A DNA stretch of 61,994 bases from IMG/VR virus record IMGVR_UViG_3300016476_000949, positions 1-61,994 of that record; one strand, written 5' to 3'. Of the stretch, positions 1 to 61,994 are shown one piece after another (within the stretch, counting starts at the first letter, position 1; the number at the start of each line of letters is the position of its first letter). A program made the translations under genes and the position numbers. Below the pieces are notes generated by a model. It worked only from the letters and a program-made list of their open reading frames with translations. It ran no database searches and was not told the origin of the DNA. The stretch is from a virus. Its lineage: Duplodnaviria > Caudoviricetes.

Positions 1-347
1 CGCTGGCCGATGGCGACATCGACCGGATCACCATCGCCTATGCGTCGCTTTACTTCCCCAACGGCGTCGTCGTGCCGGAAGTGCCGGGTGTTCCGGGCAT
101 TCCCGAAATCCCCGCCACCTTCGACGCTGACGGCAACGAACTGACGCCGCTCATCCCGGCTGTCCCCGAGGTGCCCGGCACTCCCGCGTCCGTGCGCCCG
201 CCGACTGGTCAGGAAGTGTTCGACGCCGTGGCGAACGGGCTGCTTCAGGGCATCCTCGCGAACACTATCAGCGTCGAGAAGACCAACGCGGCGAAAGAGG
301 CGCAGGACAGCGTGCCGCCCATCGTGGTCGAGCCCGGCGCGCAGTAA
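1..347 (+). CDS. 3' part of a Pro-rich hypothetical (tail-associated?) protein that begins at 61928 and crosses the window junction
   Basis: Frame is open from base 3 to the TAA at 345-347 and continues the ORF starting at 61928; VPEVPG/IPEIPA/VPEVPG repeats. Confidence 0.7.
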   Translation, partial: LADGDIDRITIAYASLYFPNGVVVPEVPGVPGIPEIPATFDADGNELTPLIPAVPEVPGTPASVRPPTGQEVFDAVANGLLQGILANTISVEKTNAAKEAQDSVPPIVVEPGAQ

Positions 348-422
348 ATCTTGGCGAGCCATTTTGATGATGGCGTCGTCTTGATGTAAAATATCGCCGT
401 TCAAGCGACGGGTTGGAGAAGA

Positions 423-1103
423 ATGAGCACCAGCGGCACATACTCGTTCAACCCGTCGTCCGGCGAGTTGACCCTTTATGCCTACCAGTTGATCGGCGTG
501 CGTCCGACGTCCCTGCTGCAAGAGCACATGGACTCGTCACGCACGGCAATGAACATGATGTTGGCGAACTGGTCGAACCGGGGGGTCAATTTGTGGCAGG
601 TGACCAAGGTCACCACGCCGCTTGTCGCCGGCACGGCGACCTATTCCGTCGACCCGTCGACCGTCGTAATCCTCGACGCCTACGTTGCCTCTGGATCCCC
701 GGAGATCGACAGAATCATCCTTCCGATCAGCCGCACGGAATATGCGAGCTACCCTAACAAGACGCAGGAGGGCTACCCGACCGCCTTCTGGTTCGACCGC
801 ACCCTGTCGCCAACCGTGACGCTGTGGCCCGTTCCTGACGGATCGCAGACCAATCTGGTCTACTATGCCGTCCTGAGGATACAGGACGCCAATATGAGCG
901 GTGTCGAGAATGTCGACATCCCGCCGATCTGGCTGGAGGCCTTTGCGTATGGCCTTGCCACGCGCTTGGCTCTTATATGGGCCCCGGAGAAGGCGGCAAT
1001 CCTGAAGCCGCTGGCGGATGAAGCCTATGAGATTGCGGCCGCGCAAAATGTTGAAACATCCAATTTCTATGTGTCGCCTCAGATTGGATCTTACTTTCGC
1101 TAG
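423..1103 (+). CDS. putative virion head-tail adaptor / tail tubular protein
   Basis: 226 aa, GGAGA RBS, lies in the structural module; WSNRGVNLW and PTAFWFDR...LWPVPD motifs typical of podovirus adaptor-like proteins. Confidence 0.55.
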   Translation: MSTSGTYSFNPSSGELTLYAYQLIGVRPTSLLQEHMDSSRTAMNMMLANWSNRGVNLWQVTKVTTPLVAGTATYSVDPSTVVILDAYVASGSPEIDRIILPISRTEYASYPNKTQEGYPTAFWFDRTLSPTVTLWPVPDGSQTNLVYYAVLRIQDANMSGVENVDIPPIWLEAFAYGLATRLALIWAPEKAAILKPLADEAYEIAAAQNVETSNFYVSPQIGSYFR

Positions 1104-1111
1104 GTGGTATA

Positions 1112-1133
1112 TATCCCCAAATATGTGGGGATA
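1112..1133 (+). promoter_or_regulatory. hairpin sequestering the RBS of the homing endonuclease gene
   Basis: TATCCCCA (1112-1119) / TGGGGATA (1126-1133) 8-bp stem covering GGGGA, ending 4 nt before the ATG at 1138. Confidence 0.6.
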
Positions 1134-1137
1134 AGCA

Positions 1138-1827
1138 ATGAGCAAGTTCTATGTCTATGAACACTGGCGGCCTGATATGGATAGGTGCTTTTACGTAGGC
1201 AAAGGCGGAGGCGGGAAAGGAACCCGCATGCACAGCCTATGGAATCGCAACATCCGCTACACGCGCACAAGAAATAAATTGAAACGGGCCGGTTTGCGTG
1301 TCGATGTCCGTATTGTTGCAAGTGGATTAACAGAGCGCGAAGCTTTTGATTTAGAGAAGGAAAGGATCGCTTTTTGGCGTTCAATTGGCGTTGATCTTGT
1401 GAACCTTACAGATGGCGGAGACGGTATGACGCCAACGGAAGAGACGCGAGCTAAGATGCGCGCATCTTCGGCGCGCCGATGGTCTGATCCTGATCAGCGT
1501 AAACGTGCGGCTGAAATAGCTAAAGACAGGGCAACTCCGGACCGCATTAAAAAAATGATGGATGCGAAACCAAGGTTTGCGAGTCCTGAAACGCGCGCAA
1601 AAATGAGCGCTTCGATTCAAAAATTCTACGCAAACAATCCAGAAGCTCGACAAAAAAGAGCGGAAAGAGTTTCGGGGGAGAAAAACCATTTTTATGGTAA
1701 AAAGCATAGTCCAGAGACGCTTCAGCGTATTGCCGACAAAAAACGCGGGTCAAAAATGACCGAAGAGACAAGAGAAAAAATGAGAGTGGCTCAGTCTGAG
1801 CGCCGCCGTAGAGAGGCTGCGTCATGA
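1138..1827 (+). CDS. free-standing GIY-YIG-type homing endonuclease with NUMOD3 DNA-binding repeats
   Basis: YVYEH...FYVGKG N-terminus, LVNLTDGGDG, ETRAKM repeats and GEKNHFYGKKHSPET; lower GC than flanks. Confidence 0.85.
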   Translation: MSKFYVYEHWRPDMDRCFYVGKGGGGKGTRMHSLWNRNIRYTRTRNKLKRAGLRVDVRIVASGLTEREAFDLEKERIAFWRSIGVDLVNLTDGGDGMTPTEETRAKMRASSARRWSDPDQRKRAAEIAKDRATPDRIKKMMDAKPRFASPETRAKMSASIQKFYANNPEARQKRAERVSGEKNHFYGKKHSPETLQRIADKKRGSKMTEETREKMRVAQSERRRREAAS

Positions 1828-2318
1828 GGCCGCACGGGCGAGCTCGCGTCAGCTCCAGAAATCCACAGGCCTTCGCAATTTGCGACAGATGCGGGCGTCT
1901 GACAAATCATTACCGCCTTCAGTGGCAGTATGACTGGCGCGGAGCGTCACTTCAAAACCTGCGCATTCTTGTTTGCGAATCATGTCTCGATGTCCCGCAG
2001 CAGCAACTGCGGGCGCCGGTTATCCCTGCGGATCCCGTGCCGATCCAGAATCCCCGCACGCAGGATTACGTTTCGGCGGAAACCAATTACCGAACGACGT
2101 CGGGTCAAAACACGGTCGACCCCGTCACCGGGATTCCCGTCCCGGGCGGCGACGTTCGCATCACTGAAGACGACAACACGCGCGTCGTGCAGCAGACCGG
2201 CGAGCCGCCGGGCGGCAAGAACACCGAGCCGGGCACTGACCCGAATGCGCCGGGCAATGATGACCCCGGACTTCCTTACGGCAACACGACCGTGCCAAAA
2301 ACGGGGCCGCTTACATGA
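1824..2318 (+). CDS. conserved phage protein with zinc-ribbon (CDRCG...CESC)
   Basis: Two CxxC pairs; ATGA overlaps with neighbours. Confidence 0.65.
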   Translation: MRPHGRARVSSRNPQAFAICDRCGRLTNHYRLQWQYDWRGASLQNLRILVCESCLDVPQQQLRAPVIPADPVPIQNPRTQDYVSAETNYRTTSGQNTVDPVTGIPVPGGDVRITEDDNTRVVQQTGEPPGGKNTEPGTDPNAPGNDDPGLPYGNTTVPKTGPLT

Positions 2319-5074
2319 GCAGCGTTCAAATTCCCGGATTGCCCGCCGCAATCGCCCTCAGTGGGACGGAACAGGTGGAGGCCGTTCAGTCCGGCTCCTC
2401 TGTTCGCGTGACGACAGCGCAGATTGCCGCGCTCGCCAACCCAATTGGAACGGGTGGAGCGCTGGCTCCATCTCTTGGCGGGACCGGAACGACGACTGTC
2501 TTTTCCACCGGATCCGTGGTCTTCTCCGGGGCGTCTGGCATATACTCCCAGAACAATTCCAACTTCTTCTGGGACAACGTCAACAATCGACTCGGGATTG
2601 GGACAGGCTCCCCGTCCGCCGCCCTCCATGTAACTGGCTCAGTCCTTGGCGCTTCGTTCAACAATGTCTCTGTGACGACGCCCGCGTCGCCGGTCACATT
2701 TACGCTTTTCAGCGGCTCCACGTTCTCGACGGGAGGCAATGTCGCCATCGGCTCGACGCTCTCGACAACGGGCGCGTTCTCGACCGGCGGCGCGTTCTCG
2801 ACCGGCGGCGCAGTGACTGTGTCTGGCGCGTTCGGCCTGACGCTCACCCTCGCCGGGACGACCAACCTGACCTTGCCGACGACGGGGACGGTGACAGCCC
2901 TCGGCAATACGGTCACCGGCTCCGGCAACATTGTTCTTGCCACGTCGCCCAGTCTCACGACGCCTGCGCTCGGCGTCGCGACGGCCACCAGCATCAACAA
3001 GGTCGCGTTCACGACCCCGGCTCTGACGGCGACCCTGAAGCTGGCGTCGGACAGCATCTTTGAGACGGTTGGCGACAGCTACCACACGACGCTGACGATG
3101 ACCGGGAACACCTCCCTGGCGCTCCCGACGAGCGGCACGGTCACGGCGCTCGGGAACACGACGACAGGTTCCGGCAGCATCGTCCTCGCGACGTCTCCGA
3201 CGCTGGTGACTCCGACGCTTGGTGTGGCGACAGCGACCAGCATCAACAAGGTCGCCATCACGGCCCCGGCGACGAGCGCCACACTTACGATTTCAGACGG
3301 GAAGACGATCAGTTTTCCGCAGTCTCTGACGTTTCCGTCCAACGCCGGAACGAATGGTTATGTCCTGCAAACCGATGGGGCAGGGAACCTTTCATGGGTT
3401 GTCCAGTCTGGCGGTGGTGGAGGAACGGCGGCTGGAGGCTCAAGCGGGCAAATTCAGTATAACAACGCAGGCGTTCTGGGTGGCTTCACCATGTCGGGTG
3501 ACGCCACCATCGTCGCGTCGACCGGCGTCATTACGGTCACGAAGACGAATAATGTCGCGTTCGGGTCTCTCGCCACTGTCGTGGCCGGAACCGGGGTCGC
3601 TGCTGCTGCGGCGAATGCTGTTAATGGCTCGGGCGGCTTCATCACCTATGCCTCCTTTGCGCCTGCGGCCAGCAAGGTTCTGACGCTGTCGAACACCATG
3701 ACGCTTGCCGCCGGGGCTGACAGCCAGACGTTCACGTTCCCCGCTTCTGGCGGCACGGTGACGGTGCTCGGCAATTCCACCACGGGCACGGGCAGCATCG
3801 TCAGAGATACGTCCCCGACGCTAGTGACGCCCGTTCTAGGGGTGGCGACTGCGACGAGCGTAAACAAGGTGGCGATTACTGCTCCCGCCACCAGCGCCAC
3901 ACTGACGCTCGCCAATGGCTCGACCCTTGCCACCTCCGGCGCGTTCTCGATCACGCTCAACGCAACTGGCACGACGTCCCTCGACCTGCCCTCCAGCGGC
4001 ACGGTCACCGCCCTTGGCAACAGCACGACAGGCTCGGGGAACATCGTCCTCGCGACGAGCCCGACTCTGACGACCCCGACCCTTGGCGTGGCCTCTGCGA
4101 CGTCGATCAACAAGGTCGCCATCACGGCTCCCGCAACGAACGCGACGCTTACTCTTGGCGACGGATCGACGCTGGCCACCTCCGGCGCTTTCTCCGTTAC
4201 CCTGACGGCGACGAACACGACCAGCCTGACGCTGCCGACCAGCGGCACACTAGCGACGACGAGCAACAATCTCGGCGCGTTTGCCGCGACGACGTCGGCG
4301 CAGCTTGCGGGCGTCATTTCCGACGAAACGGGCTCCGGCTCCCTCGTCTTTGCGACGAGCCCGACACTGGTGACGCCGCTCCTCGGAACGCCGACGAGCG
4401 GCACGCTGACGAACTGCACGGGCCTCCCGATCTCGACCGGCGTCTCCGGCCTCGGGGCGAACATGGCGACGTTCCTTGCGACGCCGTCGAGCGCCAATCT
4501 CGCGGCGACAGTCACGGACGAGACGGGCTCTGGCTCTCTCGTCTTCGCGACGTCGCCCAGCCTGACAACTCCGTCCCTCGGGGTCGCGACGGCGACGAGC
4601 ATCAATAAGGTCGCGATTACTGCCCCCGCTACGAGCGCCACGCTGACCATCGCGGACGGCAAGACACTGACGGCGAGCAACTCAATCACGTTCGCCGGAA
4701 CGGACGGAACGACAATGACGTTCCCCGGAGCGTCGGCGTCGATTGGCTACCTGAACATTCCGCAGGTCGGCGGCGCGGCAAAGACGACGAACTACACAGG
4801 CGTTCTGGCCGACTCGGGCCAGATGGCCGTTATGAATGCGACCGGGTTGACCTACACCATCCCGGCGAATGCGTCGGTCGCCTATCCGGTCGGAACGGTC
4901 CTGACCATCGTCAATGTCTTTGCAGGCAACCTGTCGATTGCGATCACCACCGACACGATGACACTGGCTGGCACGACGACAACCGGAACGCGAACCCTCG
5001 CGCAGAACGGCGTCGCCACGGCGCTGAAAGTGACGTCGACCAGTTGGCTCATCAGCGGGACGGGACTGACCTGA
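2315..5074 (+). CDS. long tail fibre-like protein with internal ~55-aa repeats
   Basis: 919 aa, Thr/Gly/Ser/Ala-rich; about five copies of GTVTALGNxTTGSGxIVLATSPTLxTPxLGVATATSINKVAITAPAT; NNRLGIGTGSP motif. Confidence 0.8.
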   Translation: MSSVQIPGLPAAIALSGTEQVEAVQSGSSVRVTTAQIAALANPIGTGGALAPSLGGTGTTTVFSTGSVVFSGASGIYSQNNSNFFWDNVNNRLGIGTGSPSAALHVTGSVLGASFNNVSVTTPASPVTFTLFSGSTFSTGGNVAIGSTLSTTGAFSTGGAFSTGGAVTVSGAFGLTLTLAGTTNLTLPTTGTVTALGNTVTGSGNIVLATSPSLTTPALGVATATSINKVAFTTPALTATLKLASDSIFETVGDSYHTTLTMTGNTSLALPTSGTVTALGNTTTGSGSIVLATSPTLVTPTLGVATATSINKVAITAPATSATLTISDGKTISFPQSLTFPSNAGTNGYVLQTDGAGNLSWVVQSGGGGGTAAGGSSGQIQYNNAGVLGGFTMSGDATIVASTGVITVTKTNNVAFGSLATVVAGTGVAAAAANAVNGSGGFITYASFAPAASKVLTLSNTMTLAAGADSQTFTFPASGGTVTVLGNSTTGTGSIVRDTSPTLVTPVLGVATATSVNKVAITAPATSATLTLANGSTLATSGAFSITLNATGTTSLDLPSSGTVTALGNSTTGSGNIVLATSPTLTTPTLGVASATSINKVAITAPATNATLTLGDGSTLATSGAFSVTLTATNTTSLTLPTSGTLATTSNNLGAFAATTSAQLAGVISDETGSGSLVFATSPTLVTPLLGTPTSGTLTNCTGLPISTGVSGLGANMATFLATPSSANLAATVTDETGSGSLVFATSPSLTTPSLGVATATSINKVAITAPATSATLTIADGKTLTASNSITFAGTDGTTMTFPGASASIGYLNIPQVGGAAKTTNYTGVLADSGQMAVMNATGLTYTIPANASVAYPVGTVLTIVNVFAGNLSIAITTDTMTLAGTTTTGTRTLAQNGVATALKVTSTSWLISGTGLT

Positions 5075-5940
5075 TGGCTGGCATTCTCAACGCACTTGTC
5101 GCAGGCAAAGCGTCACAGACGACGAAGACCATCTTCATCACGGCTGGCTCGTCGTGGACCGTCCCGGCTGACTGGAACAGCGCGAACAACACCGTCATTT
5201 GCATCGGTGGTGGCGGTGGCGGCAGCAATGGCCAATTTGGCGCAGGCGGCGGTGGCGGCGCGTTTTCTGCAAAAACAAATTTAAGCCTCACGCCCGGCGC
5301 TTCCGTGTCTTATTCAATCGGCGCTGGGGGAAGTGGCGGAGCCGCCAGCCCGACAAGCAATGACGGCGTAACCGGTGGAGATACTTGGTTTTCCTCGACC
5401 ACAACAGTTCTTGCAAAGGGCGGCGTAGGCGGCTTCGATACAGTCACCAACGCCGCTGGAGGCGCTGCCGCGTCGGGCTATGGGGATACTAAATTCAGCG
5501 GCGGTAATGGAGGCGTGACCCCGACTTACTATGGTGGTAATGGCGGCGGCGGCGCGGCAAGTATTTCTTCAAACGGAACTGCCGCGATAGACAACAATAA
5601 TGCCAGCAACGATGGAACCGCAGGCGGCAACAGCGGCTCTGGTGCGACCGGCGGAACGGGGTCAACCAGCACCGCTGTAGCAGGCAATCCCGGCGGCACC
5701 AAGACGGACTACACGGCCACCAATACGTGGAACGGAACGTCCTATTCAGGGACAACTCCGACTGCCGGGTCTGGCGCAGGCGGCGGTGGCGGCAAGGGAA
5801 CTTTCCCCGCTGCGGCAGCAAGTGCTGGCGGCGCTGGCGGAGCCTACGGAGGCGGCGGTGGTGGTGGTGGTTTTGGCTCGACGAAGGCTGCTGGCGGCGC
5901 AGGCGCCGGCGGCCTCATCATCGTCATCTACACTTCTTAA
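5074..5940 (+). CDS. glycine-rich tail fibre adhesin-like protein
   Basis: Start MAGILNAL overlaps the upstream stop (TGATG); SWTVPADW...CIGGGGGG...GAGGLIIVIY glycine-rich domain. Confidence 0.7.
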   Translation: MAGILNALVAGKASQTTKTIFITAGSSWTVPADWNSANNTVICIGGGGGGSNGQFGAGGGGGAFSAKTNLSLTPGASVSYSIGAGGSGGAASPTSNDGVTGGDTWFSSTTTVLAKGGVGGFDTVTNAAGGAAASGYGDTKFSGGNGGVTPTYYGGNGGGGAASISSNGTAAIDNNNASNDGTAGGNSGSGATGGTGSTSTAVAGNPGGTKTDYTATNTWNGTSYSGTTPTAGSGAGGGGGKGTFPAAAASAGGAGGAYGGGGGGGGFGSTKAAGGAGAGGLIIVIYTS

Positions 5941-5979
5941 CAAACTTCTGGATATTGCTTGGGCGGCTGGGGGCTCATC

Positions 5980-6249
5980 GTGACAACCATACCCGACTAC
6001 CAAATGCTGTTTAACCTCGTCACCGGTCTTTTGGGCGTGATTGGCGGGTGGATGCTGAATGTCTTGTGGGGCGCTCTGAAGGACCTTCAGCAGGCCGACA
6101 AGGACCTCGCCGACAAAGTGGCCGGAATAGAGGTTCTTGTTGCAGGACAGTATATAACGCGCAAAGAATATTCCGACGCGCTGAACATCATCAACATCAA
6201 GCTCGACCGCATACAGGCGACGTTGAGCGAAAAAGCTGACAGACAGTAA
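5980..6249 (+). CDS. single-TM coiled-coil protein (holin/antiholin-like)
   Basis: Hydrophobic N-terminal segment followed by a charged coiled coil; first gene of the lysis cassette; start codon uncertain. Confidence 0.5.
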   Translation: MTTIPDYQMLFNLVTGLLGVIGGWMLNVLWGALKDLQQADKDLADKVAGIEVLVAGQYITRKEYSDALNIINIKLDRIQATLSEKADRQ

Positions 6250-6265
6250 GAAGGGGCAATTTATC

Positions 6266-6628
6266 ATGCTGAACAGGACTAGCCTCACCAGACTTCGTGG
6301 CGTCGACGCCAATCTTGTCGCCGTCATCAAGAAGGCGAGCGAGATTTCTGAAATTCCGTTTCAGGTATCAGAGGGGCTTCGCACGCGCGAGCGTCAGGCG
6401 TATCTCGTCAAGACCGGAAAGTCCAAGACGATGAACAGCTACCACCTCAAGGGAAGGGCTGTTGATCTTGTCGCAATGCCGGGTGGTGACGTTTCTTGGA
6501 ATCTTGCCGATTACAAGAAAATCAACGCTGCCGTTCAAAAGGCGGCGAAGTCTGCCGGCGTCACGATTACGTGGGGCGGAACGTGGAAAACCATCGTCGA
6601 TGGACCTCATTGGCAAATCGAGGCATGA
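6266..6628 (+). CDS. endolysin, M15-family L-Ala-D-Glu peptidase
   Basis: EGLRTRERQ, SKTMNSYHLKGRAVDL, WGGTW...DGPHWQ motifs. Confidence 0.9.
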   Translation: MLNRTSLTRLRGVDANLVAVIKKASEISEIPFQVSEGLRTRERQAYLVKTGKSKTMNSYHLKGRAVDLVAMPGGDVSWNLADYKKINAAVQKAAKSAGVTITWGGTWKTIVDGPHWQIEA

Positions 6629-6629
6629 C

Positions 6630-6758
6630 ATGCGTGTCAAGGCTATGTTGCTGGCCATCGCCTACACATTGGTCGTTCTCGGCATAGCGACCATCATATC
6701 CGGCTGCTCGACCGGGAAGGCGTTGATCGACGCCTGCCGGGACGGCCTTTGCAGGTAG
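6630..6758 (+). CDS. small lipoprotein
   Basis: MRVKAMLLAIAYTLVVLGIATIISG-C signal peptide/lipobox, 42 aa. Confidence 0.55.
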   Translation: MRVKAMLLAIAYTLVVLGIATIISGCSTGKALIDACRDGLCR

Positions 6759-6767
6759 GAGAAGAGA

Positions 6768-7010
6768 ATGAACAGCTTTATCGAGGTTGCGATCCGGTCG
6801 GCTTGGTGGTCGAAGGTTAACTGGACTCAGGTCGTCGCGATGGTGGCGACAATTGGCGTCCTGTTTGGCCTCAACCTCCCGGCCGATGAGCAGGCGAAGA
6901 TTGTCGCGACCATTCAAGGCGTATCTGGCCTTGCGACGATAATTTTGCGCACTTGGTTCACGACCAGCGTCACCCCTGCGGCGGCCGCCCGTGTCGAGGC
7001 GTCCGAGTGA
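6768..7010 (+). CDS. holin (two TM segments)
   Basis: SAWWSKVNW N-terminus plus two hydrophobic helices; AGGAG RBS; located in the lysis cassette. Confidence 0.65.
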   Translation: MNSFIEVAIRSAWWSKVNWTQVVAMVATIGVLFGLNLPADEQAKIVATIQGVSGLATIILRTWFTTSVTPAAAARVEASE

Positions 7011-7252
7011 TTGCTGCAATCATAAGCTTCGTCAGCGGCCTTCTTTCGGCCGCTGGCAAGCTCTTCGACTGGCTATACGCCAGATCCTTGGTAAACGCCG
7101 GCAGGACGGCGCAGCAGCTCGAAAGCCTCAAGGAGCAGGTCAATGCCGCCCAGAAAGCCGTCGAGGCTCGCGCTGCTGTCGAGCGCTCTCTTGCTGCCAA
7201 CCCTGACGGGGTGCGCGACGACGACGGGTTCCGTCGAGCCGACGACGAGTAG
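7007..7252 (+). CDS. inner-membrane spanin (Rz-like)
   Basis: GTGA overlap start, N-terminal hydrophobic helix then coiled coil; overlaps the lipoprotein gene. Confidence 0.65.
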   Translation: MIAAIISFVSGLLSAAGKLFDWLYARSLVNAGRTAQQLESLKEQVNAAQKAVEARAAVERSLAANPDGVRDDDGFRRADDE

Positions 7253-7379
7253 CCTGACATTCTGCGCCGGCGCGAGGCCGATTTTCTGGGGTAAACGTGA
7301 TACAGTAGATACGATCAAGCAGGTTAAGGCCCATAACGCCGTAGGCGTCGAGGCCTGCGGCTGGGGGAAGAAAAAATGA
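7143..7379 (+). CDS. outer-membrane spanin lipoprotein (Rz1-like)
   Basis: LLLPTLTG-C lipobox; overlaps the i-spanin in another frame; HNAVGVEACGW C-terminus. Confidence 0.75.
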   Translation: MPPRKPSRLALLSSALLLPTLTGCATTTGSVEPTTSSLTFCAGARPIFWGKRDTVDTIKQVKAHNAVGVEACGWGKKK

Positions 7380-8152
7380 CGACGGGCCTTTCGTATGATG
7401 GCACGGTCTCGGGGACGACGAGCTACATCGCGCAGATCGCCACCATGGCCGTCGTCGACGAAACGGACCCTGCGTTTCTGACCATTCTTCCTCAGGCGAT
7501 CACCTATGCCGAAAACAGGATCTACAGGGACCTCAACTTCCTGTTCACCTCCGCTTCGAATTCATCCTATTACGTCGAGCTCGGAGCTCGCACACTGACG
7601 GTCCCGAATGCGGCAAATTTCGCTCCCGGCGACCCATATGGCGGCGGCGTCCTTGTCGTCACAGAGCAGCTCAATGTGCTGACTCCCGCTGGCAACACCA
7701 ATCCGGACAGCTCAATTCGTGTACCTCTCCTGCCAACAACCAAGGAGTTTCTGGATGCGGTTTACGGCGCATCCGGACAGACGGGCGTCCCGAAATATTT
7801 TGCTCCCTTCAACGACAACCTGTTTCTTGTCGGCCCGTTCGCGGATCAGCGCTACTATGTCGAGATCGTCGGCACGTTTCGCCCCATAAGCATGTCGTCT
7901 TCCCAAAAGACGACGTTCGTCAGCCTGTATTTGCCCGACCTCTTCATCATGGCGTCGATGGTCTACATCTCCGGCTATCAGCGAAACTTCACCAGCGCGG
8001 CAAGCAATGACCCGCAAATGCCGATCAATTACGAGACCCAGTATCAGACGCTGCTGAAGAGCGCCGCCGTCGAGGAGGCGAGGAAGAAGTTCGAGGCCGC
8101 AGGCTGGTCTTCTCAGGCGCCGGCTGTCTCTGCTTCTCCGTCGAGAGGGTAA
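7376..8152 (+). CDS. virion structural protein (adaptor/tail tubular A-like)
   Basis: AENRIYRDL, GVPKYFA...LVGP, YETQYQ motifs; directly precedes the nozzle-like gene. Confidence 0.55.
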   Translation: MTTGLSYDGTVSGTTSYIAQIATMAVVDETDPAFLTILPQAITYAENRIYRDLNFLFTSASNSSYYVELGARTLTVPNAANFAPGDPYGGGVLVVTEQLNVLTPAGNTNPDSSIRVPLLPTTKEFLDAVYGASGQTGVPKYFAPFNDNLFLVGPFADQRYYVEIVGTFRPISMSSSQKTTFVSLYLPDLFIMASMVYISGYQRNFTSAASNDPQMPINYETQYQTLLKSAAVEEARKKFEAAGWSSQAPAVSASPSRG

Positions 8153-8156
8153 GCGC

Positions 8157-10478
8157 ATGCCGCACGCAACCCTGAAATTGATGCCGGGCGTCGACCAGAA
8201 TCGAACGCTCGCCTTGAATGAGGCGGCTATTTCCGAGTCTCAATTCATCCGGTTTGTCGCCGACAAGCAGGGCCTCGGCCTCGTTCAGAAGCTTGGCGGA
8301 TGGGTGCGATTCTTCCCGACCAATATCGGGTCCATCGCCAGAGCCCTGTGGGCGTGGCAGGATACGAACGGCAACAGCCTGCTGGGGGTTGGCTCGCAGC
8401 CGCTGTCGGCAACCATTACGGCGCTTTCCAATCAGGTCATCAGCCTCGAAAATTACGTCACCATCACATATTCCGGCTCCGTCCAGTTCGACATCGGAAG
8501 CACCATCGTCGTCTCGGGCGTCACTCCGAGCGGTTATAATGGCTCCTACTCCCTGACTGGCGCGACCTACAATTCCGGAACGCAAACCGGAACGGTCGTC
8601 TTCAAGGCGACCAACAGCGGCCCCATGACTGTCGCCGGCTCCATTTACGCCGGCGACGGACTGTCTGTGATAGAAAACGGCTCCCGGCAAATCCTGACGC
8701 CGCGCACGACGACGGCGAACCCGGCCGTATCGGTTACCACCACGCTGGGCAGCGCCGACGTCACCATCTCGGCGACAGGATCCAACGTCTACAGCACAGA
8801 TTCCGTTTATATCGAGACGCAAATCAGTGTTGGCGGACTTGTCCTGTTCGGCATGTATCAGGCGACCTTTGTCGACGGCACGAACAACTTCCAGATCACC
8901 GCCCGCGACGCCTTGGGGGCGCCCAAGGCGGCGACCGCCAGCACAACCGGCGGTTCCGTTCCTGTATTCGGGTTCACGATTTCCCAGTCGGTTGTTACGG
9001 TCACGCTAAACAACCATGGATATTCCGTAGGAGATGAGTTTTCGATACTCGTCCCGGTGACGGCCGCCGGGGTTACTTTGTCCGGGAATTACACGGTCAT
9101 TTCGCTGGACTCGATTTCCCCGACCAATGTTTTTTCGATACAGGCAAGCAATACGGCCACGGCGACGACCACTGCCAGCATGAATAGCGGCAATGCGCGC
9201 TATGTTTACTATAAGACGCCCGGACAGACGCCTGCCTCGACGGGCTACGGCGTCGGCGGATATGGCGAGGGCGGCTACGGAACAGGCGTGGCTCCGGTCG
9301 TTTCCGTCGTCGGAAATCCAATCTACGCCACAGACTGGTCTCTGGATAACTGGGGCCGCATTTTCGTGGCAAGCCCTGCCGGCGGGTGCATCTATACGTG
9401 GGACCCGACGTCCGGGTCATTGCAGGCCTCCGTCATTCCCAACGCGCCAACCGTCAATGACGGAATATTTGTCGCCATGCCGCAGCGACAGATCATCGCA
9501 TGGGGGTCGACCTTCAATGGCGTTCAGGACCCCCTCCTGATCAGGTGGTCCGACGTCGACGATTACAATCAGTGGATCGCCCTTCCCGCCAATCAGGCGG
9601 GAAGCTACCGGATGCCAAAGGGCTCCAAGGTCGTCGGATGCATTCAGGGCCCCCAACAGGGTCTTGTCTGGACGGACCTTGCCTGCTGGGCCATGCAATA
9701 TGTCGGCGCCCCGGATGTCTATCAGCTCACCGAGATCGGCAATGGCTGCGGGCTTATTTCCCGCAAGGCGGCGACCTCGATGAACGGCGCGATCTACTGG
9801 ATGAGCCAGTCTCAATTCTTCCGTCTGGCAGGCTCCGGCGTCGAGCCAATTACGTGCCCCATCTGGGACGTCATCTTCCAAGACATCGACATGTCGAACT
9901 CCGACAAGATCCGCGTCGCGCCAAATTCGCGATTTGGGGAGGTTTCTTGGTTTTATCCGACGACGTCCAGCAATGGCGAGATTGCGAAATACGTCAAATA
10001 CAACATCAATCTCGATAAATGGGACTTTGGGTCTCTGAACAGGACGGCTTGGATCAATCAGTCTGTTCTTGGAGCCCCCATCGGGGCCGGCATCGCCGGA
10101 ACGCAGAATTACATATACCAGCACGAAATGTCGCCTGACGCCGACGGACAGCCGATGACATCGAGCTTCACGACCGGCTATTTCGCGATATCGGATGGCG
10201 AGTGGAAGACATTCGTCGATCAGGTTTGGCCCGACATGAAGTGGGGCTATTACGGCGGACAGCAGGACGCAGACCTGACGATTACGTTTTACGTAACGGA
10301 TTATCCGCATGAGACGCCGCGCGTATATGGTCCGTATCCGTTCAACAATCAGACGGATTTTCTGACGCCGAGATTTCGCGGGAGGCTTGTCTCCATCAAG
10401 ATGGAGAGTTCAGACCTCAATTCATTCTGGCGCATCGGTGCGACTCGATATCGCTTCTCTCAGGACGGCAAATTCTAA
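8157..10478 (+). CDS. tail nozzle / packaged-DNA stabilisation protein
   Basis: 773 aa beta-rich; WSLDNWG, DPLLIRWSD, RFRGRLVSIK motifs; two small beta inserts (NHGYSVGD). Confidence 0.65.
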   Translation: MPHATLKLMPGVDQNRTLALNEAAISESQFIRFVADKQGLGLVQKLGGWVRFFPTNIGSIARALWAWQDTNGNSLLGVGSQPLSATITALSNQVISLENYVTITYSGSVQFDIGSTIVVSGVTPSGYNGSYSLTGATYNSGTQTGTVVFKATNSGPMTVAGSIYAGDGLSVIENGSRQILTPRTTTANPAVSVTTTLGSADVTISATGSNVYSTDSVYIETQISVGGLVLFGMYQATFVDGTNNFQITARDALGAPKAATASTTGGSVPVFGFTISQSVVTVTLNNHGYSVGDEFSILVPVTAAGVTLSGNYTVISLDSISPTNVFSIQASNTATATTTASMNSGNARYVYYKTPGQTPASTGYGVGGYGEGGYGTGVAPVVSVVGNPIYATDWSLDNWGRIFVASPAGGCIYTWDPTSGSLQASVIPNAPTVNDGIFVAMPQRQIIAWGSTFNGVQDPLLIRWSDVDDYNQWIALPANQAGSYRMPKGSKVVGCIQGPQQGLVWTDLACWAMQYVGAPDVYQLTEIGNGCGLISRKAATSMNGAIYWMSQSQFFRLAGSGVEPITCPIWDVIFQDIDMSNSDKIRVAPNSRFGEVSWFYPTTSSNGEIAKYVKYNINLDKWDFGSLNRTAWINQSVLGAPIGAGIAGTQNYIYQHEMSPDADGQPMTSSFTTGYFAISDGEWKTFVDQVWPDMKWGYYGGQQDADLTITFYVTDYPHETPRVYGPYPFNNQTDFLTPRFRGRLVSIKMESSDLNSFWRIGATRYRFSQDGKF

Positions 10479-10843
10479 TGGCGACCCTCGACGATCTGCT
10501 TACCGCTCAAAAGAATGGCGTCGTCGCCATCAACAATCTCAATCAGACGTATCAGCAAGTTCTGGCGAAAATGCAGTATCTCGCCGGAAGCAAGACGTCG
10601 ATCAACATCTCGGCATCGACAACGGTTGTTTCATCAGGATCCGGCCGGCTCGTTAAAATATGCGTTGTCGCCGCCGGTTCGACGACAGGGACCGTTTACG
10701 TCGGCTCCATCGCTGCGGCAAACGCCATTTACACCATCCAGAACACTGTCGGGTCATACGACGTCGGGGCGCAATTTTCTGGAGCTCTGATCATTGTCCC
10801 CGGGACCGGCCAGACGGTCAGCGCAACCTATTCACAGGACTGA
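10478..10843 (+). CDS. small structural protein
   Basis: TAATG coupling, beta-rich, 121 aa. Confidence 0.55.
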   Translation: MATLDDLLTAQKNGVVAINNLNQTYQQVLAKMQYLAGSKTSINISASTTVVSSGSGRLVKICVVAAGSTTGTVYVGSIAAANAIYTIQNTVGSYDVGAQFSGALIIVPGTGQTVSATYSQD

Positions 10844-10847
10844 CGAC

Positions 10848-11222
10848 ATGGCGGAAGACGCAGAAAAGATCCATGTCGGCCCGATACACAGCGCAGTCGC
10901 TGGACGCACGGACCATCTCCCCATGCATGTCCCCTCGGGGGCATACGTCATACCGGCCGACATCGTTTCGGCCCTCGGCGAAGGCAACACGATGGCGGGC
11001 TTCGAGGTCCTTAACGACATGTTCGGGATCCAGCGCGTCGCCGACGAGCCGGCCGCAGAAATCGTCGCTGCCGGCGGAGAATATGTGATTGCTCCGTCCT
11101 CGATCTCTCGTATGTGGGGCGACATGGACGCCGGTCATCAGGCGCTGGACGGATTTGTCGAAAAATACCGAGCTCAAACGGTCAAGGCGCTCAAGAAGCT
11201 GCCGGGCCCGCACAAGGGCTGA
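10848..11222 (+). CDS. free-standing domain resembling the GE-x-V module that follows FAxGG in tape-measure C-termini
   Basis: GRTDHLPMHVPSGAYVIPADIVSALG and a second half-repeat AAGGEYVIAP. Confidence 0.5.
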   Translation: MAEDAEKIHVGPIHSAVAGRTDHLPMHVPSGAYVIPADIVSALGEGNTMAGFEVLNDMFGIQRVADEPAAEIVAAGGEYVIAPSSISRMWGDMDAGHQALDGFVEKYRAQTVKALKKLPGPHKG

Positions 11223-11240
11223 TGAAGAAGGAGAAGGGGC

Positions 11241-11729
11241 ATGGACGAAATCAAGGTGAGGGTTGGCACGCCGGAGGACCTACCCGGGTGCATGGACCTT
11301 TTCATTCAGGCGAATGAAGAAAACGGCATCGACGAGATGGACGCCCAGAAGCTTCTGGGCATCGTCTGGCCCTCACTTCATCAGGACGGCGGCCTTGTCG
11401 GGATAATTGGCGAGCCCGGCGAAAGGCCCGAGGGGGTCGTTCTACTGCGCATCGAGCAGCTATGGTATAGTAATGCTCCGGTAATCGCCGAGAAGCTGGT
11501 TTTTGTGCATCAGGACTATAGAAGCGCAAAAGGCGGCAGGGCCAAGAAATTGTGCGAGTTCAGCAAGAGGGTTTCCGATGAGATGGGGATCCCCTTGATC
11601 ATTGGCGTTGTTTCGACCGACCGAACGAAGGGCAAGGTCCGTCTTTATGAACGAGTTTTCGGCAATCCCGCTGGAGCCTTCTTCCTATACGGAGCGAAGA
11701 CTGGCGCGCTGAAAGACAACGCGGCGTAA
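11241..11729 (+). CDS. GNAT-like acetyltransferase-fold protein
   Basis: EKLVFVHQDYRS...AKKLCEF...LYER pattern; position before the ejection proteins. Confidence 0.55.
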   Translation: MDEIKVRVGTPEDLPGCMDLFIQANEENGIDEMDAQKLLGIVWPSLHQDGGLVGIIGEPGERPEGVVLLRIEQLWYSNAPVIAEKLVFVHQDYRSAKGGRAKKLCEFSKRVSDEMGIPLIIGVVSTDRTKGKVRLYERVFGNPAGAFFLYGAKTGALKDNAA

Positions 11730-11745
11730 GGCCGGGAGATAGGAT

Positions 11746-14700
11746 ATGTGCTCATTCGGGTCTAGCAACGCGTCGGCTCCGACGACCCAGTTTTCCACGC
11801 AGACGACGAGCGCCTCTCCTCAGGCGCAAGCCATGTATAATTCTGCGTGGGCCAACGCTCAGAAGGTCTCCCAGCGGCCCTTCCAGCCATACAGCTACGA
11901 CCCGAATGCATTCGTCGCGCCGATGAATCCGGTGCAGATGCAGGGCGTCAACAACATCGCCAGCTATCAGGGCGGCGCTGACCCATTTTACCAGATGGGC
12001 GCGAACATGGCCGGCTATGCCGGCAACACCGCCGCCCCGCAGGTGCTTGGCCAATACACCAACCCCTACATGTCTCAGGTCGTCGACCCGACCCGGGCGG
12101 CGATTGAGCAGCAGCAGGCGTTCCAGCGTCAGGCGCTGGACTCAAATCAGATCAAGTCAGGTTCGTTCGGTCAGGAGCGCGGCCAGCTGATGCGCGCCGT
12201 TCTGGCTGGCCAGCAGAATCTGGGCCTTGGTCAGGCGCTTTCGCCGCTCTATCAAGACGCCTACAAGACCGGTCTGGGAGCGGCTCAGACCGACCTTCAG
12301 CGTCAAGCGCAGACAGCGCAGATAATGGGCGGCCTCGGTCAGGGGTATGTGCAGAGCGGCCTTGGCGGCGCTCAGGCGCTTCTTGGGGCCGGCACCATCG
12401 GTCAGCAGACGCAGCAGGCCGGCCTTCAGGCGCTATACAACCAGTATATGCTCCAGCAGCAATATCCGTTCATGGCGGCGCAGTTTCTGTCTGGAACGGC
12501 GGCGAGCCTCGGGCCGGGATACGGAGGCACGACCAGCGGCTACCAGAGCTCGATGCAGCCGCTCTCGTTCTTCGGCAACGCGCTTTCAGACCCCCATCTC
12601 AAGGTCGGCGCCGAGGGCGAGGAGCCAGAGGTCATTGGCCAGACCCACGACGGTCAGGACATTTACCGATATCGCGTCATCAATCCAGACACCGGCGAGC
12701 CTGGGCCGGTTCAGATCGGCCTCATGGCCGATGAGGTCGAGCAGCGCCGTCCCGACGCCATTGGCGACTACAAGGGCTATCAGACTGTCGATTACGCCAA
12801 GGCGACGGACAACGCTGCCCGGCTCGGTGGCGGTGTGCGTCCGGAAGGCGGCGATTACGCCGACGGCGGATCTGTCGATGACATCGTGCGCTCTCATGGC
12901 GCGATGTATGCCGCCTTGGCCAACCCTCCGTCCGGGATTGTCCCTCAGATTCAGCTGCCGTCGGCGCGCCTTGAGCAGGGCCACCTGTCTTTCTCTTCTC
13001 AACCTCAGGAGAAGAAGGACAGCTTCATGCACACGCTCGGCGATACGGCAAACATGCTGCTCAGCCTCTACAACAAGGCCGGTGAAGCAAAGAAAACATA
13101 CGACAATTGGGGTAAAAACGCCGCCGGCGGCTCCGTTTATGGCGACGACCAGAACGACAAGCCCTTCGAGCTTGGCCAGCTGCCCGTCGCGCATCTCGAT
13201 GCGCCAAAGTTGAGCTTTGCGTCGGACAGGAGGGACGAGGGCGATAGCGGCGGCCTTGGCTCGACGCTGAAGAGCGCCGCCGGCATTGCTGGCTCCCTGA
13301 AGACCCTGTGGGACATTGGCAGCACGGTCGGGCCGGCGCTTATGGCCCTTTCCGATAGAAGCCTGAAGACCGGCGTGCGCCCGGGACGCGCCGATGGCGG
13401 CGGGGTCTTCGACGACTTCGTCAATGCGCTTTCTGGCCACGGCTACATCGACGGTTCGACTTGGGAGCGAGAGGCCGGAGAACCAATGGACATCCGGCCA
13501 TCTGTTCATTTTGAGGAGGGCGTAGCTCCTCGCGCCGCTCGCCGTGCGCCGCGTCATGAGATTGCCGCCGCCCCGCCAGCGGAAGCCAAATTCAATTACG
13601 CCTCTCGCGGTCTTGGCGCTGCGGCGCTGCCGTCGGGTCGCTTTACGCCGTTTCGATACGAGGGGCAGTATGGCCCGGTTGTCGGGTTCCGCGACGCCAA
13701 TACATTCGGCCACACGCCAATCCTGTCTGACAAGGGCTTTGCCAGTTACGACCGCGACCCCGACACGAACGACGTCATCGACCCGCATGGGTACGAATGG
13801 GCGAGGCTCCGCGAGGCCGGTGACGCCAATCGCCCGCTTGGCCCGGGTATCGCAGGTTTTGCTGACGGCGGAGCTAAATACAGCGACGAGGACCTCGACT
13901 ATCTGGCGCGGACATTGGTTCGCGAGGCCGGCGGCGAAGGCGAGCGCGGCATGGAGGCGGTCGGCCACGTGATCCGCAACCGGCTCAATTCCGGAAAATA
14001 CGGCTCCAGCGTCAAGGACGTCGTGACGTCGAAAAACCAATTTGAGCCGTGGAACGAGAGCATGCGCGGCACGAAGGCGGACCCTCGCCTCGTCGACGCC
14101 GGCAGCGACATCTACAACCGCGCCATCGGCGTCGGTCGTCGCGTCATGGATGGGGCCGACGACATCACCGGCGGCGCGATGAATTTCTACAACCCGAAGG
14201 TTGTGAACCCCAAGTGGGCGGCCGGCAAGGAAGGCCTCGACATCGGCAATCATCGCTTCCTCGACGCCAGCGGCTCGCCCGGCGCCGGCGTCGTCCCGTC
14301 GGCCTACGCCGCCAAGGAAGGCCGGCCGGCAAGCGACGCCATCGATGCAATTACGTCTGCGACCTCCGGAAAAGGCGTTAAGCCAGCGCCCGCAGCGGAC
14401 GATTCGTCGCCGGCGCGCGGCATCACCGGGTTCCTGCGTGGCGCGCCGGCGAAGGACGTGGGCGAGAAGGCTGGCGACTTCCTGACCAGCGAGCGCTTTC
14501 TTGTCCCGCTTCTGGCTGGTCTTGGCGGCATGGCGTCCTCCAACAGCCGCTTCCTCGCCCCGGCCATTCTTCAGGGCCTTGGCGCTGGCGCGCAGGCCTA
14601 CATGCAGGTTCCGAAGATCGAGGCGGAGACGGCGCTCACGCAGGCCGAGGCTAGGAACAAGAACACGCTCAACGACAAGTTTGCCGCCGAGGCGGCAGGC

Positions 14701-15714
14701 GCCCAGATGGACAATTTCTTCAAGTCCTTCATGAAGTCGCCATACGGCAACTTCGTCTTCCTGAAGGACGGCACGCCGCTGACGCAGGCCGAATACATGA
14801 AGCAGGCTCGCAGCGGCTCGCCGCCCGAGCTGCTCGGTTCCGTTCCCACCAACGGCTTGGACATCATCAAGAAAGGCGTCGAGACGGCTGGCGGAAAGCC
14901 GGCTGCGGTCGAGGAAAAACCGGCCACGCCGGCGGGCTCGGTCCCGTCCGGGGTTTACGACGAGAATTCCTCGAAAATGGCTCGCAAGGAGGCGGACCTT
15001 GCAATCAATGGCGGCATAAACGCCGAGCAGGCGGCCAAAACGACGGAGGATTACCGCAACTACGTGACCAAGGAGGTCACAGATGCTCGCGAAAATTCAC
15101 CGTATCTGAAGGAGCTGTCGACGACGCTTGCCGACGCCTATGCTCAGGACGGGTGGAATACACCCGGCTTTCAAGCGAATCTTCGCTCAGAGCTCAGCAA
15201 TCTGGTCAACACGCTCTATCGCTCGGCCGGCGGCACGGAAGACCTGTCTTCACTGAAGAGTAACACCGACAAGATCAACAAGATCTCTCAGCTTCTTGCG
15301 GAAAAGCGGGGCTCCGCCGCCGGGCAGCACGCATACGCAGCGTTGGCGGCAATCAAGTCGTCTGTTCCGAATCTTGAGATGAGCCCGGAGGCCGGCGCAG
15401 ATCTCGCGGCGCAGCTCATGGCGCTTCAGCAGCGCGCCGTCGACCGGGAAACGCACTATCGTCGCTATGTCGACGAGAGCAACGGTTTTGCCCGCGACGC
15501 AGGCGCAGATTTCAATGATCCAAAGCGCGCGAGCCGATATCAGAAAGAGCAGAAGGTTCTGAAAGACCTGATGCTGCATGAGCCGCAGGTTCTTAAAAAG
15601 ATGATGGCTGGCTCCGTTTCTCCGGAGCAGATACAGGCGGCAATCGTCAAGATCTATGGCAAAAAGGCTCCGTCTGAGATGTGGCGCTATTTTGCTCCCT
15701 CCGGAAATGGGTGA
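11746..15714 (+). CDS. DNA ejection/internal virion protein with peptidase S74-like auto-processing domain and SleB-like cell wall hydrolase
   Basis: Gln-rich N-terminus with NPY motif; SDPHLK...IYRYR...GLMADEVE...VDY (S74-like, about 12586-12810); LARTLVREAGGE...VGHVIRNR...QFEPW...DITGGAMNFYNP...IGNHRF (Hydrolase_2, about 13880-14260). Confidence 0.8.
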   Translation: MCSFGSSNASAPTTQFSTQTTSASPQAQAMYNSAWANAQKVSQRPFQPYSYDPNAFVAPMNPVQMQGVNNIASYQGGADPFYQMGANMAGYAGNTAAPQVLGQYTNPYMSQVVDPTRAAIEQQQAFQRQALDSNQIKSGSFGQERGQLMRAVLAGQQNLGLGQALSPLYQDAYKTGLGAAQTDLQRQAQTAQIMGGLGQGYVQSGLGGAQALLGAGTIGQQTQQAGLQALYNQYMLQQQYPFMAAQFLSGTAASLGPGYGGTTSGYQSSMQPLSFFGNALSDPHLKVGAEGEEPEVIGQTHDGQDIYRYRVINPDTGEPGPVQIGLMADEVEQRRPDAIGDYKGYQTVDYAKATDNAARLGGGVRPEGGDYADGGSVDDIVRSHGAMYAALANPPSGIVPQIQLPSARLEQGHLSFSSQPQEKKDSFMHTLGDTANMLLSLYNKAGEAKKTYDNWGKNAAGGSVYGDDQNDKPFELGQLPVAHLDAPKLSFASDRRDEGDSGGLGSTLKSAAGIAGSLKTLWDIGSTVGPALMALSDRSLKTGVRPGRADGGGVFDDFVNALSGHGYIDGSTWEREAGEPMDIRPSVHFEEGVAPRAARRAPRHEIAAAPPAEAKFNYASRGLGAAALPSGRFTPFRYEGQYGPVVGFRDANTFGHTPILSDKGFASYDRDPDTNDVIDPHGYEWARLREAGDANRPLGPGIAGFADGGAKYSDEDLDYLARTLVREAGGEGERGMEAVGHVIRNRLNSGKYGSSVKDVVTSKNQFEPWNESMRGTKADPRLVDAGSDIYNRAIGVGRRVMDGADDITGGAMNFYNPKVVNPKWAAGKEGLDIGNHRFLDASGSPGAGVVPSAYAAKEGRPASDAIDAITSATSGKGVKPAPAADDSSPARGITGFLRGAPAKDVGEKAGDFLTSERFLVPLLAGLGGMASSNSRFLAPAILQGLGAGAQAYMQVPKIEAETALTQAEARNKNTLNDKFAAEAAGAQMDNFFKSFMKSPYGNFVFLKDGTPLTQAEYMKQARSGSPPELLGSVPTNGLDIIKKGVETAGGKPAAVEEKPATPAGSVPSGVYDENSSKMARKEADLAINGGINAEQAAKTTEDYRNYVTKEVTDARENSPYLKELSTTLADAYAQDGWNTPGFQANLRSELSNLVNTLYRSAGGTEDLSSLKSNTDKINKISQLLAEKRGSAAGQHAYAALAAIKSSVPNLEMSPEAGADLAAQLMALQQRAVDRETHYRRYVDESNGFARDAGADFNDPKRASRYQKEQKVLKDLMLHEPQVLKKMMAGSVSPEQIQAAIVKIYGKKAPSEMWRYFAPSGNG

Positions 15715-15719
15715 TCGGC

Positions 15720-17552
15720 ATGGAAAAAGACCCCTTTGGAAATCTTTCCGACCGCTCTCACATCTTCGAAGACGAGGATGGTGACCCTTTTGCGGGCCTG
15801 TATTCACTTCCGGCTCACAACGCCCCCATGCCACCGCGCAGGCCGGCGGACATTGCCCCCAAGGCCGCAACCACAACTGATGCGGCCACAGCGGGTATGA
15901 GGTGGTCTGACGTACCAAAGGAGGCCCTCAGGAACGCGTGGCCGAGCGCCGTGAATGCCGCCGAGGGCATGGTTTCGCCGATCCTTCACCCTCAGGACAC
16001 GTGGGAGGCGGTCAAGGGGCTTGGGAAGGGGCTCGTATCCAAGGGAAAGGGCGCGCTCGGATATGAGCGCAACCCCGAAGACGAGAAGACCGTCGACGCC
16101 CTGAAGCAACTTTACGTCGACCGCTACGGCTCGGAAGAGGGCTGGAAGAATTCCATCGCAAAAGACCCTTTTGGCGTCGCCGCCGACGTGTCTTCGCTTG
16201 TCGGTGGCGGTGGTGCGGCCATTGCGCGCCTGCCGGGCAAGGCAGGGAAGTTGGGAAGCGCCATAGAAACAGTTGGGAGGGCGGCAAATCCATTCAACGC
16301 AGCGGCAACGGTGGCGGCCCCGGCCATGCTACCTGCGCAGGCGCTCTTGAACGTCCCTCTCTCGATCAAAAGCGGTGCGCCACTGGCGTCCCTCAACCGC
16401 GCCATGAAGGCGGGCTTCAGGGGAAGTGACGCATTCCTCGACCAGCTTTCCGGTGGCGATCCGGCCCAGATCGTCAACAAGGCGCATGCCGCCGTCTCGA
16501 AGATCGCCGAAAAACGCCGCGCCGATTATCTCTCCGGGATGGCAGGAGTCGCCACAGGGACGACGCCAATCGATTATACCGACATCAACAATGCGCTCAG
16601 GGACGCCTTGAAAGACGTCACTCATGGCAGCAAAACCTACAAGCGCGAAGCCGGCGATATGCTCAGGGAGCTCTCAAACGAGATCCTTGGATGGCAGCGC
16701 ATGCCGAATACGCCGACGGTCAATTATCACAATGTCGAGGGTGTCGATAAACTCAAGCAGCTGGTTGGCGAGATCAGATCAAACGCCAAGCCCGGCTCGC
16801 CGGCGGACGCCGTCGCCACCAAGATCTACAATTCCATCCGCGACACTCTCGGCAAGCATGACCCAAATTACCTGAAGGTCATGGAGAATTACGGCGACCT
16901 GAGCGACCAGCTCAAGCAGCTCAAGGTAACCCTGTCGGTCAATCCAAAGGCGTCGGTAGACACGACTCTTCGAAAGATCCTGCTTGGCGACAAGCAGAAG
17001 GACGGGTCAAAGGGAAAGCTCTTGAGCCAGCTCGCGAAAGAAGACCCTGAGATTGCAAACATGGTCGCCGGCCATCTCCTGAGCTCATGGGTGCCAACCG
17101 GTCTTACCGGAACAATCGGCGCGGCGCTGTCTGCCGCCCATGGATACGGAGCATACTCTGGCGCACTCGGTCCATATGGCGCGATTGCCGGCGCTCTTGC
17201 CTCGTCGCCGCGACTTGTCGGCGCGCTCAACTATGGAGTTGGCAATATGGCTCACCCCGGCGGCGGTCTTCCGGTGCTGGCTACGGCCCCACTCAATTTG
17301 CTGAACTCTGCAAAAGAGCCGCCCGCGCCTCGCGCTTCAGAGGAGCGTCCCTATTTCGGCGACGACGTAGAGCCGGCGCGCCCGGGGCGCGCCACGGGTG
17401 GTCGCACTGGCGGACCCAGTCCGGAGCGCCTGATTACGATGGCGAACGCTTCACGGAGGAAAATACAGGCGCGCTCCAAGGAAATCCTGAAACAGCCTGA
17501 CGAGCATGTCGTACGTGCGCTGAAAGCCGTAAACCAAGAAATGCAGGGGTAA
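15720..17552 (+). CDS. internal virion / ejection protein
   Basis: About 610 aa, helical, Gly/Ala-rich hydrophobic C-terminal region with SSPRLVG motif; follows the ejection protein. Confidence 0.6.
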   Translation: MEKDPFGNLSDRSHIFEDEDGDPFAGLYSLPAHNAPMPPRRPADIAPKAATTTDAATAGMRWSDVPKEALRNAWPSAVNAAEGMVSPILHPQDTWEAVKGLGKGLVSKGKGALGYERNPEDEKTVDALKQLYVDRYGSEEGWKNSIAKDPFGVAADVSSLVGGGGAAIARLPGKAGKLGSAIETVGRAANPFNAAATVAAPAMLPAQALLNVPLSIKSGAPLASLNRAMKAGFRGSDAFLDQLSGGDPAQIVNKAHAAVSKIAEKRRADYLSGMAGVATGTTPIDYTDINNALRDALKDVTHGSKTYKREAGDMLRELSNEILGWQRMPNTPTVNYHNVEGVDKLKQLVGEIRSNAKPGSPADAVATKIYNSIRDTLGKHDPNYLKVMENYGDLSDQLKQLKVTLSVNPKASVDTTLRKILLGDKQKDGSKGKLLSQLAKEDPEIANMVAGHLLSSWVPTGLTGTIGAALSAAHGYGAYSGALGPYGAIAGALASSPRLVGALNYGVGNMAHPGGGLPVLATAPLNLLNSAKEPPAPRASEERPYFGDDVEPARPGRATGGRTGGPSPERLITMANASRRKIQARSKEILKQPDEHVVRALKAVNQEMQG

Positions 17553-17555
17553 GAG

Positions 17556-18365
17556 ATGGTCGCCGTATCGAAGGCAAATTTGCAGCAGCCGACCTACACC
17601 AGCACAAGCTGGAACACGCCGCTCAACTCCAATTTCGGAATCATCACAAACGCCCTCGGTTCGGTAACCGGCGTCTCGGTGACCACGACAGATTATGCGA
17701 TGTCGACGGCGGAGGCGCAGTCTGCGGTCATATCCGTCAGCGGCACGCTAACCGGGGCGCGCTCACTTCTGTTGCCGGTCAACGTCTCCGGGACGTGGAT
17801 CATCCTCAACAACACATCGTCGAATACGCTGTCGGTTTATTCCAACAACGGGTCGGGCGCGGCCGCCGGCGTCGGCGTATCTCCGCCGACCGGATACGCC
17901 TACACAATCTGGAGCGACGGGACCAACGTCTACTACGGAGAAAGTAACGCGGTTCGTAAGAGCGGCGACACGATGGTCGGAGCGCTAGCGCTCCCATCAA
18001 ACGGCCTGAATGTCGGCTCCGGGCAGCTTCAGGTCTCAGGCGGAAACGTCACGACGACGGGCCAGTTCACCGCCTCCAACAACGTCACCGCCTATTCCGA
18101 CGCCCGCCTGAAGGAGGCCATCTCGCCGATCAGCTCGGCGCTGGAGAAGGTCTTGGCGATGCGCGGTGTCACCTTCAGTTATATCGACACCGGAGCGCGC
18201 GGGGCCGGCGTCATCGCGCAGGAAGTCCAGAAGGCGCTTCCTGAGGTCGTCTACGAGGACGAGGATGGATACCTGCATGTGGCATACGGCAACATGGTCT
18301 CCGTCCTGATCGAAGCGATCAAGGAGCTTTCCATCAAGGTCGAGTCGCTGGAGAACAGAAAATGA
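17556..18365 (+). CDS. tail fibre with C-terminal intramolecular chaperone (peptidase S74)
   Basis: KSGDTMVG, TAYSDARLKE...GVIAQEV...VAYGNMV...EAIKEL. Confidence 0.85.
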   Translation: MVAVSKANLQQPTYTSTSWNTPLNSNFGIITNALGSVTGVSVTTTDYAMSTAEAQSAVISVSGTLTGARSLLLPVNVSGTWIILNNTSSNTLSVYSNNGSGAAAGVGVSPPTGYAYTIWSDGTNVYYGESNAVRKSGDTMVGALALPSNGLNVGSGQLQVSGGNVTTTGQFTASNNVTAYSDARLKEAISPISSALEKVLAMRGVTFSYIDTGARGAGVIAQEVQKALPEVVYEDEDGYLHVAYGNMVSVLIEAIKELSIKVESLENRK

Positions 18366-19072
18366 CGCTTCCGTCTGGCGGAACACTGTCCCTGCTCGAC
18401 ATCTACAACGAGGCGCAGCTGTCTCCGACGAGCCCTTGGTATGGGAAGGGAGCCAATCTCGGCTCTTACCGGGGCGTTCAGTGGTGGCAGGACAACTCAG
18501 CAACAGGGACGTTCCCGTCTGGCGCGATATCCGTCAGCGACTTCTACAGCAAGCGCTCCACGTCGCCGGTGACGCCGGGGTATCAGGAATATCTCTCTTC
18601 CGGGACATATACGTTCACGGTCCCCCTCTACAGCACGCTGACGGTTACGGTGAAAGGTGGCTCTGGAGGAGGGGCTGGCCAGAGTGGCAACGCTGCGTCC
18701 GGCGGCTCAGGCGGAGACGGCACGGTCAGCACCTTTGGCAAGTCTCCGGCGACCGTCTACGCCACCGGCGATTACGGCAGGGGCGCGAGTCCCGGCGGCG
18801 TCGGTGCGGCAGGATCTGGCTCCGACGGGTCGCCAGCCGGCGGCGCTGGATGGGGTTCTGGCGGCGCAAGCGGTAAGACCACCGTCGTCCTGACAAACCC
18901 CATCAGCGGCGGCTCCGGGCCGTCCGTAGGGGCGTCCGTGACGGTCGTCGTCGGGTCTCGCGGCGTCGGGGGCGCTCCGGGAGCATACTGGATCACATTC
19001 CCCACCAACGCCGGCTCGTTGGGAAGCGGCAGCCCCGGCAGCGCGGGATCCGTTCAGATCTGGTGGACCTAA
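18362..19072 (+). CDS. glycine-rich receptor-binding adhesin
   Basis: MTLPSGGTLSLLDI...PSGAISVSDFY N-terminus, TFTVP and Gly-rich body; coupled to the fibre gene. Confidence 0.7.
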   Translation: MTLPSGGTLSLLDIYNEAQLSPTSPWYGKGANLGSYRGVQWWQDNSATGTFPSGAISVSDFYSKRSTSPVTPGYQEYLSSGTYTFTVPLYSTLTVTVKGGSGGGAGQSGNAASGGSGGDGTVSTFGKSPATVYATGDYGRGASPGGVGAAGSGSDGSPAGGAGWGSGGASGKTTVVLTNPISGGSGPSVGASVTVVVGSRGVGGAPGAYWITFPTNAGSLGSGSPGSAGSVQIWWT

Positions 19073-19491
19073 AAAGCTTTCGACAGCCGCTCAATCTTTT
19101 TCTGCATCGCCTTTTTCACCGGCACGTAGCACAGGCTATAGTGCTCGGCGCAATACGAGCCGCGCGCACGTTGCCGGCCGCAATAGATCGTGGCATCGTC
19201 CTCGCCGATGATGTAGCAGCATGAGCTGTGTCGAAGATTCATGAGCGTGACGCCGACAACCGGCTCAAGGTGATCGAACAGTCTCTCCACCGGCCTTGGT
19301 TTCTGGATAGCTGTCACCTTTCGGACGCCGTCCTTGTCGATCCTGCCGCGAAGAGTTGCGCCCTTTTCCCTATGTCTTTTGATGACGCCAAGGACCGCGT
19401 TTCTGGATACGTTCAGCTCGGCCGCGATTTGATAACTGCTTTTGTTTTGCTGCCACAGGTCTACGGCCTTTTGCTTCAAAATGGTTTCCAT
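19069..19491 (-). CDS. gcrA: GcrA-family cell-cycle transcription regulator
   Basis: LW...QIAAELNVSRNAVLG HTH and LMNL...CCYIIG...YCG...SYCAEH C-terminal domain. Confidence 0.85.
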   Translation of the reverse strand: METILKQKAVDLWQQNKSSYQIAAELNVSRNAVLGVIKRHREKGATLRGRIDKDGVRKVTAIQKPRPVERLFDHLEPVVGVTLMNLRHSSCCYIIGEDDATIYCGRQRARGSYCAEHYSLCYVPVKKAMQKKIERLSKAF

Positions 19492-19505
19492 TGTTTCCTC
19501 CCAAT

Positions 19506-19528
19506 AAAAAGGGGCGCCGAAGCGCCCC
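19506..19528 (-). terminator. intrinsic terminator immediately upstream of gcrA
   Basis: Minus strand GGGGCGC-TTCG-GCGCCCC-TTTTT. Confidence 0.75.
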
Positions 19529-19547
19529 AGTAGACCCCAAGGAGGGG

Positions 19548-19988
19548 TTATTCGTTCGATTGCCTGACAACGTCTTCCTCGACGCTGTTCAGGACGGCGG
19601 CGAAAGCAGACTCGCTGATGGACGGTCCCGTATTGCGGATGCGCCCCGGAATCTGGGGAAATGCGCGCGTGATATTCTCCCTCTTCGCGGGTTCTTCAGC
19701 GCGAAAGTCCGCTGAATTCTCAGCGTTCTTGTCGGCAAAATGCGCACTGAACGCCGCGTAATTGGCAAGGTCGACGTAGTTGTCGGCGTATGCCGGGTCG
19801 CCGGGGATCCGTCCGAGCTTCACACAGGACAGGATGATAGCGACGTCGTAGGTAGAGATCGGCCGGTCGAGAACGATGCTGGCGATCTTGGAAATACGGT
19901 CGAAGCAGATGTCGCTGTCCCCATACTTCTTGTCGCGATCATTCAGAATTGCGGCGCAGTTTTTCAAAACATCACGATAGTGCATCAC
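19548..19988 (-). CDS. DUF6378-like phage protein
   Basis: RDKKYGD...FDRI...VKLGR...DNYVDLANYAA. Confidence 0.7.
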   Translation of the reverse strand: MMHYRDVLKNCAAILNDRDKKYGDSDICFDRISKIASIVLDRPISTYDVAIILSCVKLGRIPGDPAYADNYVDLANYAAFSAHFADKNAENSADFRAEEPAKRENITRAFPQIPGRIRNTGPSISESAFAAVLNSVEEDVVRQSNE

Positions 19989-20254
19989 AGCCTCGTTGAT
20001 GGATGGTCAAAGACCTTGATCTTTCCGATGTGCATGTAATTGATCGCCACCTGCCCTCGGCTGTAATAGGAGCCGCTCTGCGGGTCGCGATAAAACTCTT
20101 CGACGACGACAAAATCCTTTTTGGAAAGCGTGTCGACGAAATCTTGCAGGCTTTGCGATTCCCTGTGCTCGACATTCATCTGATGAACCAGATTTGCCGG
20201 CAATCCATTATCAGGAGCGCGGGTAGGCATATGCATGGTGAGCAAAAATCGCAT
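19985..20254 (-). CDS. hypothetical protein (MRFLLTMHMP...)
   Basis: GAGG RBS, ATG at 20254, overlap with the next gene. Confidence 0.6.
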   Translation of the reverse strand: MRFLLTMHMPTRAPDNGLPANLVHQMNVEHRESQSLQDFVDTLSKKDFVVVEEFYRDPQSGSYYSRGQVAINYMHIGKIKVFDHPSTRL

Positions 20255-20306
20255 TGCGTCCTCTTTCAAATCGGCGGCCGGAGGGTGGGCCGGCCGCCGA
20301 CTATTA

Positions 20307-20987
20307 TCAGCCGAAGTCTTCCTCGGCCGACACGGGCTGCGGAGCGGAAGCGGGGGGAGGCGCCTGCGTAGAGCCGGTGGAAGGCGGATTATAGCCGAAC
20401 GAGCCTTGCTCGGCCGGCTGCGTCGACGGAGCCGAGCCATTCGAACGCGGCTTGTATTCGAGGTCTTTGGGGCGGTCCACCCATACGGTGATCTGCCAGA
20501 CCGGAACATAGTTGGTCGACTTCTTCTCGCCCTTTCCGACCGTCTCCGCGACGGAATCTGCAAGAACGACGACGGGCAGTTTTCCCGGGTGGTTCTTCAC
20601 CTCAGCCAGATACTGGTCGTGCAGCTTTTCAGTCCCACGCAGGAACGCGCCGGCGTTTGAGGCGAGCTCGCGAATGTCGTTGCCGCAATCCCTGCCCAGT
20701 TTGATCTGGATGCGGATGCCCTGACGGTGCTGTTCGCTCGGCTTCGCCGGCATGGGCGCGCCAATGCGAGCCATGCTGAACGACGGCGCTGAGCCGGCCG
20801 GGAAATTTATCCAACCGACTTCAAGGTTCTCGAAATCGAAAACGGCTTTGAACGAGCGCGTGATGTCGATGTCGGAAGACGAGCCGTCAGAGCTGCGGTC
20901 GCGACGCGAAATGCGGCCAGCGCGCGCGTCGTATTTGCAGATAGGCAGGAAATCTTCGCCGGAGTTATAGGTAAACCCAAAAGCCAT
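20307..20987 (-). CDS. putative single-stranded DNA-binding protein
   Basis: Located downstream of the exonuclease; STNYVPVWQITVWVDRP followed by a Pro-rich linker and acidic tail EEDFG. Confidence 0.55.
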   Translation of the reverse strand: MAFGFTYNSGEDFLPICKYDARAGRISRRDRSSDGSSSDIDITRSFKAVFDFENLEVGWINFPAGSAPSFSMARIGAPMPAKPSEQHRQGIRIQIKLGRDCGNDIRELASNAGAFLRGTEKLHDQYLAEVKNHPGKLPVVVLADSVAETVGKGEKKSTNYVPVWQITVWVDRPKDLEYKPRSNGSAPSTQPAEQGSFGYNPPSTGSTQAPPPASAPQPVSAEEDFG

Positions 20988-21045
20988 TTTCACTTCTCCT
21001 GTTGCGGCCGTCTGGCCGGCCGCTTGCCTTTCCCCTATTGGGGAT

Positions 21046-21489
21046 TCAGATATGCTTACGCCTCTTCCCGGCGCGTATTTGGGTTACGCATTCGCGACTA
21101 ACCCCAAACACATCAGCAATTGATTGATGCGTCCCTGCGGCAGACCTTATTGCGATAACGTCGGAGTCGGACAGTCTGCCATTATGATGAACGAGGCCAC
21201 GCGGCGACCTCGCCTTCATTGCCATATCCTCAAGATTTTCCCGCTGACTGCCGACAATCAAGTGATCAGGATTAACGCAGCATCTGACATCGCATTTATG
21301 CATGACGACACGGTCGTCATCGCAACCTTCAACAAAAATCTTCATAGCCGCTCGATGTGCGTATTGGACTTTTCCATCTAGGAAAAACCTTCCATATCCA
21401 TTTGGAAGCGTGGCCCCGACCCACAGCCAGCATCCGCTGGTCGGCTCCGGCGATGCAAATTTCATGAATCGCTCAATATCAGTCATCAT
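21046..21489 (-). CDS. HNH homing endonuclease
   Basis: CWLWVGA...GYG...AHR...VMHKCDVRCCVNPDHL...N, plus C-terminal HTH. Confidence 0.9.
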   Translation of the reverse strand: MMTDIERFMKFASPEPTSGCWLWVGATLPNGYGRFFLDGKVQYAHRAAMKIFVEGCDDDRVVMHKCDVRCCVNPDHLIVGSQRENLEDMAMKARSPRGLVHHNGRLSDSDVIAIRSAAGTHQSIADVFGVSRECVTQIRAGKRRKHI

Positions 21490-22235
21490 ACGCCCCAAAC
21501 TTCGTAGGCAGCCTTCCGCATCTCCGGGGAATTAAAGTAAAAGCTCTCGACGTCAGGCGCGACCAGCCCGGCAATTTCCCTCGCGTCATTGCTGACGGAA
21601 AGCAGCTTCTGAACGGACAGCGCAATCCGCTCCAGTGAGCGCATGTGCTCCTCAGCGCTCTCCAGCCGATAGACCGCCGCCTTTTTTGAGGTCACATAAG
21701 CAAGGCGCGGGTCGTAGTCGTGATTGCGAAAGGCGGAATAGAGCGCCACCTGCCGCGCGTGCGGCAATTTGATCTGGCTCGGCAGCGCGTGCGTCGTCTT
21801 CAGGTCGACGATGATTTTGTGGTTAGACCACTCGAAATCGTAAAATCCGATAATCGGAACCTGAAGCCCGCAAACACGCAATTCAACGCGTCCCTGCATC
21901 GATGTCGGCGGCCCATACGGACGCAGATTGTCTAACGCAAGCTTGACCATATCCGGTATGGCCTCGCGCTCCTTTTCGTTGCGCGGATCCGGCGACATCG
22001 CCGACAGGCGCCAAAATTCGTTAATGGCTTTCTCGATGCATTCCTCGTCCTTGGCGCCGGTCTCCAGCCCATGGGCGACGCCAAATTCGACGGCCGTCCC
22101 ACGATGCGCTGCGGCGCCAACTTTCCCTCGCCTTTTCATCAGCTTGTCCAAGATGAACATCGCCGGCGATGCGGCGAACGTGTTCAGCGAAGACGGAGAC
22201 AAATGGGGGATGCCGTGGACTTCAAACGGGTTCAT
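21486..22235 (-). CDS. PD-(D/E)XK exonuclease (RecB/Cas4-like)
   Basis: HLSPSSL, RGTAVE, GFYD...IVDLKTT, RQVALY. Confidence 0.8.
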   Translation of the reverse strand: MNPFEVHGIPHLSPSSLNTFAASPAMFILDKLMKRRGKVGAAAHRGTAVEFGVAHGLETGAKDEECIEKAINEFWRLSAMSPDPRNEKEREAIPDMVKLALDNLRPYGPPTSMQGRVELRVCGLQVPIIGFYDFEWSNHKIIVDLKTTHALPSQIKLPHARQVALYSAFRNHDYDPRLAYVTSKKAAVYRLESAEEHMRSLERIALSVQKLLSVSNDAREIAGLVAPDVESFYFNSPEMRKAAYEVWGV

Positions 22236-22257
22236 CTGCGACTCAATTTCGATTCGG

Positions 22258-22350
22258 TAGCTGAACGGTAGGCACTGCGTAAGTATCACGTCAAGACGTG
22301 AAATTTTTATTCACACATCTTGACGGCGCGCCATCCCCAATGCCTAGTCT
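22258..22350. promoter_or_regulatory. putative back-to-back divergent promoters
   Basis: TCTTGACG-N14/15-TGCCTA occurs on both strands, pointing outward from an AT-rich centre at the strand switch. Confidence 0.45.
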
Positions 22351-22422
22351 GGGGAGCCATTCCGCCGTCCGCAATAGTGGCGACGGATCATTAGTGTAGA
22401 ATTATCAATAGGATATTTTGAT

Positions 22423-23079
22423 ATGGCTCAAAACACATCGCATGCGGTGATGCAGCAGCGCCGCGAGGCGCTCGATAGTCTCGAAGATTTCCCAACTCCG
22501 CCATGGTCGACGCGTGCGCTCATCAAGCACGTCATCAAGCCGCTCATGTCAAAGAGAGACATCTCTGGCGACACGGTGTGGGAGCCATCATGCAATCGTG
22601 GATATATGACGCGCGTCCTGAGCGAGGAATTTTGCACCGTCTACGCATCTGACATTGTGCGATACGAAAATTGGGAGCCGTGGTTCGTCGAGCAGGACTT
22701 TCTCGACGATACAAGAACATGCATGCCAATTGCGCGCGGCGTCGACTGGATCATTACCAATCCACCATTCAATAAGGCGGAGGCATTCATTGCGCGTTGC
22801 GCGCAAATACAGCCTACCGCCGGATATGCAATGCTTGTGCGCTCCGCCTTCCTTGAGGGCGTCGGACGCTACGAGCGCATATTTTCCAGCAACCCTCCGA
22901 ATGTCGTCGCGCAGTTCAGCGAGCGTGTGCCGATGGTGAAGGGGCGCTATGACCAAAAGGCGTCAACGGCGACCAGCTATTGCTGGCTCGTATGGTTTTC
23001 GCACTGGCGCGCGTGCGAGTCGATGTTGATGTGGATCCCTCCCTGTAGGAAAGAACTGGAGAAAGAGACAGATGTCTGA
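22423..23079 (+). CDS. amino-DNA methyltransferase (N6-A/N4-C type)
   Basis: FPTPPW, WEPSCNRG (motif I-like), QDFL, IITNPPF catalytic motif. Confidence 0.85.
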   Translation: MAQNTSHAVMQQRREALDSLEDFPTPPWSTRALIKHVIKPLMSKRDISGDTVWEPSCNRGYMTRVLSEEFCTVYASDIVRYENWEPWFVEQDFLDDTRTCMPIARGVDWIITNPPFNKAEAFIARCAQIQPTAGYAMLVRSAFLEGVGRYERIFSSNPPNVVAQFSERVPMVKGRYDQKASTATSYCWLVWFSHWRACESMLMWIPPCRKELEKETDV

Positions 23080-23134
23080 AGACTATTTCATCATGGGGGT
23101 CGACCCCGGAATGATCGGGGCCGTCGATGGCTAA
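23072..23134 (+). pseudogene. orphaned original 5' end of ruvC (20 codons)
   Basis: MSEDYFIMGVDPGMIGAVDG*, duplicating the IMGVDPGxxGAV catalytic strand of the ruvC at 23714. Confidence 0.75.
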
Positions 23135-23717
23135 CAAAGCAGGGCCAATGCTTAAGGCGGGGCAATCTTGGTCTGCCAAGTGGGCTGGGCATATTGACTG
23201 CGGGAACGGTCTTTTTCGCCTTCCGGGCAGAACAAAAAATGGAGGCCCAAAGAATTATTATTTTTCCGAAGGGGAATGCTCATTTTGCAAGAATATGTCT
23301 CTCCTGTCTGTGTCTAGCAAGTCGAAACACGGAAATAGATTTTGTTCTCCGTCATGCCGATATGAATATGTGAAGTTAACTCACGCAGGAAACAGACACA
23401 TAAAGCGCAGACCCGGTGGCGATCACCATGTTCTTGTTCTATCGCATGGTCACTTGCGGGCAAACAGGGGAGGTCAGGTTTATGAGCATATACTTGTTGC
23501 CGAATCTGAGCTTGGGAGACCTATTACCAATAACGAAGTTGTGCATCACATAAACTGCATAAAGAGTGATAACTCACCATCAAACCTGTTTGTTTGCAGC
23601 AGCCCAAGCGAACACTTTTCCATACACGGCTCTCTTAACAAGTGCGTCGCTGAGTTAATCGATTCCGGCCTCATTTGGTTCGACACGGAATCAAAGAAAT
23701 ACAGGGTGAAGAGATGA
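23127..23717 (+). CDS. HNH homing endonuclease with zinc finger
   Basis: CSFC...FCSPSC; YEHILVAE..LGR....EVVHHIN.IKSDN.PSNL; low GC. Confidence 0.85.
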   Translation: MANKAGPMLKAGQSWSAKWAGHIDCGNGLFRLPGRTKNGGPKNYYFSEGECSFCKNMSLLSVSSKSKHGNRFCSPSCRYEYVKLTHAGNRHIKRRPGGDHHVLVLSHGHLRANRGGQVYEHILVAESELGRPITNNEVVHHINCIKSDNSPSNLFVCSSPSEHFSIHGSLNKCVAELIDSGLIWFDTESKKYRVKR

Positions 23718-24163
23718 CATGCATCATGGGTGTTGATCCCGGAATTTCTGGAGCGGTCTCATTCTATTTTCCAGACAACCCGGGCCAGATAGCTGTTTAT
23801 GATATGCCTTTTGTTGGAAAGGAGGTAAATGCGGCAGAGCTTTTTGATATTGTTTCTTCGTTTTCTCCAGATGTCTCAGTGATAGAGGCTGTCCACGCTT
23901 TTAAAGGACAGGGCGTCTCGTCGTCGTTCAATTTCGGGGTCTCGTATGGAGTTATCAAGGGGGTCGTTGGCGCTTCAAAGATCAGGACACATCTCGTCGC
24001 GCCGACCAAGTGGAAAAAATACTTTAGCCTTTCGGCGGATAAGGAAGCGTCGAGAGCATTGGCGATAAGACATTGGCCAGACAGCCCGCACTTCCGTCGC
24101 AAGAAGGACCACGGTCGCGCAGAGGCGGCTCTTCTTGCTCTATATGGCGACGCAATAAAATAA
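23714..24163 (+). CDS. ruvC: RuvC-like Holliday junction resolvase
   Basis: IMGVDPG, VIEAV, SSFNFG, PTKWKK, DHGRAEAALLA. Confidence 0.85.
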   Translation: MTCIMGVDPGISGAVSFYFPDNPGQIAVYDMPFVGKEVNAAELFDIVSSFSPDVSVIEAVHAFKGQGVSSSFNFGVSYGVIKGVVGASKIRTHLVAPTKWKKYFSLSADKEASRALAIRHWPDSPHFRRKKDHGRAEAALLALYGDAIK

Positions 24164-24174
24164 GGAACAATCCG

Positions 24175-24612
24175 ATGAAGTGGCCGGAATATTTTATGGG
24201 ATTTGCTGAGCACGCGGCGAAGAAGTCAAAAGATCCGACGCAGGTTGGAGCCGTTCTGGTTGGGCCTGATCGAGAAATCCGACTGACTGGGTTCAATGGT
24301 CCTCCTCGCGGCGTCATCGACTCGGAAGAGCGTAGGCAGCGACCGACGAAATACCTCTACGCCTCGCACGCCGAGAGCAACCTCATTTCGTTCGCGGCCC
24401 GTGAGGGAATACGCACGGCCGGATACACTGTGTATGTAACCCATATGCCATGCGCGGCATGCGCTCGAACACTGATACAGGCGGGCATCTCCGGCGTCAT
24501 CTACGGTCCCGGGACGACATCCATGCCGGAGGAGGAATTCTTCGCGGCAGAAGCCATGTTTCGCGAGGCGCGTGTCGACACATTCAAGCTGGAGAAGAAA
24601 AGTGAAACTTGA
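24175..24612 (+). CDS. dCMP deaminase
   Basis: SKDPTQVGAV, TGFNG, HAESN, PCAAC zinc-binding motifs. Confidence 0.9.
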   Translation: MKWPEYFMGFAEHAAKKSKDPTQVGAVLVGPDREIRLTGFNGPPRGVIDSEERRQRPTKYLYASHAESNLISFAAREGIRTAGYTVYVTHMPCAACARTLIQAGISGVIYGPGTTSMPEEEFFAAEAMFREARVDTFKLEKKSET

Positions 24613-24931
24613 TTTGAGAGCACATCTTTACCGACAGATTGAATCCTCCAAGAAAAACTTTGGTCCAGACACAAGCGACGAAAAGCTCTCCGGCATCAGG
24701 AGGCACATTGAGAAAGAGTTGTTGGAAATCGAGCAGGATCCTCGCGACCTGATTGAATGGATCGACGTCGTGATCCTCGCATTCGATGGCGCATGGCGAT
24801 CCGGCCACACGCCAGACCAGATTGTCGAGGCGCTCGTATTCAAGCAGAACAAAAACGAATCTCGTAAATGGCCAGATTGGCGCGACATTCCGGCGGGGAG
24901 GCCGATTGAGCATGACAGATCGTCGGAATAA
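24602..24931 (+). CDS. DUF550 dATP/dGTP pyrophosphohydrolase (MazG-like)
   Basis: FGP...HIEKELLE...EWIDVVILAFDGAWRSG...KQNKNESRKWPDWR. Confidence 0.85.
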   Translation: MKLDLRAHLYRQIESSKKNFGPDTSDEKLSGIRRHIEKELLEIEQDPRDLIEWIDVVILAFDGAWRSGHTPDQIVEALVFKQNKNESRKWPDWRDIPAGRPIEHDRSSE

Positions 24932-25271
24932 TCTCGATCTTTATATGGTTATGGACGCCGGCGTCATTATCATAGCAACGCTGCTGTTTGCTGCGGCCGC
25001 ATGGACAATCGGCGACGAGGTTGTGTCCGCATCAGGCGAGGCAAAAACAGATCAGCCGGAAATTGAGAAATTCCTTCCTGATTCGGATCCGCAGCCGGTC
25101 AGGCCGTCTTATCTGATCGACTGGCCAATTTCCTACAAAATGTCATCAGGCGAACAAGAGGAGGCGGTTAGCAAAAAAGAGTGTGCTGATGAAGGTCAAA
25201 TGGCAGAAGATCGCGACACTCAAGAAAGGCATACGCGTCGCCATTACAGAAGATGGCGCCGACATTATTGA
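24912..25271 (+). CDS. hypothetical membrane-anchored protein
   Basis: N-terminal hydrophobic helix and Arg/His-rich C-terminus. Confidence 0.45.
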   Translation: MTDRRNNLDLYMVMDAGVIIIATLLFAAAAWTIGDEVVSASGEAKTDQPEIEKFLPDSDPQPVRPSYLIDWPISYKMSSGEQEEAVSKKECADEGQMAEDRDTQERHTRRHYRRWRRHY

Positions 25272-25285
25272 TATTGGAGATGACC

Positions 25286-25531
25286 ATGCGTAAGGCTCGA
25301 ATCATCAAATACCGCGAACCGACAAAACGCCTGCATCCGCTCGTCCACGCGCTCCGTAAGCGCCGCTACGACCTGCGGCTCGGAGCGCGGGCCGTTGCCG
25401 AGCGGATAGGGTATGAGGTTGACACGGTGCAGGCGTGGGAGATGGGCCGGACCACCCCCAACATCTTCGCGGTTCAGGCATGGGCGCAGGGTCTTGGTTT
25501 GGATGTCACTTTTACGGAGCGCGAGGGTTGA
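25286..25531 (+). CDS. XRE-family HTH protein
   Basis: LRKRR...VAERIGY...VQAWEMG..TP...WAQGLG. Confidence 0.8.
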   Translation: MRKARIIKYREPTKRLHPLVHALRKRRYDLRLGARAVAERIGYEVDTVQAWEMGRTTPNIFAVQAWAQGLGLDVTFTEREG

Positions 25532-25755
25532 ACCCTCCGCGTCGCCGCACAGTATCGCGGACGCTGCATCCCGTCATCGAGACGCTGCGACAGGCGCGAT
25601 ACGACCAGCGGATGCCCGTGCTGCTGCTGGCAGAGATCACTGGATACTCGTCCAAGGCGATCCATCAGTGGGAGGCTGGAACCGTTAATCCTAAACTGAA
25701 ACATTTGCACGACTGGGCGGAAGCTCTTGGCATGAAGATTGAGGTGATGAAATGA
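25528..25755 (+). CDS. XRE-family HTH protein (tandem paralogue)
   Basis: LHPVIETLRQAR...LAEITGY...IHQWEAG..NP...WAEALG; TTGA overlap start. Confidence 0.75.
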   Translation: MNPPRRRTVSRTLHPVIETLRQARYDQRMPVLLLAEITGYSSKAIHQWEAGTVNPKLKHLHDWAEALGMKIEVMK

Positions 25756-26717
25756 GCATATCGAAAGGGACGCCAGCGTCGTCGCAGATCGTCTGGTTGG
25801 AAGGCGAAAACGCCCGCCTGCGGGGCGAGGTGGAGCGATTGACGTTAGAGAGGGATTACTGGGCGCGGGCGCGGAACGAATGGGAGAAATCAGCCCGGCT
25901 GTTGGAGGAAGAAAACAAGCGGCTGACGCGGGAGAGGGATGCCGCTATCAGAGAGGCAGTTCGCTACCAACAAGAACGCGATGCAGTAGCACGACGCCTT
26001 GAACGTGCGCTTGAAGAAGGTGCAAAGCGTCGTGAAGAACGTGCCGCCGCCCTTGCCCGCGCGGAAGCGGCAGAGCGGGAGAGGGATGAGGCGCGTAAAA
26101 CACTCAACGATTTGCATGAGCGGCAGATGAAACTCGTGGCAGACCGCGACGCCGCTATACGCGAAGTTTCTGCCGCAGGGCGCAGGCAGGGGGAAGCAGA
26201 GGCGCGCATGGACGCCGCCATTGCCGAGCGCAATACATGCTGGTCGGACTTTGGTGCTGTGTGCGAAGTCCTCGGAAACTGCGAAGCGGAGATAGCGGTA
26301 GACCGCGCCAAGAGTATGCAGGCTGATTTGGTCGAAGCTAGGAATGAACTGGACGCCGTCTACAACGCGCTCGGCACAGCGGACGCCGAGGGTGCGCCTG
26401 ATGCTGCTGCTACCATCGCCATCTTATTCAAGGAATGCAGCGCCGCTGTTTGCGAGAGGGACGAGGCGCGTGAAGCCGCAGACGCTTTGCGCGAGACCAT
26501 CAAAATGGAGACCGAGTTGCAAGGCCAATTGCAGGGCGAACTTGCCGCCGCCGAGGCGAAAGTCGTGACGCTGCGTGAGGCGCTGACGCCGTTTGCCAAA
26601 GCCGTTGATTACTACGCCATTGCAGCAACGGACGAATACCCGATTGACCGTGGCGAGTTTGCGCTAGGCGACCTTCGCCGCGCTCGCGCTGTTTTGCAGG
26701 AGACCGAACGTGACTGA
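25752..26717 (+). CDS. coiled-coil accessory protein with ERDxA repeats
   Basis: Repeated (T/A)xERD(E/A)A heptads; C-terminal LREALTPFA. Confidence 0.6.
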   Translation: MSISKGTPASSQIVWLEGENARLRGEVERLTLERDYWARARNEWEKSARLLEEENKRLTRERDAAIREAVRYQQERDAVARRLERALEEGAKRREERAAALARAEAAERERDEARKTLNDLHERQMKLVADRDAAIREVSAAGRRQGEAEARMDAAIAERNTCWSDFGAVCEVLGNCEAEIAVDRAKSMQADLVEARNELDAVYNALGTADAEGAPDAAATIAILFKECSAAVCERDEAREAADALRETIKMETELQGQLQGELAAAEAKVVTLREALTPFAKAVDYYAIAATDEYPIDRGEFALGDLRRARAVLQETERD

Positions 26718-27090
26718 CGACATTGTGGAGCGACTGCGCGACGGCAAGAACTGGCTGAACGGCGGTGCTTGCTGCGGTGACGTTGACGACGCTGAATGCT
26801 GTGCTGCGCCCGCCTGCATTTTTGGTGAGGCCCTGAAGCAGTTCTACGAAGCCGCCGACGAGATTGAGCGGCTGACGCGCGAGAGGGACGAGGCGTTCCA
26901 GAAATACGTTGACGCAAACGAAGCGCGCATAGACGCCGAGGCGAAAGTCGCGAGGCTGCGGGAGGCGCTGAAGCCGTTTGCTGAAGCCGCGTCGATGACA
27001 GCGGATGGCTTCCCCGACCATGACATCATGCCGATGCGTCTAGGTCAGTGTCGTGACGCCCGCACCGCATTGCAGGAGGCCGAACAATGA
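26710..27090 (+). CDS. accessory protein sharing its C-terminal module with the upstream gene
   Basis: MTDDIVERLR...EAADEIERL...EAKVARLREALKPFA. Confidence 0.65.
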   Translation: MTDDIVERLRDGKNWLNGGACCGDVDDAECCAAPACIFGEALKQFYEAADEIERLTRERDEAFQKYVDANEARIDAEAKVARLREALKPFAEAASMTADGFPDHDIMPMRLGQCRDARTALQEAEQ

Positions 27091-27164
27091 GCGAAGCAGG
27101 CATGATTGTCTTTGGACTGCTGTGCTTTGCGGCTGGCTATCGAGCAGGGAGGATGTCTAAGTGA
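27087..27164 (+). CDS. 25-aa single-TM peptide
   Basis: MSEAGMIVFGLLCFAAGYRAGRMSK; AGGAGG RBS, ATGA and GTGA coupling on both sides. Confidence 0.55.
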   Translation: MSEAGMIVFGLLCFAAGYRAGRMSK

Positions 27165-27466
27165 TTTCTTGGAGCGACGAGGCGATTGAGGCTGCATACC
27201 GCGCATATGTCAAAAACTATCTGCGAGAGGATGACGACGCGCAATTATGGCGCATCATTCTCAACGCCGCCCTAGCTGTGCAGGGCTGTCCTAAGCTGCC
27301 CGACTGCAAAACATACGCAGACCGCGCGTATGCTGATGGCTATGCCGGGGCATTGGTGGACGCGGCGAAGGTGGCAGAAGACGCACCATGCCAGACATCA
27401 GGGGATAAGCGTCGTGCAGACGCCATCGCTGCAAAAATTCGCGCACTGAAGGAGAAGCAGGGATGA
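27161..27466 (+). CDS. hypothetical protein
   Basis: Coupled ORF ending IAAKIRALKEKQG. Confidence 0.6.
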   Translation: MISWSDEAIEAAYRAYVKNYLREDDDAQLWRIILNAALAVQGCPKLPDCKTYADRAYADGYAGALVDAAKVAEDAPCQTSGDKRRADAIAAKIRALKEKQG

Positions 27467-27669
27467 AATGGGGCGCTGTCTATAACTTCTATCTCAGTCG
27501 CGGCCACGACCACGGCTCTGCGGCGTATCAAGCAGACCAATGGGAGAAGCGGCAGCGTCACGACCGTTGGAGGCGTTGCCCATCAACCCATTGCGAGCGG
27601 CGACAGGAATGCGCCAGCCCGCATGAATGTTGCGCGTCTATGAAGGCGCTGAAGGAGAAGCAGGGATGA
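27446..27669 (+). repeat. 21-bp perfect direct repeat CTGAAGGAGAAGCAGGGATGA (27446-27466 and 27649-27669)
   Basis: Identical copies read directly from the sequence; they bracket exactly one gene. Confidence 0.85.
27463..27669 (+). CDS. small Cys/His-rich protein
   Basis: 68 aa, CPSTHCERRQECASPHECC; RBS lies within the repeat. Confidence 0.6.
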   Translation: MKWGAVYNFYLSRGHDHGSAAYQADQWEKRQRHDRWRRCPSTHCERRQECASPHECCASMKALKEKQG

Positions 27670-27890
27670 CAAACATTACATTTATCGGTGGGCGTGAGCC
27701 TATGCGTGAAGGCGAATATCCCCACTACGCTAAGGTTGGGAGTGACGGTGTGACACGTATCGTAAAGCGCAATGAAAATTGCGGAACATACGGAATAGAG
27801 TGGTTCGACGTTTTCAAAAGTGACTGGCTCGCATCCAGCTACAATGCGCTCGACATAGCTTGCGTAACATACGAGGAGCCGCCGAAATGA
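27666..27890 (+). CDS. hypothetical protein
   Basis: ATGA coupling and RBS. Confidence 0.55.
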   Translation: MTNITFIGGREPMREGEYPHYAKVGSDGVTRIVKRNENCGTYGIEWFDVFKSDWLASSYNALDIACVTYEEPPK

Positions 27891-28156
27891 CCAACACCCC
27901 AGAAACCCCGATGCGCGAGCGGATTGCGCGAATAATGGACAAAACAGCATTCGACCCACCGGACGGTCATTGGAAGCATTTTGAAACACGGAGGAAAGAC
28001 GCATTTGAAATTGCCGACGCCGTTCTAAACGCCATGCGGGAACCGACGAGCGGGATGATGAGAAAGGCAGAGTTTGTAGGTGAGTATCCATGGGACGGTA
28101 AACGCATGGAGCGCATCTGGCGCGCAGCCATCGACGCTGCGAAGGAGGGGAAATGA
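27887..28156 (+). CDS. hypothetical protein (MREPT...AMIDAA-type phage family)
   Basis: MRERIAR...AMREPTSGM...WRAAIDAA. Confidence 0.6.
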   Translation: MTNTPETPMRERIARIMDKTAFDPPDGHWKHFETRRKDAFEIADAVLNAMREPTSGMMRKAEFVGEYPWDGKRMERIWRAAIDAAKEGK

Positions 28157-28392
28157 CCACAGAAATCCCTGACGATGTGGTGGAGAGGGCTTACGCGGCG
28201 TATGACGCTGCCGGAACAGAACACCGCTCCGTGAACGCAGCCATCCGCGCCGCTCTCCGCGTCGCCGTGGAATGGGAGAGGGAGCAATGCGCGAGGGTGG
28301 CGGAACGACCCATATCGACGCCGCTCGGCGTTTACGCGGCGCGTCCCGCGGTCGCCGCCGCCATCCGCAGCCGTAAGGACCGGACAACATAG
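28153..28392 (+). CDS. hypothetical protein
   Basis: Coupled ORF; EREQCARVAE...AAAIRSR. Confidence 0.6.
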   Translation: MTTEIPDDVVERAYAAYDAAGTEHRSVNAAIRAALRVAVEWEREQCARVAERPISTPLGVYAARPAVAAAIRSRKDRTT

Positions 28393-28404
28393 CAGGATAA
28401 TGCA

Positions 28405-28500
28405 ATGAAAATTGAAGAGATTGACGACACATTGAAGGTTGCGATTTTCTATGCCGCCGTCGGCTTTGTGCTTGGCTTCTTGGTCGCCAGCTTTCTATGA
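28405..28500 (+). CDS. 31-aa single-TM peptide
   Basis: MKIEEIDDTLKVAIFYAAVGFVLGFLVASFL; AGGA RBS. Confidence 0.5.
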   Translation: MKIEEIDDTLKVAIFYAAVGFVLGFLVASFL

Positions 28501-28517
28501 TCGCAAGAGTCGGAAAT

Positions 28518-28592
28518 AAAAAACGCCGCCCGGTCTAGAGGAGCCGAGCGGCGAATTTGGCAACAACCGGTAAGGGAGGAAACTTGTTGCGC
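28518..28592 (-). ncRNA. candidate small RNA with two anti-SD hairpin loops
   Basis: Own promoter, hairpin 1 with loop GUUUCCUCCCUU, hairpin 2 (10 bp with a G-U pair that works only on the minus strand) with loop CUCCUCUAGA, then U6. Confidence 0.65.
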
Positions 28593-28597
28593 TAATT

Positions 28598-28626
28598 ACA
28601 ATAAGCGCGACACGACCTCCCGTCAA
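28598..28626 (-). promoter_or_regulatory. sigma70-type promoter of the candidate sRNA
   Basis: TTGACG-N17-TATTGT on the minus strand. Confidence 0.65.
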
Positions 28627-28658
28627 CAGAAGACACATAAAAACGGTGAGGGACAGTA

Positions 28659-30881
28659 ATGATCATCGATTTCGACAACGAATTTGCAGCAGCGGCAGAC
28701 TATGCATGCGTCTATCGCAAGATTGGCTTGCAAGTTGTTCCTTCGCTGTCTCCGAATGAAGCTCCAAAGGCTTGGAAGCGGCCGGCGCTCAGCAACTGGC
28801 GCGAATATCAGAACGAACTGGTCGACGACGCCATGTTCAGTTCTTGGTTCGGAGACGGCGGCGCACATGTATCGCGCACCAATATCGGAATCCTGACGGG
28901 CAAGTGCTCCGGCAATTTGTTCGTCGTCGACCTCGACGAGCACAAGGGCCCGGAGGCGGGCCTCTGGTGGGGCGAGATGCTCGACCGGCAGGAGCGCGCG
29001 GGCGAGATCGAGGAGACCGTCACGCAGATCACCGGCGGCGGCGGCCGGCAGGTGTTCTTCCGGGCGCCGACCGGCTGGACGCCGCCAACCAGCAAGTCTC
29101 CCGTCTACAATGTCGACATCAGGGGTCAGGGCGGGTTTGTCGTCTGCGCGCCGTCGAAGCACATGAGCGGCCGCCATTACGAATGGGTCGAGGGTCTCGC
29201 GCCGTGGGAGGTCGACATTTCCGTCGCCCCGAAGTGGTTTTGCGACGAACTGGACGAGCTGTTCGGCCACGCCAGCGCAGATCCGGCCTCCGGGCCGCGC
29301 GTCAGGACGCCAACACCTGAGGCCCCCGTCGCCCCCTTTGGCGGGATCACCGACGGACGCGAGGACAAGATGTCCCGCATGGTCTGGGCGCGTGTCCTTG
29401 ACATGCACCGGGAGTGCCCCATCGGGCCGCCCAAGGATGCGGAGGTCATCGCCGAGATCGACGACCTCCACCATGAATACGTCAACGCAGTCGCCACTCG
29501 CCTGCCGCATCGCCCCGGCGTCACCAAGGCGCAGCTCTTGGAGGAGGAGGGGCGCGGCTACACCCTCATGACCCAGAAATTTGCCGCCGCCCTGAAGCAG
29601 TGGGACGGCAAGGTCGCGAGGGAGGCGGCCCTCCTGCCCCCAAAGCCCGCAAGGGATGATCCAGCGGCCTTCGCAGGCGCGCTGAGGCCACCTCCAGAGG
29701 CAAGCGAGGAGGCGGTCGTCAACAACCCGGCGACGGCGCCTGTCGACGAGCCGTTCATCAAGGCCAGCGACAAGTTTTTCGAGGTGCTGAGCCTCAAGAA
29801 CCTGATGCAGCTGCCTGACCCAAAATTCATCATCGACGGCGTCATGATCGAGAACGGCCTCACGTTCATTTTCGGCGCGCCCGGGTGCGGCAAGAGCTTC
29901 ATCGCGCAGGGCATGGCGCTGTCCATCGCCGCAGGCCTGCCGCAGTGGTGGGGGCGTGACATCGAGCACGCCGGATCGGTCATCTATCTCGCCTCGGAGG
30001 GCATCGCCGACATGAAGTTCAGGGTCATGGCGTGGTGTCAGGAGACCGGCGTCCCGATGCCCGAGGAGCGGCTCCACATCATCCGGAGCGGTATCAACTT
30101 CACCTCCGTTTCCGACATCAACAAGCTTGCGCAGACGGTCGGGGAATACGCCAGAAAGCTGAGCGAGAACCCGGTCATGGTCGTCGTCGACACCGTCTCC
30201 CGAGTCCTGCCGGGCGTCGACGAGAACCAGCAGAAGGATATGACCATCTTCATCAAGGCCTGCGACTTCCTGCGCGAGACGTTCGGGCTGGCGGTTGTCG
30301 GCGTTCACCATGAGGGGCGCGCCACCGGTCAGATGCGCGGCTCGACCGTCATGCCGGGCGCCGCCGACCAGATCTTCCACGTCAAGCGCGAGAAGGGCTC
30401 CATCGAGGGCGTCTTCATCGCCGAAAAGATCAAGGCCGACGCCGACGGCTGGGAGTGGCCGTTCCTCCTGAAGGAGGCGCAGTTGCCCTTGAGGGGCCTG
30501 AAGCCCTGCAAGAGCCTCTACGCCACTCGCATCACAGACGCCCCTCTGGAGGCCCCCGGAGACGGCTTTGGCGGCCAGCAGGAGACAGGTGGGCAGATGG
30601 TCGGCGGCAAGCGCTGGCCGCACATGGACGTGTGCCGGGACATCGTCCGCGCTATTGGTAAGGCGTGGGCTGACGGCGACCCTTGGTCGATGTCGACGCA
30701 GGCCAAGGGGCGCGGCCGCTACGCCCCCGAGCGCATCTCGAAAGACTTCCCGGTCTCCGTCGAACTGGCCGAGCACATGGTGCGCCGTTGGCTGCTTGAG
30801 GACGTCTTGTCGGACGGCGAAGTGGTCGACACGAAGACCAAAAAACGCGGCCTGAAGGTCAAGAACGGACTTCCCGGATAA
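28659..30881 (+). CDS. bifunctional primase-polymerase fused to an AAA/RecA-type helicase
   Basis: NIGILTG...VVDLD, TGGGGRQVFF, DIRGQGGFVVCAPSKH; Walker A GAPGCGKSF, Walker B VVVDT, HH...MRGS. Confidence 0.9.
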   Translation: MIIDFDNEFAAAADYACVYRKIGLQVVPSLSPNEAPKAWKRPALSNWREYQNELVDDAMFSSWFGDGGAHVSRTNIGILTGKCSGNLFVVDLDEHKGPEAGLWWGEMLDRQERAGEIEETVTQITGGGGRQVFFRAPTGWTPPTSKSPVYNVDIRGQGGFVVCAPSKHMSGRHYEWVEGLAPWEVDISVAPKWFCDELDELFGHASADPASGPRVRTPTPEAPVAPFGGITDGREDKMSRMVWARVLDMHRECPIGPPKDAEVIAEIDDLHHEYVNAVATRLPHRPGVTKAQLLEEEGRGYTLMTQKFAAALKQWDGKVAREAALLPPKPARDDPAAFAGALRPPPEASEEAVVNNPATAPVDEPFIKASDKFFEVLSLKNLMQLPDPKFIIDGVMIENGLTFIFGAPGCGKSFIAQGMALSIAAGLPQWWGRDIEHAGSVIYLASEGIADMKFRVMAWCQETGVPMPEERLHIIRSGINFTSVSDINKLAQTVGEYARKLSENPVMVVVDTVSRVLPGVDENQQKDMTIFIKACDFLRETFGLAVVGVHHEGRATGQMRGSTVMPGAADQIFHVKREKGSIEGVFIAEKIKADADGWEWPFLLKEAQLPLRGLKPCKSLYATRITDAPLEAPGDGFGGQQETGGQMVGGKRWPHMDVCRDIVRAIGKAWADGDPWSMSTQAKGRGRYAPERISKDFPVSVELAEHMVRRWLLEDVLSDGEVVDTKTKKRGLKVKNGLPG

Positions 30882-31257
30882 GACATACGTAGCATGTTTC
30901 GCGCCGAGTCTTCCGCGATTTTGTCGTGCCGCCACGTAACTACATGAAAACACACAAGGTTCGGAACGCGGAGTCGTTGTTTTTCAACGTGTCGGAACCA
31001 ACCTCCGAAACATCAACAAAATCAATGAGAAAACGTTTTCGAATTTTGCGGAATCGACATACAAACCTTCTTTTAGAAGGTGTTGGCTGGCTCGTCTCGC
31101 GCTCGCCGCTTGGCGCGGCTCGGCTCGCTCGCCAGACCGACGGGCCGACGGGAGGCCACAGACGGTCGATCAGCGGGTGCGCGAAAAAGGGGGTTGACGA
31201 GGACGATCAAGATTGACTGGTATACGTAGTTTCCGCAGCCAGAAGGAGGGGGGGTGA
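30882..31257. other. non-coding region, possible replication origin
   Basis: Long gap directly after the primase-helicase; AT-rich core, recurring CGGAA/TTCCG, ACCTTCT-TTT-AGAAGGT inverted repeat (31065-31081). Confidence 0.35.
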
Positions 31258-31923
31258 ATGGCAACGGCAGAGTTTGTTACGATTTCGGGCCGTCGTTTTT
31301 TTTCGGTCGGCGACGCGCGGCCGAAGCTGTATTCGGTCAGAGAGGGGCAGTCTGAGATTTACCGCAACAAGGAGCTTTCGCTGCACGCGTTGCTGGCGGA
31401 TGGGGACTGGGTGGCGTGCCGCCTGTATCTGATTGCGGGCCGCAGGCGGCGGACGTGGCACTTTGGCGTAAACGTCGCCGAGCGTCGCGCGTCGCGTGTG
31501 GAGTGCGCCTACCAGCTGGAGGCGGAGAGCCCGGCGGTCATGCGCTGGGTGATCGCTTTCATCTGCGGCGAGCATCGCGAGGCGCCGGCTTTGGGGTCGA
31601 CCGTCGACGCCGCCTTGTCCTGCGCCGATTACGACAAGGCGATTGACCTGATCGAGGCGTCGAGCGCCGACGGGGTCGGGTGGAGCTTCTGGCCGAACAC
31701 GCGCCGCAAGGGGCGCTACGTGGTCGACAACCTGTGTCAGGCCATGCCGGGGGTGTCGGAGAAGGTCGCCTTTCGGCTTGTTCAGGATCTGGCGATGGCG
31801 GATGTGCTGCGCTCGGAGGTGATCGATTCGCGCATGAAGCGCCTGTGTATCGTGGTCAATCGCGACAAGGTCGCGCCGGCCCGCGAGCGGGGACGCTTGG
31901 GAGGGAACGCCAATGCTGAGTGA
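31258..31923 (+). CDS. hypothetical protein
   Basis: Strong RBS AAGGAGG, 221 aa. Confidence 0.6.
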   Translation: MATAEFVTISGRRFFSVGDARPKLYSVREGQSEIYRNKELSLHALLADGDWVACRLYLIAGRRRRTWHFGVNVAERRASRVECAYQLEAESPAVMRWVIAFICGEHREAPALGSTVDAALSCADYDKAIDLIEASSADGVGWSFWPNTRRKGRYVVDNLCQAMPGVSEKVAFRLVQDLAMADVLRSEVIDSRMKRLCIVVNRDKVAPARERGRLGGNANAE

Positions 31924-32224
31924 GGCGTATGTGTCGTCCATGGCGCGCGGCGAGGTGGAGGCCAACGTGATCGCCGAAATGGACGGATGGCAGTTGCAGT
32001 TCATCTCCCGCACGAAGCGTCGCGGCGTCCAGTTTCGCGTCGTCGATGTTCGGGACCAGCAGCTTCGCCGCGACCCGATGTCGCCGGCGCGCCGCGTCTG
32101 GCGTCTGCGCTACAGCGTCCAGTTCGATTCCGTCGGCGACACGTTCGAGGCGCTTCAGGAGTTTTACCCGGAGGTGGCGCGCTGGGCGGCGAGGAGCCTG
32201 CGGGCTTTTTGCGAGGCGGCGTGA
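31913..32224 (+). CDS. hypothetical protein
   Basis: GGAGG RBS, coupled. Confidence 0.6.
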   Translation: MLSEAYVSSMARGEVEANVIAEMDGWQLQFISRTKRRGVQFRVVDVRDQQLRRDPMSPARRVWRLRYSVQFDSVGDTFEALQEFYPEVARWAARSLRAFCEAA

Positions 32225-32517
32225 TGGCCTACTTTGTCGTCGTCGGCGGCCGGGGGACATGGATCCTGTTCAAGGTCGCCAGCTGCATCGACCCTCCGAA
32301 CAGCCGCTGGGTCAATTTCAGCCTGAAGGATTACCGCAAGGCGAACCGCCTGAAGCAGCTCTACATGCTGAGCTGGCACATCGACGAGCGGCGGATTGCC
32401 GACAGCAGCGAGTGGCGTGATTTGCAAAGGCGTTCCGCCGGCATGGCGGAGTGGTGCAAGAGTGAAATCGAAAGGCACATGGAGACGAACGATGTCGAAT
32501 CGAATGAATTCGCCTGA
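32224..32517 (+). CDS. hypothetical protein
   Basis: TGATG coupling; starts MAYFVVVGG. Confidence 0.6.
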   Translation: MAYFVVVGGRGTWILFKVASCIDPPNSRWVNFSLKDYRKANRLKQLYMLSWHIDERRIADSSEWRDLQRRSAGMAEWCKSEIERHMETNDVESNEFA

Positions 32518-32785
32518 GGCCGGCCGGAGCCCCGTCTGGTCGTATTCGCTGGAGGAGGTCCGCCGGATTGCGCATTCGGCGGTCAGGAAGATCAGCCCCC
32601 GTTATGAGGTTTCGCAGGTCGGCCGCTGCAATCGCACCGACATGGAGGAGCCGTTTTACATCCTGTGGCTGAACGGAACCGGCGTTCTGGACGACGACAT
32701 CGATGACGTTATCCGGGCTCTTGCGGAGGAGGGGTTCTTATCCGGAAGCTTCGTCACGATCCTGAACAACAGGGACGTGCTCTGA
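32492..32785 (+). CDS. hypothetical protein
   Basis: GGAG RBS, coupled to the next gene. Confidence 0.5.
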   Translation: MSNRMNSPEAGRSPVWSYSLEEVRRIAHSAVRKISPRYEVSQVGRCNRTDMEEPFYILWLNGTGVLDDDIDDVIRALAEEGFLSGSFVTILNNRDVL

Positions 32786-33492
32786 TGGCGACGAAGCCGA
32801 AGGGCCGCAAGCCGGCCGCCAGCAAGAGCGTCGCCAATCCGAACGGCGTCAACCTGAAGTGGCAGCTGACGGCGGGCATGGCGCTTGCCGGTCAAGAGGC
32901 CATCGACGACGTCCACATGGTCGCCGTCGAGATGGAGCGTAAATGGGGGCGCGGCCGCCTGCGCCTCCTTGTCGACGCCGACCTGCGGGAGAAGTTCGAC
33001 CGCCAGCGTTATCTGTTCGGGAACGCCATCTGGACGGGGGAGCTTCCCGACGTCCAGCGGGAGGCGAAGCGCATGATGGCGGCGTGGCGGGCGCTCGACC
33101 GCAGGGCGACGGAGGCCGGCCGCCAGACGCTGCCGGCGACGGTGTGGGAGGTGGCGCTCTCCGACGGGACGGTGGCGGTGATCGTGAAAGAGCCGGAGCT
33201 CGCCTATCAGATCGCCGACGGCCGCCGGGCGAACGTCTACACGCTGGAGGAGATTGGCCGCCTGATTGAGGGCTTCCCGATGCTGGCGAAGGTGAAGGAG
33301 GCCTTCCCCGGCGCCGTGGTCGAGCGTGTCGGCGACGAGATCCCCGACCCCCTTGGCGACTTCCGGTTCGACGTCGGCGCTCCGCTGGACGACGTCGATG
33401 GCTTCGAGGACTGGCGCAGCAAGCCGGAATGGCGGTCGCCGCAGCATGCTGGTGTCGAGATGCCTAAGGACGGGGACGACACACCTTTTTAA
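32785..33492 (+). CDS. conserved phage protein
   Basis: MERKWGRGRLRLLVDADLREKFDRQ; acidic DDTPF tail. Confidence 0.65.
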   Translation: MATKPKGRKPAASKSVANPNGVNLKWQLTAGMALAGQEAIDDVHMVAVEMERKWGRGRLRLLVDADLREKFDRQRYLFGNAIWTGELPDVQREAKRMMAAWRALDRRATEAGRQTLPATVWEVALSDGTVAVIVKEPELAYQIADGRRANVYTLEEIGRLIEGFPMLAKVKEAFPGAVVERVGDEIPDPLGDFRFDVGAPLDDVDGFEDWRSKPEWRSPQHAGVEMPKDGDDTPF

Positions 33493-33536
33493 CGGGCCGC
33501 ATTTGGCCCTCCTGTGAGCCAAAGGGAGGTGGTGGC

Positions 33537-33851
33537 ATGGGTGGTAGCGGGGATGGGCAAAAGGCGCGTGACGAGGCTCTGGAGCGCGTTTTACGCCGGG
33601 ACTGGATCTGGCGGGCCCAGATCATGGATTTTATCGAAAACCTGCCGCAGGGATGGGTCGGAACCGGGGAGGATTTGCGGCACGCGGCGCTCGACGCCGG
33701 CCTGCCGCGTCCGCCGCATCATAACGCATGGGGCGCGGCGGTCATGACGGCGGTCAAAAGGGGCTGGCTGCAATGGACCGGAAAGGTGCTGCCCATGCGG
33801 GACAGGAGCAGTCACGGCAGGATCACGCGGCAATACGCCAGATGGGACTGA
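33537..33851 (+). CDS. hypothetical (winged-helix-like) protein
   Basis: TGEDLR...PPHHNAWGA...SHGR pattern; GGAGG RBS. Confidence 0.55.
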   Translation: MGGSGDGQKARDEALERVLRRDWIWRAQIMDFIENLPQGWVGTGEDLRHAALDAGLPRPPHHNAWGAAVMTAVKRGWLQWTGKVLPMRDRSSHGRITRQYARWD

Positions 33852-33879
33852 AAAAGGCGCTCCCCAACAGGAAGCGCCT
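33851..33879 (-). terminator. intrinsic terminator at a convergent junction
   Basis: Minus strand AGGCGCTTCC-loop-GGGAGCGCCT-TTTT. Confidence 0.65.
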
Positions 33880-33908
33880 CCTCAGGATGACCGAAATCGG
33901 CGTTTCGG

Positions 33909-34145
33909 TCAGGCCTCGACCTCCCGATTGTCCTTGATCTCCTCGACGACTTTTTCCAGAAGCCAGTCGAGGTCGAATTTTCCCTCGTCGATGGCCTTGA
34001 ACATGATCGCCTCTGCGCGGGGGATTGCCTGCGCGCCGGAGAGGTAATTCGAGATCTGGCGGGGGGACTTGTCGATCAGGGTCGACAGGTCGTTGTTGGA
34101 GATGTGGTTGCGCACCATGATGTCGCGCAGGATGTCGGCTTTCAT
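33909..34145 (-). CDS. HTH DNA-binding protein
   Basis: SNNDLSTLIDKSPRQISNYLSG...IP. Confidence 0.7.
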   Translation of the reverse strand: MKADILRDIMVRNHISNNDLSTLIDKSPRQISNYLSGAQAIPRAEAIMFKAIDEGKFDLDWLLEKVVEEIKDNREVEA

Positions 34146-34378
34146 CTTTTCAGCTCCGGGATCTTTTTGTTGGCTTCGCCCATCAGCGCGTCGGTTTTCA
34201 GCGCCAGTTCGGCGACCCGGCCCCGGACGATCCAGTCCCGGGCCCAGTTGTAGACGTCCTGCTCGGTCCAGTGGTCGTTGTTGGCGGCCGCCCGGTCTCG
34301 TCCGGTGACGTTGCAGAACAGCGCCCAGAGCACGGGGTTGGCGTCGGAGCAGGGCGAAAGAGACGGGCGGCCGCTCAT
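34142..34378 (-). CDS. hypothetical protein
   Basis: Starts MSGRPSLSP, TGATG coupled. Confidence 0.5.
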   Translation of the reverse strand: MSGRPSLSPCSDANPVLWALFCNVTGRDRAAANNDHWTEQDVYNWARDWIVRGRVAELALKTDALMGEANKKIPELKR

Positions 34379-34689
34379 CACAGCTGCTCCGTGTAGGCGA
34401 CGCGCATGGCCATCTCGATCTCTTCGTCGATCTCTTCGAGGGCGTCCTTGGCGGTCATCAGGTGGTCGATGGACGTGCCGACGATGCGCGGCGCGGCGAG
34501 CGGCTTCTGGTCCGCCGTCTCGCACAGGTCCGCCCAGCGCTCGACGACCTTGGCGCCGCGCGAGACCTGCTCCACCAGCTTGGTGAAGTTCTCCGCCTCC
34601 TGACGGCTGGCGAAGCAGAAGGTGCGGACCATTTCGGTCATCGAACCGAAGGCGGGGATCTCAACGGCGACCTTGAAAAACATCTGCAT
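34378..34689 (-). CDS. hypothetical protein
   Basis: AGGAGA RBS, typical codon bias. Confidence 0.6.
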   Translation of the reverse strand: MQMFFKVAVEIPAFGSMTEMVRTFCFASRQEAENFTKLVEQVSRGAKVVERWADLCETADQKPLAAPRIVGTSIDHLMTAKDALEEIDEEIEMAMRVAYTEQL

Positions 34690-34724
34690 GTCAGTCTCCT
34701 GTGTGCTTGGTCTGTCTAAATCTC

Positions 34725-35018
34725 TCAGATGATGACGCCGGCGTTGCGGGCGGCGACATAGGCGCGAATGGCGCTCGTCGTGACGGCGCGGCCATCCTTC
34801 AGCGCGCCGTTGTAGATCAGCGCCAGCTGGCGCCCGCGCTCGTAGAACCAGCAGTCGACCTTGTGCTGGCGGTCGTAGTCGAAGGGCTTGCCGGCGCGCG
34901 CCTCGGTGAAGCCGGCGACGAAGTCGGATGAGCCCAAGACCCTGCGGATGGTGACGGTCTTGGTGTTCGTCAGCTGCTGGGTCTGGAAGCCGAGCATCGG
35001 GCGGGATTTCTTGGCCAT
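34725..35018 (-). CDS. hypothetical protein
   Basis: ATGGAGAT RBS; YERGRQ motif. Confidence 0.6.
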   Translation of the reverse strand: MAKKSRPMLGFQTQQLTNTKTVTIRRVLGSSDFVAGFTEARAGKPFDYDRQHKVDCWFYERGRQLALIYNGALKDGRAVTTSAIRAYVAARNAGVII

Positions 35019-35046
35019 ACCAAAATCTCCATCGAAAACGTGAAAT

Positions 35047-35072
35047 GGGAAAGGGGAGGCCTGAGCCTCCCC
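35047..35072 (-). terminator. hairpin/terminator
   Basis: Minus strand GGGGAGGC-TCAG-GCCTCCCC followed by TTTCCC. Confidence 0.5.
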
Positions 35073-35075
35073 GGG

Positions 35076-35366
35076 TTACGCGACCGCCCGGATGGAGGCC
35101 TTCACCTTGATGGTGCGAACGTCGACCGTCTTGGTCGAGGCCTCGATCTGCGCCGGCGTCAGAAACGTCTTGGCGGTGGCCGCGTCGAACTGGGCGCGCT
35201 CGAAGATGTTGACGTTGAGGGTGAAGGTCTCGCCGACCAGCTCGGCCATGCCGGTCTCGTCGACCAGCTTCTTGAGGGCGTCCAGCTCCTTGGCGGCGGC
35301 GTCGGCGCGGGCCTTGGCGGCGGCGTAGGCGTCGGCGATCTGGGCGGGGGTCATGGCGTTGGTCAT
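35076..35366 (-). CDS. hypothetical early protein
   Basis: TATGGAGATCGAT RBS and its own promoter. Confidence 0.7.
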   Translation of the reverse strand: MTNAMTPAQIADAYAAAKARADAAAKELDALKKLVDETGMAELVGETFTLNVNIFERAQFDAATAKTFLTPAQIEASTKTVDVRTIKVKASIRAVA

Positions 35367-35410
35367 ATCGATCTCCATAAGGTTGCGGCCGGTCACCGAC
35401 CGTGATTCGT

Positions 35411-35438
35411 ATTATGCAGAAATTTTTTCTGCGGTCAA
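35411..35438 (-). promoter_or_regulatory. early promoter with palindromic operator, copy 1
   Basis: TTGACC-GCAGAAAAAATTTCTG-CATAAT. Confidence 0.8.
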
Positions 35439-35484
35439 TAGGGGTGCGGTCGACGCCCGGCAGTAATTTGCCGGGCGCTGGTTT

Positions 35485-37032
35485 TTACGCCGCCTCGCGG
35501 TCGACGTGGGGCTTCTGCGGGACGATGACGTCGATCAGCGTCTCCTGCGCGCGGGTGATCATGACGTAGGCGAGGTTGTTCTCTTGTTCGATTTGCCACG
35601 CTTTGCGGGCGTAGCGCGACGGGATCGTGCCGGCCATGTCGAGCAGGAACACGGTCGACCATTCTCTACCTTTTGATTTGTGCCCGGTCGACAGCACCAG
35701 CATGCGGTCGACGTTGTCCTCGAACAGGGACTGGATCGAGGCGACGACGGCCGGGATGTTGTCGTTGCCGGCCTTGCGGCACTCGTCGGCGACGACCAGC
35801 AGCGTCGCGACCTGATCCTCGATGGTTTGGGCGACCAGCTCCCTGCCGGCGGCCTTGGCGCGCGTCACCTGCGCGTCGCGGTAGCGGATCAGGGCGGTCT
35901 CCAGACCGTGGATGGTCTTTACCGATTTCCATTTGGTCGCCAGCTTGATGAGGCCCTTGCCGATATCGCGTCCCTCGACGCGGCACGGGATCTTGCGGCG
36001 GATCAGGTCGAACGCCAGCGCGACGAGCGGCTTGGTGTTGCGGCACAGGATCGCCGAGCCGGCGCCGAGCTGGTTGTGCTCGTAGAGCTGCGCCATGTCG
36101 ATGCTGGTGACGATGCCCTCCGGGGCGCTCTCATGCGCCGTGATGTGGCTCACATAGCCGCGCGCCTTCTCGACGACGCTCTTGGGGCAGCGATAGGTGA
36201 CGGTGAGCGGCAGCTCGATGGCGTTGAAATCGTGCTTGATGAGGTCGAGCGAGTCGCTGTCCGCGCCGGTGAAACCGTAAATCGCCTGATGGCGGTCGCC
36301 GACCGCGACGAGGCGGCCGTCGCGGCGCAGGATGGCGCGCACCAGCGCGCGGCGCGCCGGGTTGGTGTCCTGCGCCTCGTCGACGAAAACCCAGCGATAC
36401 TGCCAGAAGCGGCATTTGTGCAGGACCGGCAGGTAGACCATGTCGTCGAAGTCGATGACCTTCGTTTCGGCGTTGGAGCGGTTCAGGACCCCGATGGCCA
36501 AGGAGATGATCTCCCGGCCGGCGGCTTGCTCCTCCTCCTCCTCGAAGACGTCGAAGTGCTCGACGATGTCCCACCAGCGCTTCGAGTCGTGGATCGAGCC
36601 GATGATCCCCAGCGCGCGCTGCTTGGCGAAGGAAACCAGCTTGGCGATGGTCGTCGAAAAGGTCAGCAGCGGATGATTGAGGGCGACGTCGTTCTCGGCC
36701 GCGATGAGGTCGATGATTTTGAATGTCTTGCGGTCGTCGATCTCCGGCTTGCCGAAGGTCTTCGAGAAGGCGCGCAGGCCAAAGGAGTGGACGGTGCCAG
36801 CCTCGACGTTTTTCCAGTCTACGCCGCGCTTGGCGAGCTTTTCCTTGATTTCGTCGGCGATCTTCTTGTTGTAGGCGAGCATCGCCACGCCGCCGCCAGT
36901 GCGGTCGACGGCCTCAAGCAGGGTGGTGGTCTTGCCGGCGCCGGCGACGGCCTCGACGATGCAGCTGCCAGTCCCGTTGGAAACCCAGTCGAGGAAGGCG
37001 GCTTGCTGCGGGCTCGGAACAAACTTGGACAT
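35485..37032 (-). CDS. UvrD/Rep-like superfamily 1 helicase
   Basis: AVAGAGKTTT, VDEAQD, VGDRHQAIYGF, TYRCP, HKSKGREW, YVMITRA. Confidence 0.92.
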   Translation of the reverse strand: MSKFVPSPQQAAFLDWVSNGTGSCIVEAVAGAGKTTTLLEAVDRTGGGVAMLAYNKKIADEIKEKLAKRGVDWKNVEAGTVHSFGLRAFSKTFGKPEIDDRKTFKIIDLIAAENDVALNHPLLTFSTTIAKLVSFAKQRALGIIGSIHDSKRWWDIVEHFDVFEEEEEQAAGREIISLAIGVLNRSNAETKVIDFDDMVYLPVLHKCRFWQYRWVFVDEAQDTNPARRALVRAILRRDGRLVAVGDRHQAIYGFTGADSDSLDLIKHDFNAIELPLTVTYRCPKSVVEKARGYVSHITAHESAPEGIVTSIDMAQLYEHNQLGAGSAILCRNTKPLVALAFDLIRRKIPCRVEGRDIGKGLIKLATKWKSVKTIHGLETALIRYRDAQVTRAKAAGRELVAQTIEDQVATLLVVADECRKAGNDNIPAVVASIQSLFEDNVDRMLVLSTGHKSKGREWSTVFLLDMAGTIPSRYARKAWQIEQENNLAYVMITRAQETLIDVIVPQKPHVDREAA

Positions 37033-37081
37033 TTCGATCTCCATACGAATCAGAAAGGGCAAGCGCCGGAGCGCCTGCCCT

Positions 37082-37110
37082 CATATTGCAGAAATTTTTT
37101 CTGCGGTCAA
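37082..37110 (-). promoter_or_regulatory. early promoter with palindromic operator, copy 2
   Basis: TTGACC-GCAGAAAAAATTTCTG-CAATAT. Confidence 0.75.
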
Positions 37111-37111
37111 C

Positions 37112-37507
37112 TCACATGTCGTGAATGATCGCCTTGGTCACACGGTCGCCTGCGATGGTTATTTGAAGGATTGCGACGCGTCTTTTGCCTGTTCGTTTGC
37201 CTTCGTTGGCCAGTTCCCGTGTGTCAAAGCAGCATCCTGTTCCGCTGTCTTTGTAGACATTCACCCAGACGGTCCTTTCTTCTGGGACGTTGACAAGGTC
37301 GTTTTCCGATTCTTCTTTTTCGTCTGTAAAGAAATGGAACCCATCGACCGTATATGATCTCAGCTCCTCAGATCCGTCGCTTGCCTTTACGAGCGCGATG
37401 ATCGGGTATTTGGACGATGCGTTTTTTCCTTCTCTGTCGACGCAAATGATGCGCGCCTTGCGGCCGTTGCGCGTCTGGACGGGTTTGGTGGGGTCGAGGT
37501 CGGTCAT
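37112..37507 (-). CDS. conserved phage hypothetical protein
   Basis: KPVQTRNGRKARIIC.DR...YPIIALV...DL...WVNVY. Confidence 0.7.
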   Translation of the reverse strand: MTDLDPTKPVQTRNGRKARIICVDREGKNASSKYPIIALVKASDGSEELRSYTVDGFHFFTDEKEESENDLVNVPEERTVWVNVYKDSGTGCCFDTRELANEGKRTGKRRVAILQITIAGDRVTKAIIHDM

Positions 37508-37510
37508 GGC

Positions 37511-37720
37511 TCAGATCTCCGGGAACAGTTCGGGGCGCTCCATGAACGCCAGCTTGGGGAGGGTGATCTTGGGGCGGTTGCCGTTGCGCAGGTTCTGCGC
37601 TGTGGCGTTCTTCAGGATCCAGCGCTGATAGTAATTCCTATCGGACATGCGCTGCTTGTGCCGCGTCATGACGAGGCTGAAGCCTTTTTCGAGGTTCGCG
37701 TCTTTCATCTTTTGGGTCAT
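37511..37720 (-). CDS. hypothetical protein
   Basis: AGGAGA RBS, start MTQKMK. Confidence 0.5.
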   Translation of the reverse strand: MTQKMKDANLEKGFSLVMTRHKQRMSDRNYYQRWILKNATAQNLRNGNRPKITLPKLAFMERPELFPEI

Positions 37721-37721
37721 T

Positions 37722-38093
37722 TCAATTCTCCTGCGGCAATAGGTGCAAAAGTTTTTGCTGGAGCGCCGAGAGCGCCGCCTCCCGGGTCGGGCCATATCCG
37801 AGCGGCTCGTCGAAGGGAGACGCGCCGCTGTTCTTGACGTTCTTGGCGAATAGATACGCCCTCCAGCGTCGCCATGGATTGGCGACGAGGTCCTTCCTGA
37901 CGATGACATCCCAGCCTTCGCCGCACATGAACCACTGTCCGCCGTCCTTGCTCTTCTGAACGACGACATGGGCCAGCGGCCGGCTGATCAGAATGTCGAT
38001 GACGCCGAGGCACGCCGCCTCGATGGTGTCGTATTCCTTGAAGGTGACGAGCTCGCCGCCGATGCGCTGGCGGACGCGGTAAAGGGCGCTCAC
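37722..38093 (-). CDS. hypothetical protein
   Basis: GGAGG RBS; PLGYGPTREAAL. Confidence 0.55.
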   Translation of the reverse strand: MSALYRVRQRIGGELVTFKEYDTIEAACLGVIDILISRPLAHVVVQKSKDGGQWFMCGEGWDVIVRKDLVANPWRRWRAYLFAKNVKNSGASPFDEPLGYGPTREAALSALQQKLLHLLPQEN

Positions 38094-38296
38094 GGCGCCC
38101 CTCCCGCCTTTCTGGCCTCGCGGTCCTTCCTGATGATCTCTTCCGACTCGATCAGATTGTCGACGGCCTCGCCGGGGGTGTCGCCGACGCCAATCGGCTC
38201 GTCACTGTCGGGCTCCCAGCTGTCGTCGATTGCGCGCCACTGGCCGGTGAAGTCGCAGCGCGACACGATAAATTTCCTGCGCGTCAGGTTCGTCAT
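38090..38296 (-). CDS. hypothetical protein
   Basis: TATGGAGAT RBS; PIGVGDTPGEAVDNL resembles the C-terminus of the downstream gene. Confidence 0.6.
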   Translation of the reverse strand: MTNLTRRKFIVSRCDFTGQWRAIDDSWEPDSDEPIGVGDTPGEAVDNLIESEEIIRKDREARKAGGAP

Positions 38297-38336
38297 ATCC
38301 ATCTCCATATCAATCGGTGGGCCAAGCCCGAATCGG

Positions 38337-38364
38337 ATTATGCAGAAATTTCTTCTACAGTCAA
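38337..38364 (-). promoter_or_regulatory. early promoter with degenerate operator, copy 3
   Basis: TTGACT-GTAGAAGAAATTTCTG-CATAAT. Confidence 0.75.
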
Positions 38365-38412
38365 CAGGGCCCGAATCTGGTCTATTGTTGGTGCGAGTCG
38401 GAGATAACGTCC

Positions 38413-38634
38413 ATGAACAGCCGCACGAAAACGAAACCCCGGGAAGTTGACATCCTCCCTGATGTGGTTGAGGCTCTGGCTGTCGGTGTTTGCACGTTCA
38501 ATTACTCGCCTGATCCTGATGAGCCGCCACGCCCCCATGGGGAGCCCTGCCAGCAGATTTGCGGTTATTGCCTCGCGCACGCCGAGTATCTTTTGGAAAT
38601 TCTGGATGAATATCAGGTAGAGGGAGAATCCTGA
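38413..38634 (+). CDS. hypothetical Cys-containing protein
   Basis: GGAG RBS; CQQICGYC. Confidence 0.45.
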   Translation: MNSRTKTKPREVDILPDVVEALAVGVCTFNYSPDPDEPPRPHGEPCQQICGYCLAHAEYLLEILDEYQVEGES

Positions 38635-38937
38635 ATGTCTGGCAACAATCAGCTTCAGACCATTGTCGAGCGCATTGAGAAGCTCGAAGAGGAGAAGGCG
38701 GCCATCGCCGCCGACATCAAGGACGTCTTTGCCGAGGCCAAGAGCAGCGGCTTCGATCCAAAAATCATCAAGAAGGTGGTCGCGCTGCGCAAGCAGGACA
38801 GCGCAAAGCGTCGCGAGGAGCAGGAATTGCTCGCCGTCTACATGGACGCGCTCGGCATGCTCTCCGACACGCCGCTCGGCCGCGCCGCCGTCGAGCGTGA
38901 ATTTGCCGCCGCCGCCGAGGCCCCGGAGGACTTCTGA
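38635..38937 (+). CDS. gapR: GapR/DUF2312 nucleoid-associated protein
   Basis: QLQTIVERIEKLEEEK...DIKDVFAEAKSSGFDPKIIKKVVALRK...YMDALGM. Confidence 0.9.
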   Translation: MSGNNQLQTIVERIEKLEEEKAAIAADIKDVFAEAKSSGFDPKIIKKVVALRKQDSAKRREEQELLAVYMDALGMLSDTPLGRAAVEREFAAAAEAPEDF

Positions 38938-39047
38938 TGATGAGCAACGAGCTGAACGGGCTCGACAGGGACGTGGCGCAGTTCTTCGTCATTGTCCTTG
39001 TCGCCAGCCTGTGCGCGTGGATCACCTATATGATTGTGGGCGACTGA
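38937..39047 (+). CDS. 36-aa single-TM peptide
   Basis: MMSNELNGLDRDVAQFFVIVLVASLCAWITYMIVGD; GGAGG RBS, TGATG coupling. Confidence 0.5.
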   Translation: MMSNELNGLDRDVAQFFVIVLVASLCAWITYMIVGD

Positions 39048-39049
39048 AT

Positions 39050-39439
39050 GTGCATAAGCTCACGCAGGATGACCTTGATCGCATCGAGGATGCTTTTGGC
39101 GTTCCTCGCAACGGGCCATGGAACAGGTTTGCCGTATCGTATGTGGGACTTTCATTTCCCCTCTCTGCGGGATGGAAGATGCGGCTATTACGTGATGGGG
39201 CCCCCGACAACGCGCCTGTGGCCACGGGAGTCGATCCGAACCATTGGCGTTGGGTGCTTGGAGGATCCGACGACCATGAGGACTTGAAGAAGGTCTCTGT
39301 GAAGGTCGACCCGAAGCAATATGTGCTGCTCCGGGTCGACGCTCTCGAAATGGTCCTCAATGACCTGCGCACGCAGGCCGAGGGTATGAAGAAAGAAATT
39401 CGCGAGCTGCGCGACATGTTGAGCGAGGATGGATGGTGA
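39050..39439 (+). CDS. hypothetical protein
   Basis: Plausible 3' part of ORF 38663-39439; start codon uncertain. Confidence 0.45.
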   Translation: MHKLTQDDLDRIEDAFGVPRNGPWNRFAVSYVGLSFPLSAGWKMRLLRDGAPDNAPVATGVDPNHWRWVLGGSDDHEDLKKVSVKVDPKQYVLLRVDALEMVLNDLRTQAEGMKKEIRELRDMLSEDGW

Positions 39440-39927
39440 TGGCGAAGGCGCCTGTTAAAAATCAGGACGAGAAGCCTGCTGTCGAGAAGCGGCCGGCTCA
39501 TCGGCCGTCGACGTATAAGCCAGAGTATTGCGAGCGAATTATTGAGATGGCCAAGGAGGGTCACGGCCCGGCTTCGTATGCGGCTGAGTTCAATATAGAT
39601 CGCGCTACGTTGTATAAATGGGCCGATACTTACGAAGACTTCCGCACAGCTCTATCGCGTGCAAAGCAATTCGAGCAATTGTGGTGGGAGAACGCGGGTC
39701 GGCAAGGTATGTTTGCAGAGAAGTTCAACGCACTAGTGTGGAAGACTTCAATGCAAGCGCGTTTTCGCGATGACTATACTGAAAGAAAGGTATCAGAAAT
39801 CTCTGGCGTCAACGGCGCGCCGATACAAATACAGTCGCAAGTAATAGATGCTCGCGATCTTGATGAAGATCAGCGTGCGGCTCTAAAGCAGGCGCTGCTC
39901 GCTATTAAGGGAGAGCCGCCGAAATGA
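39439..39927 (+). CDS. terS: terminase small subunit
   Basis: HRPSTYKPEYCE, HTH (IDRATLYKW), WWE..GR, EISGVNGAPI; upstream of terL. Confidence 0.8.
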   Translation: MAKAPVKNQDEKPAVEKRPAHRPSTYKPEYCERIIEMAKEGHGPASYAAEFNIDRATLYKWADTYEDFRTALSRAKQFEQLWWENAGRQGMFAEKFNALVWKTSMQARFRDDYTERKVSEISGVNGAPIQIQSQVIDARDLDEDQRAALKQALLAIKGEPPK

Positions 39928-40187
39928 TTGACGCAAAGTTTGGAGATCACGACAAGATTAGGGATATTGTGAAGGACATCGCAATAATTCTTGAAGAGCA
40001 TCAGCCGAGCAACTTGGACGTCATGCAGTGCTTTGCTTTTTTGCTCGGCCAGACGCTTTCGGATTTTCCAGACGCAGAGACGCTGGATGAGGCCGTCGCC
40101 ATGATGGGCATGCTCACAAGGAGCTCCGCCATGTTGCATCGCGCCAACTGTCTTGACGGCATGAACGTGTCGTCTGCCGCAAACTAA
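39924..40187 (+). CDS. hypothetical protein
   Basis: ATGA coupled, helical. Confidence 0.55.
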   Translation: MIDAKFGDHDKIRDIVKDIAIILEEHQPSNLDVMQCFAFLLGQTLSDFPDAETLDEAVAMMGMLTRSSAMLHRANCLDGMNVSSAAN

Positions 40188-40200
40188 AGGAGAAGGGACC

Positions 40201-40476
40201 ATGTCAGAAGAAAGCGTTCAGGCGCCCGCAGATCAGCCGCCGTCGCAGGACCGCATGGCGGAGGTGATCGCCGCCCTGTCGGGCGCCATGGGGTCTATCG
40301 AGGCCTCTCCCGGGGAGGCGGTCGAGGCGATGGCGTTCCTGATCGGACGCATCATCAGCATGGCGTCGCAGCCCGGCCAGATCGGCGCGAACGTCGAAAG
40401 CGCGAAGGCGTCGATCATCGCCTCGATTGCCGGGCACCAGCGGGCGGCTCTCAATGAAGAGAAGACGCCCGATTGA
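40201..40476 (+). CDS. hypothetical protein (possible paralogue of the upstream gene)
   Basis: AAGGAG RBS; AMAFLIG resembles the upstream CFAFLLG. Confidence 0.55.
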   Translation: MSEESVQAPADQPPSQDRMAEVIAALSGAMGSIEASPGEAVEAMAFLIGRIISMASQPGQIGANVESAKASIIASIAGHQRAALNEEKTPD

Positions 40477-40548
40477 CAAGACATTTTGTCTGGTAATACA
40501 AGTAAGGGGTCGGGCGAATCGTCCGGCCCTTTTCTTATGGAGATCGAT

Positions 40549-40770
40549 ATGACTGGCAGCATCGAACCGACCACTATCTTTGACTGTCGCGAGGTCCGCT
40601 CCAACCAGCAGACGCGAGAGGATCGCGAGGCCGCTATCTCTAAATACCTCAAGCAGGGGCGCGTGACCGCAGAGAAGAGCGTCGCCAAGCGCGCGGCGCA
40701 AAAGGCGGCGGACGCCGCTTGGCGCAAGCAGATGGCAGAGCGGCGCAAGGAGGCGAGTGATGCATCCTGA
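40549..40770 (+). CDS. hypothetical basic protein in a moron-like cassette
   Basis: TTATGGAGATCGATATGAC start, identical to that of the 35366 gene. Confidence 0.65.
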   Translation: MTGSIEPTTIFDCREVRSNQQTREDREAAISKYLKQGRVTAEKSVAKRAAQKAADAAWRKQMAERRKEASDAS

Positions 40771-40972
40771 AAGCATGATTGCCGCCCGCAAGGTTCTCGG
40801 CCTTACGCAGGCCGAGCTCGCGCAGATTCTAGACGTCAACACCCGGACGCCGTCGAGGTGGGAGACCGGCGTCACGCCAATCCCGACCGTGGTCTCCCTG
40901 TTGATCGTCTCCGCCCTCATGTCGGCCGATGTTCGGCGGTTGTTGGGGATCAAGCAGAAGGATGAGGGCTGA
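40760..40972 (+). CDS. XRE-family HTH protein
   Basis: ARKVLGLTQAELAQILDVNTRTPSRWETG..PIP. Confidence 0.85.
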   Translation: MHPESMIAARKVLGLTQAELAQILDVNTRTPSRWETGVTPIPTVVSLLIVSALMSADVRRLLGIKQKDEG

Positions 40973-41001
40973 AGCGCGGTGAGGAATAGTGTAAGATCCC
41001 G

Positions 41002-41028
41002 GGCGGCCTGCGGGCCGCCTTTTCTTTT
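41002..41028 (+). terminator. intrinsic terminator just upstream of terL
   Basis: GGCGGCC-TGCG-GGCCGCC-TTTTCTTTT. Confidence 0.7.
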
Positions 41029-41037
41029 GGGATCGAC

Positions 41038-44000
41038 ATGACAAAACACGTCCAGATTGATGGCAAGCTGATCGACGTCGAGCGCACACTGTTCGAGATC
41101 GAGCGCGCAGACGCCGAGGGCAGCCTTGTCGAATTTGTCAGGCAGGCTTGGCACATCATCGAGCCGGGCCAGCCATACATCCACGGATGGCACATCGACT
41201 TCATCTGTGCCCACCTCGAAGCAATCACGGATGGCGTCGAGCTGGAGGGCGGCGAGCCCTACAATCGCCTCCTGATCAACGTCCCGCCGGGGCCGGGTTG
41301 GGTTGAAAATCTGGTCACGACGGCCCGTGGCCGGGTTCGGCTCGGTGACCTGATGGTCGGCGACATGGTCCTGACACATCGCGGGCGGTATCGGCCGGTG
41401 ACGGCGTGCTACCCAAAGGGCGTTCTCCCAACGCTGCGAATTACCACCAAGGGTGGCCGGGAGACGATTGCAACCCCGGATCACAACTTCCTCACCCCGG
41501 GAGGCTGGGTTGAGGCTGGGCGCCTCCGGGTTGGCGACACGCTCGCATTCGTGACGCCCGTCGAGGATCCTTGTGTCGGGACTGTGTCTCCCGAGGAGGC
41601 GAGACTGCTGGGGTATCTCGTCGGCGACGGATCGATGACGCAGGCAACTGTCGGATTTACAAATCAAGACGAAGACGTCATCGCAGATTTTGAGAGCTGC
41701 GCAGCGTTCTTGGGATTTAAAACGACAAAGACGCTGAGAAACACGCATTGGCAGGTTCGTCTGAATGGTGGAGCCTCTGTGCGGGATTGGCTGGCGAGCT
41801 ACGGTCTTTGTGGAGCAAGTTCATACACAAAGTTCATACCGCAGGCGGTAATCTCGTCGAGCTCTGTCGTCATCAAAAATTTCATCGGGGCGTATTGGTC
41901 TTGCGATGGAATGTTTGATGTTCGGTCAACGCAGGCGAGAGGGTCTCGCTACCGGGCGAGCGCGACAACTGTATCGGAGCGTCTAGCGCGAGACTTGCAG
42001 CACGCCCTATCGCGCATCGGCATAAGGTCTTTACTCAGGAAGAAGTCGCGCGTCCTTGATACCGCTGCGCAGCCCGGAGGCGTTTATCAGTGGTTTAATG
42101 TCGAGGTATACAGCGAGGCTGACACTGCGCGGTTTATCGATATGCCCGGGCTGTCTGCCCGGAAGAATAAAATCGCTTCGGCGTGCTCTCAGCGGCGTTT
42201 CGATGCAGTTCTGAATGAGGATCCCATCGTATCGATTGAGCCGGCTGGCGACCGTGAATGCATGTGCGTGTCGGTCGAGGAGGATCATTCGTTGGTGTGG
42301 GATGACATCGTCGTCCACAATACCATGAAGTCCCTACTGTCGAACGTATTCTGGCCGGCGTGGTGGTGGGGCCCGCGCAACGAGCCCTACAAGCGTTTCC
42401 TGTGCGCGTCGCACTCCCAGTCCCTCGCCATCCGCGACTCGACCAAGATGCGACGCCTCATCGCGTCTCAATGGTATCAGGAGCGATGGGGCGACCGCGT
42501 CACATTGACGAGAGATCAGAATGCAAAGTGTTTGCTGCGCGGCACCCAGATCACGATGGCTGATGGGTCTCTGCGCTCAATCCAAGACGTTCGACCGGGC
42601 GAATATGTTCTGTCCTACGATCTTTCGACGAACAGCATTGTCGCAGACAAGGTCATGCATGTCTGGAGCAATGGGGAGAAGCCTGCGCGCCGGATTACGT
42701 TGTCGGACGGGACATCGATCACCGCCACGCTCAACCACCGGTTGTTCGGCTGGGAGAAGTTCGTCTTCACGCCTGACATGAAAGTGGGCGATCCTCTCGC
42801 CGTTATGGAGCGGTCTCCAAATCAGGCTGGTGATCTTTCGGTTGATGATGCTTTTCTCCTCGCTCTCTGGCTGGCTGAAGGGTCAAAGACTAATTCGAGC
42901 TTCATGTTCTCCAACGGCGACCCATTGATTTTGGCGCGTGTCAGAAAGATTGCACTGAAGCGCGGATGGTCAGTCAGGAATGTCGCGGGATACGATTATC
43001 TTCTGACATCCGGCGCGCAGACAGGTGATACGCCTATGGGCGTTCTGAAGAGATATCTTGGGACTGACCGGTCGTATGGAAGCAGAACGAAGCTGGCAAA
43101 AACCACCGCCGACGAGATTCGCATCCCGCCTGCCGTATTTTCTGCATCCGACGCCTCCGTTCGCGAGTTCGTCAGCACCTACATTGCCACTGACGGCTGT
43201 GTGACCAACGGCCAGAATCACGCCCTCGACATTGTGACGGTTAGCGAAAGAATGGCGCGAGATTTTGCCGCGCTGCTGAAACGCTTCGGCGTCAGTGCCA
43301 GCATTTACTCGCAAAAAATGACTTTTACCTACAAAGGCGAGCGCAAGACTGGACGAACCGCATGGCGAACGATTGTTCGCTCTGGCGGCGAGATCGCCAA
43401 GCTGGCCGATCTGCATCTTTACGGGAAGGACGAAAAATTCCGTGGGCTGCTCGCGTGGTGTCAGACCAAAAAGCGTCATGAGGGCGCAAGGAGCGCCTGC
43501 ATCCCGCCGCACGACCTTTGCCCGACGCGGTGGAGTTCAAAGCGAACGGCGGTCGAACGCGCCGAGTTGGCTGGGGATCACAGCCTTGCCGCGCGCCTGA
43601 CTGGCGGGTTGTCGTGGAGAAAAATCGTCGCCATCGAGGAGGTCGAACTCTGCGAGACTTGGCACATGGAAACGGAGCGGACGCATCTTTTCTTCGCTGA
43701 AGGCGTTTTGAGCCACAACACCAAATTCGAAACAACTGCAACCGGCTTTCGAGAAGCCGTCGCCGCCGGCTCAATTACCGGCTCTCGCGGTGACGTGGTC
43801 ATCATCGATGACCCTCACAGCGTTGAGGGCGCCGCCTCTGATGCAATGCGTCAATCTACCCTCGAATGGTTCACCGAGGCCGTTCCTACGCGGTTGAACA
43901 ACCCAAGGAGGAGCGCCATCGTCGTCATCATGCAGAGGCTGCATGAGGAGGACGTCTCTGGCGTCATCATCAATCGCAAGCTCGGTTACGACCACATCAT

Positions 44001-44892
44001 GCTGCCCATGCGGTTCGAACCCGGGCGCGCCAAGGCGACCATGCTCGGGATCTCCGACCCGCGCGAGGAGGAGGGAGAGCTGCTGTTCCCGGCCCGCTTC
44101 CCCGAGGACGTTGTCGACCGTGACGAGCGCGTCATGGGGCCGTATGCGACAGCCGGCCAGCACCAGCAAAACCCTGAGCCGCGTGGCGGCGGCATCATCA
44201 AGCGCGCATGGTGGAAGCGCTGGGATCGCCCGGCCTACCCGCCGTTCAGCTATGTGGTGGCGGCGCTCGATACTGCCTACACGGAGAAGGAAGAGAACGA
44301 CCCGAGCGCCATGACCGTCTGGGGGATCTTCTCCGGCGGCGACCAGACGGCGCAAATTACGAGATCCGTAAACCGTCACGACGAGGCCATGCAGATGGCC
44401 GAGCGCGCCTACACGGCGGAGCACCCAAAAGCCATGCTGATCTACGCATGGACGGAGCGTCTGGAGCTGCACGACCTCGTCGAGAAGGTTCGCGAGACGG
44501 TTGGGGATTACGGCGTCGATCATTTGCTGATCGAAGACCGCGCCGCCGGCCACAGCGTCGCGCAGGAGCTGCGCCGCATCTACGGATATGATGACTTTGG
44601 CGTTCAGCTGGTCAACCCGGGCAAGGCCGACAAGGTCGCGCGGCTCTACTCGGTTCAGCACTTGTTCGCCGACGGTCTGGTCTACGCGCCGGAGCGAACG
44701 TGGGCGGAGGCTGTCATCAACCAGGTCGCGCAATTCCCGAAGGGGAAACACGATGATTTGACGGACACCCTCAGCATGGCGATGAAGTATCTGCGCGAGT
44801 CGGGCCTCATTGTCCGCTCTTCCGAGCACTCCTCAGCGCTCGACTCCAGCCGCATGCTGGAGGACAAATCCGGACCCCTTTACCCTGTTTAG
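41038..44892 (+). CDS. terL: terminase large subunit interrupted by two inteins (about 544 aa after splicing)
   Basis: LLINVPPG|TMKS Walker A split by intein 1; TGSRGDVVIIDDPH Walker B; MQRLHEED; nuclease LDTA...FPKGKHDDLTD. Confidence 0.95.
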   Translation: MTKHVQIDGKLIDVERTLFEIERADAEGSLVEFVRQAWHIIEPGQPYIHGWHIDFICAHLEAITDGVELEGGEPYNRLLINVPPGPGWVENLVTTARGRVRLGDLMVGDMVLTHRGRYRPVTACYPKGVLPTLRITTKGGRETIATPDHNFLTPGGWVEAGRLRVGDTLAFVTPVEDPCVGTVSPEEARLLGYLVGDGSMTQATVGFTNQDEDVIADFESCAAFLGFKTTKTLRNTHWQVRLNGGASVRDWLASYGLCGASSYTKFIPQAVISSSSVVIKNFIGAYWSCDGMFDVRSTQARGSRYRASATTVSERLARDLQHALSRIGIRSLLRKKSRVLDTAAQPGGVYQWFNVEVYSEADTARFIDMPGLSARKNKIASACSQRRFDAVLNEDPIVSIEPAGDRECMCVSVEEDHSLVWDDIVVHNTMKSLLSNVFWPAWWWGPRNEPYKRFLCASHSQSLAIRDSTKMRRLIASQWYQERWGDRVTLTRDQNAKCLLRGTQITMADGSLRSIQDVRPGEYVLSYDLSTNSIVADKVMHVWSNGEKPARRITLSDGTSITATLNHRLFGWEKFVFTPDMKVGDPLAVMERSPNQAGDLSVDDAFLLALWLAEGSKTNSSFMFSNGDPLILARVRKIALKRGWSVRNVAGYDYLLTSGAQTGDTPMGVLKRYLGTDRSYGSRTKLAKTTADEIRIPPAVFSASDASVREFVSTYIATDGCVTNGQNHALDIVTVSERMARDFAALLKRFGVSASIYSQKMTFTYKGERKTGRTAWRTIVRSGGEIAKLADLHLYGKDEKFRGLLAWCQTKKRHEGARSACIPPHDLCPTRWSSKRTAVERAELAGDHSLAARLTGGLSWRKIVAIEEVELCETWHMETERTHLFFAEGVLSHNTKFETTATGFREAVAAGSITGSRGDVVIIDDPHSVEGAASDAMRQSTLEWFTEAVPTRLNNPRRSAIVVIMQRLHEEDVSGVIINRKLGYDHIMLPMRFEPGRAKATMLGISDPREEEGELLFPARFPEDVVDRDERVMGPYATAGQHQQNPEPRGGGIIKRAWWKRWDRPAYPPFSYVVAALDTAYTEKEENDPSAMTVWGIFSGGDQTAQITRSVNRHDEAMQMAERAYTAEHPKAMLIYAWTERLELHDLVEKVRETVGDYGVDHLLIEDRAAGHSVAQELRRIYGYDDFGVQLVNPGKADKVARLYSVQHLFADGLVYAPERTWAEAVINQVAQFPKGKHDDLTDTLSMAMKYLRESGLIVRSSEHSSALDSSRMLEDKSGPLYPV
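41293..42321 (+). mobile_element. intein 1 (343 aa, Pro1, LAGLIDADG endonuclease)
   Basis: PGWVENLVTTARG block A-like, ATPDH block B, LLGYLVGDGS and GAYWSCDG, VVHN|T C-terminal junction. Confidence 0.9.
42529..43719 (+). mobile_element. intein 2 (397 aa, Cys1, LAGLIDADG endonuclease)
   Basis: CLLRGTQITMADG, ATLNH, LLALWLAEGS and STYIATDG, LSHN|T; removal restores DQNAK|TKFE. Confidence 0.92.
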
Positions 44893-44901
44893 GAAGGCAA
44901 A

Positions 44902-45111
44902 ATGGTTCTCTGCAAGGCGTATGTCGAAATCATCAAGCCCCCGACGCCTCACCGCCCCGGCGACTTCGAGGTCGTCGTCATGGGCGAGGAGCCGCACGAT
45001 TATGTGCGGACCTACCGAATTAAGGCCAAGAATGATAGTATGGCCGCACGCGAGGGCATCGACCGCTTTGTTGCGGAGATATCCGATTTGGTGGCGGGGG
45101 CTGACAAGTGA
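44902..45111 (+). CDS. conserved small phage protein
   Basis: RBS and coupling; YRIKAKNDSMAAREGIDRFV. Confidence 0.6.
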   Translation: MVLCKAYVEIIKPPTPHRPGDFEVVVMGEEPHDYVRTYRIKAKNDSMAAREGIDRFVAEISDLVAGADK

Positions 45112-45317
45112 ATTTCTCGCAGGCGCTTGAACGCATCAAGTGGGGCCAGCCAATGAGCCGGGCGGCATGGTCCGACCCGTCCATCTATGTTTATCGCCCT
45201 AATCCGCCAAATGAAAACACCATGATGCTTCGTGTCCATTCGAGCGAAAGCGTCTGGTCCCCCTCGTCCGTCGACGTCATGGCGGACGACTGGTTCGACG
45301 TTCCAAGGACAAACTGA
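45108..45317 (+). CDS. DUF2829 / Tad2-like protein
   Basis: MNFSQALERIKWG...RAAW...WSPSSVDVMADDW signature. Confidence 0.7.
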   Translation: MNFSQALERIKWGQPMSRAAWSDPSIYVYRPNPPNENTMMLRVHSSESVWSPSSVDVMADDWFDVPRTN

Positions 45318-45318
45318 C

Positions 45319-47760
45319 ATGGCAATGACCCCGGGCTTGGGAGCCGCCCTTCGCCTCGACCAGTTCGCACCGCAGGGTGATCCGCAAGAAGGACCGGGGG
45401 TCGACGTTCAGATCCCGGACGACCCGAAAGCGCTCGCCGGCCCGGATTCGGTTGTCATCGAAGACGATGGTTCTGTTTCTGTTTCTCTTGACGGTCGCCC
45501 GGTCTATTCGTCAGGGCCAGACGATGGCGACGAGTCGAAAGAGTGGTTTCGCAACCTCGTCGACGACATCGGCTCCAGCGAGTTGGTGCAGATCTCCGAG
45601 GACCTGCTGCGCGGCGTCGCCGACGATATCGAGAGCCGCAATGACTGGATCGAGGATCGGGCGCAGGGCCTGAAGCTTCTTGGCCTGAAGGTCGAGATCC
45701 CCGGCTTGCAGGGCGCGACCGACGGCGCTCCTGTCGAGGGCATGAGCCGCGTCCGCCACCCGCTGCTGCTGGAGGCGGTCCTTCGCTTTCAGGCAAATGC
45801 CCGCAGCGAGCTGCTGCCGACCGACGGCCCGGTGAAGGTGGAGAACAATAGCTTCTCGGCGCCCGTCGAGCAGGACCGCCTCGCCGAGTCGCTGGAGCGC
45901 GACCTCAATTATTACCTGACGGTGATCGACAAGGGTTACTACCCCGACACCGACAAGATGCTCTTCATGCTTGGGTTCGGCGGGACGACCTTCAAGAAGG
46001 TCTATTTCTGCCCCCTGCGCGGCAGGCCCGTCTCCGACACGGTCGACGCAGAGGACCTGATCGTCAACAACGCCGCCTCGACGCTCGCCGACGCCAAGCG
46101 GATCACGCATCGCGTCTTCATGCGTTCGTCGACCGTGCGCCGACTTCAGATCTTGGGCGTCTATCGCGACATCGACCTGTCGACGCCGACTTACGAGTCG
46201 CCGGACGCCGCCCAGCAGGAAAAGGCCGCCATTCAGGGCGTGACCATCGAGGCGCGCAATCCTGAGGACCGCGACCGCGAGGTCTATGAGGTTTACTGCG
46301 AGCTCGACATCCCGGGCTTCGAGCATAAGCACAAAGGAAAGGTGACCGGTCTTGAGATACCGTATCGCGTCACCATTGACGTCACTTCAAGGGAAATACT
46401 TTCGATTGTTCGTAATTATGACGAACCTCAGGAGGACTCCAATGCACTTCCGGAGCCGCGACAGGTATTTGTCAAATATTCCTTTGTTCCCGGTTTGGGT
46501 TTTTACGATATCGGTCTACTGCATATTCTGGGTAATACCACGTCTGCTGTTACGGCTGCTTGGCGAGAAATGCTAGACGCCGGCATGTATGCCAATTTCC
46601 CCGGCTTCCTGATGGCGGATATTGGCGCACGGCAGAATACCAACATCTTCCGCGTCCCGCCGGGCGGTGGGGCGCTCGTCAAGACCAACGGCATGCCGAT
46701 CAATCAGGCCGTCATGCCGCTCCCTTACAAGGAGCCCGGTCAGGCGCTGATGAACCTTGTCGCCAACATGGTCGAGACGGGCCAGCGCGTCGGAGGCACG
46801 GCGGAGCTGCAAGTCGGCGAGGGGCGGCAGGATGCGCCGGTCGGCACGACGCTCGCCCTCATCGATCAGGCGACGAAAATCCTCAATAGCGTTCACAAGC
46901 GCCTCCACGCCTCTCAGGCGGAAGAATTCCAGCTCCTGAAGAGGTGCTTCAAGGAAAACCCGGAATCCTTCTGGGGGAAGAACAAGCGGCCTGCCGAACA
47001 ATGGAATGAGCAAATCTTCCGGCAGGCCCTCGAAAACTGCGACCTCGTCCCGCAGGCCGACCCGAACACGTCGAGCCACACGCAGCGCGTCATGAAGGTC
47101 ATGGCGCTCAAGCAGCTACAGGCCGCCAATCCGGGCATGTATAACGCCATCGCCGTCGACACCGCCGCCTTGCAGGCGCTGGGCTGGAACAACCCTGAGC
47201 AGTTCCTCGCCCAACCGGATCCGAACGCACCGCCGCCGCCGGAAGTCGCCCTGAAGCAGCAAGAGCTCCAGATCAAGGCGCAGGAGACGCAGGCGAAGGT
47301 GATGAAGGCGCAGGCCGACGTCGCCAAGATCCAGAGCGAGATCGCCAACGCCGGTCAGGAGGGCGCGCCGCAGCTCGACCCCAACAAGCTCGCCGACCTG
47401 CAGCTGAAGGAGGCCGAGATGCGCCAGCGCATGCTCGACGCGCAGCTGCAGCAGGCGAAGATCGAGGCCGACATGCGTCGCGCCGAGATGACGCTGCATC
47501 AGGCCGACGTCGAGGCGCGCATGCAGGCGCAGCAGATCGCGGCCGACCATCAGGCGGCGCTCTTCAAGAACGAAGACGACCGCCTCGAAGCCATGAACCG
47601 CCAGCGCGACCGCGAGAGCAAGGAGCGGCTTGCTGCTGTGAAGCTGGCCGCAGACATCCTGAAATATCCGGGCGGCAAACAGACGGTCGCGAGCATCGTC
47701 GACAAGGAAACGCTGAAGCGCCTCAGGGATAATGAGCCGCCAATTGAAGGTGAGGTCTGA
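45319..47760 (+). CDS. portal protein with long C-terminal coiled coil (barrel)
   Basis: HPLLLEAVLRFQA, GTTFKKVY, PGLGFYDIGL, PVGTTLAL; Gln/Ala-rich C-terminus; follows terL. Confidence 0.85.
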   Translation: MAMTPGLGAALRLDQFAPQGDPQEGPGVDVQIPDDPKALAGPDSVVIEDDGSVSVSLDGRPVYSSGPDDGDESKEWFRNLVDDIGSSELVQISEDLLRGVADDIESRNDWIEDRAQGLKLLGLKVEIPGLQGATDGAPVEGMSRVRHPLLLEAVLRFQANARSELLPTDGPVKVENNSFSAPVEQDRLAESLERDLNYYLTVIDKGYYPDTDKMLFMLGFGGTTFKKVYFCPLRGRPVSDTVDAEDLIVNNAASTLADAKRITHRVFMRSSTVRRLQILGVYRDIDLSTPTYESPDAAQQEKAAIQGVTIEARNPEDRDREVYEVYCELDIPGFEHKHKGKVTGLEIPYRVTIDVTSREILSIVRNYDEPQEDSNALPEPRQVFVKYSFVPGLGFYDIGLLHILGNTTSAVTAAWREMLDAGMYANFPGFLMADIGARQNTNIFRVPPGGGALVKTNGMPINQAVMPLPYKEPGQALMNLVANMVETGQRVGGTAELQVGEGRQDAPVGTTLALIDQATKILNSVHKRLHASQAEEFQLLKRCFKENPESFWGKNKRPAEQWNEQIFRQALENCDLVPQADPNTSSHTQRVMKVMALKQLQAANPGMYNAIAVDTAALQALGWNNPEQFLAQPDPNAPPPPEVALKQQELQIKAQETQAKVMKAQADVAKIQSEIANAGQEGAPQLDPNKLADLQLKEAEMRQRMLDAQLQQAKIEADMRRAEMTLHQADVEARMQAQQIAADHQAALFKNEDDRLEAMNRQRDRESKERLAAVKLAADILKYPGGKQTVASIVDKETLKRLRDNEPPIEGEV

Positions 47761-47762
47761 TC

Positions 47763-50700
47763 ATGGCTGGAAAGAAAGCGCTCGTCGACCTCGCCAAGAG
47801 CATTATGGCGGGCGAGGAGCCCGGCAAGACCGTCTCGGCCTACAAGCTCTTTCGCCAGAAAAACGACCAGCTTTATCCGCTTTTCGTCAACGCCAATACG
47901 CCTGTTCCGATGGGCCAATGGCTCGACGCCGAGAGCGGCCCTCTCATCGGCGGCAAGGTGAAGTCGAGCCTCGGCCCTCTCGCCTATCGCCCGGGATGGC
48001 ACGCGGGCGACCTGCCCATCGCCACCCACATCGGCGGCAAGTCGGCGCCGGGTCTGAAGGCTCCCGACTATCGCCCTGACAATCAGGTCTGGGCCGAGAT
48101 TTCCATGCCAGACGACGTCGACTGGCAGACGGAGGCGCTGCGTCGCGCGCAGCTTAACAAACGCGGCGAGATCATCCCCCGCACGGCGCACATCACCGAC
48201 CAGATACCGGTCGGCGGCCATTACCGCTACAAGACCAACCCCAACATGACCGGCGACTGGTTGATTGGCGGCTCGATGAAGGTCAATCGCATTCTCCCAG
48301 ATGAGGAGGTGAGGGACATTAACGAAGGAAGCGGCGTCTCCGACTTGCCGCGTCTTTATGAGCTGATGCGCTCCCGCGAGGGGCGCGCGCGTGGCGGCTC
48401 CCTCATCCAAGACCGATTCCCGACGCATTACCTTCCGGGTGTTGGCCGCCAAGTCATGGCGGACGGGGGGGCCGCACCCTCTATGGACAATCTGATGTCG
48501 GCGGTAAATTCGGTATTTACCCGTAGGCCGGCGCAATTCAGCGCGGCCGACATGATCGGGACGCCGACGTCCCCGTTCGTTTCTGGCCCGGGCGCCTACA
48601 CCGATGCCGGTGGTCAGGAGATCGCCGCGCCGTTCGTCACCGGCCTGAAGAACGGCTATCCGGTCCCGCCCGGATTCATGACGCCGCAGCCCAACTCATC
48701 GACCGGCCGTCGTTCGCGCGGCTATCAGTGGTCTAAGGGCTACGAGAAGGGCGGCGTCGCCAAGGTCATACGCGCCGCCAAAGATGTTCTGGCCGGCTAC
48801 TCCGATCCGCCGTCAAGATACATTGACGACTGGAAATGGCGGCCGCTTTCTGATGTTCGCGCCGACATCAAGGCGACGTCGGCCCCGCCGCATGTTCGAA
48901 ATTTCGGAAACGGGAACGAAAAGACGACGCATCAGGACATCATCGACGCCATGCGGCCGCGCGCAGCCGGCGGTCGCGCCGGGTTCGCCGATGGCGGCTG
49001 GAAGCATCAGTTCGCCGACGTCGTCGGCGCGGCGCTGGACGCCGCCAAGAATGTAGGCAAGGGCGAGCGCATCAACGTCTACCACAACTTGGACGCCGAC
49101 AAGATCGGCAAGCTCGTCGACCGGTTTAACGCCATCCCGGCGCCGAGCCTTGCCCTCTCCAAGTTTTCGGGAAGCCCTGTCGACTTTGGCAATTCGACGC
49201 TTGTCGGCCGGCCGCATCTCGCCATCCCGTCGGAAGACAATCACGTCTTTGGCGCAGACGCTTACACCGCCCGCATGCCGCGCATTTTCGGCGCGAATGA
49301 ATTTATCGGATCCGACTTCCCGAAACATGACTTCATCTTCAGGTCGCCTGACGACAACACGAAAGTCCCGGCCTCAATCGAAAACGTGCTCGCGCACATG
49401 CGCTCTCGGCCGGTTCTGGGCGGAGAGGGGATCGCGGTTGGCCCGGGTCTTCTGAAGGCCTTCATGACGCCGCAGCCTAAAACGCTGCGAGACATCCAGC
49501 GCAATCGTTGGAATTTTGCCGACGACGTGGATTCGGAAGACGAGGCTTGGGGCAACGTCAATAGCCGCATCCTTTCGCATGCTCACCTGATGAAGAAGTA
49601 TGCTCGCGAAAAAGACCCGTCTCCGACGGGGCAGCTGACGCGCGCCATGATCGACTATCACAGGGAAGGCGTTCCGGGGTTTGAGCGGACATATACGGAA
49701 TACCCCAGAGAAAACATGAGCGTTGTCAACAGCATCATGGACGACATCAAGGGGCTGAAGCCGTCCTACATGGAGGCCAAGCCGATGCGCCCGGTCGGCT
49801 TCGACGAATTTGCCGGGGCCATCCTCCCCAACGAGGACGTTGGATACAGCGCGTATAAAGCTCTGAAGAGCGCCGGCGTCCCGGAGGAGGGGCTGTATTT
49901 TTACCGCACGCCACAGGAGCGCAAATCCATCATGAAGGAAATCTTCGCGCCTCAGTTTGGTTTTGCCGGCGGAGGGTCTGTCGAGCGCGCCATGGACATC
50001 GTGCGAAACGCCGAGATCGAGCCGCGTGAAATGGAGCCAACGCAGGGAGAGATGGACCGCATCAGGGACATGATGCAGCAGTCGCATCTGAGCGGAGGCC
50101 CGGGCGTCGTCGAGATGCGCGACGCCTCCTACCCGCTTCCGGGAGGCCGCAGCATCCCGCTCGGGCGCTATCCAAAGTCGGCGGTAGATGCGGTTGAGAC
50201 CGTGTCGCCACTCATCGCCAGCGCCGCTCAGATTGCCGCAAACATGCATCCTGCTACGCGCGGAGCGTCGCGCCTCCTCGACCTCGCGCTGCGGGCGAAG
50301 TTCGCTAATGACGTTCGCACCACGGGCCACGGCGATGCGTCGGATTTCTTCTCGATGCTGCCCGGCGCCAAGGCCGACATGATGGGATACGCGGCGGCTT
50401 TCGCCAACGACCCGCATGAGCCGGTGCGCGACGTCTTCCATAGAATGCGCTCCGGCTATGACGCCGGCGGCAGCGCCAAGGCGCGCGCGGCAAAGGAGAT
50501 CGCCAAGTTCATTTCTCTGGACGAGGCTCGCCGTCGCGTCTCCAGCCCGTTCAGCGACGACCCGGATTCGGTCGCAAGGGCGCTTCAATACGTGAACACG
50601 CTAAAGGTCCCGCAGGGCAATGTCATGACCCCGGGCTCGTTCTACAACATCAAGCAGACGCGCCCGGTCTCGGATGTTACGTCGACTGTAAGCAGCATCC

Positions 50701-51740
50701 CCGGCGTTAATCCGCTCACGCCGCGCGACATGACGTGGGAGGACTTCGTCCGCGAGGCCAAGGGCGGCACGCTCTTCAATGTCGCCGGAGACCGTTCTGA
50801 TCTCGGCCGCCTGACGCACATCAACGGGCGCGAGCTGGCGTGGCCGGTCGACCTGCATGCTGGACCAAAATACATGCTGGAGCCCAACCCGGGCGCGATC
50901 TGGGCGAATAATGAGGGGCACGCGACAGGGTTCTGGAATGCGATCAGGGAGGCGGCAAAGCGCGGACCTGTGTTTGGCGTCTATCACCCGATGGGCGTTC
51001 AGTCTGTCGACTCCTCGCACAACATGCTCGACACTCTCTTGTCTCAGATCGCGCTCGGCGAAGCCTACAAGAAGGACATGCGCAACGCTGACAAGATCCT
51101 TCGCGCCGGCGCGCACGCGGCTCCGGCGGACATGGAGCTGGCGCGCGAGGCAATGAAGGGCTGGCCCGGGTTCGAGAATGCGCGCGAGGCGAGCGAATTT
51201 GCGCGCGGTCTTGAGGGCACGCGCCGCTCGGAGATCGTCAAGTTCCTCGACAAGGCCCCGCGCCTTCGCGAGGGCTTCCCCGCCGTCGGCGAGACGCGTG
51301 TCGCAATTACGGACCCGGCGCTTCGCTCCGCCCCCGGCAACATGCTCGGTCATCGCATCGTGCAGTTCGATCCCGACAATCTGACGCCGGAGGCGCTCGC
51401 CTTCAGGCACTCGACCCATCCGAGCCCGACGGGCGGCCGCTATGTCGGCGACGTCCCGTTTGTCCAGTCGCAGTATGTTATGCCTGACGTAGAGCGTAAC
51501 ATCATGACCAATCTCGCCAAGGGTAACCGTGTCGTTCATCCGTTTTCCGACGACAGCCTCGGCCGCAGCTCATGGCGCAAGAGCATGGAAACCCGCAAGC
51601 TCGGTCAGGAAATCAACGACCAAATGCTCGATAGCGTCATGACCGGCATGCAGCGCCATACGGATTACGGATTCCGTAAGGGCGGCCCTGTCGTCAAGCT
51701 TGCGCGTGATGTATTATCCCGCAAGCGGGACGCCGCTTGA
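47763..51740 (+). CDS. large polyvalent (multi-module) protein, probably virion cargo
   Basis: 1325 aa next to the portal; several globular blocks (AYKLF..LYPLFV..RPGWH; YHNL..PSLA..YMEAKP; GDRS..GPKY) separated by eight xxxGG motifs. Confidence 0.7.
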   Translation: MAGKKALVDLAKSIMAGEEPGKTVSAYKLFRQKNDQLYPLFVNANTPVPMGQWLDAESGPLIGGKVKSSLGPLAYRPGWHAGDLPIATHIGGKSAPGLKAPDYRPDNQVWAEISMPDDVDWQTEALRRAQLNKRGEIIPRTAHITDQIPVGGHYRYKTNPNMTGDWLIGGSMKVNRILPDEEVRDINEGSGVSDLPRLYELMRSREGRARGGSLIQDRFPTHYLPGVGRQVMADGGAAPSMDNLMSAVNSVFTRRPAQFSAADMIGTPTSPFVSGPGAYTDAGGQEIAAPFVTGLKNGYPVPPGFMTPQPNSSTGRRSRGYQWSKGYEKGGVAKVIRAAKDVLAGYSDPPSRYIDDWKWRPLSDVRADIKATSAPPHVRNFGNGNEKTTHQDIIDAMRPRAAGGRAGFADGGWKHQFADVVGAALDAAKNVGKGERINVYHNLDADKIGKLVDRFNAIPAPSLALSKFSGSPVDFGNSTLVGRPHLAIPSEDNHVFGADAYTARMPRIFGANEFIGSDFPKHDFIFRSPDDNTKVPASIENVLAHMRSRPVLGGEGIAVGPGLLKAFMTPQPKTLRDIQRNRWNFADDVDSEDEAWGNVNSRILSHAHLMKKYAREKDPSPTGQLTRAMIDYHREGVPGFERTYTEYPRENMSVVNSIMDDIKGLKPSYMEAKPMRPVGFDEFAGAILPNEDVGYSAYKALKSAGVPEEGLYFYRTPQERKSIMKEIFAPQFGFAGGGSVERAMDIVRNAEIEPREMEPTQGEMDRIRDMMQQSHLSGGPGVVEMRDASYPLPGGRSIPLGRYPKSAVDAVETVSPLIASAAQIAANMHPATRGASRLLDLALRAKFANDVRTTGHGDASDFFSMLPGAKADMMGYAAAFANDPHEPVRDVFHRMRSGYDAGGSAKARAAKEIAKFISLDEARRRVSSPFSDDPDSVARALQYVNTLKVPQGNVMTPGSFYNIKQTRPVSDVTSTVSSIPGVNPLTPRDMTWEDFVREAKGGTLFNVAGDRSDLGRLTHINGRELAWPVDLHAGPKYMLEPNPGAIWANNEGHATGFWNAIREAAKRGPVFGVYHPMGVQSVDSSHNMLDTLLSQIALGEAYKKDMRNADKILRAGAHAAPADMELAREAMKGWPGFENAREASEFARGLEGTRRSEIVKFLDKAPRLREGFPAVGETRVAITDPALRSAPGNMLGHRIVQFDPDNLTPEALAFRHSTHPSPTGGRYVGDVPFVQSQYVMPDVERNIMTNLAKGNRVVHPFSDDSLGRSSWRKSMETRKLGQEINDQMLDSVMTGMQRHTDYGFRKGGPVVKLARDVLSRKRDAA

Positions 51741-51763
51741 TCCTCTAGCTAGGGAACGGACGA

Positions 51764-52300
51764 ATGTATCAGATGGCGAAGAGCGCGCGCGAAGCGCTCA
51801 AAGGCAAGGCCAAGCGCCTTGCCAGTGAGAAGGTCGGAAAGGTCGACGCAACCAGCGTCTCTCGCCCGGAAGCATTCGAGGCCGACAAAAAGACCGGCCT
51901 TCAGCCAACGACCCGCCGGGCCTACAAGAAGGGCGGCGCGGTCAAGGAAAACCGCAAGGGCAAGGATCAGGATCACGACGCCGCCGAGCGTCCGGGACGC
52001 AAGAATGGCGGCGTGACCGTCATCAACATCGGCAAGGGTGCGAGCGACGCGCCGATGGCCGCTCCCCGCCCCGTCCCTGTCCCGATGCCGCAGGTTTCCT
52101 CCCCGCCGCCCATGCAGTCGCAGATGCCGGCCGTGCCGCCGCCCCCGCCGCCGGCTCCGGGCGCGCAGAAATCTCCTCTGGCGCTGAAGACCGGCGGCCG
52201 CGCCACCAAGGTGGCTAAGAGCTACAAGGACATGCGCGCCGGCGCCGGGAGCGGCGAAGGACGTCTTCAGAAGACGGACATCGCCAAGAAGCGCGCATAA
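51764..52300 (+). CDS. basic, Pro-rich protein with three xKxGG motifs
   Basis: YKKGG, RKNGG, LKTGG; AGAGSGEGRLQK C-terminus. Confidence 0.65.
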   Translation: MYQMAKSAREALKGKAKRLASEKVGKVDATSVSRPEAFEADKKTGLQPTTRRAYKKGGAVKENRKGKDQDHDAAERPGRKNGGVTVINIGKGASDAPMAAPRPVPVPMPQVSSPPPMQSQMPAVPPPPPPAPGAQKSPLALKTGGRATKVAKSYKDMRAGAGSGEGRLQKTDIAKKRA

Positions 52301-52334
52301 AGAATTCGCGCCGAGACATGGCGGCGCGATGATC

Positions 52335-52401
52335 GCCGGGCGGGCCACCCCTTCTTCGCCCGCCCGGCAGGACTACTGAAGAAGAAGGGAAGGAGAAGGG
52401 G
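52335..52401 (+). promoter_or_regulatory. predicted H-type pseudoknot at an RBS
   Basis: 11-bp stem 52335-45/52358-68; loop CCCTTCTTC is complementary to GAAGAAGGG 52381-89. Confidence 0.55.
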
Positions 52402-52402
52402 A

Positions 52403-52624
52403 TTGTCGATATTGACGACGGCGGATCGTTTCCGCCGCGAGCTGGAGGCGCTTCTGAATGAGCGCATCCAAGCTTACATGACCCAAGCAGCCGCCGGCAT
52501 TCCGTTGGATTACAGCGAATATTCTCGCTTGGTCGGGAGGATTGCCGGCCTGCGCGAGGCTCTCGATGAGATCGGAGAGGCCGCGCACAGACTTTATTAC
52601 GAAGAAGGAGAAGGGCGAAAATGA
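52403..52624 (+). CDS. conserved small head-module protein
   Basis: DYSEYSRLVGRIAGL motif; precedes the GroES-like gene. Confidence 0.65.
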   Translation: MSILTTADRFRRELEALLNERIQAYMTQAAAGIPLDYSEYSRLVGRIAGLREALDEIGEAAHRLYYEEGEGRK

Positions 52625-53019
52625 GCATTGCAATGGCGCACGACGTCGACCCGAAAGAGAAGATCCTTGCGGAGATCGGCGACATCAGCAGTGTCAAACT
52701 GCTGAACAACAACATCATGATTGCCGTTTATATCCGCCCCGAAAAAACCAAGGGTGGAATTATCATCAATGACCGCGTCCGCGACGAAGACCGATTCCAG
52801 TCTAAGATCGGAATGATCGTCGCGATGGGTCCGTCTGCCTTCAAGGAAGACGAGTCGGACCCCAAGTGGTTCAACGGCATGACGTTCAACGTCGGCGACT
52901 GGGTTTTGTTTCGACCGGCCGATGGATGGACCGTCACTGTTAATGGCGTCTCCTGCAGGATCCTCAGCGACGTGCAGATCAAGGGCGTTATTGGAAACGA
53001 CGTAGACATGGTGTGGTAA
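52621..53019 (+). CDS. GroES-like co-chaperonin
   Basis: EKTKGGII mobile loop, IVAMGP, VGDWVLF, RILSD.QI.GVI. Confidence 0.8.
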   Translation: MSIAMAHDVDPKEKILAEIGDISSVKLLNNNIMIAVYIRPEKTKGGIIINDRVRDEDRFQSKIGMIVAMGPSAFKEDESDPKWFNGMTFNVGDWVLFRPADGWTVTVNGVSCRILSDVQIKGVIGNDVDMVW

Positions 53020-53939
53020 TGGCAGAAGAAGATCATATTGACGTGCCCCTCGACGATGCTCCCGTCGTCGAGAAGACTGGCGACGACATCAAGGTCGAAG
53101 TCGCCGATGCGCCTGTCGAGAAGGCCGTCCATCCCAAAACCGAGGAGAAAAAGCCCGAGGTTTCGGCAGAGGAGGGCATCGACAAGCTGAAGAGGCGCTT
53201 CGAGATGGAGCGCAATCGCGCCGCAGAGGCCGAGCGCCGGGCGGCGGAGGCCGAAATTCACGCCCAGCGCGCCTCGCTTCAGACGCGCGACGCGCGATAT
53301 CAGCTCGTCGTCGGAGCAATCGAGACCGTAAAGGGTCGCTCGGAGGCTCTGAAGGCGGCGTATTCGAGCGCGATGGCGGCCGGGGACTTCGACAAAGCCG
53401 CAGAAGTTCAGGAAGCTCTTGCCGTAAACGCCCATCAGCTTTCCGAGCTGTCGGCCGGCGAGCGAGATCTGCGTGAGGAGCTCGAAGCGGCGGCTCGCCA
53501 GCCCGTCAAGCAGATGCCCAAAAGCGAGGAGCCGCTTGTCGAGCAGATCGCAAGGTCTGTTTCCGAGAAGTCGGCGTCTTGGCTGAGGTCCCACAAGGAC
53601 GCCCTCAACGACGAGCGCGCCGTGAAGCGCATGTTCAGGGCGCATGACGATGCAATCGACGACGGAATCCAGCCGGATACGGAGGAATATTTCGCGTTCC
53701 TCGACAGCCGCATGGGATTCCGGCGTCCTGAGCCCGTCGAGGAGGTCGAAGAGGCCCCAGCGCCTCCTAGACGCGCCTCTCCGCCGCCTCCGGCGCCAGT
53801 TTCGCGCGGTGGGCAGCGTCCAAATGTCGTTCGTCTGAGCCGTCAGGAGGCCGAAATGGCCAAAATGATGGGCATGTCTGAGACGGATTACGCGAGAAAC
53901 AAGGTTGCGCTTCAGCGCGAAGGCAAATTAGGGAATTGA
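53019..53939 (+). CDS. putative capsid scaffolding protein
   Basis: Acidic coiled coil, Pro-rich linker, VRLSRQEAEMAKMMGMSETDYARNK C-terminus. Confidence 0.65.
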   Translation: MAEEDHIDVPLDDAPVVEKTGDDIKVEVADAPVEKAVHPKTEEKKPEVSAEEGIDKLKRRFEMERNRAAEAERRAAEAEIHAQRASLQTRDARYQLVVGAIETVKGRSEALKAAYSSAMAAGDFDKAAEVQEALAVNAHQLSELSAGERDLREELEAAARQPVKQMPKSEEPLVEQIARSVSEKSASWLRSHKDALNDERAVKRMFRAHDDAIDDGIQPDTEEYFAFLDSRMGFRRPEPVEEVEEAPAPPRRASPPPPAPVSRGGQRPNVVRLSRQEAEMAKMMGMSETDYARNKVALQREGKLGN

Positions 53940-54538
53940 CGATGAGCGATACGGCAAAAATGTCGCGCGGGCTGCGCGTAAACGAAGAATTGCAGCGCCG
54001 GCTGACGGAATCGGCCGGGAAGACGCCCCCCTCGCAGGGTTCTGGCGAGACGGTGGCTCGCCCGGCGCTTCGCGAGGACGACCCGAGGGCTCGCGCCGCC
54101 GCGCGCGCCGCCGAATTGCGCGCTCACGGCGCCGCGGACGACGTCGGTTCCGACGAATTCTACATCCCGCCGGATATCGTCCCGGAAGGATGGGAGTATC
54201 AGTGGAAAACGCACTCCATCCTCAATCAGGAGCAGGGCACATATCTGATGCAGCTCGCTCGCGAGGGGTGGACGCCGGTCCCATCCAATCGCCACCCCGA
54301 GATGATGCACAAGGGCGCCGGAAACGACCCGATCATGCGAAAAGGCATGATCCTGATGGAGTGCCCGAGGGAAATCGTCGACGAGCGCCGGCGCATCCAG
54401 CAAAAGGCGGCGCGCGATCAGGTTCGCTTCAAGGAAAGCCAGATCGCCGGCACGCCGGACGGGACGATGACCAGAGACCACGCGCAGGCGAGGCCAAAGA
54501 TCAATAAATCGTTTGAACCAATGCCGATCCCGGAATAA
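53936..54538 (+). CDS. conserved head-module protein
   Basis: PEGWEYQW...REGWTPV...GMILMECP. Confidence 0.65.
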   Translation: MTMSDTAKMSRGLRVNEELQRRLTESAGKTPPSQGSGETVARPALREDDPRARAAARAAELRAHGAADDVGSDEFYIPPDIVPEGWEYQWKTHSILNQEQGTYLMQLAREGWTPVPSNRHPEMMHKGAGNDPIMRKGMILMECPREIVDERRRIQQKAARDQVRFKESQIAGTPDGTMTRDHAQARPKINKSFEPMPIPE

Positions 54539-54564
54539 GATCTGGGAAGCCTGTAGGGGGCTTG

Positions 54565-54600
54565 GGGTCGCTTGGCGTGCGGGCTGGGCGGCCCCTTTTA
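54565..54600 (+). terminator. intrinsic terminator
   Basis: GGGGTCGCTTGGC...GCTGGGCGGCCCC-TTTT. Confidence 0.6.
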
Positions 54601-54636
54601 TATTGTGTCAAGCTCTGTTATTATCTTGACCGCAAT

Positions 54637-54719
54637 GCCTCCCCCGGCGTGGAGGCTTCGACTTTTCCCGGCTTCTAAATCGCCCCGGCGCGCGATGATG
54701 AGCCTCCTGTCAAAGGGAG
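54637..54719 (+). promoter_or_regulatory. structured leader of the capsid operon
   Basis: Two hairpins with the same CCCGGCG(T/C) loop and a third hairpin over the RBS. Confidence 0.5.
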
Positions 54720-54726
54720 AACCATC

Positions 54727-55302
54727 GTGGCGAACACTAATAGCCCCTTTGGATTTCGTCAGTATCGCGGGCTCGGCTACGCGCCGACCTACGAGCAGGC
54801 GGTCATGCGGATCAAGTCCGACAACACCACTGCAATTTTCTTTGGTGACGCCGTCATCCCGCTGAACACGGGATACATCGCGCAGGCAACCGCTTCGACG
54901 GTTCAGCTCGCCGGTGTCTTCGTCGGCTGCAAATACACCTCGGTTTCGCAGAAGCGCACCGTCTGGTCGAACTATTGGCCGGGCTCTGACGCCACGGGCG
55001 ACATCGAAGCCTATGTCGTCAACGACCCGAATGCGCGCTTCGTCGTGCAGGCTGGCGGCTCCGCCATCGGCATCGCGGACATCAACGCCAACATTCAGCT
55101 GAACGTCGGCACGGGTAACACCGCGACCGGCATCTCTGGCATGTATGTCGAGAGCCCGAACACCACCGACACGCTGCCCTTCCGCATTGTCGGCCTCGTC
55201 ACCGATCCGCCCGGAGCTAACGGAACGGATTACGCCTCCGCTTACAACCACGTCATCGTGGCGTTTAACAACGTCTCGGGTCGTCAGTTGACCGGCGTCT
55301 AA
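54727..55302 (+). CDS. capsid decoration/minor capsid protein
   Basis: MANTNSPFGFR, AIFFGD, GVFVGCKY, AYVVNDP; immediately upstream of the MCP. Confidence 0.7.
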   Translation: MANTNSPFGFRQYRGLGYAPTYEQAVMRIKSDNTTAIFFGDAVIPLNTGYIAQATASTVQLAGVFVGCKYTSVSQKRTVWSNYWPGSDATGDIEAYVVNDPNARFVVQAGGSAIGIADINANIQLNVGTGNTATGISGMYVESPNTTDTLPFRIVGLVTDPPGANGTDYASAYNHVIVAFNNVSGRQLTGV

Positions 55303-55318
55303 GAAGGAGAACTGACCG

Positions 55319-56224
55319 ATGGCCGTGAACCTCAGTGCAATAAAAGACCTTCTCCTTCCCGGTCTCCGTGGGGTGGAGGGTCGTTACGACCAGATCCCGT
55401 CACAGTATGACAAGATCTTCACCAAGCACGACTCGAAGATGGCCCTTGAGCGCACCGCTGAAATGCGCTTCCTCGGCCTCGCCCAGCTGAAAACTGAAGG
55501 CGGCCAGACGGCTTTCGACAACAACGCTGGTGAGCGTTACGTCTACAATCAGGAGCATACGGAAATCGCTCTTGGCTACGCGATCACTCGCAAGGCCATC
55601 GACGACAACCTGTATAAGACCCAGTTCATGCCGTCCAACCTCGGTCTGATTGAATCGTTTCAGCAGACCAAGGAGATCTACGGCGCGAACATCCTGAACA
55701 CCGCGACGACCTACAACTCCTCCATCGGCGGCGACGGCAAGGCGCTCTGCGCTTCTGACCATCCCATCGATGGCGGCACGGTGTCGAACTACACCACTAA
55801 CGACCTGAACGAAGCCACGCTGCTGAACGCGATGATCGCGATCCGCACCAACTTCAAGGATCAGGCCGGCCTGAAGGTGTTTGCTCGCGGTCGTCGTCTC
55901 GTCGTTCCTGCGGCTCTTGAGCCGGTCGCCATTCGCCTTACCAAGACGGAACTGCGCCCCGGAACTGCCGACAACGACGTCAACGCGATTATGATGACCG
56001 CCGGCGGCCTGCCGGAAGGTTACATGGTCAACGACTTCCTGACGTCGGCCAAATACTGGTATCTGCTCACGAACATCGACGGCCTCTCTTACATGGAGCG
56101 CGTAAAGTTCGAGACCGACATGCAGGTCGACTTCGTCACGGACAACCTGCTTGTGAAGGGCTACGAGCGCTACTCGTTCGGCTACTACAACTGGCGTGCG
56201 ATCTACGGCGCCTTCCCGAGCTAA
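55319..56224 (+). CDS. major capsid protein (HK97 fold, Mu gpT-like)
   Basis: LLLPGL, KTEGG, ALGYAIT..AIDDNLY, GDGKAL...HP, LVVP..L, ERYSFG; strong codon bias and RBS. Confidence 0.9.
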   Translation: MAVNLSAIKDLLLPGLRGVEGRYDQIPSQYDKIFTKHDSKMALERTAEMRFLGLAQLKTEGGQTAFDNNAGERYVYNQEHTEIALGYAITRKAIDDNLYKTQFMPSNLGLIESFQQTKEIYGANILNTATTYNSSIGGDGKALCASDHPIDGGTVSNYTTNDLNEATLLNAMIAIRTNFKDQAGLKVFARGRRLVVPAALEPVAIRLTKTELRPGTADNDVNAIMMTAGGLPEGYMVNDFLTSAKYWYLLTNIDGLSYMERVKFETDMQVDFVTDNLLVKGYERYSFGYYNWRAIYGAFPS

Positions 56225-56232
56225 GGGTCTAA

Positions 56233-56258
56233 GAGCGGGCGGCGCAAGTCGCCCGTTC
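56233..56258 (+). terminator. GNRA hairpin after the MCP (terminator/stabiliser)
   Basis: GAGCGGGCGGC-GCAA-GTCGCCCGTTC with a weak U tract. Confidence 0.5.
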
Positions 56259-56280
56259 GTCCACTGAACAGGAGGGCCTC

Positions 56281-56760
56281 ATGGCCGCTACTCATTGGAC
56301 CGGCCCTCTTCAGGCCGGTAGTATTCTAAACACCAGCGGAACGACCATCGGCAGTGATGTCGCCAATGTCGGCTGGGTTATGATGTCTCAGTCGTCAGCT
56401 GTCGCGCAGGCGACCAACGTCTCGTCTGCTGGCGTTTACAAGACCGGCATCGTGATCCCGGCGAACAGCCAGATCGTCTCGATCAAGCTGTTCAAGACCA
56501 CGGCTTGGGATGGCGTTGCGCAGACCATTAACGTCGGCGTCGATACGACGGCGACCCAGCTTGCTGTTGCCGGCGACAACAACGCCAGCACGACGCTCGG
56601 TCTGCTCGAAATCGTTCCGGGCAACGACGCGACGCGCACGGGTAAGTGGCTCGATGTCGGAACCGCCGATGTCCAGATCTACACCAAGTCAACGAACACG
56701 GGCAGTGGCGTCGGCGTGCTTGTTGTCAATTACGTTCAGGCGCGCGACCTGACGCCGTAA
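56281..56760 (+). CDS. virion structural protein
   Basis: THWTGP, IPANSQI, beta-rich. Confidence 0.65.
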   Translation: MAATHWTGPLQAGSILNTSGTTIGSDVANVGWVMMSQSSAVAQATNVSSAGVYKTGIVIPANSQIVSIKLFKTTAWDGVAQTINVGVDTTATQLAVAGDNNASTTLGLLEIVPGNDATRTGKWLDVGTADVQIYTKSTNTGSGVGVLVVNYVQARDLTP

Positions 56761-56772
56761 CAGGAGGTTTCC

Positions 56773-56955
56773 ATGGGTGCTTACAAGGGACCGGCGTCGA
56801 CCATCAAGGACGCCGAAAAGAAGGACGAGGGCTTCAAGAAGGGCGGCAAGGCCGACAAGAAGTGCTCGGGTGGCCGGGCTGCCCGCAAGTCTGGCGGCGG
56901 AGTCTTCTCGTCGGCCAAGGCCGGCACGCCGAGGGGCAAGGCCTCTCATTACTGA
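56773..56955 (+). CDS. small basic protein with three xxxGG motifs
   Basis: FKKGG, KCSGG, RKSGG; AGGAGG RBS. Confidence 0.65.
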   Translation: MGAYKGPASTIKDAEKKDEGFKKGGKADKKCSGGRAARKSGGGVFSSAKAGTPRGKASHY

Positions 56956-56961
56956 CGAGCG

Positions 56962-56985
56962 CGGGGGCGAAAGCCCCCGTTTCTC
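56962..56985 (+). terminator. intrinsic terminator
   Basis: GGGGGC-GAAA-GCCCCC-GTTTCT. Confidence 0.6.
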
Positions 56986-57000
56986 AAACAGGAGGCATGC

Positions 57001-57270
57001 ATGGCCAAAACTCCCGCATGGCAGCGCAGCGCCGGCCAAAATAAGGAGGGCGGACTCAACGCCAAGGGGAGGGCCTCCGCCAAGCGCGAGGGCATGAACC
57101 TGAAGCCTCCCGTCTCGAAAGAGCAGGCCGCAAAAAGCGACAAGGCCGCTTCGAGACGCAAGTCTTTTTGCGCCCGGATGAGCGGGGCAAAGGCCAAGCT
57201 CACCAGCGAGAAGACCGCCAAAGACCCGAACAGCCGTATAAATCTTTCGTTAAAAAAATGGGACTGCTGA
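57001..57270 (+). CDS. small basic conserved phage protein (DUF6321-like)
   Basis: AWQR...GGLNAKGRAS...RRKSFCARM...DPNSR...KWDC. Confidence 0.7.
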   Translation: MAKTPAWQRSAGQNKEGGLNAKGRASAKREGMNLKPPVSKEQAAKSDKAASRRKSFCARMSGAKAKLTSEKTAKDPNSRINLSLKKWDC

Positions 57271-57271
57271 C

Positions 57272-58216
57272 ATGCAAGCCAAGACCGTTTCCGTTGGGCC
57301 TGTGACTGCGGCAGTCGCCAATCAGGTTGCCGCCTCCCAGACGCCCTATGCCGGCCAGATCGTCCTTAATGGCGCTGGGGGTGTTTACAGCATCAACAAT
57401 GTCGCCGCCTCGCAGGATCCAGCCGGAGCCGGAGACCTTACTCTGGCGTCCACGGCCGGCTCGTTTGGCGGCCCTCGCTACGTCTATGTGACCAGCGCCG
57501 CCGATGACAGTGCGCTTTCCTTCACTATCTACGGCTACGGCGCGAACGGCGGCCCGCTGATCGAAACGATCACCGGAGCGAACACCAAGGCGCGCGTCAC
57601 CACCAAACAGTTCATCGGCGTCACCAAAGTTTCAGTTAGCGGCAACGCCGGATCGGTTCAGGTTGGGTCTTTTTCCGCCGCCGTATTCACCGGATCAACC
57701 GCGCGTCAGGTGACGATTGTCGCGGCCGCAGACGAATCCGCGAAGACTTTTGTCATCACCGGAACCGGCGTCAATGGCGCTCCGATGACCGAGACTGTCG
57801 CCGGGACGAATGCTGGAACGTCGACGACGACATCGTATTTCAAGACCGTCTCCAGTGTGACGATTTCGGCTGACGCCGCCGGCGCCCTGACTGTCGGCAT
57901 GACCAACACCGCCACGTCGCCCTGGGTTCGCTTCGACGACTTCGCTCCGTCGAACATCTCCATCCAATGCACGGTAACCGGATCGGCTACCTATACGGTT
58001 CAGTCTACACTAGACGACCCGTTCGACCCATTCTCGCCCGTTGCTCCGGGCTCCATGTCTTGGGTCAATATCTCTGATACGAATGTCGTTGCAGCGACCA
58101 CGACGCAGCAGAGCAACTTCCTGTTCGCTCCCAAATATGCGCGCGTCATCCTCACGACGACCAGCACGGGGTTCGTCCAAATGACGACTCTCCAGAGCAG
58201 CAATGGACCGATTTAA
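57272..58216 (+). CDS. virion structural protein with internal duplication
   Basis: Two copies of V.VTSAAD.S..F.I.G...G....ETI.G.N; beta-rich. Confidence 0.65.
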   Translation: MQAKTVSVGPVTAAVANQVAASQTPYAGQIVLNGAGGVYSINNVAASQDPAGAGDLTLASTAGSFGGPRYVYVTSAADDSALSFTIYGYGANGGPLIETITGANTKARVTTKQFIGVTKVSVSGNAGSVQVGSFSAAVFTGSTARQVTIVAAADESAKTFVITGTGVNGAPMTETVAGTNAGTSTTTSYFKTVSSVTISADAAGALTVGMTNTATSPWVRFDDFAPSNISIQCTVTGSATYTVQSTLDDPFDPFSPVAPGSMSWVNISDTNVVAATTTQQSNFLFAPKYARVILTTTSTGFVQMTTLQSSNGPI

Positions 58217-58420
58217 ATGTCTGGCCTGTCAGCCAATCAGGGTCTCTGGAGCGGCGCGGACCTTCTGACGACGGGGACGGGCAACACCATCGGTCAGGGC
58301 CTGTCGTTCCACGAATTTGGCCCGGGCCCGACTCCCTCCGGCAACGCGATCATGCTGGAAGACGACGTCAGCTTCCTGCTGCTTGAGGGAAGCACCGACC
58401 ACCTTCTACAGGAAGCATAA
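58217..58420 (+). CDS. small tail-associated protein
   Basis: IMLED.SFLLLE motif typical of fibre-adjacent proteins. Confidence 0.55.
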   Translation: MSGLSANQGLWSGADLLTTGTGNTIGQGLSFHEFGPGPTPSGNAIMLEDDVSFLLLEGSTDHLLQEA

Positions 58421-58423
58421 GAC

Positions 58424-60523
58424 ATGCCGAACCTACCGATTTCTGGACTTAACGCCAGCGCCGCTAATCTAGCGTCGACCGATCTTTTGCCTGTCGTCCA
58501 GACATCCGGCGTCGGCCCTGTGAAGATGACCGGGTTGCAGCTTGCCGGTGGCCTCCTTGGCTCGACCGCTCTTACCGGCGCGACGGTCACGACCAGCAAG
58601 CCCGTCCTCGACCTGTCGCAGACGTGGAACGCTGGCGCTGTCACGTTCACGGGCCTGAAGTTCAACGCGACGGACACGGCGAGCGCGAGCGGCTCGCTGC
58701 TCATGGACTTGCAGGTTGGCGGGGTGAGTAAGTTCAGCGTCTCTAAGAGCGGAGCGACGGCCATCAGCGGCGGCACGGTCACGACGAACAGCCCCGTTCT
58801 TGACCTGTCGCAGACATGGAACAATTCTGGCGTCACGTTTCAGGGCATAAAGCTGAATGTGACGATGACGGCGCAGGCAACAGCCTCGACGCTGTTGGAG
58901 TTGCAAGTCGGCGGCTCGCGAGCGTTCGGATTTCAATATGTTACGGGCGACAACTCTACTTTGTTTCTCGGGACTTCTGGCGCATACTTAGCCGGCTCTG
59001 CCGGGTATGCGATTTTGAATTGTGCGGGCGGCAACCCTTTGCTGCTTAGATACAGCAACGCGCAAGTCGTCTCTATCAATTCTTCGTCTGATTTCCGGCT
59101 GAACAGTGGCGTTGCATTCAACTGGAACAACGACACGTTCCAGACGCGCGCCGCCGCCGCCACACTCCAACTCGGCGCTGCGGACGCGGCTGCTCCCGTC
59201 GCCCAGACCCTCCAAGTGCAGAGCGTCGTCGCTGGCACGACGAACACGGCGGGCGCGAATTTCACCATCGCTGGCAGCAAGGGCACCGGCACGGGCGCTG
59301 GCGGCTCCATCATCTTCCAAGTCGCGCCTGCGGGAACGACCGGGACGGCGCAGAATGCGCTGGCGACGGCGCTGACGATCAATGCCGATAAGAGTTTGAC
59401 GCTCGGAAGCACAGTTACAGTCCCATTCGTAACCTCTTTCAGCACTCCCGTTTTTGGAACTGCTTCCACATACCTTACAATATGGAACGGGTCGGGGAAT
59501 GGCATTTCCCTCATGTCAAATAGTGGTAGCAACGGGCTCGCTGTTAAAGGCGCATTCGTTTATTTACAGGCAGCGACGTTAGCGTGGGAGGCGGCGCCAA
59601 ACTACGGCAATTCGGCCGATTTATTTCTCGCCCGCGACGCCGCCAACACGCTCGCGCTGAGAAACGGCGCGAACGCGCAGGCGTTCAACATCTACAGCAC
59701 ATACACGGATGCGTCGAATTATGAGCGCATTCGCGTTGACTTTAGCAGCAGTAATCCGCGCATTTACACTTCCTACGCCGGGACAGGCGCAGGGCGCACA
59801 TTGACGCTAGGCGGCTCAACTGGCCTTTATCTGACCGGTCAGGCTGACAGCGCGCTCAACTGGTTTATCAACGGCTCCGGCCATTTGACTGCCGTCACCG
59901 ACAACACCTACGACATCGGCGCGAGCGGCGCGAATAGACCGCGCTATATTTATAGCGGCGGCAACATCTATTCTGGCGGTTCGGTTATCCTCGGCAATGG
60001 CGGCGTCTCCTTGTCGACCGGGCAGCGCGGTGGGCTCAACTGGGCGGCTGACGGCGTAATCACGCTTCTCAATAATTCGTTTGCGGACTTCAACCGTCTC
60101 CAGTTCGGCGGCACCACCTCCAGCTTCCCCGCCCTCAAACGCTCCCTCGCCACCCTCCAAGTCCGCCTTGCGGACGACAGCGCATACTCCAACCTCGCAG
60201 CCGCACAGCTTTACAGCCCGCCGACCGCGCTGACTTCCGGCGCGACGATTACGTGGAACGCGAACGTCAGTTCGGTCGCGTCCCTGACGCTCAATGATGT
60301 CGGCGCGACGCTCACCATGTCCAACCTCGTCGCGGGCGGCACGTATTTGCTCATCATCACGCAGGGCACGGGCGGCTCCAAGACGATCACAACGTGGACG
60401 AACTTCAAGTGGGCGGGCGGCACGGCTCCGGTGCTCTCCTCCACGGCGGGCAACATCGACGTGATTACCGCCTACAGCGACGGCACGTATCTCTACGCTT
60501 CGGCTCAGATAGGGTTCGCCTAA
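58424..60523 (+). CDS. tail fibre/spike protein
   Basis: PISGLNA...TDLLPVVQ head, VLDLSQTWN twice, DNTYDIGAS, C-terminal ITQGTGGS...KWAGG.APVLS...IDVI. Confidence 0.8.
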   Translation: MPNLPISGLNASAANLASTDLLPVVQTSGVGPVKMTGLQLAGGLLGSTALTGATVTTSKPVLDLSQTWNAGAVTFTGLKFNATDTASASGSLLMDLQVGGVSKFSVSKSGATAISGGTVTTNSPVLDLSQTWNNSGVTFQGIKLNVTMTAQATASTLLELQVGGSRAFGFQYVTGDNSTLFLGTSGAYLAGSAGYAILNCAGGNPLLLRYSNAQVVSINSSSDFRLNSGVAFNWNNDTFQTRAAAATLQLGAADAAAPVAQTLQVQSVVAGTTNTAGANFTIAGSKGTGTGAGGSIIFQVAPAGTTGTAQNALATALTINADKSLTLGSTVTVPFVTSFSTPVFGTASTYLTIWNGSGNGISLMSNSGSNGLAVKGAFVYLQAATLAWEAAPNYGNSADLFLARDAANTLALRNGANAQAFNIYSTYTDASNYERIRVDFSSSNPRIYTSYAGTGAGRTLTLGGSTGLYLTGQADSALNWFINGSGHLTAVTDNTYDIGASGANRPRYIYSGGNIYSGGSVILGNGGVSLSTGQRGGLNWAADGVITLLNNSFADFNRLQFGGTTSSFPALKRSLATLQVRLADDSAYSNLAAAQLYSPPTALTSGATITWNANVSSVASLTLNDVGATLTMSNLVAGGTYLLIITQGTGGSKTITTWTNFKWAGGTAPVLSSTAGNIDVITAYSDGTYLYASAQIGFA

Positions 60524-61416
60524 TGCCGCATCCCCTCGCGCTTTATCAGGAAGGTCCGGTCGTTAACTGGAACTTCCTTCAATCCCAGTCCCTGACGAGC
60601 TTCTCGCGCACCAGCAACGCGACGATGTTCGATAGCACGGGGAAGCTGACGTATGCGGCGAATAATTTGCTGACGAACAGCAATAACTTCACCAATACGC
60701 TTGGCACGTCACTGGTCAATATCACGCCGACAACTGGCGTTTCCGACCCCTTCGGCGGCACAAACGCTACGACATTGACCGCTACGGCAAATAATGCCGA
60801 GATTTACCAAGCCCCCGTCGCTGTATCTGGGACGCCCAATGCGATTGTATCCGTCTACATCAGAAGAAGGACGGGAACCGGAAATATAACCCTCAAAAAC
60901 CCTAACGACAGCGGCGGCACCGTATTGCCTGTCACAAGCGCGTGGCAGCAATTCTATCTGTCTGGTCCGATGAACGCATCGGGCAATTATTTTGACTTGT
61001 TCATTGCGACAAACGGCGATGCAATCGACGTTTATGCGAAGACTTATTCCGTTGTCACCTACGAAACCACGCCGCGCTCGCAAGACCAAGTCATCACCAC
61101 CTCCACGGCCTACTACGGCCCGCGCTATCCCTACGCCTACAACGGCTCGACGTGGGACGCGCAGGGGTTGCTGGTGGAGGCGGCTGGGACGAACGTCATA
61201 CCAAACAGCGGCACGTTTTCTGGATGGACTACGGCGAACGCAGGTCCCTCGCCGTCGAGGGGCATCGCATGGTGCCGACCGGACAGACCGTCACCGACCC
61301 GTTCGGGAACGAGGTGCCGGAGATGGCTCCGTCGCCTGAGTTCTATCTGCATGGCCGCTGGTGGCCAAAGGACGAAACCACGCCGCCGCCTGCTCTGCCG
61401 GATTATCTCGGCGTGA
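60523..61416 (+). pseudogene. fibre/spike-like gene, apparently truncated near 61240
   Basis: FSRTSNAT.FD..G, NLLTNS, GLLVEAAGTN motifs, then an abrupt Arg/Pro-rich out-of-frame-looking tail. Confidence 0.55.
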
Positions 61417-61457
61417 CCGTTCAGCCGGATGACGGGCTGCATATGAGGTTTGCGTAA
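61245..61457 (+). pseudogene. 3' remnant of a fibre-associated gene in another frame
   Basis: VPTGQTVTDPFGNEVPEMAP...HMRFA has normal codon usage but no convincing upstream start. Confidence 0.45.
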
Positions 61458-61463
61458 CGGAAC

Positions 61464-61527
61464 ACGCGCAGGAGCACGTCCGGTCAGCCTGCGCGTTCTC
61501 CAACTGACCGGACACTGCTTTGGAGAA
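61464..61527 (+). promoter_or_regulatory. predicted chained pseudoknot/switch over an RBS
   Basis: Three complementary pairs in the order A-B-A'-C-B'-C', where C' is the SD. Confidence 0.6.
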
Positions 61528-61533
61528 GCAAAA

Positions 61534-61725
61534 ATGATCAATCTCAAACTCGATAGCCAGCAGAAGATTTCCGGTCTTGGCGAACTTCTCATGGTCGCCG
61601 CCAAGGCGCCTTCTGTGAGCGACGAGGGGATGAAGATGGCTCTTCAGCTCCTCGATGATCTGAAAGCCGCCGTCGCTGACGCCAACAAGCCGGTGCCGGT
61701 CGAAACGAAGGAAGGGCATGCCTGA
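61534..61725 (+). CDS. small hypothetical protein
   Basis: GGAGA RBS, 63 aa, coupled to the next gene. Confidence 0.6.
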   Translation: MINLKLDSQQKISGLGELLMVAAKAPSVSDEGMKMALQLLDDLKAAVADANKPVPVETKEGHA

Positions 61726-61931
61726 TGGACACGATTGGCGAACAGCGCGTCCGTGTGGCGTTCAACCCTTCCGCGAGCGGCGTCGTTGATGAAATCAAGC
61801 AGGCCACTGCAAGGCTCATCAACCTCTGCGAGACGCTGAAGGAAATCGACGGGCGCTGCGCAGCCATTGCACAGACCCATTACGAGGACGCTGCCATGTG
61901 GGCAGTTAAAGCAGCTACGGCAGGTAAATGA
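61725..61931 (+). CDS. Acb2/Tad1-like helical hairpin protein
   Basis: GEQRVRVAFNPS...VDEIKQ...RCAAIAQTHYEDAAMWAVKAAT. Confidence 0.6.
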   Translation: MDTIGEQRVRVAFNPSASGVVDEIKQATARLINLCETLKEIDGRCAAIAQTHYEDAAMWAVKAATAGK

Positions 61932-61994
61932 TGGGCTACTTTGAAATCTCCTCCAAGCGCGATCAGGACGCGGTTCCGCTGTCGTCCCGCGTGA
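61928..61994 (+). CDS. 5' part of the junction-spanning gene (continues at base 1)
   Basis: ATGA overlap start MMGYFEISSKRDQDAVPLSSRV; base 61994 plus bases 1-2 form the next codon. Confidence 0.7.
   Translation, partial: MMGYFEISSKRDQDAVPLSSRV

What the first reader, a model, noticed from the sequence alone, without database searches (positions are those of the whole stretch)
10848..11222. Free-standing GRTD...G(A/E)YVI domain as candidate trans-acting partner of the GG motifs
Seen: a 124-aa protein made of two half-repeats (GRTDHLPMHVPSGAYVIPADIVSALG and AEIVAAGGEYVIAPSSI), encoded just before the ejection genes. Established from family knowledge: tape-measure C-termini commonly read [FY]AxGG...(SD.IP)...GE[FY]V, and lambda gpH, which has this arrangement, is proteolytically matured. 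Inference: here the module is split, with the GExV body on its own and FAxGG strands dispersed in cargo proteins, so it could bind or cleave them in trans. No conventional prohead protease was recognised in the genome.
Basis: inference. Interest (0 to 1): 0.7.

Follow-up and report, generated by a model that had tools for sequence, protein, structure and literature searches.

The report
Stand-alone GG–GExV domain of injected phage proteins
This small phage gene encodes the bare form of a very common but undescribed end-piece of proteins that phages carry in the virion and inject, built from two copies of a short element also found next to the cutting site of tail tape measure proteins; there is no evidence that it is a protease.

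Summary
The 124-aa ORF at 10848-11222 (+) is real and its two half-repeats are a true internal duplication (hhalign E 4.6e-9). It belongs to a large unannotated phage family (2314 close relatives; 2072 cluster representatives). It has no Pfam or NCBIfam match and no similar solved fold (best Z 3.3).

In relatives the domain is almost always the C-terminal end of a longer protein. Variable cargo (ART-PolyVal, NUDIX, InPase, GNAT, CHAP) lies before it or between its two halves, next to [R/K/F/Y]AxGG junctions. In 80 of 80 related phage contigs the gene keeps one slot: nozzle-like gene, small gene, this gene, GNAT, large ejection protein.

The window copy is the minimal form. It lacks the N-terminal helical hairpin and RAxGG linker found in 69 and 68 of 80 orthologues.

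The similarity to lambda gpH's GEFV element is in register but weak (E 0.0016-0.039). T5's tape measure is cut directly before an AEGG.

The "split module acting in trans" reading is not supported; protease activity remains possible but has no positive evidence. Best reading: a virion-internal docking and carrier module, comparable to the cleaved C-terminal fragments gpHC and pb2C.

The parts
10848..11222 (+). T124: 124-aa ORF, the stand-alone double-unit GG-GExV domain
   Evidence: ORF and translation; 2314 relatives; AF2 pLDDT 90.4
10836..10839 (+). AGGA ribosome-binding site, 8 nt before the ATG; the upstream gene's stop is at 10841-10843, so the two genes are tightly coupled
   Evidence: read directly from the sequence
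10896..10988 (+). Unit 1 (residues 17-47): VAGRTDHLP arm, hairpin, short helix, GEGN
   Evidence: R20, T21, D22, N47 invariant in 52 sequences; strands 23-29 and 33-35, helix 37-43; aligns to unit 2 and to MinM2 gp22 residues 234-268
11037..11129 (+). Unit 2 (residues 64-94): linker (no AxGG in this phage), hairpin with AAGGEYVI, short helix, G-D-x-D
   Evidence: G77, E78, P83 invariant; strands 69-75 and 79-81, helix 83-90; weak in-register match to lambda gpH 751-771
11124..11219 (+). Long C-terminal helix (residues 93-116) and the conserved end LPGPxxx
   Evidence: Helix 93-116; D101, R108, P119 invariant; LPGP within 10 residues of the C-end in 136 of 150 representatives and 79 of 80 orthologues
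10478..10843 (+). Context: conserved upstream neighbour g121 (121 aa, function unknown, beta-sandwich-like)
   Evidence: Homologue found in 75 ORFs across the 80 related loci; Atlas structure rows at TM about 0.5 to CBM-like folds
11241..11729 (+). Context: conserved downstream GNAT acetyltransferase gene
   Evidence: phrog_1249, E 5.7e-5; present in 74 ORFs of the 80 loci; GNAT fused to the domain in 2 of 94 long relatives
11746..15714 (+). Context: 1322-aa ejection protein with a cell-wall hydrolase domain and four AxGG junctions (A at residues 372, 459, 549, 706)
   Evidence: phrog_4287 and PF07486; motif positions; G374 invariant and G375 at least 90% conserved in 30 orthologues; junctions followed by indel-rich linkers
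15681..17552 (+). Context: 623-aa internal protein with RATGG about 50 residues from its C-end (start codon uncertain)
   Evidence: R before the A in 14 of 20 AxGG motifs of the orthologues
47763..51740 (+). Context: 1325-aa portal-adjacent protein ('the 47763 protein') with six AxGG motifs, ending in RKGG plus a helix-like tail
   Evidence: (weak PBECR5 hit, E 2.9e-4, below the curated cut-off)

Best explanation
T124 is the stand-alone, cargo-less form of a conserved C-terminal domain carried by the injected (internal virion or 'polyvalent') proteins of a large lineage of short-tailed phages.

The domain folds by pairing two copies of a roughly 30-40-residue unit: an AxGG-type arm, a beta-hairpin with G-(E/A)-Y-V-I at its turn, a short helix, and G-x-G-N/D. 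A long C-terminal helix and an invariant LPGP tail follow.

Inferred mechanism: it is a structural docking and carrier module, not an enzyme. It sits inside the virion with the ejection proteins. It docks through its C-terminal helix and tail in the portal/nozzle channel, as the cleaved C-terminal fragments of tape measure proteins (lambda gpHC, T5 pb2C) dock in the tail tip. It leaves with the ejection proteins at infection. In relatives the same domain carries enzymes into the virion and the host. These enzymes are spliced in before the domain or between its two units, at flexible [R/K/F/Y]AxGG linkers. Such linkers are probably processing sites, because T5 is cut at R|AEGG, but the cutter is unknown.

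Shown here: the gene, the duplication, the family, the C-terminal position, the cargo variation, the fixed gene slot, and the disordered cis linker.

Inferred only: presence in the virion, docking, ejection, and any cleavage in this phage.
For: 1. Family and position. There are 2072 cluster representatives. Of the 150 listed, all 150 have GRTD and 136 end with LPGP within 10 residues of the C-terminus, while total length ranges from 127 to 1500 aa.
2. Variable cargo. Of the 94 representatives of 300 aa or more, 8 carry ART-PolyVal, 3 InPase, 3 NUDIX, 2 LPD23, 2 GNAT, 1 M15_4 and 1 CHAP. In 83 of 150, more than 80 residues lie between unit 1 and unit 2. The Acidisoma prophage copy L118 has a Nudix box between the units.
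3. Fixed slot in the virion gene block. In 80 of 80 IMG/VR loci the order is g258, g773, g121, T124, GNAT, E1322, with the T124 orthologue 127-605 aa long.
4. The bare domain persists. 124-130-aa forms recur and 11 of 80 orthologues lack the N-terminal motif. The domain is therefore conserved even where it carries nothing.
5. Layout parallels the TMP C-fragments. T5 pb2C (92 aa) starts at AEGG. Lambda gpHC contains FATGG...GEFV and docks by its last residues 818-849 on gpI. T124 begins exactly where long forms have RAEGG.
6. The cis RAxGG linker is disordered (pLDDT <50) between two well-folded parts.
7. There is no protease, hydrolase or other enzyme family or fold match.
Against: - No proteomic or structural datum places this protein in any virion. 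No cultured relative was found: the INPHARED tblastn returned 5 records, 2 of them uncultured phages and 3 covering only 28% of the query.
- Several polar residues are invariant (R20, T21, D22, N47, E78, D101, R108). That is more than a simple docking domain needs and would suit a catalytic or ligand site.
- The link to lambda gpH is weak (probability 1-16%), and T5 pb2 residues 1128-1160 are not detected by the profiles at all.
- T124's C-terminal helix matches neither T5's TMP_C nor any other Pfam model.
- Best fold-search Z of 3.3 is unusually low even for an orphan. The modelled fold may depend on partners or oligomerisation, so the monomer model may mislead.
Confidence: 0.45

Rival explanations
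1. Processing peptidase. The GG-GExV unit catalyses cleavage at the [R/K/F/Y]|AxGG junction just upstream of it: in cis in tape measure and polyvalent proteins, and in trans for the free-standing T124, which would trim the AxGG junctions of the 1322-, 623- and 1325-aa proteins inside the particle.
For: - T5 pb2 is cut after R1127 (paper passage), and the next residues are AEGG.
- Lambda gpH is cut in the same glycine-rich region. The paper states that the catalyst and the exact site are unknown.
- AxGG junctions are conserved in the ejection protein. G374 is invariant in 30 orthologues, with 292 motifs observed against 153 expected.
- Invariant T21, D22, N47, E78 and D101 could form an active site.
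- The cis linker is exposed.
- No other protease was recognised in 30 scanned proteins.
Against: - No peptidase family or fold matches.
- S15, H23 and H97 vary within the family: M or A, K, and A respectively.
- The only polar residue shared by unit 2, lambda and MinM2 at the hairpin is the Glu. Unit 1 has A or S there.
- T5's element is not detectably homologous.
- Lambda and T5 have no free-standing homologue, so trans action is not needed there.
- The title of a 1973 T5 paper, seen only in reference lists, speaks of host involvement in the tail-protein cleavage.
Confidence: 0.2
2. Assembly factor or chaperone that is not part of the mature virion. This would be a free-standing version of a C-terminal intramolecular assembly domain (as tail-fibre assembly proteins relate to the S74-type chaperone domains). 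It would nucleate the oligomerisation or loading of the ejection proteins and then be discarded.
For: - It is a conserved C-terminal domain on proteins with hypervariable bodies.
- The C-terminal fragment is cut off after assembly in lambda and T5.
- The gene is fixed immediately before the ejection genes.
- By recall, P22 has a small gene (gene 14) in the comparable position. This is a lead, not a test.
Against: - In lambda and T5 the fragment stays in the particle.
- When fused to enzymes such as ART or NUDIX, the domain makes most sense as a means of getting them into the virion.
- There is no similarity to any known chaperone family.
Confidence: 0.15
3. Small muralytic enzyme. By analogy with T5 pb2C, which the T5 structure paper describes as carrying a metallopeptidase motif with muralytic activity, T124 would be released into the periplasm and digest peptidoglycan.
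For: - The T5 paper states this for pb2C (passages).
- The only His of pb2C lies in the H-G-T-E stretch right after AEGG (that this is the motif meant is my inference).
- T124 sits next to a protein with a cell-wall hydrolase domain.
Against: - T124 has no H-x-x-E: A75 stands three residues before E78.
- It has no M23, M15 or carboxypeptidase match.
- The phage already carries Hydrolase_2 in E1322 and an endolysin at 6266-6628.
- The original T5 biochemistry paper (Boulanger 2008) could not be read.
Confidence: 0.05

Closest known systems
Lambda gpH C-terminal fragment gpHC (residues about 690-853; element FATGG...GEFV at 733-771)
   Same: Same short element in the same order: AxGG, hairpin with G-E-[FY]-V, short helix, G-x-G-N. 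A C-terminal docking segment follows. Size is similar (about 120-130 aa against 124 aa). gpH is cut in this region during tail maturation and the fragment stays in the particle bound to gpI.
   Different: Lambda has one unit, fused to an 850-aa tape measure, in a long-tailed phage. T124 has two units, stands alone, and is in a short-tailed phage. The similarity is weak (E 0.0016-0.039, probability 1-16%). T124 matches neither TIGR01541 nor PF09718. gpH residues about 690-817 are unresolved in the structures, so the folds cannot be compared.
T5 tape measure fragment pb2C (residues 1128-1219)
   Same: It begins with AEGG directly after the mapped cut (R1127|A1128). It is small (92 aa), stays in the tail tip as a trimer, and is expelled at infection.
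   Different: The T124 profiles detect no homology to residues 1128-1160. pb2C is described as a metallopeptidase-motif fragment, and T124 lacks the His of that motif. Only the last 35 residues of pb2C are resolved.
Synechococcus phage MinM2 gp22 type (single-unit C-terminal domain; 2514 long relatives)
   Same: Clear homology to both T124 units (E 2.4e-12 and 2.5e-7). The order is the same: YAEGG, G-M-S-D-D-I-P (like G-R-T-D-H-L-P), G-E-Y-V-I-P-A-D-V-V, G-N-G-S, C-terminal helix. It is also the constant C-terminal end of variable phage proteins: 108 of 120 have the unit 53-56 residues from the end.
   Different: It has one hairpin unit instead of two, a different C-terminal tail and no LPGP. 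Its function is unknown. The record's label 'calcium-binding protein' is unverified.
Phage polyvalent proteins (Iyer, Burroughs, Anand, de Souza, Aravind 2017, PMC5512222)
   Same: Long relatives of T124 carry the hallmark domains of that class, ART-PolyVal, InPase and LPD23. They sit among virion genes, as that paper describes for injected effectors (passages).
   Different: The window protein has no effector domain. In the passages I searched, that paper attributes processing to zincin-like MPTase domains. The word 'glycine' does not occur in its text. No Pfam model, including the LPD models, matches T124.

Membership tests
T124-type double-unit domain (unnamed; only a weak match to phrog_11341) | Motifs in order: H-x-G-P-I-x-S, V-A-G-R-T-D-H-L-P, S-G-x-Y-V-I-P-A-D, G-E-G-N, A-G-G-E-Y-V, G-H-x-x-L-D, L-P-G-P at the C-end | tested here: met
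   All are present in the window protein. The invariant columns are listed. 100% to 64% identity to the 120 listed relatives.
T124-type double-unit domain | Gene slot between the g121 homologue and the GNAT/large ejection protein | tested here: met
   Same order in 80 of 80 related loci and in the window.
Lambda-type tape measure C-terminal region (TIGR01541 tape_meas_lam_C; Pfam PF09718) | Match to the curated models | tested here: not met
   gpH hits TIGR01541 (472-813) and PF09718 (627-701). T124 hits neither, at E<=1 for NCBIfam and E<=10 for Pfam.
Lambda-type tape measure C-terminal region | GG-GE[FY]V element homologous to gpH 733-771 | tested here: inconclusive
   hhalign always picks gpH 751-771, but at E 0.0016-0.039 and probability 1-16%.
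Tape measure protein | Long helical ruler body whose length sets tail length, encoded among long-tail genes | tested here: not met
   The protein is 124 aa. The genome has podophage-type genes (SU10-type portal, nozzle-like 773-aa protein, internal ejection proteins). No tail tube, sheath or TMP family was hit in the 30 proteins scanned.
Prohead or maturation proteases and other known peptidases | Match to a peptidase family or fold | tested here: inconclusive
   No Pfam, NCBIfam or PHROG peptidase hit. Foldseek PDB has no hit at E<=1e-3 and VIA best Z is 3.3. A new peptidase fold cannot be excluded.
Serine/histidine peptidases | Invariant Ser and His nucleophile/base | tested here: not met
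   S15, H23 and H97 are only 'nearly invariant'. Members show M or A at 15, K at 23 and A at 97 (alignment blocks).
Zinc peptidase motif ascribed to T5 pb2C (H-x-x-E) | His three residues before the hairpin Glu | tested here: not met
   T124 has A75-G-G-E78, and unit 1 has no Glu. That pb2C's H-G-T-E is the published motif is my inference and the passage.
Polyvalent proteins (Iyer et al. 2017) | Two or more effector or enzyme domains in one polypeptide | tested here: not met
   The window protein is a single domain with no Pfam hit. Relatives do qualify.
Peptidase_S74-type intramolecular chaperone | Match to PF13884 | tested here: not met
   No hit for T124. PF13884 is present in the tail fibre at 17556-18365 instead.

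The most novel reading that the evidence does not exclude
The GG-GExV unit is an assembly-triggered self-processing junction. It cuts the bond just before its own AxGG (as mapped in T5: R|AEGG). That would explain the long-unexplained maturation of lambda gpH and T5 pb2. It would also explain how giant tape measures and polyvalent proteins are divided into separate enzymes. The free-standing double unit T124 would then be the first trans-acting form of this new kind of peptidase, trimming the AxGG junctions of the three large internal proteins of this phage.
Probability: 0.15. Interest if true: 0.85.

Novelty: new variant of a known kind. Interest (0 to 1): 0.55.

Why it matters
This domain and its single-unit sister mark the constant end of thousands of otherwise hypervariable phage proteins. 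It is absent from Pfam and NCBIfam and has no similar solved structure. It therefore flags proteins that phages probably pack and inject, including ADP-ribosyltransferases, NUDIX hydrolases and acetyltransferases.

The unit also sits beside the cutting site of the tape measure proteins of T5, where the site is mapped, and lambda, where the region is known. A 2025 paper says of the lambda cut that neither the catalyst nor the exact site is known. A 124-aa stand-alone version that folds confidently is the simplest object on which to solve the fold and to test for binding or cleavage of AxGG peptides. A 2023 structural paper reported seeing no conserved motif among tape measure C-terminal fragments. 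The motif link is therefore probably not in print, within the limits of my two motif searches.

Tried and rejected
- **Complex prediction.** T124 (alignment A1) with residues 352-400 of the 1322-aa protein (alignment A3) returned 'no answer': ipSAE 0.01 twice against a mark of 0.32, and the controls were not run. This counts neither for nor against binding.
- **PDB sequence search with the family profile.** 0 hits at E<=10.
- **Fold searches.** Foldseek against the PDB gave nothing at E<=1e-3; the KH-domain rows at E 0.26-2 have TM 0.2-0.3 and I take them as noise. The VIA wide search gave a best Z of 3.3. BFVD returned only uncharacterised phage proteins.
- **ESM Atlas.** Only unnamed phage clusters. 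The nearest named cluster, crAss_CARG1, scored 0.85 with 112 shared features, which is chance level by the tool's own guide, so I dropped it.
- **Diverse TMP C-terminal profile.** The search with gpH 700-853 listed only near-identical E. coli prophage proteins, all 120 at 99-100% identity. A proper profile-profile test of 'tape measure C-termini commonly carry this' could not be done. I examined only lambda and T5.
- **Earlier notes of this scan.** Nothing by place or by sequence. The word search gave leads on GG junctions in tape measures.
- **N-terminal motif elsewhere in the window.** tblastn best E was 0.43, so it is absent.
- **AxGG in the GNAT gene.** I rejected this as meaningful. It is one conserved S-A-K-G-G-R site, which I take to be the CoA-binding loop of the fold (recalled knowledge), although it inflates observed/expected to 5.8. 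The 4.2-fold excess in the tail fibre lies in glycine-rich sequence.
- **Boulanger 2008 (T5 muralytic activity).** Not held.
- **Supplements.** Supplementary figures of the T5 and lambda papers (cut-site mass spectra, gpHC models) were not seen.

Full report
**The object.** The window is an almost complete phage genome of about 62 kb (G+C 0.60). It has a large terminase (41038-44892), an SU10-type portal (45232-47760), a major head protein (55319-56224), a nozzle-like 773-aa virion protein (8157-10478), a 1322-aa ejection protein with a Hydrolase_2 domain (11746-15714) and an S74-type tail fibre. The flagged ORF runs from ATG 10848 to TGA 11222 on the + strand and encodes 124 aa with exactly the motifs quoted. 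AGGA lies 8 nt upstream, and the stop of the preceding gene lies 4 nt before the ATG.

**The repeat is real.** A profile of residues 14-60 aligns to a profile of residues 62-100 over 39 columns (hhalign probability 96%, E 4.6e-9). The AlphaFold2 model is confident (pLDDT 90.4, pTM 0.82). It repeats strand-strand-helix twice and then has a long C-terminal helix at residues 93-116. In the half-to-half alignment the 'V-A-G-R-T-D' arm of unit 1 falls on the position where unit 2 of most relatives has 'x-A-x-G-G'. An AxGG-type arm is therefore part of the unit itself.

**The family.**
- The protein has 2314 relatives of 68-217 aa and 2072 representatives at 50% clustering, 92 of them at E<=1e-30.
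- It matches no Pfam model at E<=10 and no NCBIfam model at E<=1. Its only PHROG match is phrog_11341 (function unknown) at E 0.11.
- It has no match among PDB sequences and no similar solved fold: Foldseek gave nothing at E<=1e-3 and VIA gave a best Z of 3.3. BFVD returns only uncharacterised phage proteins.
- Invariant residues in 52 sequences are G11, G19, R20, T21, D22, V34, A37, N47, G51, G77, E78, P83, G96, D101, R108 and P119. S15, H23 and H97 are only nearly invariant, and substitutions are visible in the alignment.

**Architecture in relatives.**
- All 150 listed representatives (127-1500 aa) have GRTD. 136 end with LPGP within 10 residues of the C-terminus.
- 116 have an AxGG within 40 residues before GRTD, and 106 have one within 25 residues before unit 2.
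- 83 have more than 80 residues inserted between the two units.
- Many start with a conserved N-terminal motif (phrog_2423). AlphaFold2 models this motif as a helical hairpin.
- Pfam on the 94 representatives of 300 aa or more finds ART-PolyVal in 8, InPase in 3, NUDIX in 3, LPD23 in 2, GNAT in 2, and M15_4, CHAP and DUF6782 in one each. Most have no hit.
- The domain is thus the constant C-terminal end of phage 'polyvalent' or injected-type proteins. Their cargo is spliced in before it or between its two halves. An Acidisoma prophage copy has a Nudix box between the units (L118).

**Gene context.**
- In 80 of 80 IMG/VR loci the orthologue (127-605 aa, median 182) lies in the same order: g258, g773, g121, T124, GNAT, E1322, and often E623 and the fibre.
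- Homologues found by BLASTP were g121 in 75 ORFs, GNAT in 74 and E1322 in 68. The shortfalls are largely at contig ends.
- 69 of 80 orthologues carry the N-terminal motif and 68 of 80 an AxGG just before the domain. The window copy belongs to the minority without either.
- Its nearest relatives include both kinds: P0002, 124 aa, 85% identical, and P0010, 169 aa, 84% identical, which reads ...R-A-E-G-G followed by the same sequence with which the window protein starts. The N-terminal motif is not encoded elsewhere in the window (tblastn best E 0.43).
- Relatives also occur in 37 bacterial genome contigs, including Rhizobium lusitanum (two strains), Ancylobacter and Acidisoma on large contigs, which suggests prophages. 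In the 13 loci I examined, an ORF of about 160-190 aa and then an ORF of 536-1767 aa follow. I judged this by size and did not test homology.

**The GG motifs.**
- In the window, AxGG occurs 4 times in the 1322-aa protein, once near the end of the 623-aa protein and 6 times in the 1325-aa portal-adjacent protein. It occurs not at all in the portal, terminase, head protein, g258 or g773.
- Observed against expected across orthologues: T124 200/28.0, E1322 292/153.4, E623 20/12.2, g773 68/61.2, g258 2/5.6, g121 5/15.5. The excess in the ejection protein is modest (1.9-fold) but positional.
- In 30 orthologues G374 is invariant and G375 at least 90% conserved, within an otherwise poorly conserved region. 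Indel-rich linkers follow the junctions.
- In several orthologues the first junction continues as ...G-G-A-I-V-A-P-A-D-M-x-A-I-L, which resembles the hairpin-helix of the T124 unit (similarity judged by eye). I therefore read these junctions as partial copies of the same unit rather than as ligands for it.

**Comparison with tape measures.**
- Lambda gpH (fetched) reads F-A-T-G-G ... G-E-F-V-F ... I-G-V-G-N at 733-771, followed by Y-A-T-G-G. Every hhalign run places T124 on gpH 751-771, but weakly: E 0.0074; E 0.0033, 0.0016 and 0.039 with probability 1-16%.
- PF09718 covers gpH 627-701 only, and TIGR01541 covers 472-813. T124 hits neither.
- A clear homologue with one unit is Synechococcus phage MinM2 gp22, at E 2.4e-12 and 2.5e-7 for the two T124 halves. 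Its C-terminal region has 2514 long relatives. In the 120 listed, the unit starts 53-56 residues from the end in 108, and none is named a tape measure.
- From passages of PMC12617516: gpH is cut in the glycine-rich region into gpH* and gpHC. Residues about 690-817 are unresolved. Residues 818-849 bind gpI. The authors state that the catalyst and the exact site are unknown.
- From passages of PMC10038345: T5 pb2 is cut after R1127, and pb2C stays in the tip and is expelled at infection. In the T5 sequence the residues after R1127 are A-E-G-G.
- The T124 profiles do not detect T5 residues 1128-1160. The T5 link therefore rests on the AxGG motif alone.
[quoted passage not shown] A full-text search for 'GEFV' with 'tape measure' found 0 papers, and a search for tape measure, cleavage site and conserved motif found 2 papers, neither describing the motif.

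**Test of the 'trans-acting partner' idea.** A long form (P0010 with alignment A2) folds into an N-terminal helical hairpin plus the domain (pLDDT 85.1). Residues 42-48, within and just after its R-A-E-G-G (41-45), have pLDDT below 50. The model therefore gives no sign that AxGG docks on the domain in cis. It looks like an exposed linker. The complex prediction of T124 with the best-conserved junction of the ejection protein gave no answer and is not evidence either way.

**Reading.** The constant C-terminal position, the invariant tail, the swappable cargo, the fixed slot beside the ejection genes and the survival of a bare 124-aa form together point to a structural module with a function of its own. 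The parallel with gpHC and pb2C fits this: both are small fragments that begin at AxGG, contain or adjoin the unit, and dock by their C-terminal helix. I read T124 as a module that docks inside the virion and leaves with the ejection proteins, and that serves in relatives as the carrier for injected enzymes (confidence 0.45).

A peptidase role, in cis or in trans, is the most interesting rival (0.2). It is favoured by the T5 cut site, the unknown catalysts in lambda and T5, and the invariant T21, D22, N47, E78 and D101. It is disfavoured by the lack of any peptidase signature, the variability of the Ser and His candidates, and the absence of the hairpin Glu from unit 1. An assembly-factor role (0.15) and a muralytic role (0.05) are less likely. 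The remaining probability is unassigned.

**Earlier notes of this scan.** These notes describe the same GG junctions in giant tape measures and one podophage protein end. They pointed me to the lambda and T5 papers. I checked the lambda element and the T5 cut-site context myself, but not their claims about cassette swapping.

**Verdict.** The link to the tape measure element is real at motif level. The 'split module' interpretation is not supported: the window copy is the shortest variant of a usually fused domain, and protease activity is unproven. The domain family itself is large, undescribed and without a known fold. The stand-alone form is a good handle on an old open question, namely how tape measure proteins are cut.

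Noticed in passing
window 41038-44892 (+): The terminase large subunit ORF is 1284 aa. Terminase PHROG hits cover only residues 907-1262, while residues 89-582 hit helicase and primase-type PHROGs. This suggests a fusion or an intein/insert.
   Followed up: no
window 52621-53019 (+): A GroES-like co-chaperonin gene (phrog_3188, E 2e-11) lies between the portal-adjacent 1325-aa gene and the head protein gene.
   Followed up: no
window 11241-11729 (+): A GNAT acetyltransferase gene is fixed directly after T124 (74 ORFs in 80 related loci) and is fused to the T124 domain in 2 of 94 long relatives. It may be a packaged or injected enzyme.
   Followed up: partly
window 47763-51740 (+): The 1325-aa protein after the portal has a conserved N-terminal phrog_30118 region, a weak PBECR5 nuclease hit below Pfam's cut-off, and six AxGG motifs. 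It ends with R-K-G-G plus a short helix-like tail. The 623-aa protein similarly has R-A-T-G-G about 50 residues from its end.
   Followed up: partly
P0010, P0121, P0135, P0167 N-termini (relatives; absent from the window): A conserved N-terminal motif of about 40 residues (M-P-L-x-K-G-x-S ... P-Q-K-Q-A-V-A-A-A-L; phrog_2423) heads many relatives. It is modelled as a helical hairpin and is followed by RAxGG. A second small motif, phrog_16028, recurs inside long forms.
   Followed up: partly
L118:5884-6909 (Acidisoma cellulosilyticum contig): The orthologue is 341 aa with a Nudix-box sequence inserted between unit 1 and unit 2, flanked by R-A-A-G-G. This is a clear case of cargo inside the split domain.
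   Followed up: partly
L121:5302-6186 (Synechococcus phage MinM2) and P0394-P0513: A sister family with a single unit forms the last 55 or so residues of at least 2514 long phage proteins, all unannotated in the 120 listed. Many share an N-terminal G-D-S-M-L-V-H-M-T-P-x-E motif.
   Followed up: partly
window 10478-10843 (+): The upstream neighbour g121 is conserved (75 ORFs in 80 loci) but varies between about 118 and 204 aa. The Atlas model resembles carbohydrate-binding beta-sandwiches at TM about 0.5.
   Followed up: no
window 1138-1827 (+) and 6266-6628 (+): A homing-endonuclease-like ORF (phrog_314, E 3.7e-14) and a 120-aa endolysin-like ORF (phrog_465, E 3e-49).
   Followed up: no

Follow-up and report, generated by a model that had tools for sequence, protein, structure and literature searches.

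A predicted phage small RNA gene opposite the primase leader, a candidate divergent relative of the alpha-r8 anti-Shine-Dalgarno RNAs

Just upstream of the DNA primase gene of a phage of freshwater origin, and on the opposite strand, we identified a predicted small RNA (sRNA) gene. At a probability of roughly 0.55, we consider this element to be a real, independently transcribed phage gene, and a divergent phage-borne relative of the alpha-r8 sRNAs that acts as a predicted anti-Shine-Dalgarno (anti-SD) sRNA. The DNA analyzed was a single stretch of 61,994 nucleotides (hereafter, the window), in which the minus-strand ORF 19069-19491 encodes a GcrA-family protein (PF07750, E 3e-12). Given that the phage has a GcrA gene, the setting is probably alphaproteobacterial.

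The minus-strand unit, at 28626..28518, comprises a promoter resembling sigma-70 sites, a hairpin of 7 bp (hairpin 1) whose loop spans 17 nt (loop 1), a 10-bp terminator hairpin (loop 2) and a U6 run (Table 1), all of them where the preliminary description had placed them. A promoter scan of 2 kb returned three sites, against 0.4 expected from shuffles. With the start placed ~7 nt past the -10 hexamer and the end set at the U6 run, the predicted transcript is ~74 nt long, in line with the RNA of ~75 nt without an ORF that had been proposed; the element is overlapped by one ORF only, 47 aa on the minus strand (28495-28638), for which there is no support. The arms of hairpin 1 (GCAACAA, 28590-28584; TTGTTGC, 28566-28560) enclose the loop GUUUCCUCCCUUACCGG, which contains the 10-mer UUUCCUCCCU, a single occurrence within the window. 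By rough arithmetic, the chance of finding an exact given 10-mer anywhere in a 74-nt RNA is ~6e-5. In the terminator, positions 28553-28544 pair with 28533-28524, and the plus-strand counterpart of the U28547-G28530 pair is a mismatch (A-C), so the earlier remark that the G-U pair is valid on the minus strand only was correct.

Table 1 Features of the predicted sRNA gene, its neighbors and its candidate targets in the phage.
Feature	Position	Strand	Evidence
31-aa ORF with hydrophobic stretch, upstream neighbor of the sRNA gene	28405..28500	+	ORF list
Predicted sRNA, ~74 nt	28518..28591	-	Folds; both ends predicted
U6 tail of intrinsic terminator	28518..28523	-	Sequence
Terminator hairpin, 10 bp including one G-U, loop CUCCUCUAGA	28524..28553	-	Fold; -20.3 kcal/mol
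Hairpin 1, 7-bp stem GCAACAA/UUGUUGC, 17-nt loop	28560..28590	-	Folds
Alpha-r8 10-mer UUUCCUCCCU in hairpin-1 loop	28573..28582	-	Sequence; mean unpaired probability 0.86
-10 hexamer TATTGT, spacer 17 nt	28598..28603	-	Promoter scan and sequence
-35 hexamer TTGACG	28621..28626	-	Promoter scan and sequence
Prim-Pol/AAA_25 primase-helicase gene	28659..30881	+	Pfam PF09250, PF13481; PHROGs DNA polymerase/primase
GGGAGGAAAC at gcrA SD, candidate trans target	19493..19502	-	Sequence and duplex ranking
GAGGAGCCG at SD of ORF starting at 27887, loop-2 candidate	27873..27881	+	Sequence and ranking
Primase SD region GGUGAGGGA, predicted partner of loop-1 UCCCUUACC	28645..28653	+	9 bp including one G-U
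GGGAGGGAAC at SD of ORF 31913-32224	31899..31908	+	Best loop-1 duplex of the phage, -21.0 kcal/mol

The folds of the element are more stable than those of most shuffled sequences. For a 91-nt segment the minimum free energy was -29.1 kcal/mol (z -2.7), with 1 of 200 dinucleotide shuffles equally stable, and for the 74-nt RNA none of 500 mononucleotide shuffles was as stable. The terminator is among six sites in the 62-kb window with a hairpin and T-run at or below about -19.5 kcal/mol, and it alone opposes the local gene direction. No RNA run containing the region was listed; of four DNA runs, only that of the probable source sample covered the element, and its reads showed no variants. Taken together, the sequence supports a free-standing minus-strand sRNA gene with an exposed anti-SD sequence and a predicted transcript.

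The loop-1 decamer highlighted in the preliminary description, when shifted by one base, is the 10-mer that defines alpha-r8, to which MmgR of Sinorhizobium meliloti and SisA-D of Caulobacter crescentus belong (Rfam RF00519, suhB). These sRNAs are described as having a Rho-independent terminator and a single-stranded 5'-UUUCCUCCCU-3' following a weak hairpin; they associate with Hfq, and one target is repressed through base pairing 5' of its start codon, as compensatory mutations demonstrated (PMC12559287). According to the same source, alpha-r8 controls a large regulon in Caulobacter and is restrained by a dedicated sponge RNA. The window RNA has the exact 10-mer, predicted to be unpaired, a terminator with a U-tail (10-bp hairpin plus U6), a promoter of its own, and a length of ~74 nt, comparable to the 77 nt given for MmgR (PMC7143759). 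It differs from alpha-r8 in that the weak GCCC-UYCUU-GGGC hairpin (GCCC-UUCUU-GGGC in the Rfam alignment consensus) is absent upstream of the 10-mer, which is instead enclosed in the 17-nt loop of the 7-bp hairpin, and in that the AGACUU spacer has been replaced. Moreover, the window copy is phage-encoded and antisense in a primase leader, whereas the host copy lies beside an amidohydrolase gene (PMC12559287).

Covariance models returned low scores for the window RNA. Against RF00519 (alpha-r8) it scored 12.2 bits (E 2.8-9.3; 28509-28587, minus strand) relative to a gathering cut-off of 41, in an alignment that misplaces the 10-mer onto the weak hairpin of the family, and nothing reached the cut-off over the entire window. 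The top, though weak, Rfam match over the element was RF02344 (ar14), with 17.5 bits (E 0.15-0.49) relative to a cut-off of 58.8, and one hairpin of the model is missing in the alignment. The Infernal/Rfam check that had been suggested earlier leaves the window RNA under both cut-offs.

The kinship with cuckoo and AbcR RNAs that had been claimed gives way to alpha-r8 (MmgR/SisA-D; RF00519), which is the closest family by the loop-1 10-mer. Cuckoo RNAs are described as having 2-4 adjacent hairpins with CCUCCUCCC in each loop (PMC4615179). The window RNA resembles them in its tandem hairpins, CU-rich anti-SD loops and terminator, but CCUCCUCCC is in neither loop (they contain UUUCCUCCC and CUCCUC), and this absence together with the RF02344 score ruled out a cuckoo (alpha-r14) identity. 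For AbcR, no Rfam match named ar15 or AbcR was obtained over the element at E ≤ 10.

To seek the element in relatives, we compared phages with a full-length primase identity of ≤48% to the window's, which were retrieved by profile scans of IMG/VR, genomes and JGI metagenomes and provided 124 distinct primase-upstream regions; the primases P0001-P0008 are 67-92% identical to that of the window. A minus-strand TTGNNN-N17 promoter, hairpin(s), an exposed CU-rich motif and a terminator were detected in 19 of these regions, and approximately 100 are without any such spacer upstream of primase. In the 19 positional relatives the T-run is 99-146 nt from the primase ATG, all units are antisense, and they have a common core, GCGUUUCCUCCC (alignment A3). 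A further primase-adjacent locus, the 20th (L262), came from a motif scan outside the 124 and is likewise antisense. The anti-SD small RNA that had been proposed is supported as a prediction: the 10-mer is predicted to be exposed in loop 1, and distant relatives have like units in the corresponding place.

The scores of these primase-adjacent units form a graded series that reaches the Rfam cut-off for alpha-r8. L262 scored 41.1 bits against RF00519, followed by L075 (38.2), the second unit of L206 (33.9), L046 (33.6) and L049 (32.2), with L077 (28.2), L025 (27.6), L009 (22.5) and L178 (22.4) at the lower end. The nearest structural look-alike of the window element, L072, has the promoter TTGACG-N17-TATTAT; it contains CCUCCCU only, without an RF00519 match at E ≤ 10, and its automatic structural alignment with the window element was out of register. 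One subgroup has small ORFs on the plus strand across from the motif; their DNA is conserved but their protein sequences are not, which argues for conservation at the RNA level in that subgroup, and the hairpin-1 pairs there are maintained through two-sided changes. A plus-strand leader peptide following GGGAGGA was also considered and rejected, because ORF length and frame differ while the DNA is conserved, and the ORF is absent in some relatives. Other searches were less productive: nothing matched in cultured phages when DNA was searched with 1.6 kb around the element, the top match of the protein search in cultured phages was 31% identical, relatives were not found by an exact-peptide scan of IMG/VR, and a strict two-loop DNA pattern had zero matches in IMG/VR.

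The family is also detected elsewhere in viral genomes. A pattern scan of IMG/VR returned at least 120 stretches, and 63 of the 80 loci taken from these matched our own phage-trained covariance model (model R1; E ≤ 0.001), which caught the weak hairpin only (4 pairs) and is therefore essentially a sequence profile. On the window element, model R1 gave 9.6 bits, for the terminator half alone (28516-28564). The RF00519 cut-off was attained by 10 of the 12 sources tested, and two cultured phage genomes contain 62.8-bit RF00519 matches without RNA annotation; a copy with this score is present in Bradyrhizobium phage ppBeUSDA76-1 (OP596613.1), for which B. elkanii USDA 76 is the host strain. A primase homologue was adjacent in 2 of the 80 loci, the other 78 being located elsewhere. 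The 28 loci with both neighbors within 400 nt were oriented same/same (n = 12), same/opposite (n = 9) or opposite/opposite (n = 7). A literature search on these sRNA families and phage sRNAs found no paper tying alpha-r8 to phages, though the supplementary member lists of PMC12559287 and PMC4615179 might include such copies.

The low scores of the window element could also mean that it is a decaying or silent remnant, either an alpha-r8-type gene that lacks the family fold or a chance promoter beside a stray terminator. Neither RF00519 nor model R1 was passed and the weak hairpin is missing, as such a remnant would have it, but no part of the promoter, of the exact 10-mer in its open loop or of the strong U6 terminator has been lost, and the element takes up space in an otherwise compact phage genome. 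We consider a remnant quite improbable. For the preferred reading, a divergent alpha-r8 relative, we infer an alpha-r8 ancestry, in preference to convergence toward an anti-SD motif, solely from position and motif, and the shared 10-mer suggests that the phage borrowed a host regulator.

The genomic setting of the sRNA gene invites a second explanation, namely that it encodes a cis-antisense countertranscript that pairs with the primase-helicase leader, or interferes with its transcription, and so sets the level or timing of primase, the anti-SD look being secondary. Short terminated antisense RNAs directly upstream of replication initiator genes are known from plasmids (the repABC ctRNA and CopA of plasmid R1) and from lambda (OOP), and they are not known to act on anything but their own complementary leader. 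The window RNA resembles them as a short terminated RNA on the opposite strand, directly 5' of a replication gene and inside its leader: it lies wholly within the 158-nt gap (28501-28658) before the primase ATG, downstream of the 31-aa ORF, for which a family search gave no match. If the promoter-like site on the plus strand at 28472-28501 is used, the leader would span the entire sRNA; the plus-strand leader has a strong fold of its own (z -3.7; none of 200 shuffles being as stable). The constant antisense orientation and spacing in the 19 positional relatives and L262 fit the same explanation, and so does the match of loop 1 to the primase SD, which ranked third of 86 start regions (-19.0 kcal/mol).

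However, what these units conserve despite their other differences is the alpha-r8 seed, which a purely cis-acting RNA would not need. To our knowledge, the ctRNA, CopA and OOP RNAs have no common conserved anti-SD seed; here, in contrast, the conserved seed is common to trans-acting host sRNAs, and members are mostly elsewhere in phage genomes (78 of 80 viral loci away from primase) and in mixed orientations. The spacer is missing in ~100 of the 124 relatives, and the pairs formed by each sRNA with its own primase start were no better than cross pairs among 14 representatives (p 0.10). On the basis of this last comparison, we discarded the idea that the primase start is a trans target in general. 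A countertranscript as the whole explanation is thus rather unlikely, although a divergent alpha-r8 relative may have an additional cis effect on primase expression, which is possible because its gene is antisense in the primase leader.

The plus strand may itself be considered as the functional one, with AGGGAGGAAA in the primase leader serving as a target or decoy for host alpha-r8 sRNAs and the minus-strand promoter and terminator being of minor importance. The precedent is CrfA, a G/A-rich sponge of alpha-r8 sRNAs in Caulobacter (PMC12559287). At 28573-28582 the plus strand inevitably carries the complement of the 10-mer, and the plus-strand fold is more exceptional than that of the minus strand. 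Nevertheless, the terminator works on the minus strand only, given its G-U pair and the U-run that follows it on that strand, a properly spaced promoter recurs in relatives, and the RF00519 scores of the relatives are on the minus strand. A sponge of this kind is very improbable.

Candidate targets in the phage were ranked by duplex energy, ignoring target accessibility, across 86 start regions obtained from a crude GC3-based gene caller plus three hand-added ORFs, some calls surely being wrong. The perfect match to loop 1 that had been reported just before the gcrA start is indeed present, ending one base before the ATG, and it is the sole 10-nt Watson-Crick run among the 86 regions (the runner-up being three regions with 8 nt). 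In the ranking, gcrA was first with the bare 10-mer (-15.7 kcal/mol) and fell to second with the whole loop (-20.1 kcal/mol), behind the 31913 ORF. This rank is no test of the pairing, since gcrA was chosen for its match. The loop-2 match at the ribosome-binding site of the 27887 gene also exists when the adjacent stem is included, but three of its nine RNA partner bases belong to the terminator stem; the gene ranked 1 of 86 when these were counted and only 5 of 86 by loop 2 alone.

That gcrA mRNA is the relevant target, its SD being occluded to time GcrA production, would agree with the unique 10-nt run and the high ranks, and the host ncRNA CcnA is described as modulating GcrA in Caulobacter (PMC8959179). 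The decamer GGGAGGAAAC also recurs inside a coding region (52103-52094, minus strand), and with one mismatch allowed it has 4 matches in the window versus 4.2 expected. Scores close to that of this target, which was selected for its match, were obtained for the 31913 ORF and for primase. Moreover, five relatives combine an sRNA unit with a gcrA homologue, and none of them has GGGAGG just before the gcrA start; in one of the five (G002), GGGAGGAAA occurs solely opposite its own sRNA gene. As the SD match is absent in these five relatives, the timing of GcrA suggested in the preliminary description is unproven, and we regard gcrA as the principal target as unlikely.

If the element is a divergent alpha-r8 relative, host Hfq would bind the phage RNA via its U-tail, by analogy with SisA; the U6 run is likely the Hfq-binding 3' end, and the phage sRNA is probably Hfq-dependent. 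The exposed 10-mer would pair with GGGAGGAAA-type SD regions, and this pairing would block 30S binding and repress translation in trans. The likely targets would be host mRNAs of the alpha-r8 regulon and, in the phage, genes with a matching SD, i.e., the 31913 ORF, gcrA and the primase gene. On a broader and more tentative view, alphaproteobacterial phages might commonly carry their own alpha-r8 copies to seize the Hfq-dependent carbon, transporter and receptor regulon of the host, either while infecting it or as lysogens. In the Prim-Pol/helicase lineage, a copy might have been fixed antisense in the primase leader and diverged, mimicking the host RNA while tuning replication and early genes such as gcrA.

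Trans-acting sRNAs have been described in enterobacterial phages, including a lambda-type sRNA (bioRxiv 10.1101/2024.10.31.621285) and AsxR/AgvB (PMC12559287). The element analyzed here is similar in being a phage gene for a predicted Hfq-type base-pairing RNA that would affect host post-transcriptional control, and differs in hosts, sequences and targets. Among the enterobacterial phage sRNAs, we know of none described as copying a global anti-SD sRNA of its host.

For the window itself the claim is the more modest one of a putative divergent family relative, a 74-nt gene that is reported by no annotation pipeline. The two cultured-phage RF00519 copies and the 63 of 80 viral loci, with no literature link found, provide a general lead on RNA mimicry between alphaproteobacterial phages and their hosts. 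With a seed of its own, the phage could downregulate transporters, receptors or storage metabolism of the host, and the phage RNA could also titrate the host sponge.

The viral record is complete (CheckV 100%; 61,994 bp; G+C 60%) and carries its early and replication genes on the plus strand, from ~22.4 kb to ~33.9 kb. The gap before the primase-helicase gene holds, on its minus strand, a promoter, two hairpins and a U6 run, exactly as in the preliminary description. The element folds better than shuffled sequences (z -2.7; 0 of 500 shuffles were as good in a second test). A window-wide scan gave six terminators of about -19.5 kcal/mol or lower, and that of the element (-20.3 kcal/mol) is the only one of them pointing against the local gene direction. 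A 47-aa minus-strand ORF is the only one to span the element, and no evidence favours its being coding. No RNA run was found to contain the region; DNA reads covered the element in one of four DNA runs, the probable source sample, and no variants were seen. We consider the element to be probably a real sRNA gene; its transcript ends, binding by Hfq and targets are all inferred.

Positions of the predicted sRNA gene, its surroundings and the sites discussed in the text
Feature	Position	Strand	Remark
31-aa hydrophobic ORF	28405-28500		upstream edge of the gap
Gap of 158 nt	28501-28658		between the 31-aa ORF and the primase gene
Prim-Pol/AAA_25 primase-helicase gene	28659-30881		740 aa
-35 box, TTGACG	28626-28621	-	followed by a 17-nt spacer
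-10 box, TATTGT	28603-28598	-	
Hairpin, 7 bp, GCAACAA/UUGUUGC	28590-28560	-	loop GUUUCCUCCCUUACCGG
Exact alpha-r8 10-mer	28582-28573	-	sole copy in the window
Hairpin, 10 bp	28553-28524	-	loop CUCCUCUAGA; its U-G pair is A-C on the opposite strand
U6	28523-28518	-	
Promoter-like site	28472-28501	+	
Primase leader	28501-28670	+	fold -52 kcal/mol, z -3.7
gcrA	19069-19491	-	PF07750
Hairpin and terminator resembling alpha-r8	19504-19550	-	directly upstream of gcrA
Second exact GGGAGGAAAC	52094-52103	-	inside a coding region, no start codon nearby

DNA and protein searches revealed no close relative among cultured phages, and hundreds of metagenomic relatives of the primase gene. Loci were fetched for the primase comparison (80 viral, 72 genomic and 80 metagenomic), and 124 distinct primase-upstream regions were compared. 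In most of them the upstream gene abuts the primase gene, leaving no spacer; 30 have a minus-strand hairpin with a T-run, and 19 have the full window layout, in which a TTGNNN-N17 promoter and its -10 box are accompanied by one or two 5' hairpins, a CU-rich motif that is exposed, and a strong terminator with its T-run 99-146 nt from the primase ATG (L009, L013, L021, L025, L046, L049, L054, L072, L073, L075, L076, L077, L078, L089, L178, L183, L189, L194 and L206, the last with a tandem pair of such units). The groups vary in their stems and spacers, and the core GCGUUUCCUCCC is common to several otherwise dissimilar groups (comparison A3). One group has a start codon and tiny ORF on the plus strand opposite the motif. 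A peptide was rejected, as their length ranges from 5 to 16 codons and their frame shifts despite conserved DNA, and the other groups lack them. Of the 16 pairs predicted in the same group, four were kept through changes on both sides, one of them among the eight pairs of the 5' hairpin and the other three in the terminator; thus the minus-strand RNA, not a peptide, is conserved.

Two other features were seen in these regions. The unit of L178 (698-788, minus strand) scored 34.5 bits against the enterobacterial SdsR_RyeB (cut-off 38) and its opposite strand 28 bits against SraC_RyeA, probably a resemblance of fold only. In L090, L092, L094, L099 and L100, prophage-like loci on contigs of Bradyrhizobium and related genomes, the place of the sRNA unit, some 60-130 nt ahead of the primase homologue, is occupied by a conserved long inverted repeat (CCCGAGCAA ... 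TTGCTCGGG) with GCGCACC-N-GTGCG as its core.

The alpha-r8 family includes SisA-D of C. crescentus and MmgR of S. meliloti, the latter 77 nt long and Hfq-dependent (PMC7143759). PMC12559287 names as the hallmarks of the family a Rho-independent terminator and a weak hairpin followed by a single-stranded 5'-UUUCCUCCCU-3'. This 10-mer has an anti-SD signature, and SisA uses it to repress many targets, pairing at one of them being proven by compensatory mutations; the sRNA CrfA sponges the SisA siblings. The window RNA contains the exact 10-mer, predicted to be 86% unpaired; the decamer of the preliminary description covers the same motif, one base out of register. Nothing in the window reached the Rfam gathering thresholds, and the weak matches over the element include ar14 (cuckoo; 17.5 bits, cut-off 58.8) and suhB (RF00519, the alpha-r8 model; cut-off 41). 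The earlier likening to cuckoo RNAs does not hold, as the loop motif that defines them (PMC4615179) is missing. Primase-adjacent units gave graded RF00519 scores, with every match spanning the whole model and coinciding exactly with the unit: 41.1 bits in L262 (from the motif scan described below), 38.2 in L075, 33.9 in the second unit of L206, 33.6 in L046, 32.2 in L049, 28.2 in L077, 27.6 in L025, 22.5 in L009, 22.4 in L178 and 12.2 in the window element, with no match at E ≤ 10 in L072. The window element fails RF00519 because the weak hairpin is absent, and a longer stem instead holds the 10-mer in its loop. Seed, terminator and size are kept, and the position is that of the primase-adjacent relatives. 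Our covariance model R1, of alpha-r8-like RNAs from viral contigs, recognized only the terminator (9.6 bits). The window RNA is therefore not filed as a member; we read it as a divergent alpha-r8 relative, conceivably a convergent mimic, and put the probability that it is an alpha-r8-like trans-acting anti-SD regulator at roughly 0.55.

The element could instead act chiefly in cis, as a countertranscript of the primase gene, given that the unit lies antisense within the leader of a replication gene, that a plus-strand promoter-like site would transcribe across it, and that the plus-strand leader is highly structured. We think this unlikely. It argues against a purely cis role that the groups share, as their conserved part, the seed known from a trans-acting family. 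Moreover, the RNA lies beside a primase homologue only in L262 and L296 among 80 viral loci (of at least 120 matches), and neighbour orientations are mixed (12 same/same, 9 same/opposite and 7 opposite/opposite; n = 28 with both neighbours within 400 nt). Complementarity of a unit to its own primase start was no better than to the start regions of other phages (p 0.10). Cis and trans action may also occur together. In the predicted leader fold, GGGAGG (28574-28579) pairs with CCUCCC further downstream, around an inner hairpin, and the leader could be a regulatory structure in its own right.

Candidate targets within the phage were ranked by pairing over 86 start regions, based on crude gene calls. 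A loop 1 probe gave -21.0 kcal/mol for ORF 31913-32224, -20.1 for gcrA and -19.0 for the primase gene (UCCCUUACC with GGUGAGGGA), and the bare 10-mer placed gcrA first (-15.7 kcal/mol). Only gcrA offers a 10-nt Watson-Crick run among the 86, so the complement to its RBS reported in the preliminary description is real and the best in the phage, a rank to be read knowing that gcrA was picked because of its match. As that description had itself cautioned, the match may be chance: the second decamer copy indicates that such a sequence can arise by chance in a G-rich genome. GcrA-family genes (PF07750) were found in six of eight related phage records searched (G001, G002, G003, G005, G007 and G008), the other two being incomplete (68% and 45%); their gcrA SD regions mostly look weak. 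GGGAGG immediately precedes the gcrA start in none of the five relatives with both an sRNA unit and gcrA (all but G008), and the only occurrence of GGGAGGAAA in G002 is opposite that phage's own sRNA gene. We regard gcrA as a quite improbable true target, and the proposed timing of GcrA production as a testable but unsupported idea. For loop 2, the proposed 27887 ORF ranked first when three terminator-stem bases were included and fifth with the loop alone. Overall, the original observation is confirmed and its interpretation partly supported.

Directly upstream of gcrA lies a CCCC-UCCUU-GGGG hairpin followed by a strong terminator (-23.5 kcal/mol), resembling the alpha-r8 weak 5' hairpin and terminator with the 10-mer missing; it is the best R1 match of the window (11.4 bits, E 0.5). 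Its T-run ends ~10 nt before the gcrA ATG, with the SD in between, so gcrA is either read through this terminator or has an overlapping promoter.

When IMG/VR was scanned for the shared 12-mer with a T-run after it, at least 120 stretches matched, of which 80 loci were fetched (L243-L322). Their common form begins with a 5' hairpin that varies and a weak one, GCCC-UCCUU-GGGC, and continues through GUUUCCUCCCUAGACUU to a strong terminator with its U-run. RF00519 RNAs are common in these viral contigs: the cut-off was reached by 10 of 12 sources tested (41.1-77 bits), and R1, built from 16 motif-scan matches, had 66 matches (E ≤ 0.001) in 63 of the 80 loci. Two copies each occur in L206, L245, L284 and L306. 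The genomes of two cultured phages, Bradyrhizobium phage ppBeUSDA76-1 (OP596613.1, 16066-16146) and one recorded as Microcystis phage Mwe-JY08 (PP395640.1, 42319-42402), each have an RF00519 match of 62.8 bits and no RNA annotation. Mwe-JY08 has a recorded cyanobacterial host, yet the family is described as restricted to Alphaproteobacteria, and the host assignment or the alpha-r8 range deserves a second look. Literature searches on these families and on phage sRNAs found no paper linking alpha-r8 or MmgR to phages, although phage copies may have been mentioned earlier. We consider the window element itself a less interesting lead than the broader pattern, in which phages carry copies of a host global anti-SD sRNA.

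Follow-up and report, generated by a model that had tools for sequence, protein, structure and literature searches.

A short Gly-Gly motif marks the joints of swappable modules in presumably internal, probably injected, proteins of a tailed phage (Caudoviricetes) and of hundreds of its relatives. The analysed DNA, referred to here as the window, is the 61,994-nucleotide IMG/VR record IMGVR_UViG_3300016476_000949. The junction motif has the core consensus G-[F/Y/R/K]-[A/K]-x-G-G-x-[V/I] and resembles a short strand with a Gly-Gly hinge inside it; a capped amphipathic helix (G-S-V-I-D-x-A-L-x-V-V) commonly comes next. The motif is a junction element of this lineage's cargo proteins, whose classes are post-portal polyvalent multi-effector proteins, a Lys-rich family and ejection proteins. 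With a probability of roughly 0.4, it serves as an uncut docking or loading tag that is read in trans, and this reading is favoured over that of a cleavage site. The features discussed are listed in Table 1. A location inside the virion is inferred for the five carriers from gene position and weak family matches only.

Table 1 Coordinates of motif-bearing proteins, their modules and neighbouring genes in the window.
Feature	Coordinates	Strand	Details
Polyvalent protein P0001, 1325 aa, post-portal	47763..51740	+	ORF, phrog_30118, AlphaFold models
Module D1 (residues 18-207)	47814..48383	+	Homologue alignments
Motif RARGG	48384..48398	+	Followed by conserved short module ending in MADGG
Motif MADGG	48456..48470	+	Within pLDDT<50 segment 215-359
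Motif YEKGG	48741..48755	+	Helix (residues 332-344) next; gene fission point
Tandem RAAGG-x3-FADGG	48960..48998	+	RAAGG 48960, FADGG 48984; GG pairs 8 residues apart
Motif FAGGG + helix	49962..49976	+	End of folded module 430-735
Motif YDAGG + helix	50457..50471	+	Precedes folded module 909-1302
Folded module, residues 909-1302	50487..51668	+	pLDDT mostly >90
C-terminal tail	51672..51737	+	FRKGG + amphipathic helix + basic end; conserved tail
Lys-rich protein, 178 aa	51764..52300	+	Predicted disordered; 3 motifs (51923, 51998, 52184)
Basic protein, 60 aa	56773..56955	+	3 motifs (56833, 56860, 56884)
Ejection protein P0002, 1322 aa	11746..15714	+	phrog_4287, Hydrolase_2, four linker-region motifs
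623-aa protein downstream of ejection protein	15681..17552	+	One motif (RATGG 17388) near C-terminus, then helix
DUF6321 protein, 89 aa	57001..57270	+	Pfam DUF6321, 5e-20
Portal protein, SU10-type	45232..47760	+	Directly upstream of polyvalent gene; no motif

The polyvalent protein P0001 consists, in order, of an N-terminal helix, the module D1, a disordered linker (residues 208-430), a folded module (430-735), a low-confidence helical region (738-900), a second folded module and the C-terminal tail. It matches phrog_30118 at residues 25-199 and, weakly, PBECR5 (21.2 bits against a cut-off of 25), and its 463 database homologues display shuffled architectures. Some 80 proteins of differing architecture contain D1 at 55-75% identity, in N-terminal, middle or C-terminal position, and its alignments stop at residues 190-219, that is, at RARGG. 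The module of about 35 residues between the GG pairs of RARGG and MADGG is likewise found N-terminally, C-terminally or internally in relatives. Homology alignments also stop at the tandem RAAGG-x3-FADGG, a form that is shared with proteins of the closest named relative (MW202675), and at residue ~740, at FAGGG; others begin at residues 890-929, at YDAGG. In 14 free-standing homologues the first Met aligns with residue 332 or 333 of P0001, directly past the GG of YEKGG (GG+1). In the AlphaFold models, seven of the eight GG pairs fall in segments with pLDDT<50 (binomial p ~0.0015), the eighth lies 3 residues ahead of such a segment, and the predicted helices 332-344, 413-429, 740-744 and 1310-1324 are each downstream of a motif. 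In a 32-row alignment, the tail residues Y, G, GG and A are conserved to 90% or more, and the same type of tail terminates most homologues.

The 178-aa Lys-rich protein (Atlas model pLDDT 0.46) belongs to a large family without annotation, in which it is one of the short forms; 653 homologues are longer. In 120 of these homologues, 1281 motifs were counted versus 171 expected, with a median of 10 copies per protein (6-17) and a spacing that peaks at 8 residues. P0002 is composed of an N-terminal ejection-protein domain (phrog_4287, residues 10-354), a linker with four motifs (YADGG 12856, NAAGG 13117, RADGG 13387 and FADGG 13858), a SleB-type cell-wall hydrolase (Hydrolase_2, 730-838) and a C-terminal helical part; FADGG, at residues 705-709, stands just ahead of the hydrolase. 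A fifth match, REAGG 13921, was set aside as apparent chance, being inside the hydrolase domain. The close relative L085 retains the first motif and helix, and the MW202675 orthologue has the tandem form but only 2 matches versus 1.59 expected. The MW202675 orthologue of the 623-aa protein carries its motif at the equivalent relative place (residue 566 of 620). DUF6321, which stands alone in the window, is fused elsewhere to the C-termini of D1-bearing polyvalent proteins (several database homologues; loci L101-L104).

Motif abundance was assessed using the regular expression of an earlier note on this DNA, with 500 composition-preserving shuffles per protein as expectation and ORFs called by simple scripts. 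All 13 motif coordinates listed in that note were exact, and the three motifs it placed in each of 51764-52300 and 56773-56955 were also present. Its claim that the motif is concentrated in five proteins was borne out, as 20 matches were found there versus 4.7 expected, compared with 7 versus ~9.7 in the other 66 ORFs (three of the seven within a Gly-rich fibre-like protein) and 27 versus 14.4 over all 71. Four of the five proteins are individually enriched: 47763-51740 (8 matches versus 1.42, a count reached in 0/500 shuffles), 51764-52300 (3 versus 0.26, p=0.004), 56773-56955 (3 versus 0.37, p=0.004) and 11746-15714 (5 versus 1.78, p=0.03). The fifth, 15681-17552, is not enriched taken singly (1 versus 0.84). 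The description of the motif as genome-wide was too broad; it is confined to cargo-type proteins. Capsid, scaffold and portal have no motif sites, and tail and replication proteins do not share the motif either.

As a local control, the 8 residues upstream of every isolated GG were shuffled in place. The regex flank was present at 17 of 40 GG sites in the five proteins, against 5.6±2.1 after shuffling, and at 6 of 103 in the rest of the window, against 7.0±2.5. An independent profile was derived solely from the C-terminal tails of proteins in other genomes. In a search of the 71 ORFs its top three hits were 51764-52300, 56773-56955 and 47763-51740, in this order, with 11746-15714 at rank 5; its best window match was the P0001 tail (i-E 7e-4). 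At rank 4 it hit the GroES-like protein of the phage (52621-53019), in the mobile loop (residues 41-55; E 0.08). Codons differ among the motif sites of the window, where no DNA-level repeat was found.

The same regular expression, fixed before testing in other genomes, was applied to 80 related phage loci, where enrichment was again observed: post-portal proteins contained 406 matches versus 67.8 expected (6.0-fold; the relatives are mutually homologous, so that counts are not independent events), while portal, upstream and other head proteins were at or below expectation. After dereplication, local shuffling of the post-portal proteins gave the flank at 348 of 660 GG sites versus 114±9, and V or I at +2 at 218 sites versus 77±8; the corresponding values for other proteins were 21 versus 27 and 46 versus 44. 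These results confirmed that the motif is real and specific beyond composition on both sides of the GG. An origin by chance, in which a loose five-residue pattern was picked post hoc in Gly-, Ala- and Lys-rich proteins, is hardly credible. The regex is indeed degenerate, the 623-aa protein shows no excess and the ejection protein is marginal, but both kinds of shuffle contradict this explanation, the pre-set regex replicated in other genomes, the foreign-tail profile recovered the same proteins, and the motif coincides with termini and breakpoints.

In other lineages, polyvalent proteins with D1 or ART showed no enrichment (CRP-212 gp38, 1 versus 1.22; F116 p60, 3 versus 1.79), and neither did 44 other D1 loci (63 matches versus 52.3). 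The motif is thus specific to some lineages and not general to polyvalent proteins, which argues for a lineage-specific reader over a generic linker.

Homology breakpoints were concentrated near the motif, with 22% within 10 residues versus 7% and a median distance of 50 versus 104 residues. Modules occur fused or as separate ORFs, and the break falls exactly at the motif. Together with the low pLDDT around the GG pairs and the fission at GG+1, these data uphold the earlier placement of motifs at domain boundaries and show that homologue breakpoints, a check proposed in the note, coincide with them. The predicted interchangeable, effector-type domains were also found, as the relatives' post-portal proteins bear ART-PolyVal, PBECR5, LPD23 and methyltransferase domains. 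In the database homologues, the precomputed Pfam accessions presumably denote InPase, M15 peptidase, transglycosylase, GNAT and Zeta-toxin, of which InPase was confirmed in one homologue. The amphipathic helix said to follow the motif often is a tendency only: four predicted helices of P0001 come after a motif, and in the relatives a high helical hydrophobic moment was observed at 20% of 623 sites versus 12% of random windows. This helix adjoins the first strand of known domains, e.g. ART-PolyVal. In 83 of 156 proteins, versus 18.0±3.9 under uniform placement, the C-terminus is 10-39 residues away from the last motif, and the tail that bears this motif is conserved through to its end; the helix stands at the very start of 14 of 162 proteins. 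None of the 156 proteins ends exactly at GG. Some stop 2-3 residues past it, so that GG-x-V is kept even where cutting would take off almost nothing.

Motif junctions bracket every module that folds independently, both in the post-portal polyvalent protein and in the ejection proteins; cargo proteins usually open with the helix and close with motif, helix and basic end, and the disordered Lys-rich family is made largely of motif repeats. Under the docking-tag reading, a head component of the lineage may bind the motif, thereby loading all cargo proteins into the procapsid, and such binding could hold the cargo as beads on strings and present it to the portal, by which it would leave. Binding by the motif, the nature of the partner and the absence of cutting are all inferred only. 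The specificity of the flank and of V/I at +2 under local shuffling, the terminal placement with tails conserved to the end, the precise retention of the motif in a polycationic family whose disorder makes a hinge superfluous, its lineage specificity and its presence in all cargo classes favour this reading, as does the lack of a recognizable protease in the window and in the relatives' post-portal proteins. Against it, no partner was found, at least eight tags per protein exceed the need of a targeting signal, the carriers are virion proteins by prediction, and the ejection-protein pattern is statistically weak.

A processing site, at or just after which a phage or host endopeptidase would cut during head maturation or after injection, is possible but doubtful. 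Cutting would free the effector modules, trim off targeting helices at the termini, as happens in T4, and break the Lys-rich protein down to small basic peptides, which would remain with the DNA. The sites sit in disordered linkers precisely where modules meet; viral maturation proteases act at exposed interdomain Gly-Gly, and Gly-Gly-X maturation occurs in adenovirus and African swine fever virus. That genes switch freely between fused and split states, the latter with a Met at GG+1 in 14 homologues, is expected if fused forms are cut there, and the 8-residue GG spacing of the Lys-rich family would yield short basic peptides. Nevertheless, no protease gene, of clan CE or otherwise, turned up in the window, and no protease family in its head, tail or neighbouring genes; the SprT-like protease of MW202675 has no homologue there, and among 45 post-portal proteins of relatives a single one matched a putative metallopeptidase, weakly. 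A protease may still be concealed in the roughly half of the window's genes that lack a known function, and a host enzyme could also act. Known Gly-Gly proteases favour a hydrophobic P4, whereas position -2 (P4) is here Ala or Lys, with a hydrophobic or basic residue at -3. Conservation of the primed side (V/I at +2, helix), the lack of sites in capsid, scaffold and portal, and the retention of GG-x-V at extreme ends, with no protein ending at GG, also speak against cutting; a packaging tag fits the conserved C-terminal tails better.

A passive joint without a reader, made up of a flexible hinge and each module's capping helix, appears unlikely. It would be maintained by modules travelling with their own ends and by short conserved joints that favour module-swapping recombination, for which the glycine-rich motifs of T-even adhesins offer an analogy, and the clustered breakpoints, the helix adjoining first strands and the predicted disorder of the linkers agree with it. 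A hinge, though, needs no aromatic or basic residue at -3, no Ala/Lys at -2 and no V/I at +2; the motif is retained in the fully disordered Lys-rich family and missing from equally shuffling polyvalent proteins of other lineages, the window's sites share neither codons nor a DNA-level repeat, and the C-terminal tails come after no module. Very improbable is a chaperonin handle, in which the motif would mimic the GroES mobile loop (basic-x-G-G plus hydrophobics) and recruit host GroEL to the linkers of such large proteins, either during assembly or for refolding modules after unfolded passage through the tail. The fourth-ranked profile match to the phage's own GroES-like loop, the GroES homologue conserved in the head module across the whole phage group and the many motif copies per Lys-rich protein accord with it. 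That match is weak, however, the residue just after the motif GG is mostly polar where GroES has three hydrophobics, and the GroES gene also occurs in motif-free relatives such as Caulobacter phage RW.

Among known systems, the T4 capsid targeting sequence is a short peptide common to unrelated internal proteins, including the injected ADP-ribosyltransferase Alt, which it sends into the prohead. The motif is alike in recurring across internal cargo proteins that are otherwise unrelated; the T4 tag, however, is a single N-terminal peptide cut off at an L/I-x-E site by the prohead protease gp21, whereas the present motif is N-terminal, C-terminal and internal, is Gly-Gly-based and has no protease found with it. 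Encapsulin cargo-loading peptides are short conserved peptides at the cargo end, behind a flexible Gly-rich linker; they bind the interior of an HK97-fold shell and are portable between cargo proteins. The motif resembles them in being a short conserved peptide at cargo ends, for which binding is only proposed, and differs in its consensus, its many copies per protein, its internal copies and the phage capsid as shell. The maturation proteases of adenovirus and African swine fever virus (pS273R in the latter) act at Gly-Gly-X sites in exposed linkers of virion precursors and cut a basic core-protein precursor to small peptides; two places ahead of the GG, their sites have a hydrophobic residue. 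The occurrence of Gly-Gly in exposed linkers, here of putative virion proteins, is common to both, but here Ala/Lys stands two places before GG and a hydrophobic or basic residue three before. The interpretation of the earlier note was partly supported: the motif is real, delimits modules and is carried by effector strings, yet it differs from an adenovirus-type site. In T-even adhesins, short conserved glycine-rich motifs border modules swapped between phages, as here; those motifs lie in receptor-binding tail proteins and act partly via DNA homology, whereas the present carriers are predicted internal proteins without a DNA-level repeat.

Polyvalent proteins were described by Iyer, Burroughs, Anand, de Souza and Aravind in 2017 (PMC5512222) as large proteins encoded beside portal or terminase genes, with shuffled effector domains, for which packaging and injection were predicted; virions of phi24B were found to contain one of 2811 aa (bioRxiv 10.64898/2026.04.10.717836). 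ART-PolyVal, PBECR5, LPD23 and InPase are present in the relatives studied here. Processing via an in-built metallopeptidase domain was already proposed, with P1 DarA and DdrB as processed proteins (PMC5512222), and counts in favour of cleavage; such a domain was not found here. The main text of that article, as distinct from its supplementary alignments, makes no mention of glycine, linker, low-complexity, disordered, spacer or boundaries. To this picture of polyvalent proteins are now added the junction motif, the tails with their conservation and the companion family rich in Lys, in some lineages only.

The folded module at residues 909-1302 of P0001 possibly has a YTH/ASCH-like core with a helical insert, as judged from its predicted structure. 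VIA-align of the model with 4u8t_A gave a middling Z of 7.5 (rmsd 3.8, 145 aligned), and the top 10 rows were all of YTH/ASCH type.

The motif [FYMRLKN]-[AKRDEC]-x-G-G, which the earlier note had described as concentrated in five predicted internal virion proteins, was found at every coordinate given for it. Its frequency was compared with 500 composition-preserving shuffles of each protein using the expression in its original form. Eight matches were observed in the 1325-aa protein encoded after the portal (1.42 expected) and three in each of two small basic proteins (0.26 and 0.37 expected), in agreement with that description. The ejection protein also carries an excess (5 versus 1.78 expected), but its orthologue in MW202675, the closest named relative, contains only 2 matches versus 1.59, and the 623-aa protein shows no enrichment (1 versus 0.84). 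The remaining 66 ORFs of the window contain 7 matches versus approximately 9.7 expected. To allow for the Gly-, Ala- and Lys-rich composition of the linkers, a local control was included in which only the 8 residues upstream of each isolated GG pair were shuffled. The flank was present at 17 of 40 GG sites in the five carriers (5.6 ± 2.1 after shuffling) and at 6 of 103 sites in the rest of the window (7.0 ± 2.5). At the DNA level, the window's 20 sites use varying codons and have no common nucleotide stretch.

The expression, fixed as first written, was then applied to plus-strand ORFs from 80 loci with a related portal, classed by position, with 513 of 968 ORFs retained after removal of near-duplicates. 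The concentration recurred in these phages: the 82 post-portal proteins (those encoded after the portal) contain 406 matches versus 67.8 expected, or 8.4 per 1000 residues, compared with 0.3–0.5 per 1000 in the portals (6 versus 9.6), upstream proteins (20 versus 25.2) and downstream head proteins (8 versus 7.5). Local shuffling of the relatives' post-portal proteins gave the upstream flank at 348 of 660 GG sites (114 ± 9 expected) and Val or Ile at +2, the second residue after GG, at 218 of 660 (77 ± 8), while the other proteins of the relatives showed an excess of neither. Among 122 proteins of at least 300 residues, mostly database homologues with three from the window, 584 matches were counted versus 154.9. 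When the window's 71 ORFs were searched with a profile of 71 dereplicated C-terminal tails taken from other genomes, the window itself being excluded, proteins of the original set ranked 1st, 2nd, 3rd and 5th.

A fuller motif was derived from 507 dereplicated contexts. Counting back from GG, position -4 is Gly in 22%, -3 is aromatic, basic or Met (K, R, Y, M or F), and -2 is Ala (25%) or Lys (23%); +1 is mostly K, R, A, E or S, and +2 is Val or Ile in about 25% of these contexts and, across the counts made, in about 25–33% of sites. A tandem form with two GG pairs 8 residues apart was also seen and is retained in the MW202675 orthologue of the ejection protein. The motif is commonly followed by a helix of the type G-S-V-I-D-x-A-L-x-V-V, and a GG pair lies no more than 12 residues ahead of 57 of the 104 matches to this helix pattern. 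Placement is strongly biased towards the C-terminus: the last motif lies 10–39 residues before the end in 83 of 156 proteins, compared with 18.0 ± 3.9 for uniform placement, and none of the 156 ends exactly at GG. At least 90% of the rows of a 32-row alignment retain Y, G, GG and A of the tail, and the tail of the 1325-aa protein comes after a stretch with pLDDT below 50. In many proteins the helix stands at the start instead. The MW202675 orthologue of the 623-aa protein has the motif at the matching place near its end.

The 1325-aa protein was modelled with AlphaFold in two overlapping parts (residues 1-745 and 730-1325), and the models show folding near residues 20-210, 430-735 and 909-1302, these blocks being separated or followed by segments with pLDDT below 50 (215-359, 399-421, 736-745, ~730-904 and 1303-1315). 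The proposal that the motif marks domain boundaries is borne out: seven of eight GG pairs fall within these segments and the eighth three residues ahead of one (chance ~0.0015). The expected coincidence with homology breakpoints was likewise observed, as alignments of 119 homologues start or stop at 190-219, 320-349, 380-419, ~740, 890-929 and 1310-1325. Across 31 large post-portal proteins, the median distance from 209 breakpoints to a motif is 50 residues versus 104 for random points, and 22% of breakpoints lie within 10 residues versus 7%, a difference to which alignments extending into the shared motif may contribute. The first Met of 14 free-standing homologues aligns with residue 332 or 333, directly behind YEKGG (327-331). 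The equivalent region of MW202675 is divided into four separate ORFs, one of which stops three residues past a GG, and in low-G+C homologues motifs flank ART-PolyVal, InPase (both Pfam domains) and module D1 (residues 18-207 of the 1325-aa protein) on either side. A conserved module of ~25 residues (about 213-236) is itself enclosed by two Gly-Gly motifs and recurs N-terminally, C-terminally or internally in post-portal proteins of 26 or more related loci, and could represent a further linear motif with a separate function.

Effector domains were identified in 45 post-portal proteins of relatives (ART-PolyVal in 6, Methyltransf_23 in 4, PBECR5 in 3, LPD23 in 2, and other families), and precomputed Pfam accessions of 463 database homologues indicate further fusions and families, with InPase confirmed in one. 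The 1325-aa protein has three separately folded modules and a PBECR5 match below threshold (21.2 bits, cut-off 25). From the relatives' domain content and the database fusions, the carriers are classed as polyvalent proteins in the sense of PMC5512222. They fit the class as outlined by Iyer et al. (2017): at least two unrelated effector or enzymatic domains per polypeptide in the relatives' post-portal proteins, a late-gene place beside portal and terminase in the window, and extensive shuffling of domain order among homologues; the zincin-like self-processing metallopeptidase (MPTase), frequent though not obligatory in that outline, was not found in the 1325-aa protein at E up to 0.01. Among 119 listed homologues, D1 is N-terminal, central or C-terminal, and the other modules are recombined as well.

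D1 corresponds to phrog_30118, a domain of unknown function; it is 55–75% identical over ~80 very differently built polyvalent proteins, at any position, and also occurs in proteins of 2400–3900 aa from other viral lineages. A fold match for D1 was sought and none was found. Foldseek searches of the PDB with both models gave nothing at E ≤ 0.001, the weak rows being ADP-ribosyltransferase effectors (model 1) and YTH (model 2), and nothing useful came from searching PDB sequences by profile. The confidently folded residues 909-1302, which include a helical insert, gave middling YTH/ASCH-like VIA-align rows (Z 7.5), and the model may contain a YTH/ASCH-like core of the modified-base reader type. 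In MW202675 the homologue of this module bears the label 'type I restriction enzyme', for which no support was seen.

The 178-aa Lys-rich protein belongs to a family with neither annotation nor Pfam family and with at least 653 longer members; an Atlas search with it returned only unnamed viral clusters. It is predicted to be disordered. In 120 of the longer family members (P0124-P0243) 1281 motifs were counted versus 171 expected, 6–17 per protein, with a sharp peak at 8-residue spacing. A basic helix at the N-terminus is also conserved in the family, as is a ~25-residue unit that occurs 1–3 times near the C-terminus, with a motif ahead of every copy.

The enrichment is restricted in lineage. 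Two polyvalent proteins of other lineages that share D1 or ART-PolyVal show no excess (roseophage CRP-212 gp38, 1 versus 1.22; Pseudomonas phage F116 p60, 3 versus 1.79), nor do 44 further D1 loci (63 versus 52.3). The motif is present in four loci of another group outside the portal-related set (L101-L104; 25 versus ~6). Among more distant cultured relatives that possess the same head genes, sites are few (HTVC027P, CRP-902) or absent (Caulobacter phage RW).

Peptidases were sought by Pfam and PHROGs scans of 38 window proteins, comprising those of the head, tail and ejection modules and the products of genes preceding the terminase. Apart from the Peptidase_S74 chaperone domain carried by a tail fibre, none was detected; neither an adenain/pS273R-clan cysteine protease nor a prohead protease family was found in the scanned proteins, and the 1325-aa protein (P0001) matched no peptidase family at E up to 0.01. 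One of the relatives' 45 post-portal proteins has a weak DUF6782 match (E 5.7e-4), and the SprT-like gene of MW202675 has no tblastn match in the window. Atlas look-alikes of a 200-aa head-module protein are all unnamed viral proteins. A complex prediction pairing the major capsid protein with the C-terminal 46 residues of the polyvalent protein gave no answer (score 0.00) and weighs neither way. Two candidate partners were dropped: mimicry of a helix in the portal C-terminal tail, as a helix-only profile did not match the portal, and a Gly-Gly plus helix build shared with the scaffold C-terminal domain, as the C-termini of 20 distinct homologues do not conserve GG.

Chance is scarcely credible beside the shuffled controls. 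Its specificity on both sides of GG, its persistence in a disordered polycation, the conservation of the terminal tails and its confinement to certain lineages suggest that another component reads the sequence; they speak against a passive joint between modules, which is quite improbable. With a probability of roughly 0.4, the motif would serve as an uncut docking or loading tag, for which we infer virion location, binding, a partner and non-cleavage. The analysis leans this way because the primed side is conserved and the tails are conserved to their last residues, because some proteins end in GG-x-V, because capsid, scaffold and portal are devoid of sites, and because the scans revealed no protease. 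Cleavage, one of the two roles put forward in the earlier note, is only somewhat less likely than the tag; it is favoured by the exposed Gly-Gly sites and by the free interchange of fused and split forms, which break at GG+1. A two-part address code, in which the helix would load the cargo and a putative protease later cut the Gly-Gly site, is considered unlikely.

In the mobile loop of GroES (Cpn10), the three hydrophobic residues immediately after Gly-Gly bind GroEL. It is conceivable, but very improbable, that the motif mimics this loop, so that 6–17 chaperonin-binding handles along the linkers would let injected proteins recruit GroEL of the new host; the foreign-tail profile matches the loop of the phage's GroES-like protein at E 0.08 only. 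Modules would then be refolded right after unfolded threading through the tail, a built-in refolding code for injected effectors.

By analogy, the element would work most like a T4 capsid-targeting sequence or an encapsulin cargo peptide, or else like an adenovirus-type Gly-Gly site, and it matches the sequence definition of none of them. Adenain and pS273R Gly-Gly-X processing leaves new protein ends at Gly-Gly in mature virions, and its sites have a hydrophobic residue two places ahead of Gly-Gly, whereas here -2 is A or K with an aromatic, basic or Met residue at -3. The T4 signal is a single N-terminal peptide that the prohead protease cleaves off at L/I-x-E, whereas the elements here are terminal as well as internal and Gly-Gly-based. 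A short conserved terminal peptide behind a flexible linker, as in encapsulin cargo, is found here; in encapsulins such a peptide binds the HK97-fold shell protein on its inner face. Literature searches on capsid targeting, Gly-Gly prohead proteases and polyvalent packaging signals turned up no description of the motif, the tails or the Lys-rich family, and a search for motif strings returned nothing on phages. A term search of the main text of PMC5512222, whose supplementary alignments could bear on novelty, found no junction motif, tails or Lys-rich family.

Phages inject multi-effector "polyvalent" proteins into their hosts, and to our knowledge the loading, ordering and delivery of such giant proteins is not understood. 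A short portable element carried by every cargo protein of a widespread lineage of aquatic phages offers a concrete handle on these steps. If the motif is a loading tag, phages would have their own equivalent of encapsulin cargo peptides, usable for packing chosen proteins into capsids; if it is a cleavage site, tailed phages would prove to have a Gly-Gly maturation protease. In both cases the motif provides a simple annotation marker for module borders and for a large unannotated Lys-rich family (at least 653 clusters).

Coordinates of features in the window, with their position in the gene order or basis of assignment
Feature	Position	Strand	Gene order or basis
SU10-type adaptor, then fibres	from window start
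NUMOD3-type homing-endonuclease-like gene	1138-1827	+	between adaptor gene and next structural gene
Very Gly-rich protein	5044-5940	+
1322-aa ejection protein with SleB-type hydrolase	11746-15714	+
623-aa protein	15681-17552	+	after ejection protein
Fibre-like protein with C-terminal Peptidase_S74 intramolecular chaperone domain	17556-18365	+
Very Gly-rich protein	18362-19072	+
Terminase large subunit, 1284 aa	41038-44892	+	Pfam/PHROGs scans
Portal, SU10-type	45232-47760	+	Pfam/PHROGs scans
1325-aa polyvalent protein	47763-51740	+	gene order, after portal
Module D1, residues 18-207	47814-48383	+	in 1325-aa protein
~25-residue module, residues ~213-236	48399-48470	+	in 1325-aa protein
Residues 909-1302	50487-51668	+	in 1325-aa protein
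178-aa Lys-rich protein	51764-52300	+	after polyvalent gene
GroES-like (Cpn10) protein	52621-53019	+	head module, between cargo genes and scaffold
Scaffold-like protein			between GroES-like gene and major capsid gene
Major capsid protein	55319-56224	+	small proteins after
Small basic protein	56773-56955
DUF6321 protein, 89 aa, Cys-containing basic tail at end	57001-57270	+

The window represents a tailed-phage genome of ~62 kb with 60% G+C, in which the structural genes continue through both window ends. Its named relatives are MW202675, a spring-water metagenomic phage whose portal is ~60% identical, as well as pelagiphage HTVC027P, Caulobacter phage RW and roseophages CRP-901/902, all of them more distant. 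The gene order terminase-portal-polyvalent is the same in MW202675 and the 80 portal-related loci. The major capsid protein is 87–93% identical among relatives whose portals are only ~60–74% identical and whose cargo is thoroughly shuffled. The mobile loop of the GroES-like gene product resembles the motif, and the gene is conserved in the phage group, being present also in HTVC027P, Caulobacter phage RW, CRP-902 and MW202675. One of the two Gly-rich proteins has 39 GG pairs in 298 aa; the two proteins are a source of some stray matches and are unrelated to the junction motif. The DUF6321 protein is free-standing in the window and forms a C-terminal fusion to polyvalent proteins in other phages. 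MW202675 has a NUMOD3-type gene at the corresponding place. Two apparent inteins interrupt the terminase product, a Hint-type element near residues 90-330 and a LAGLIDADG endonuclease-bearing element at ~496-894.
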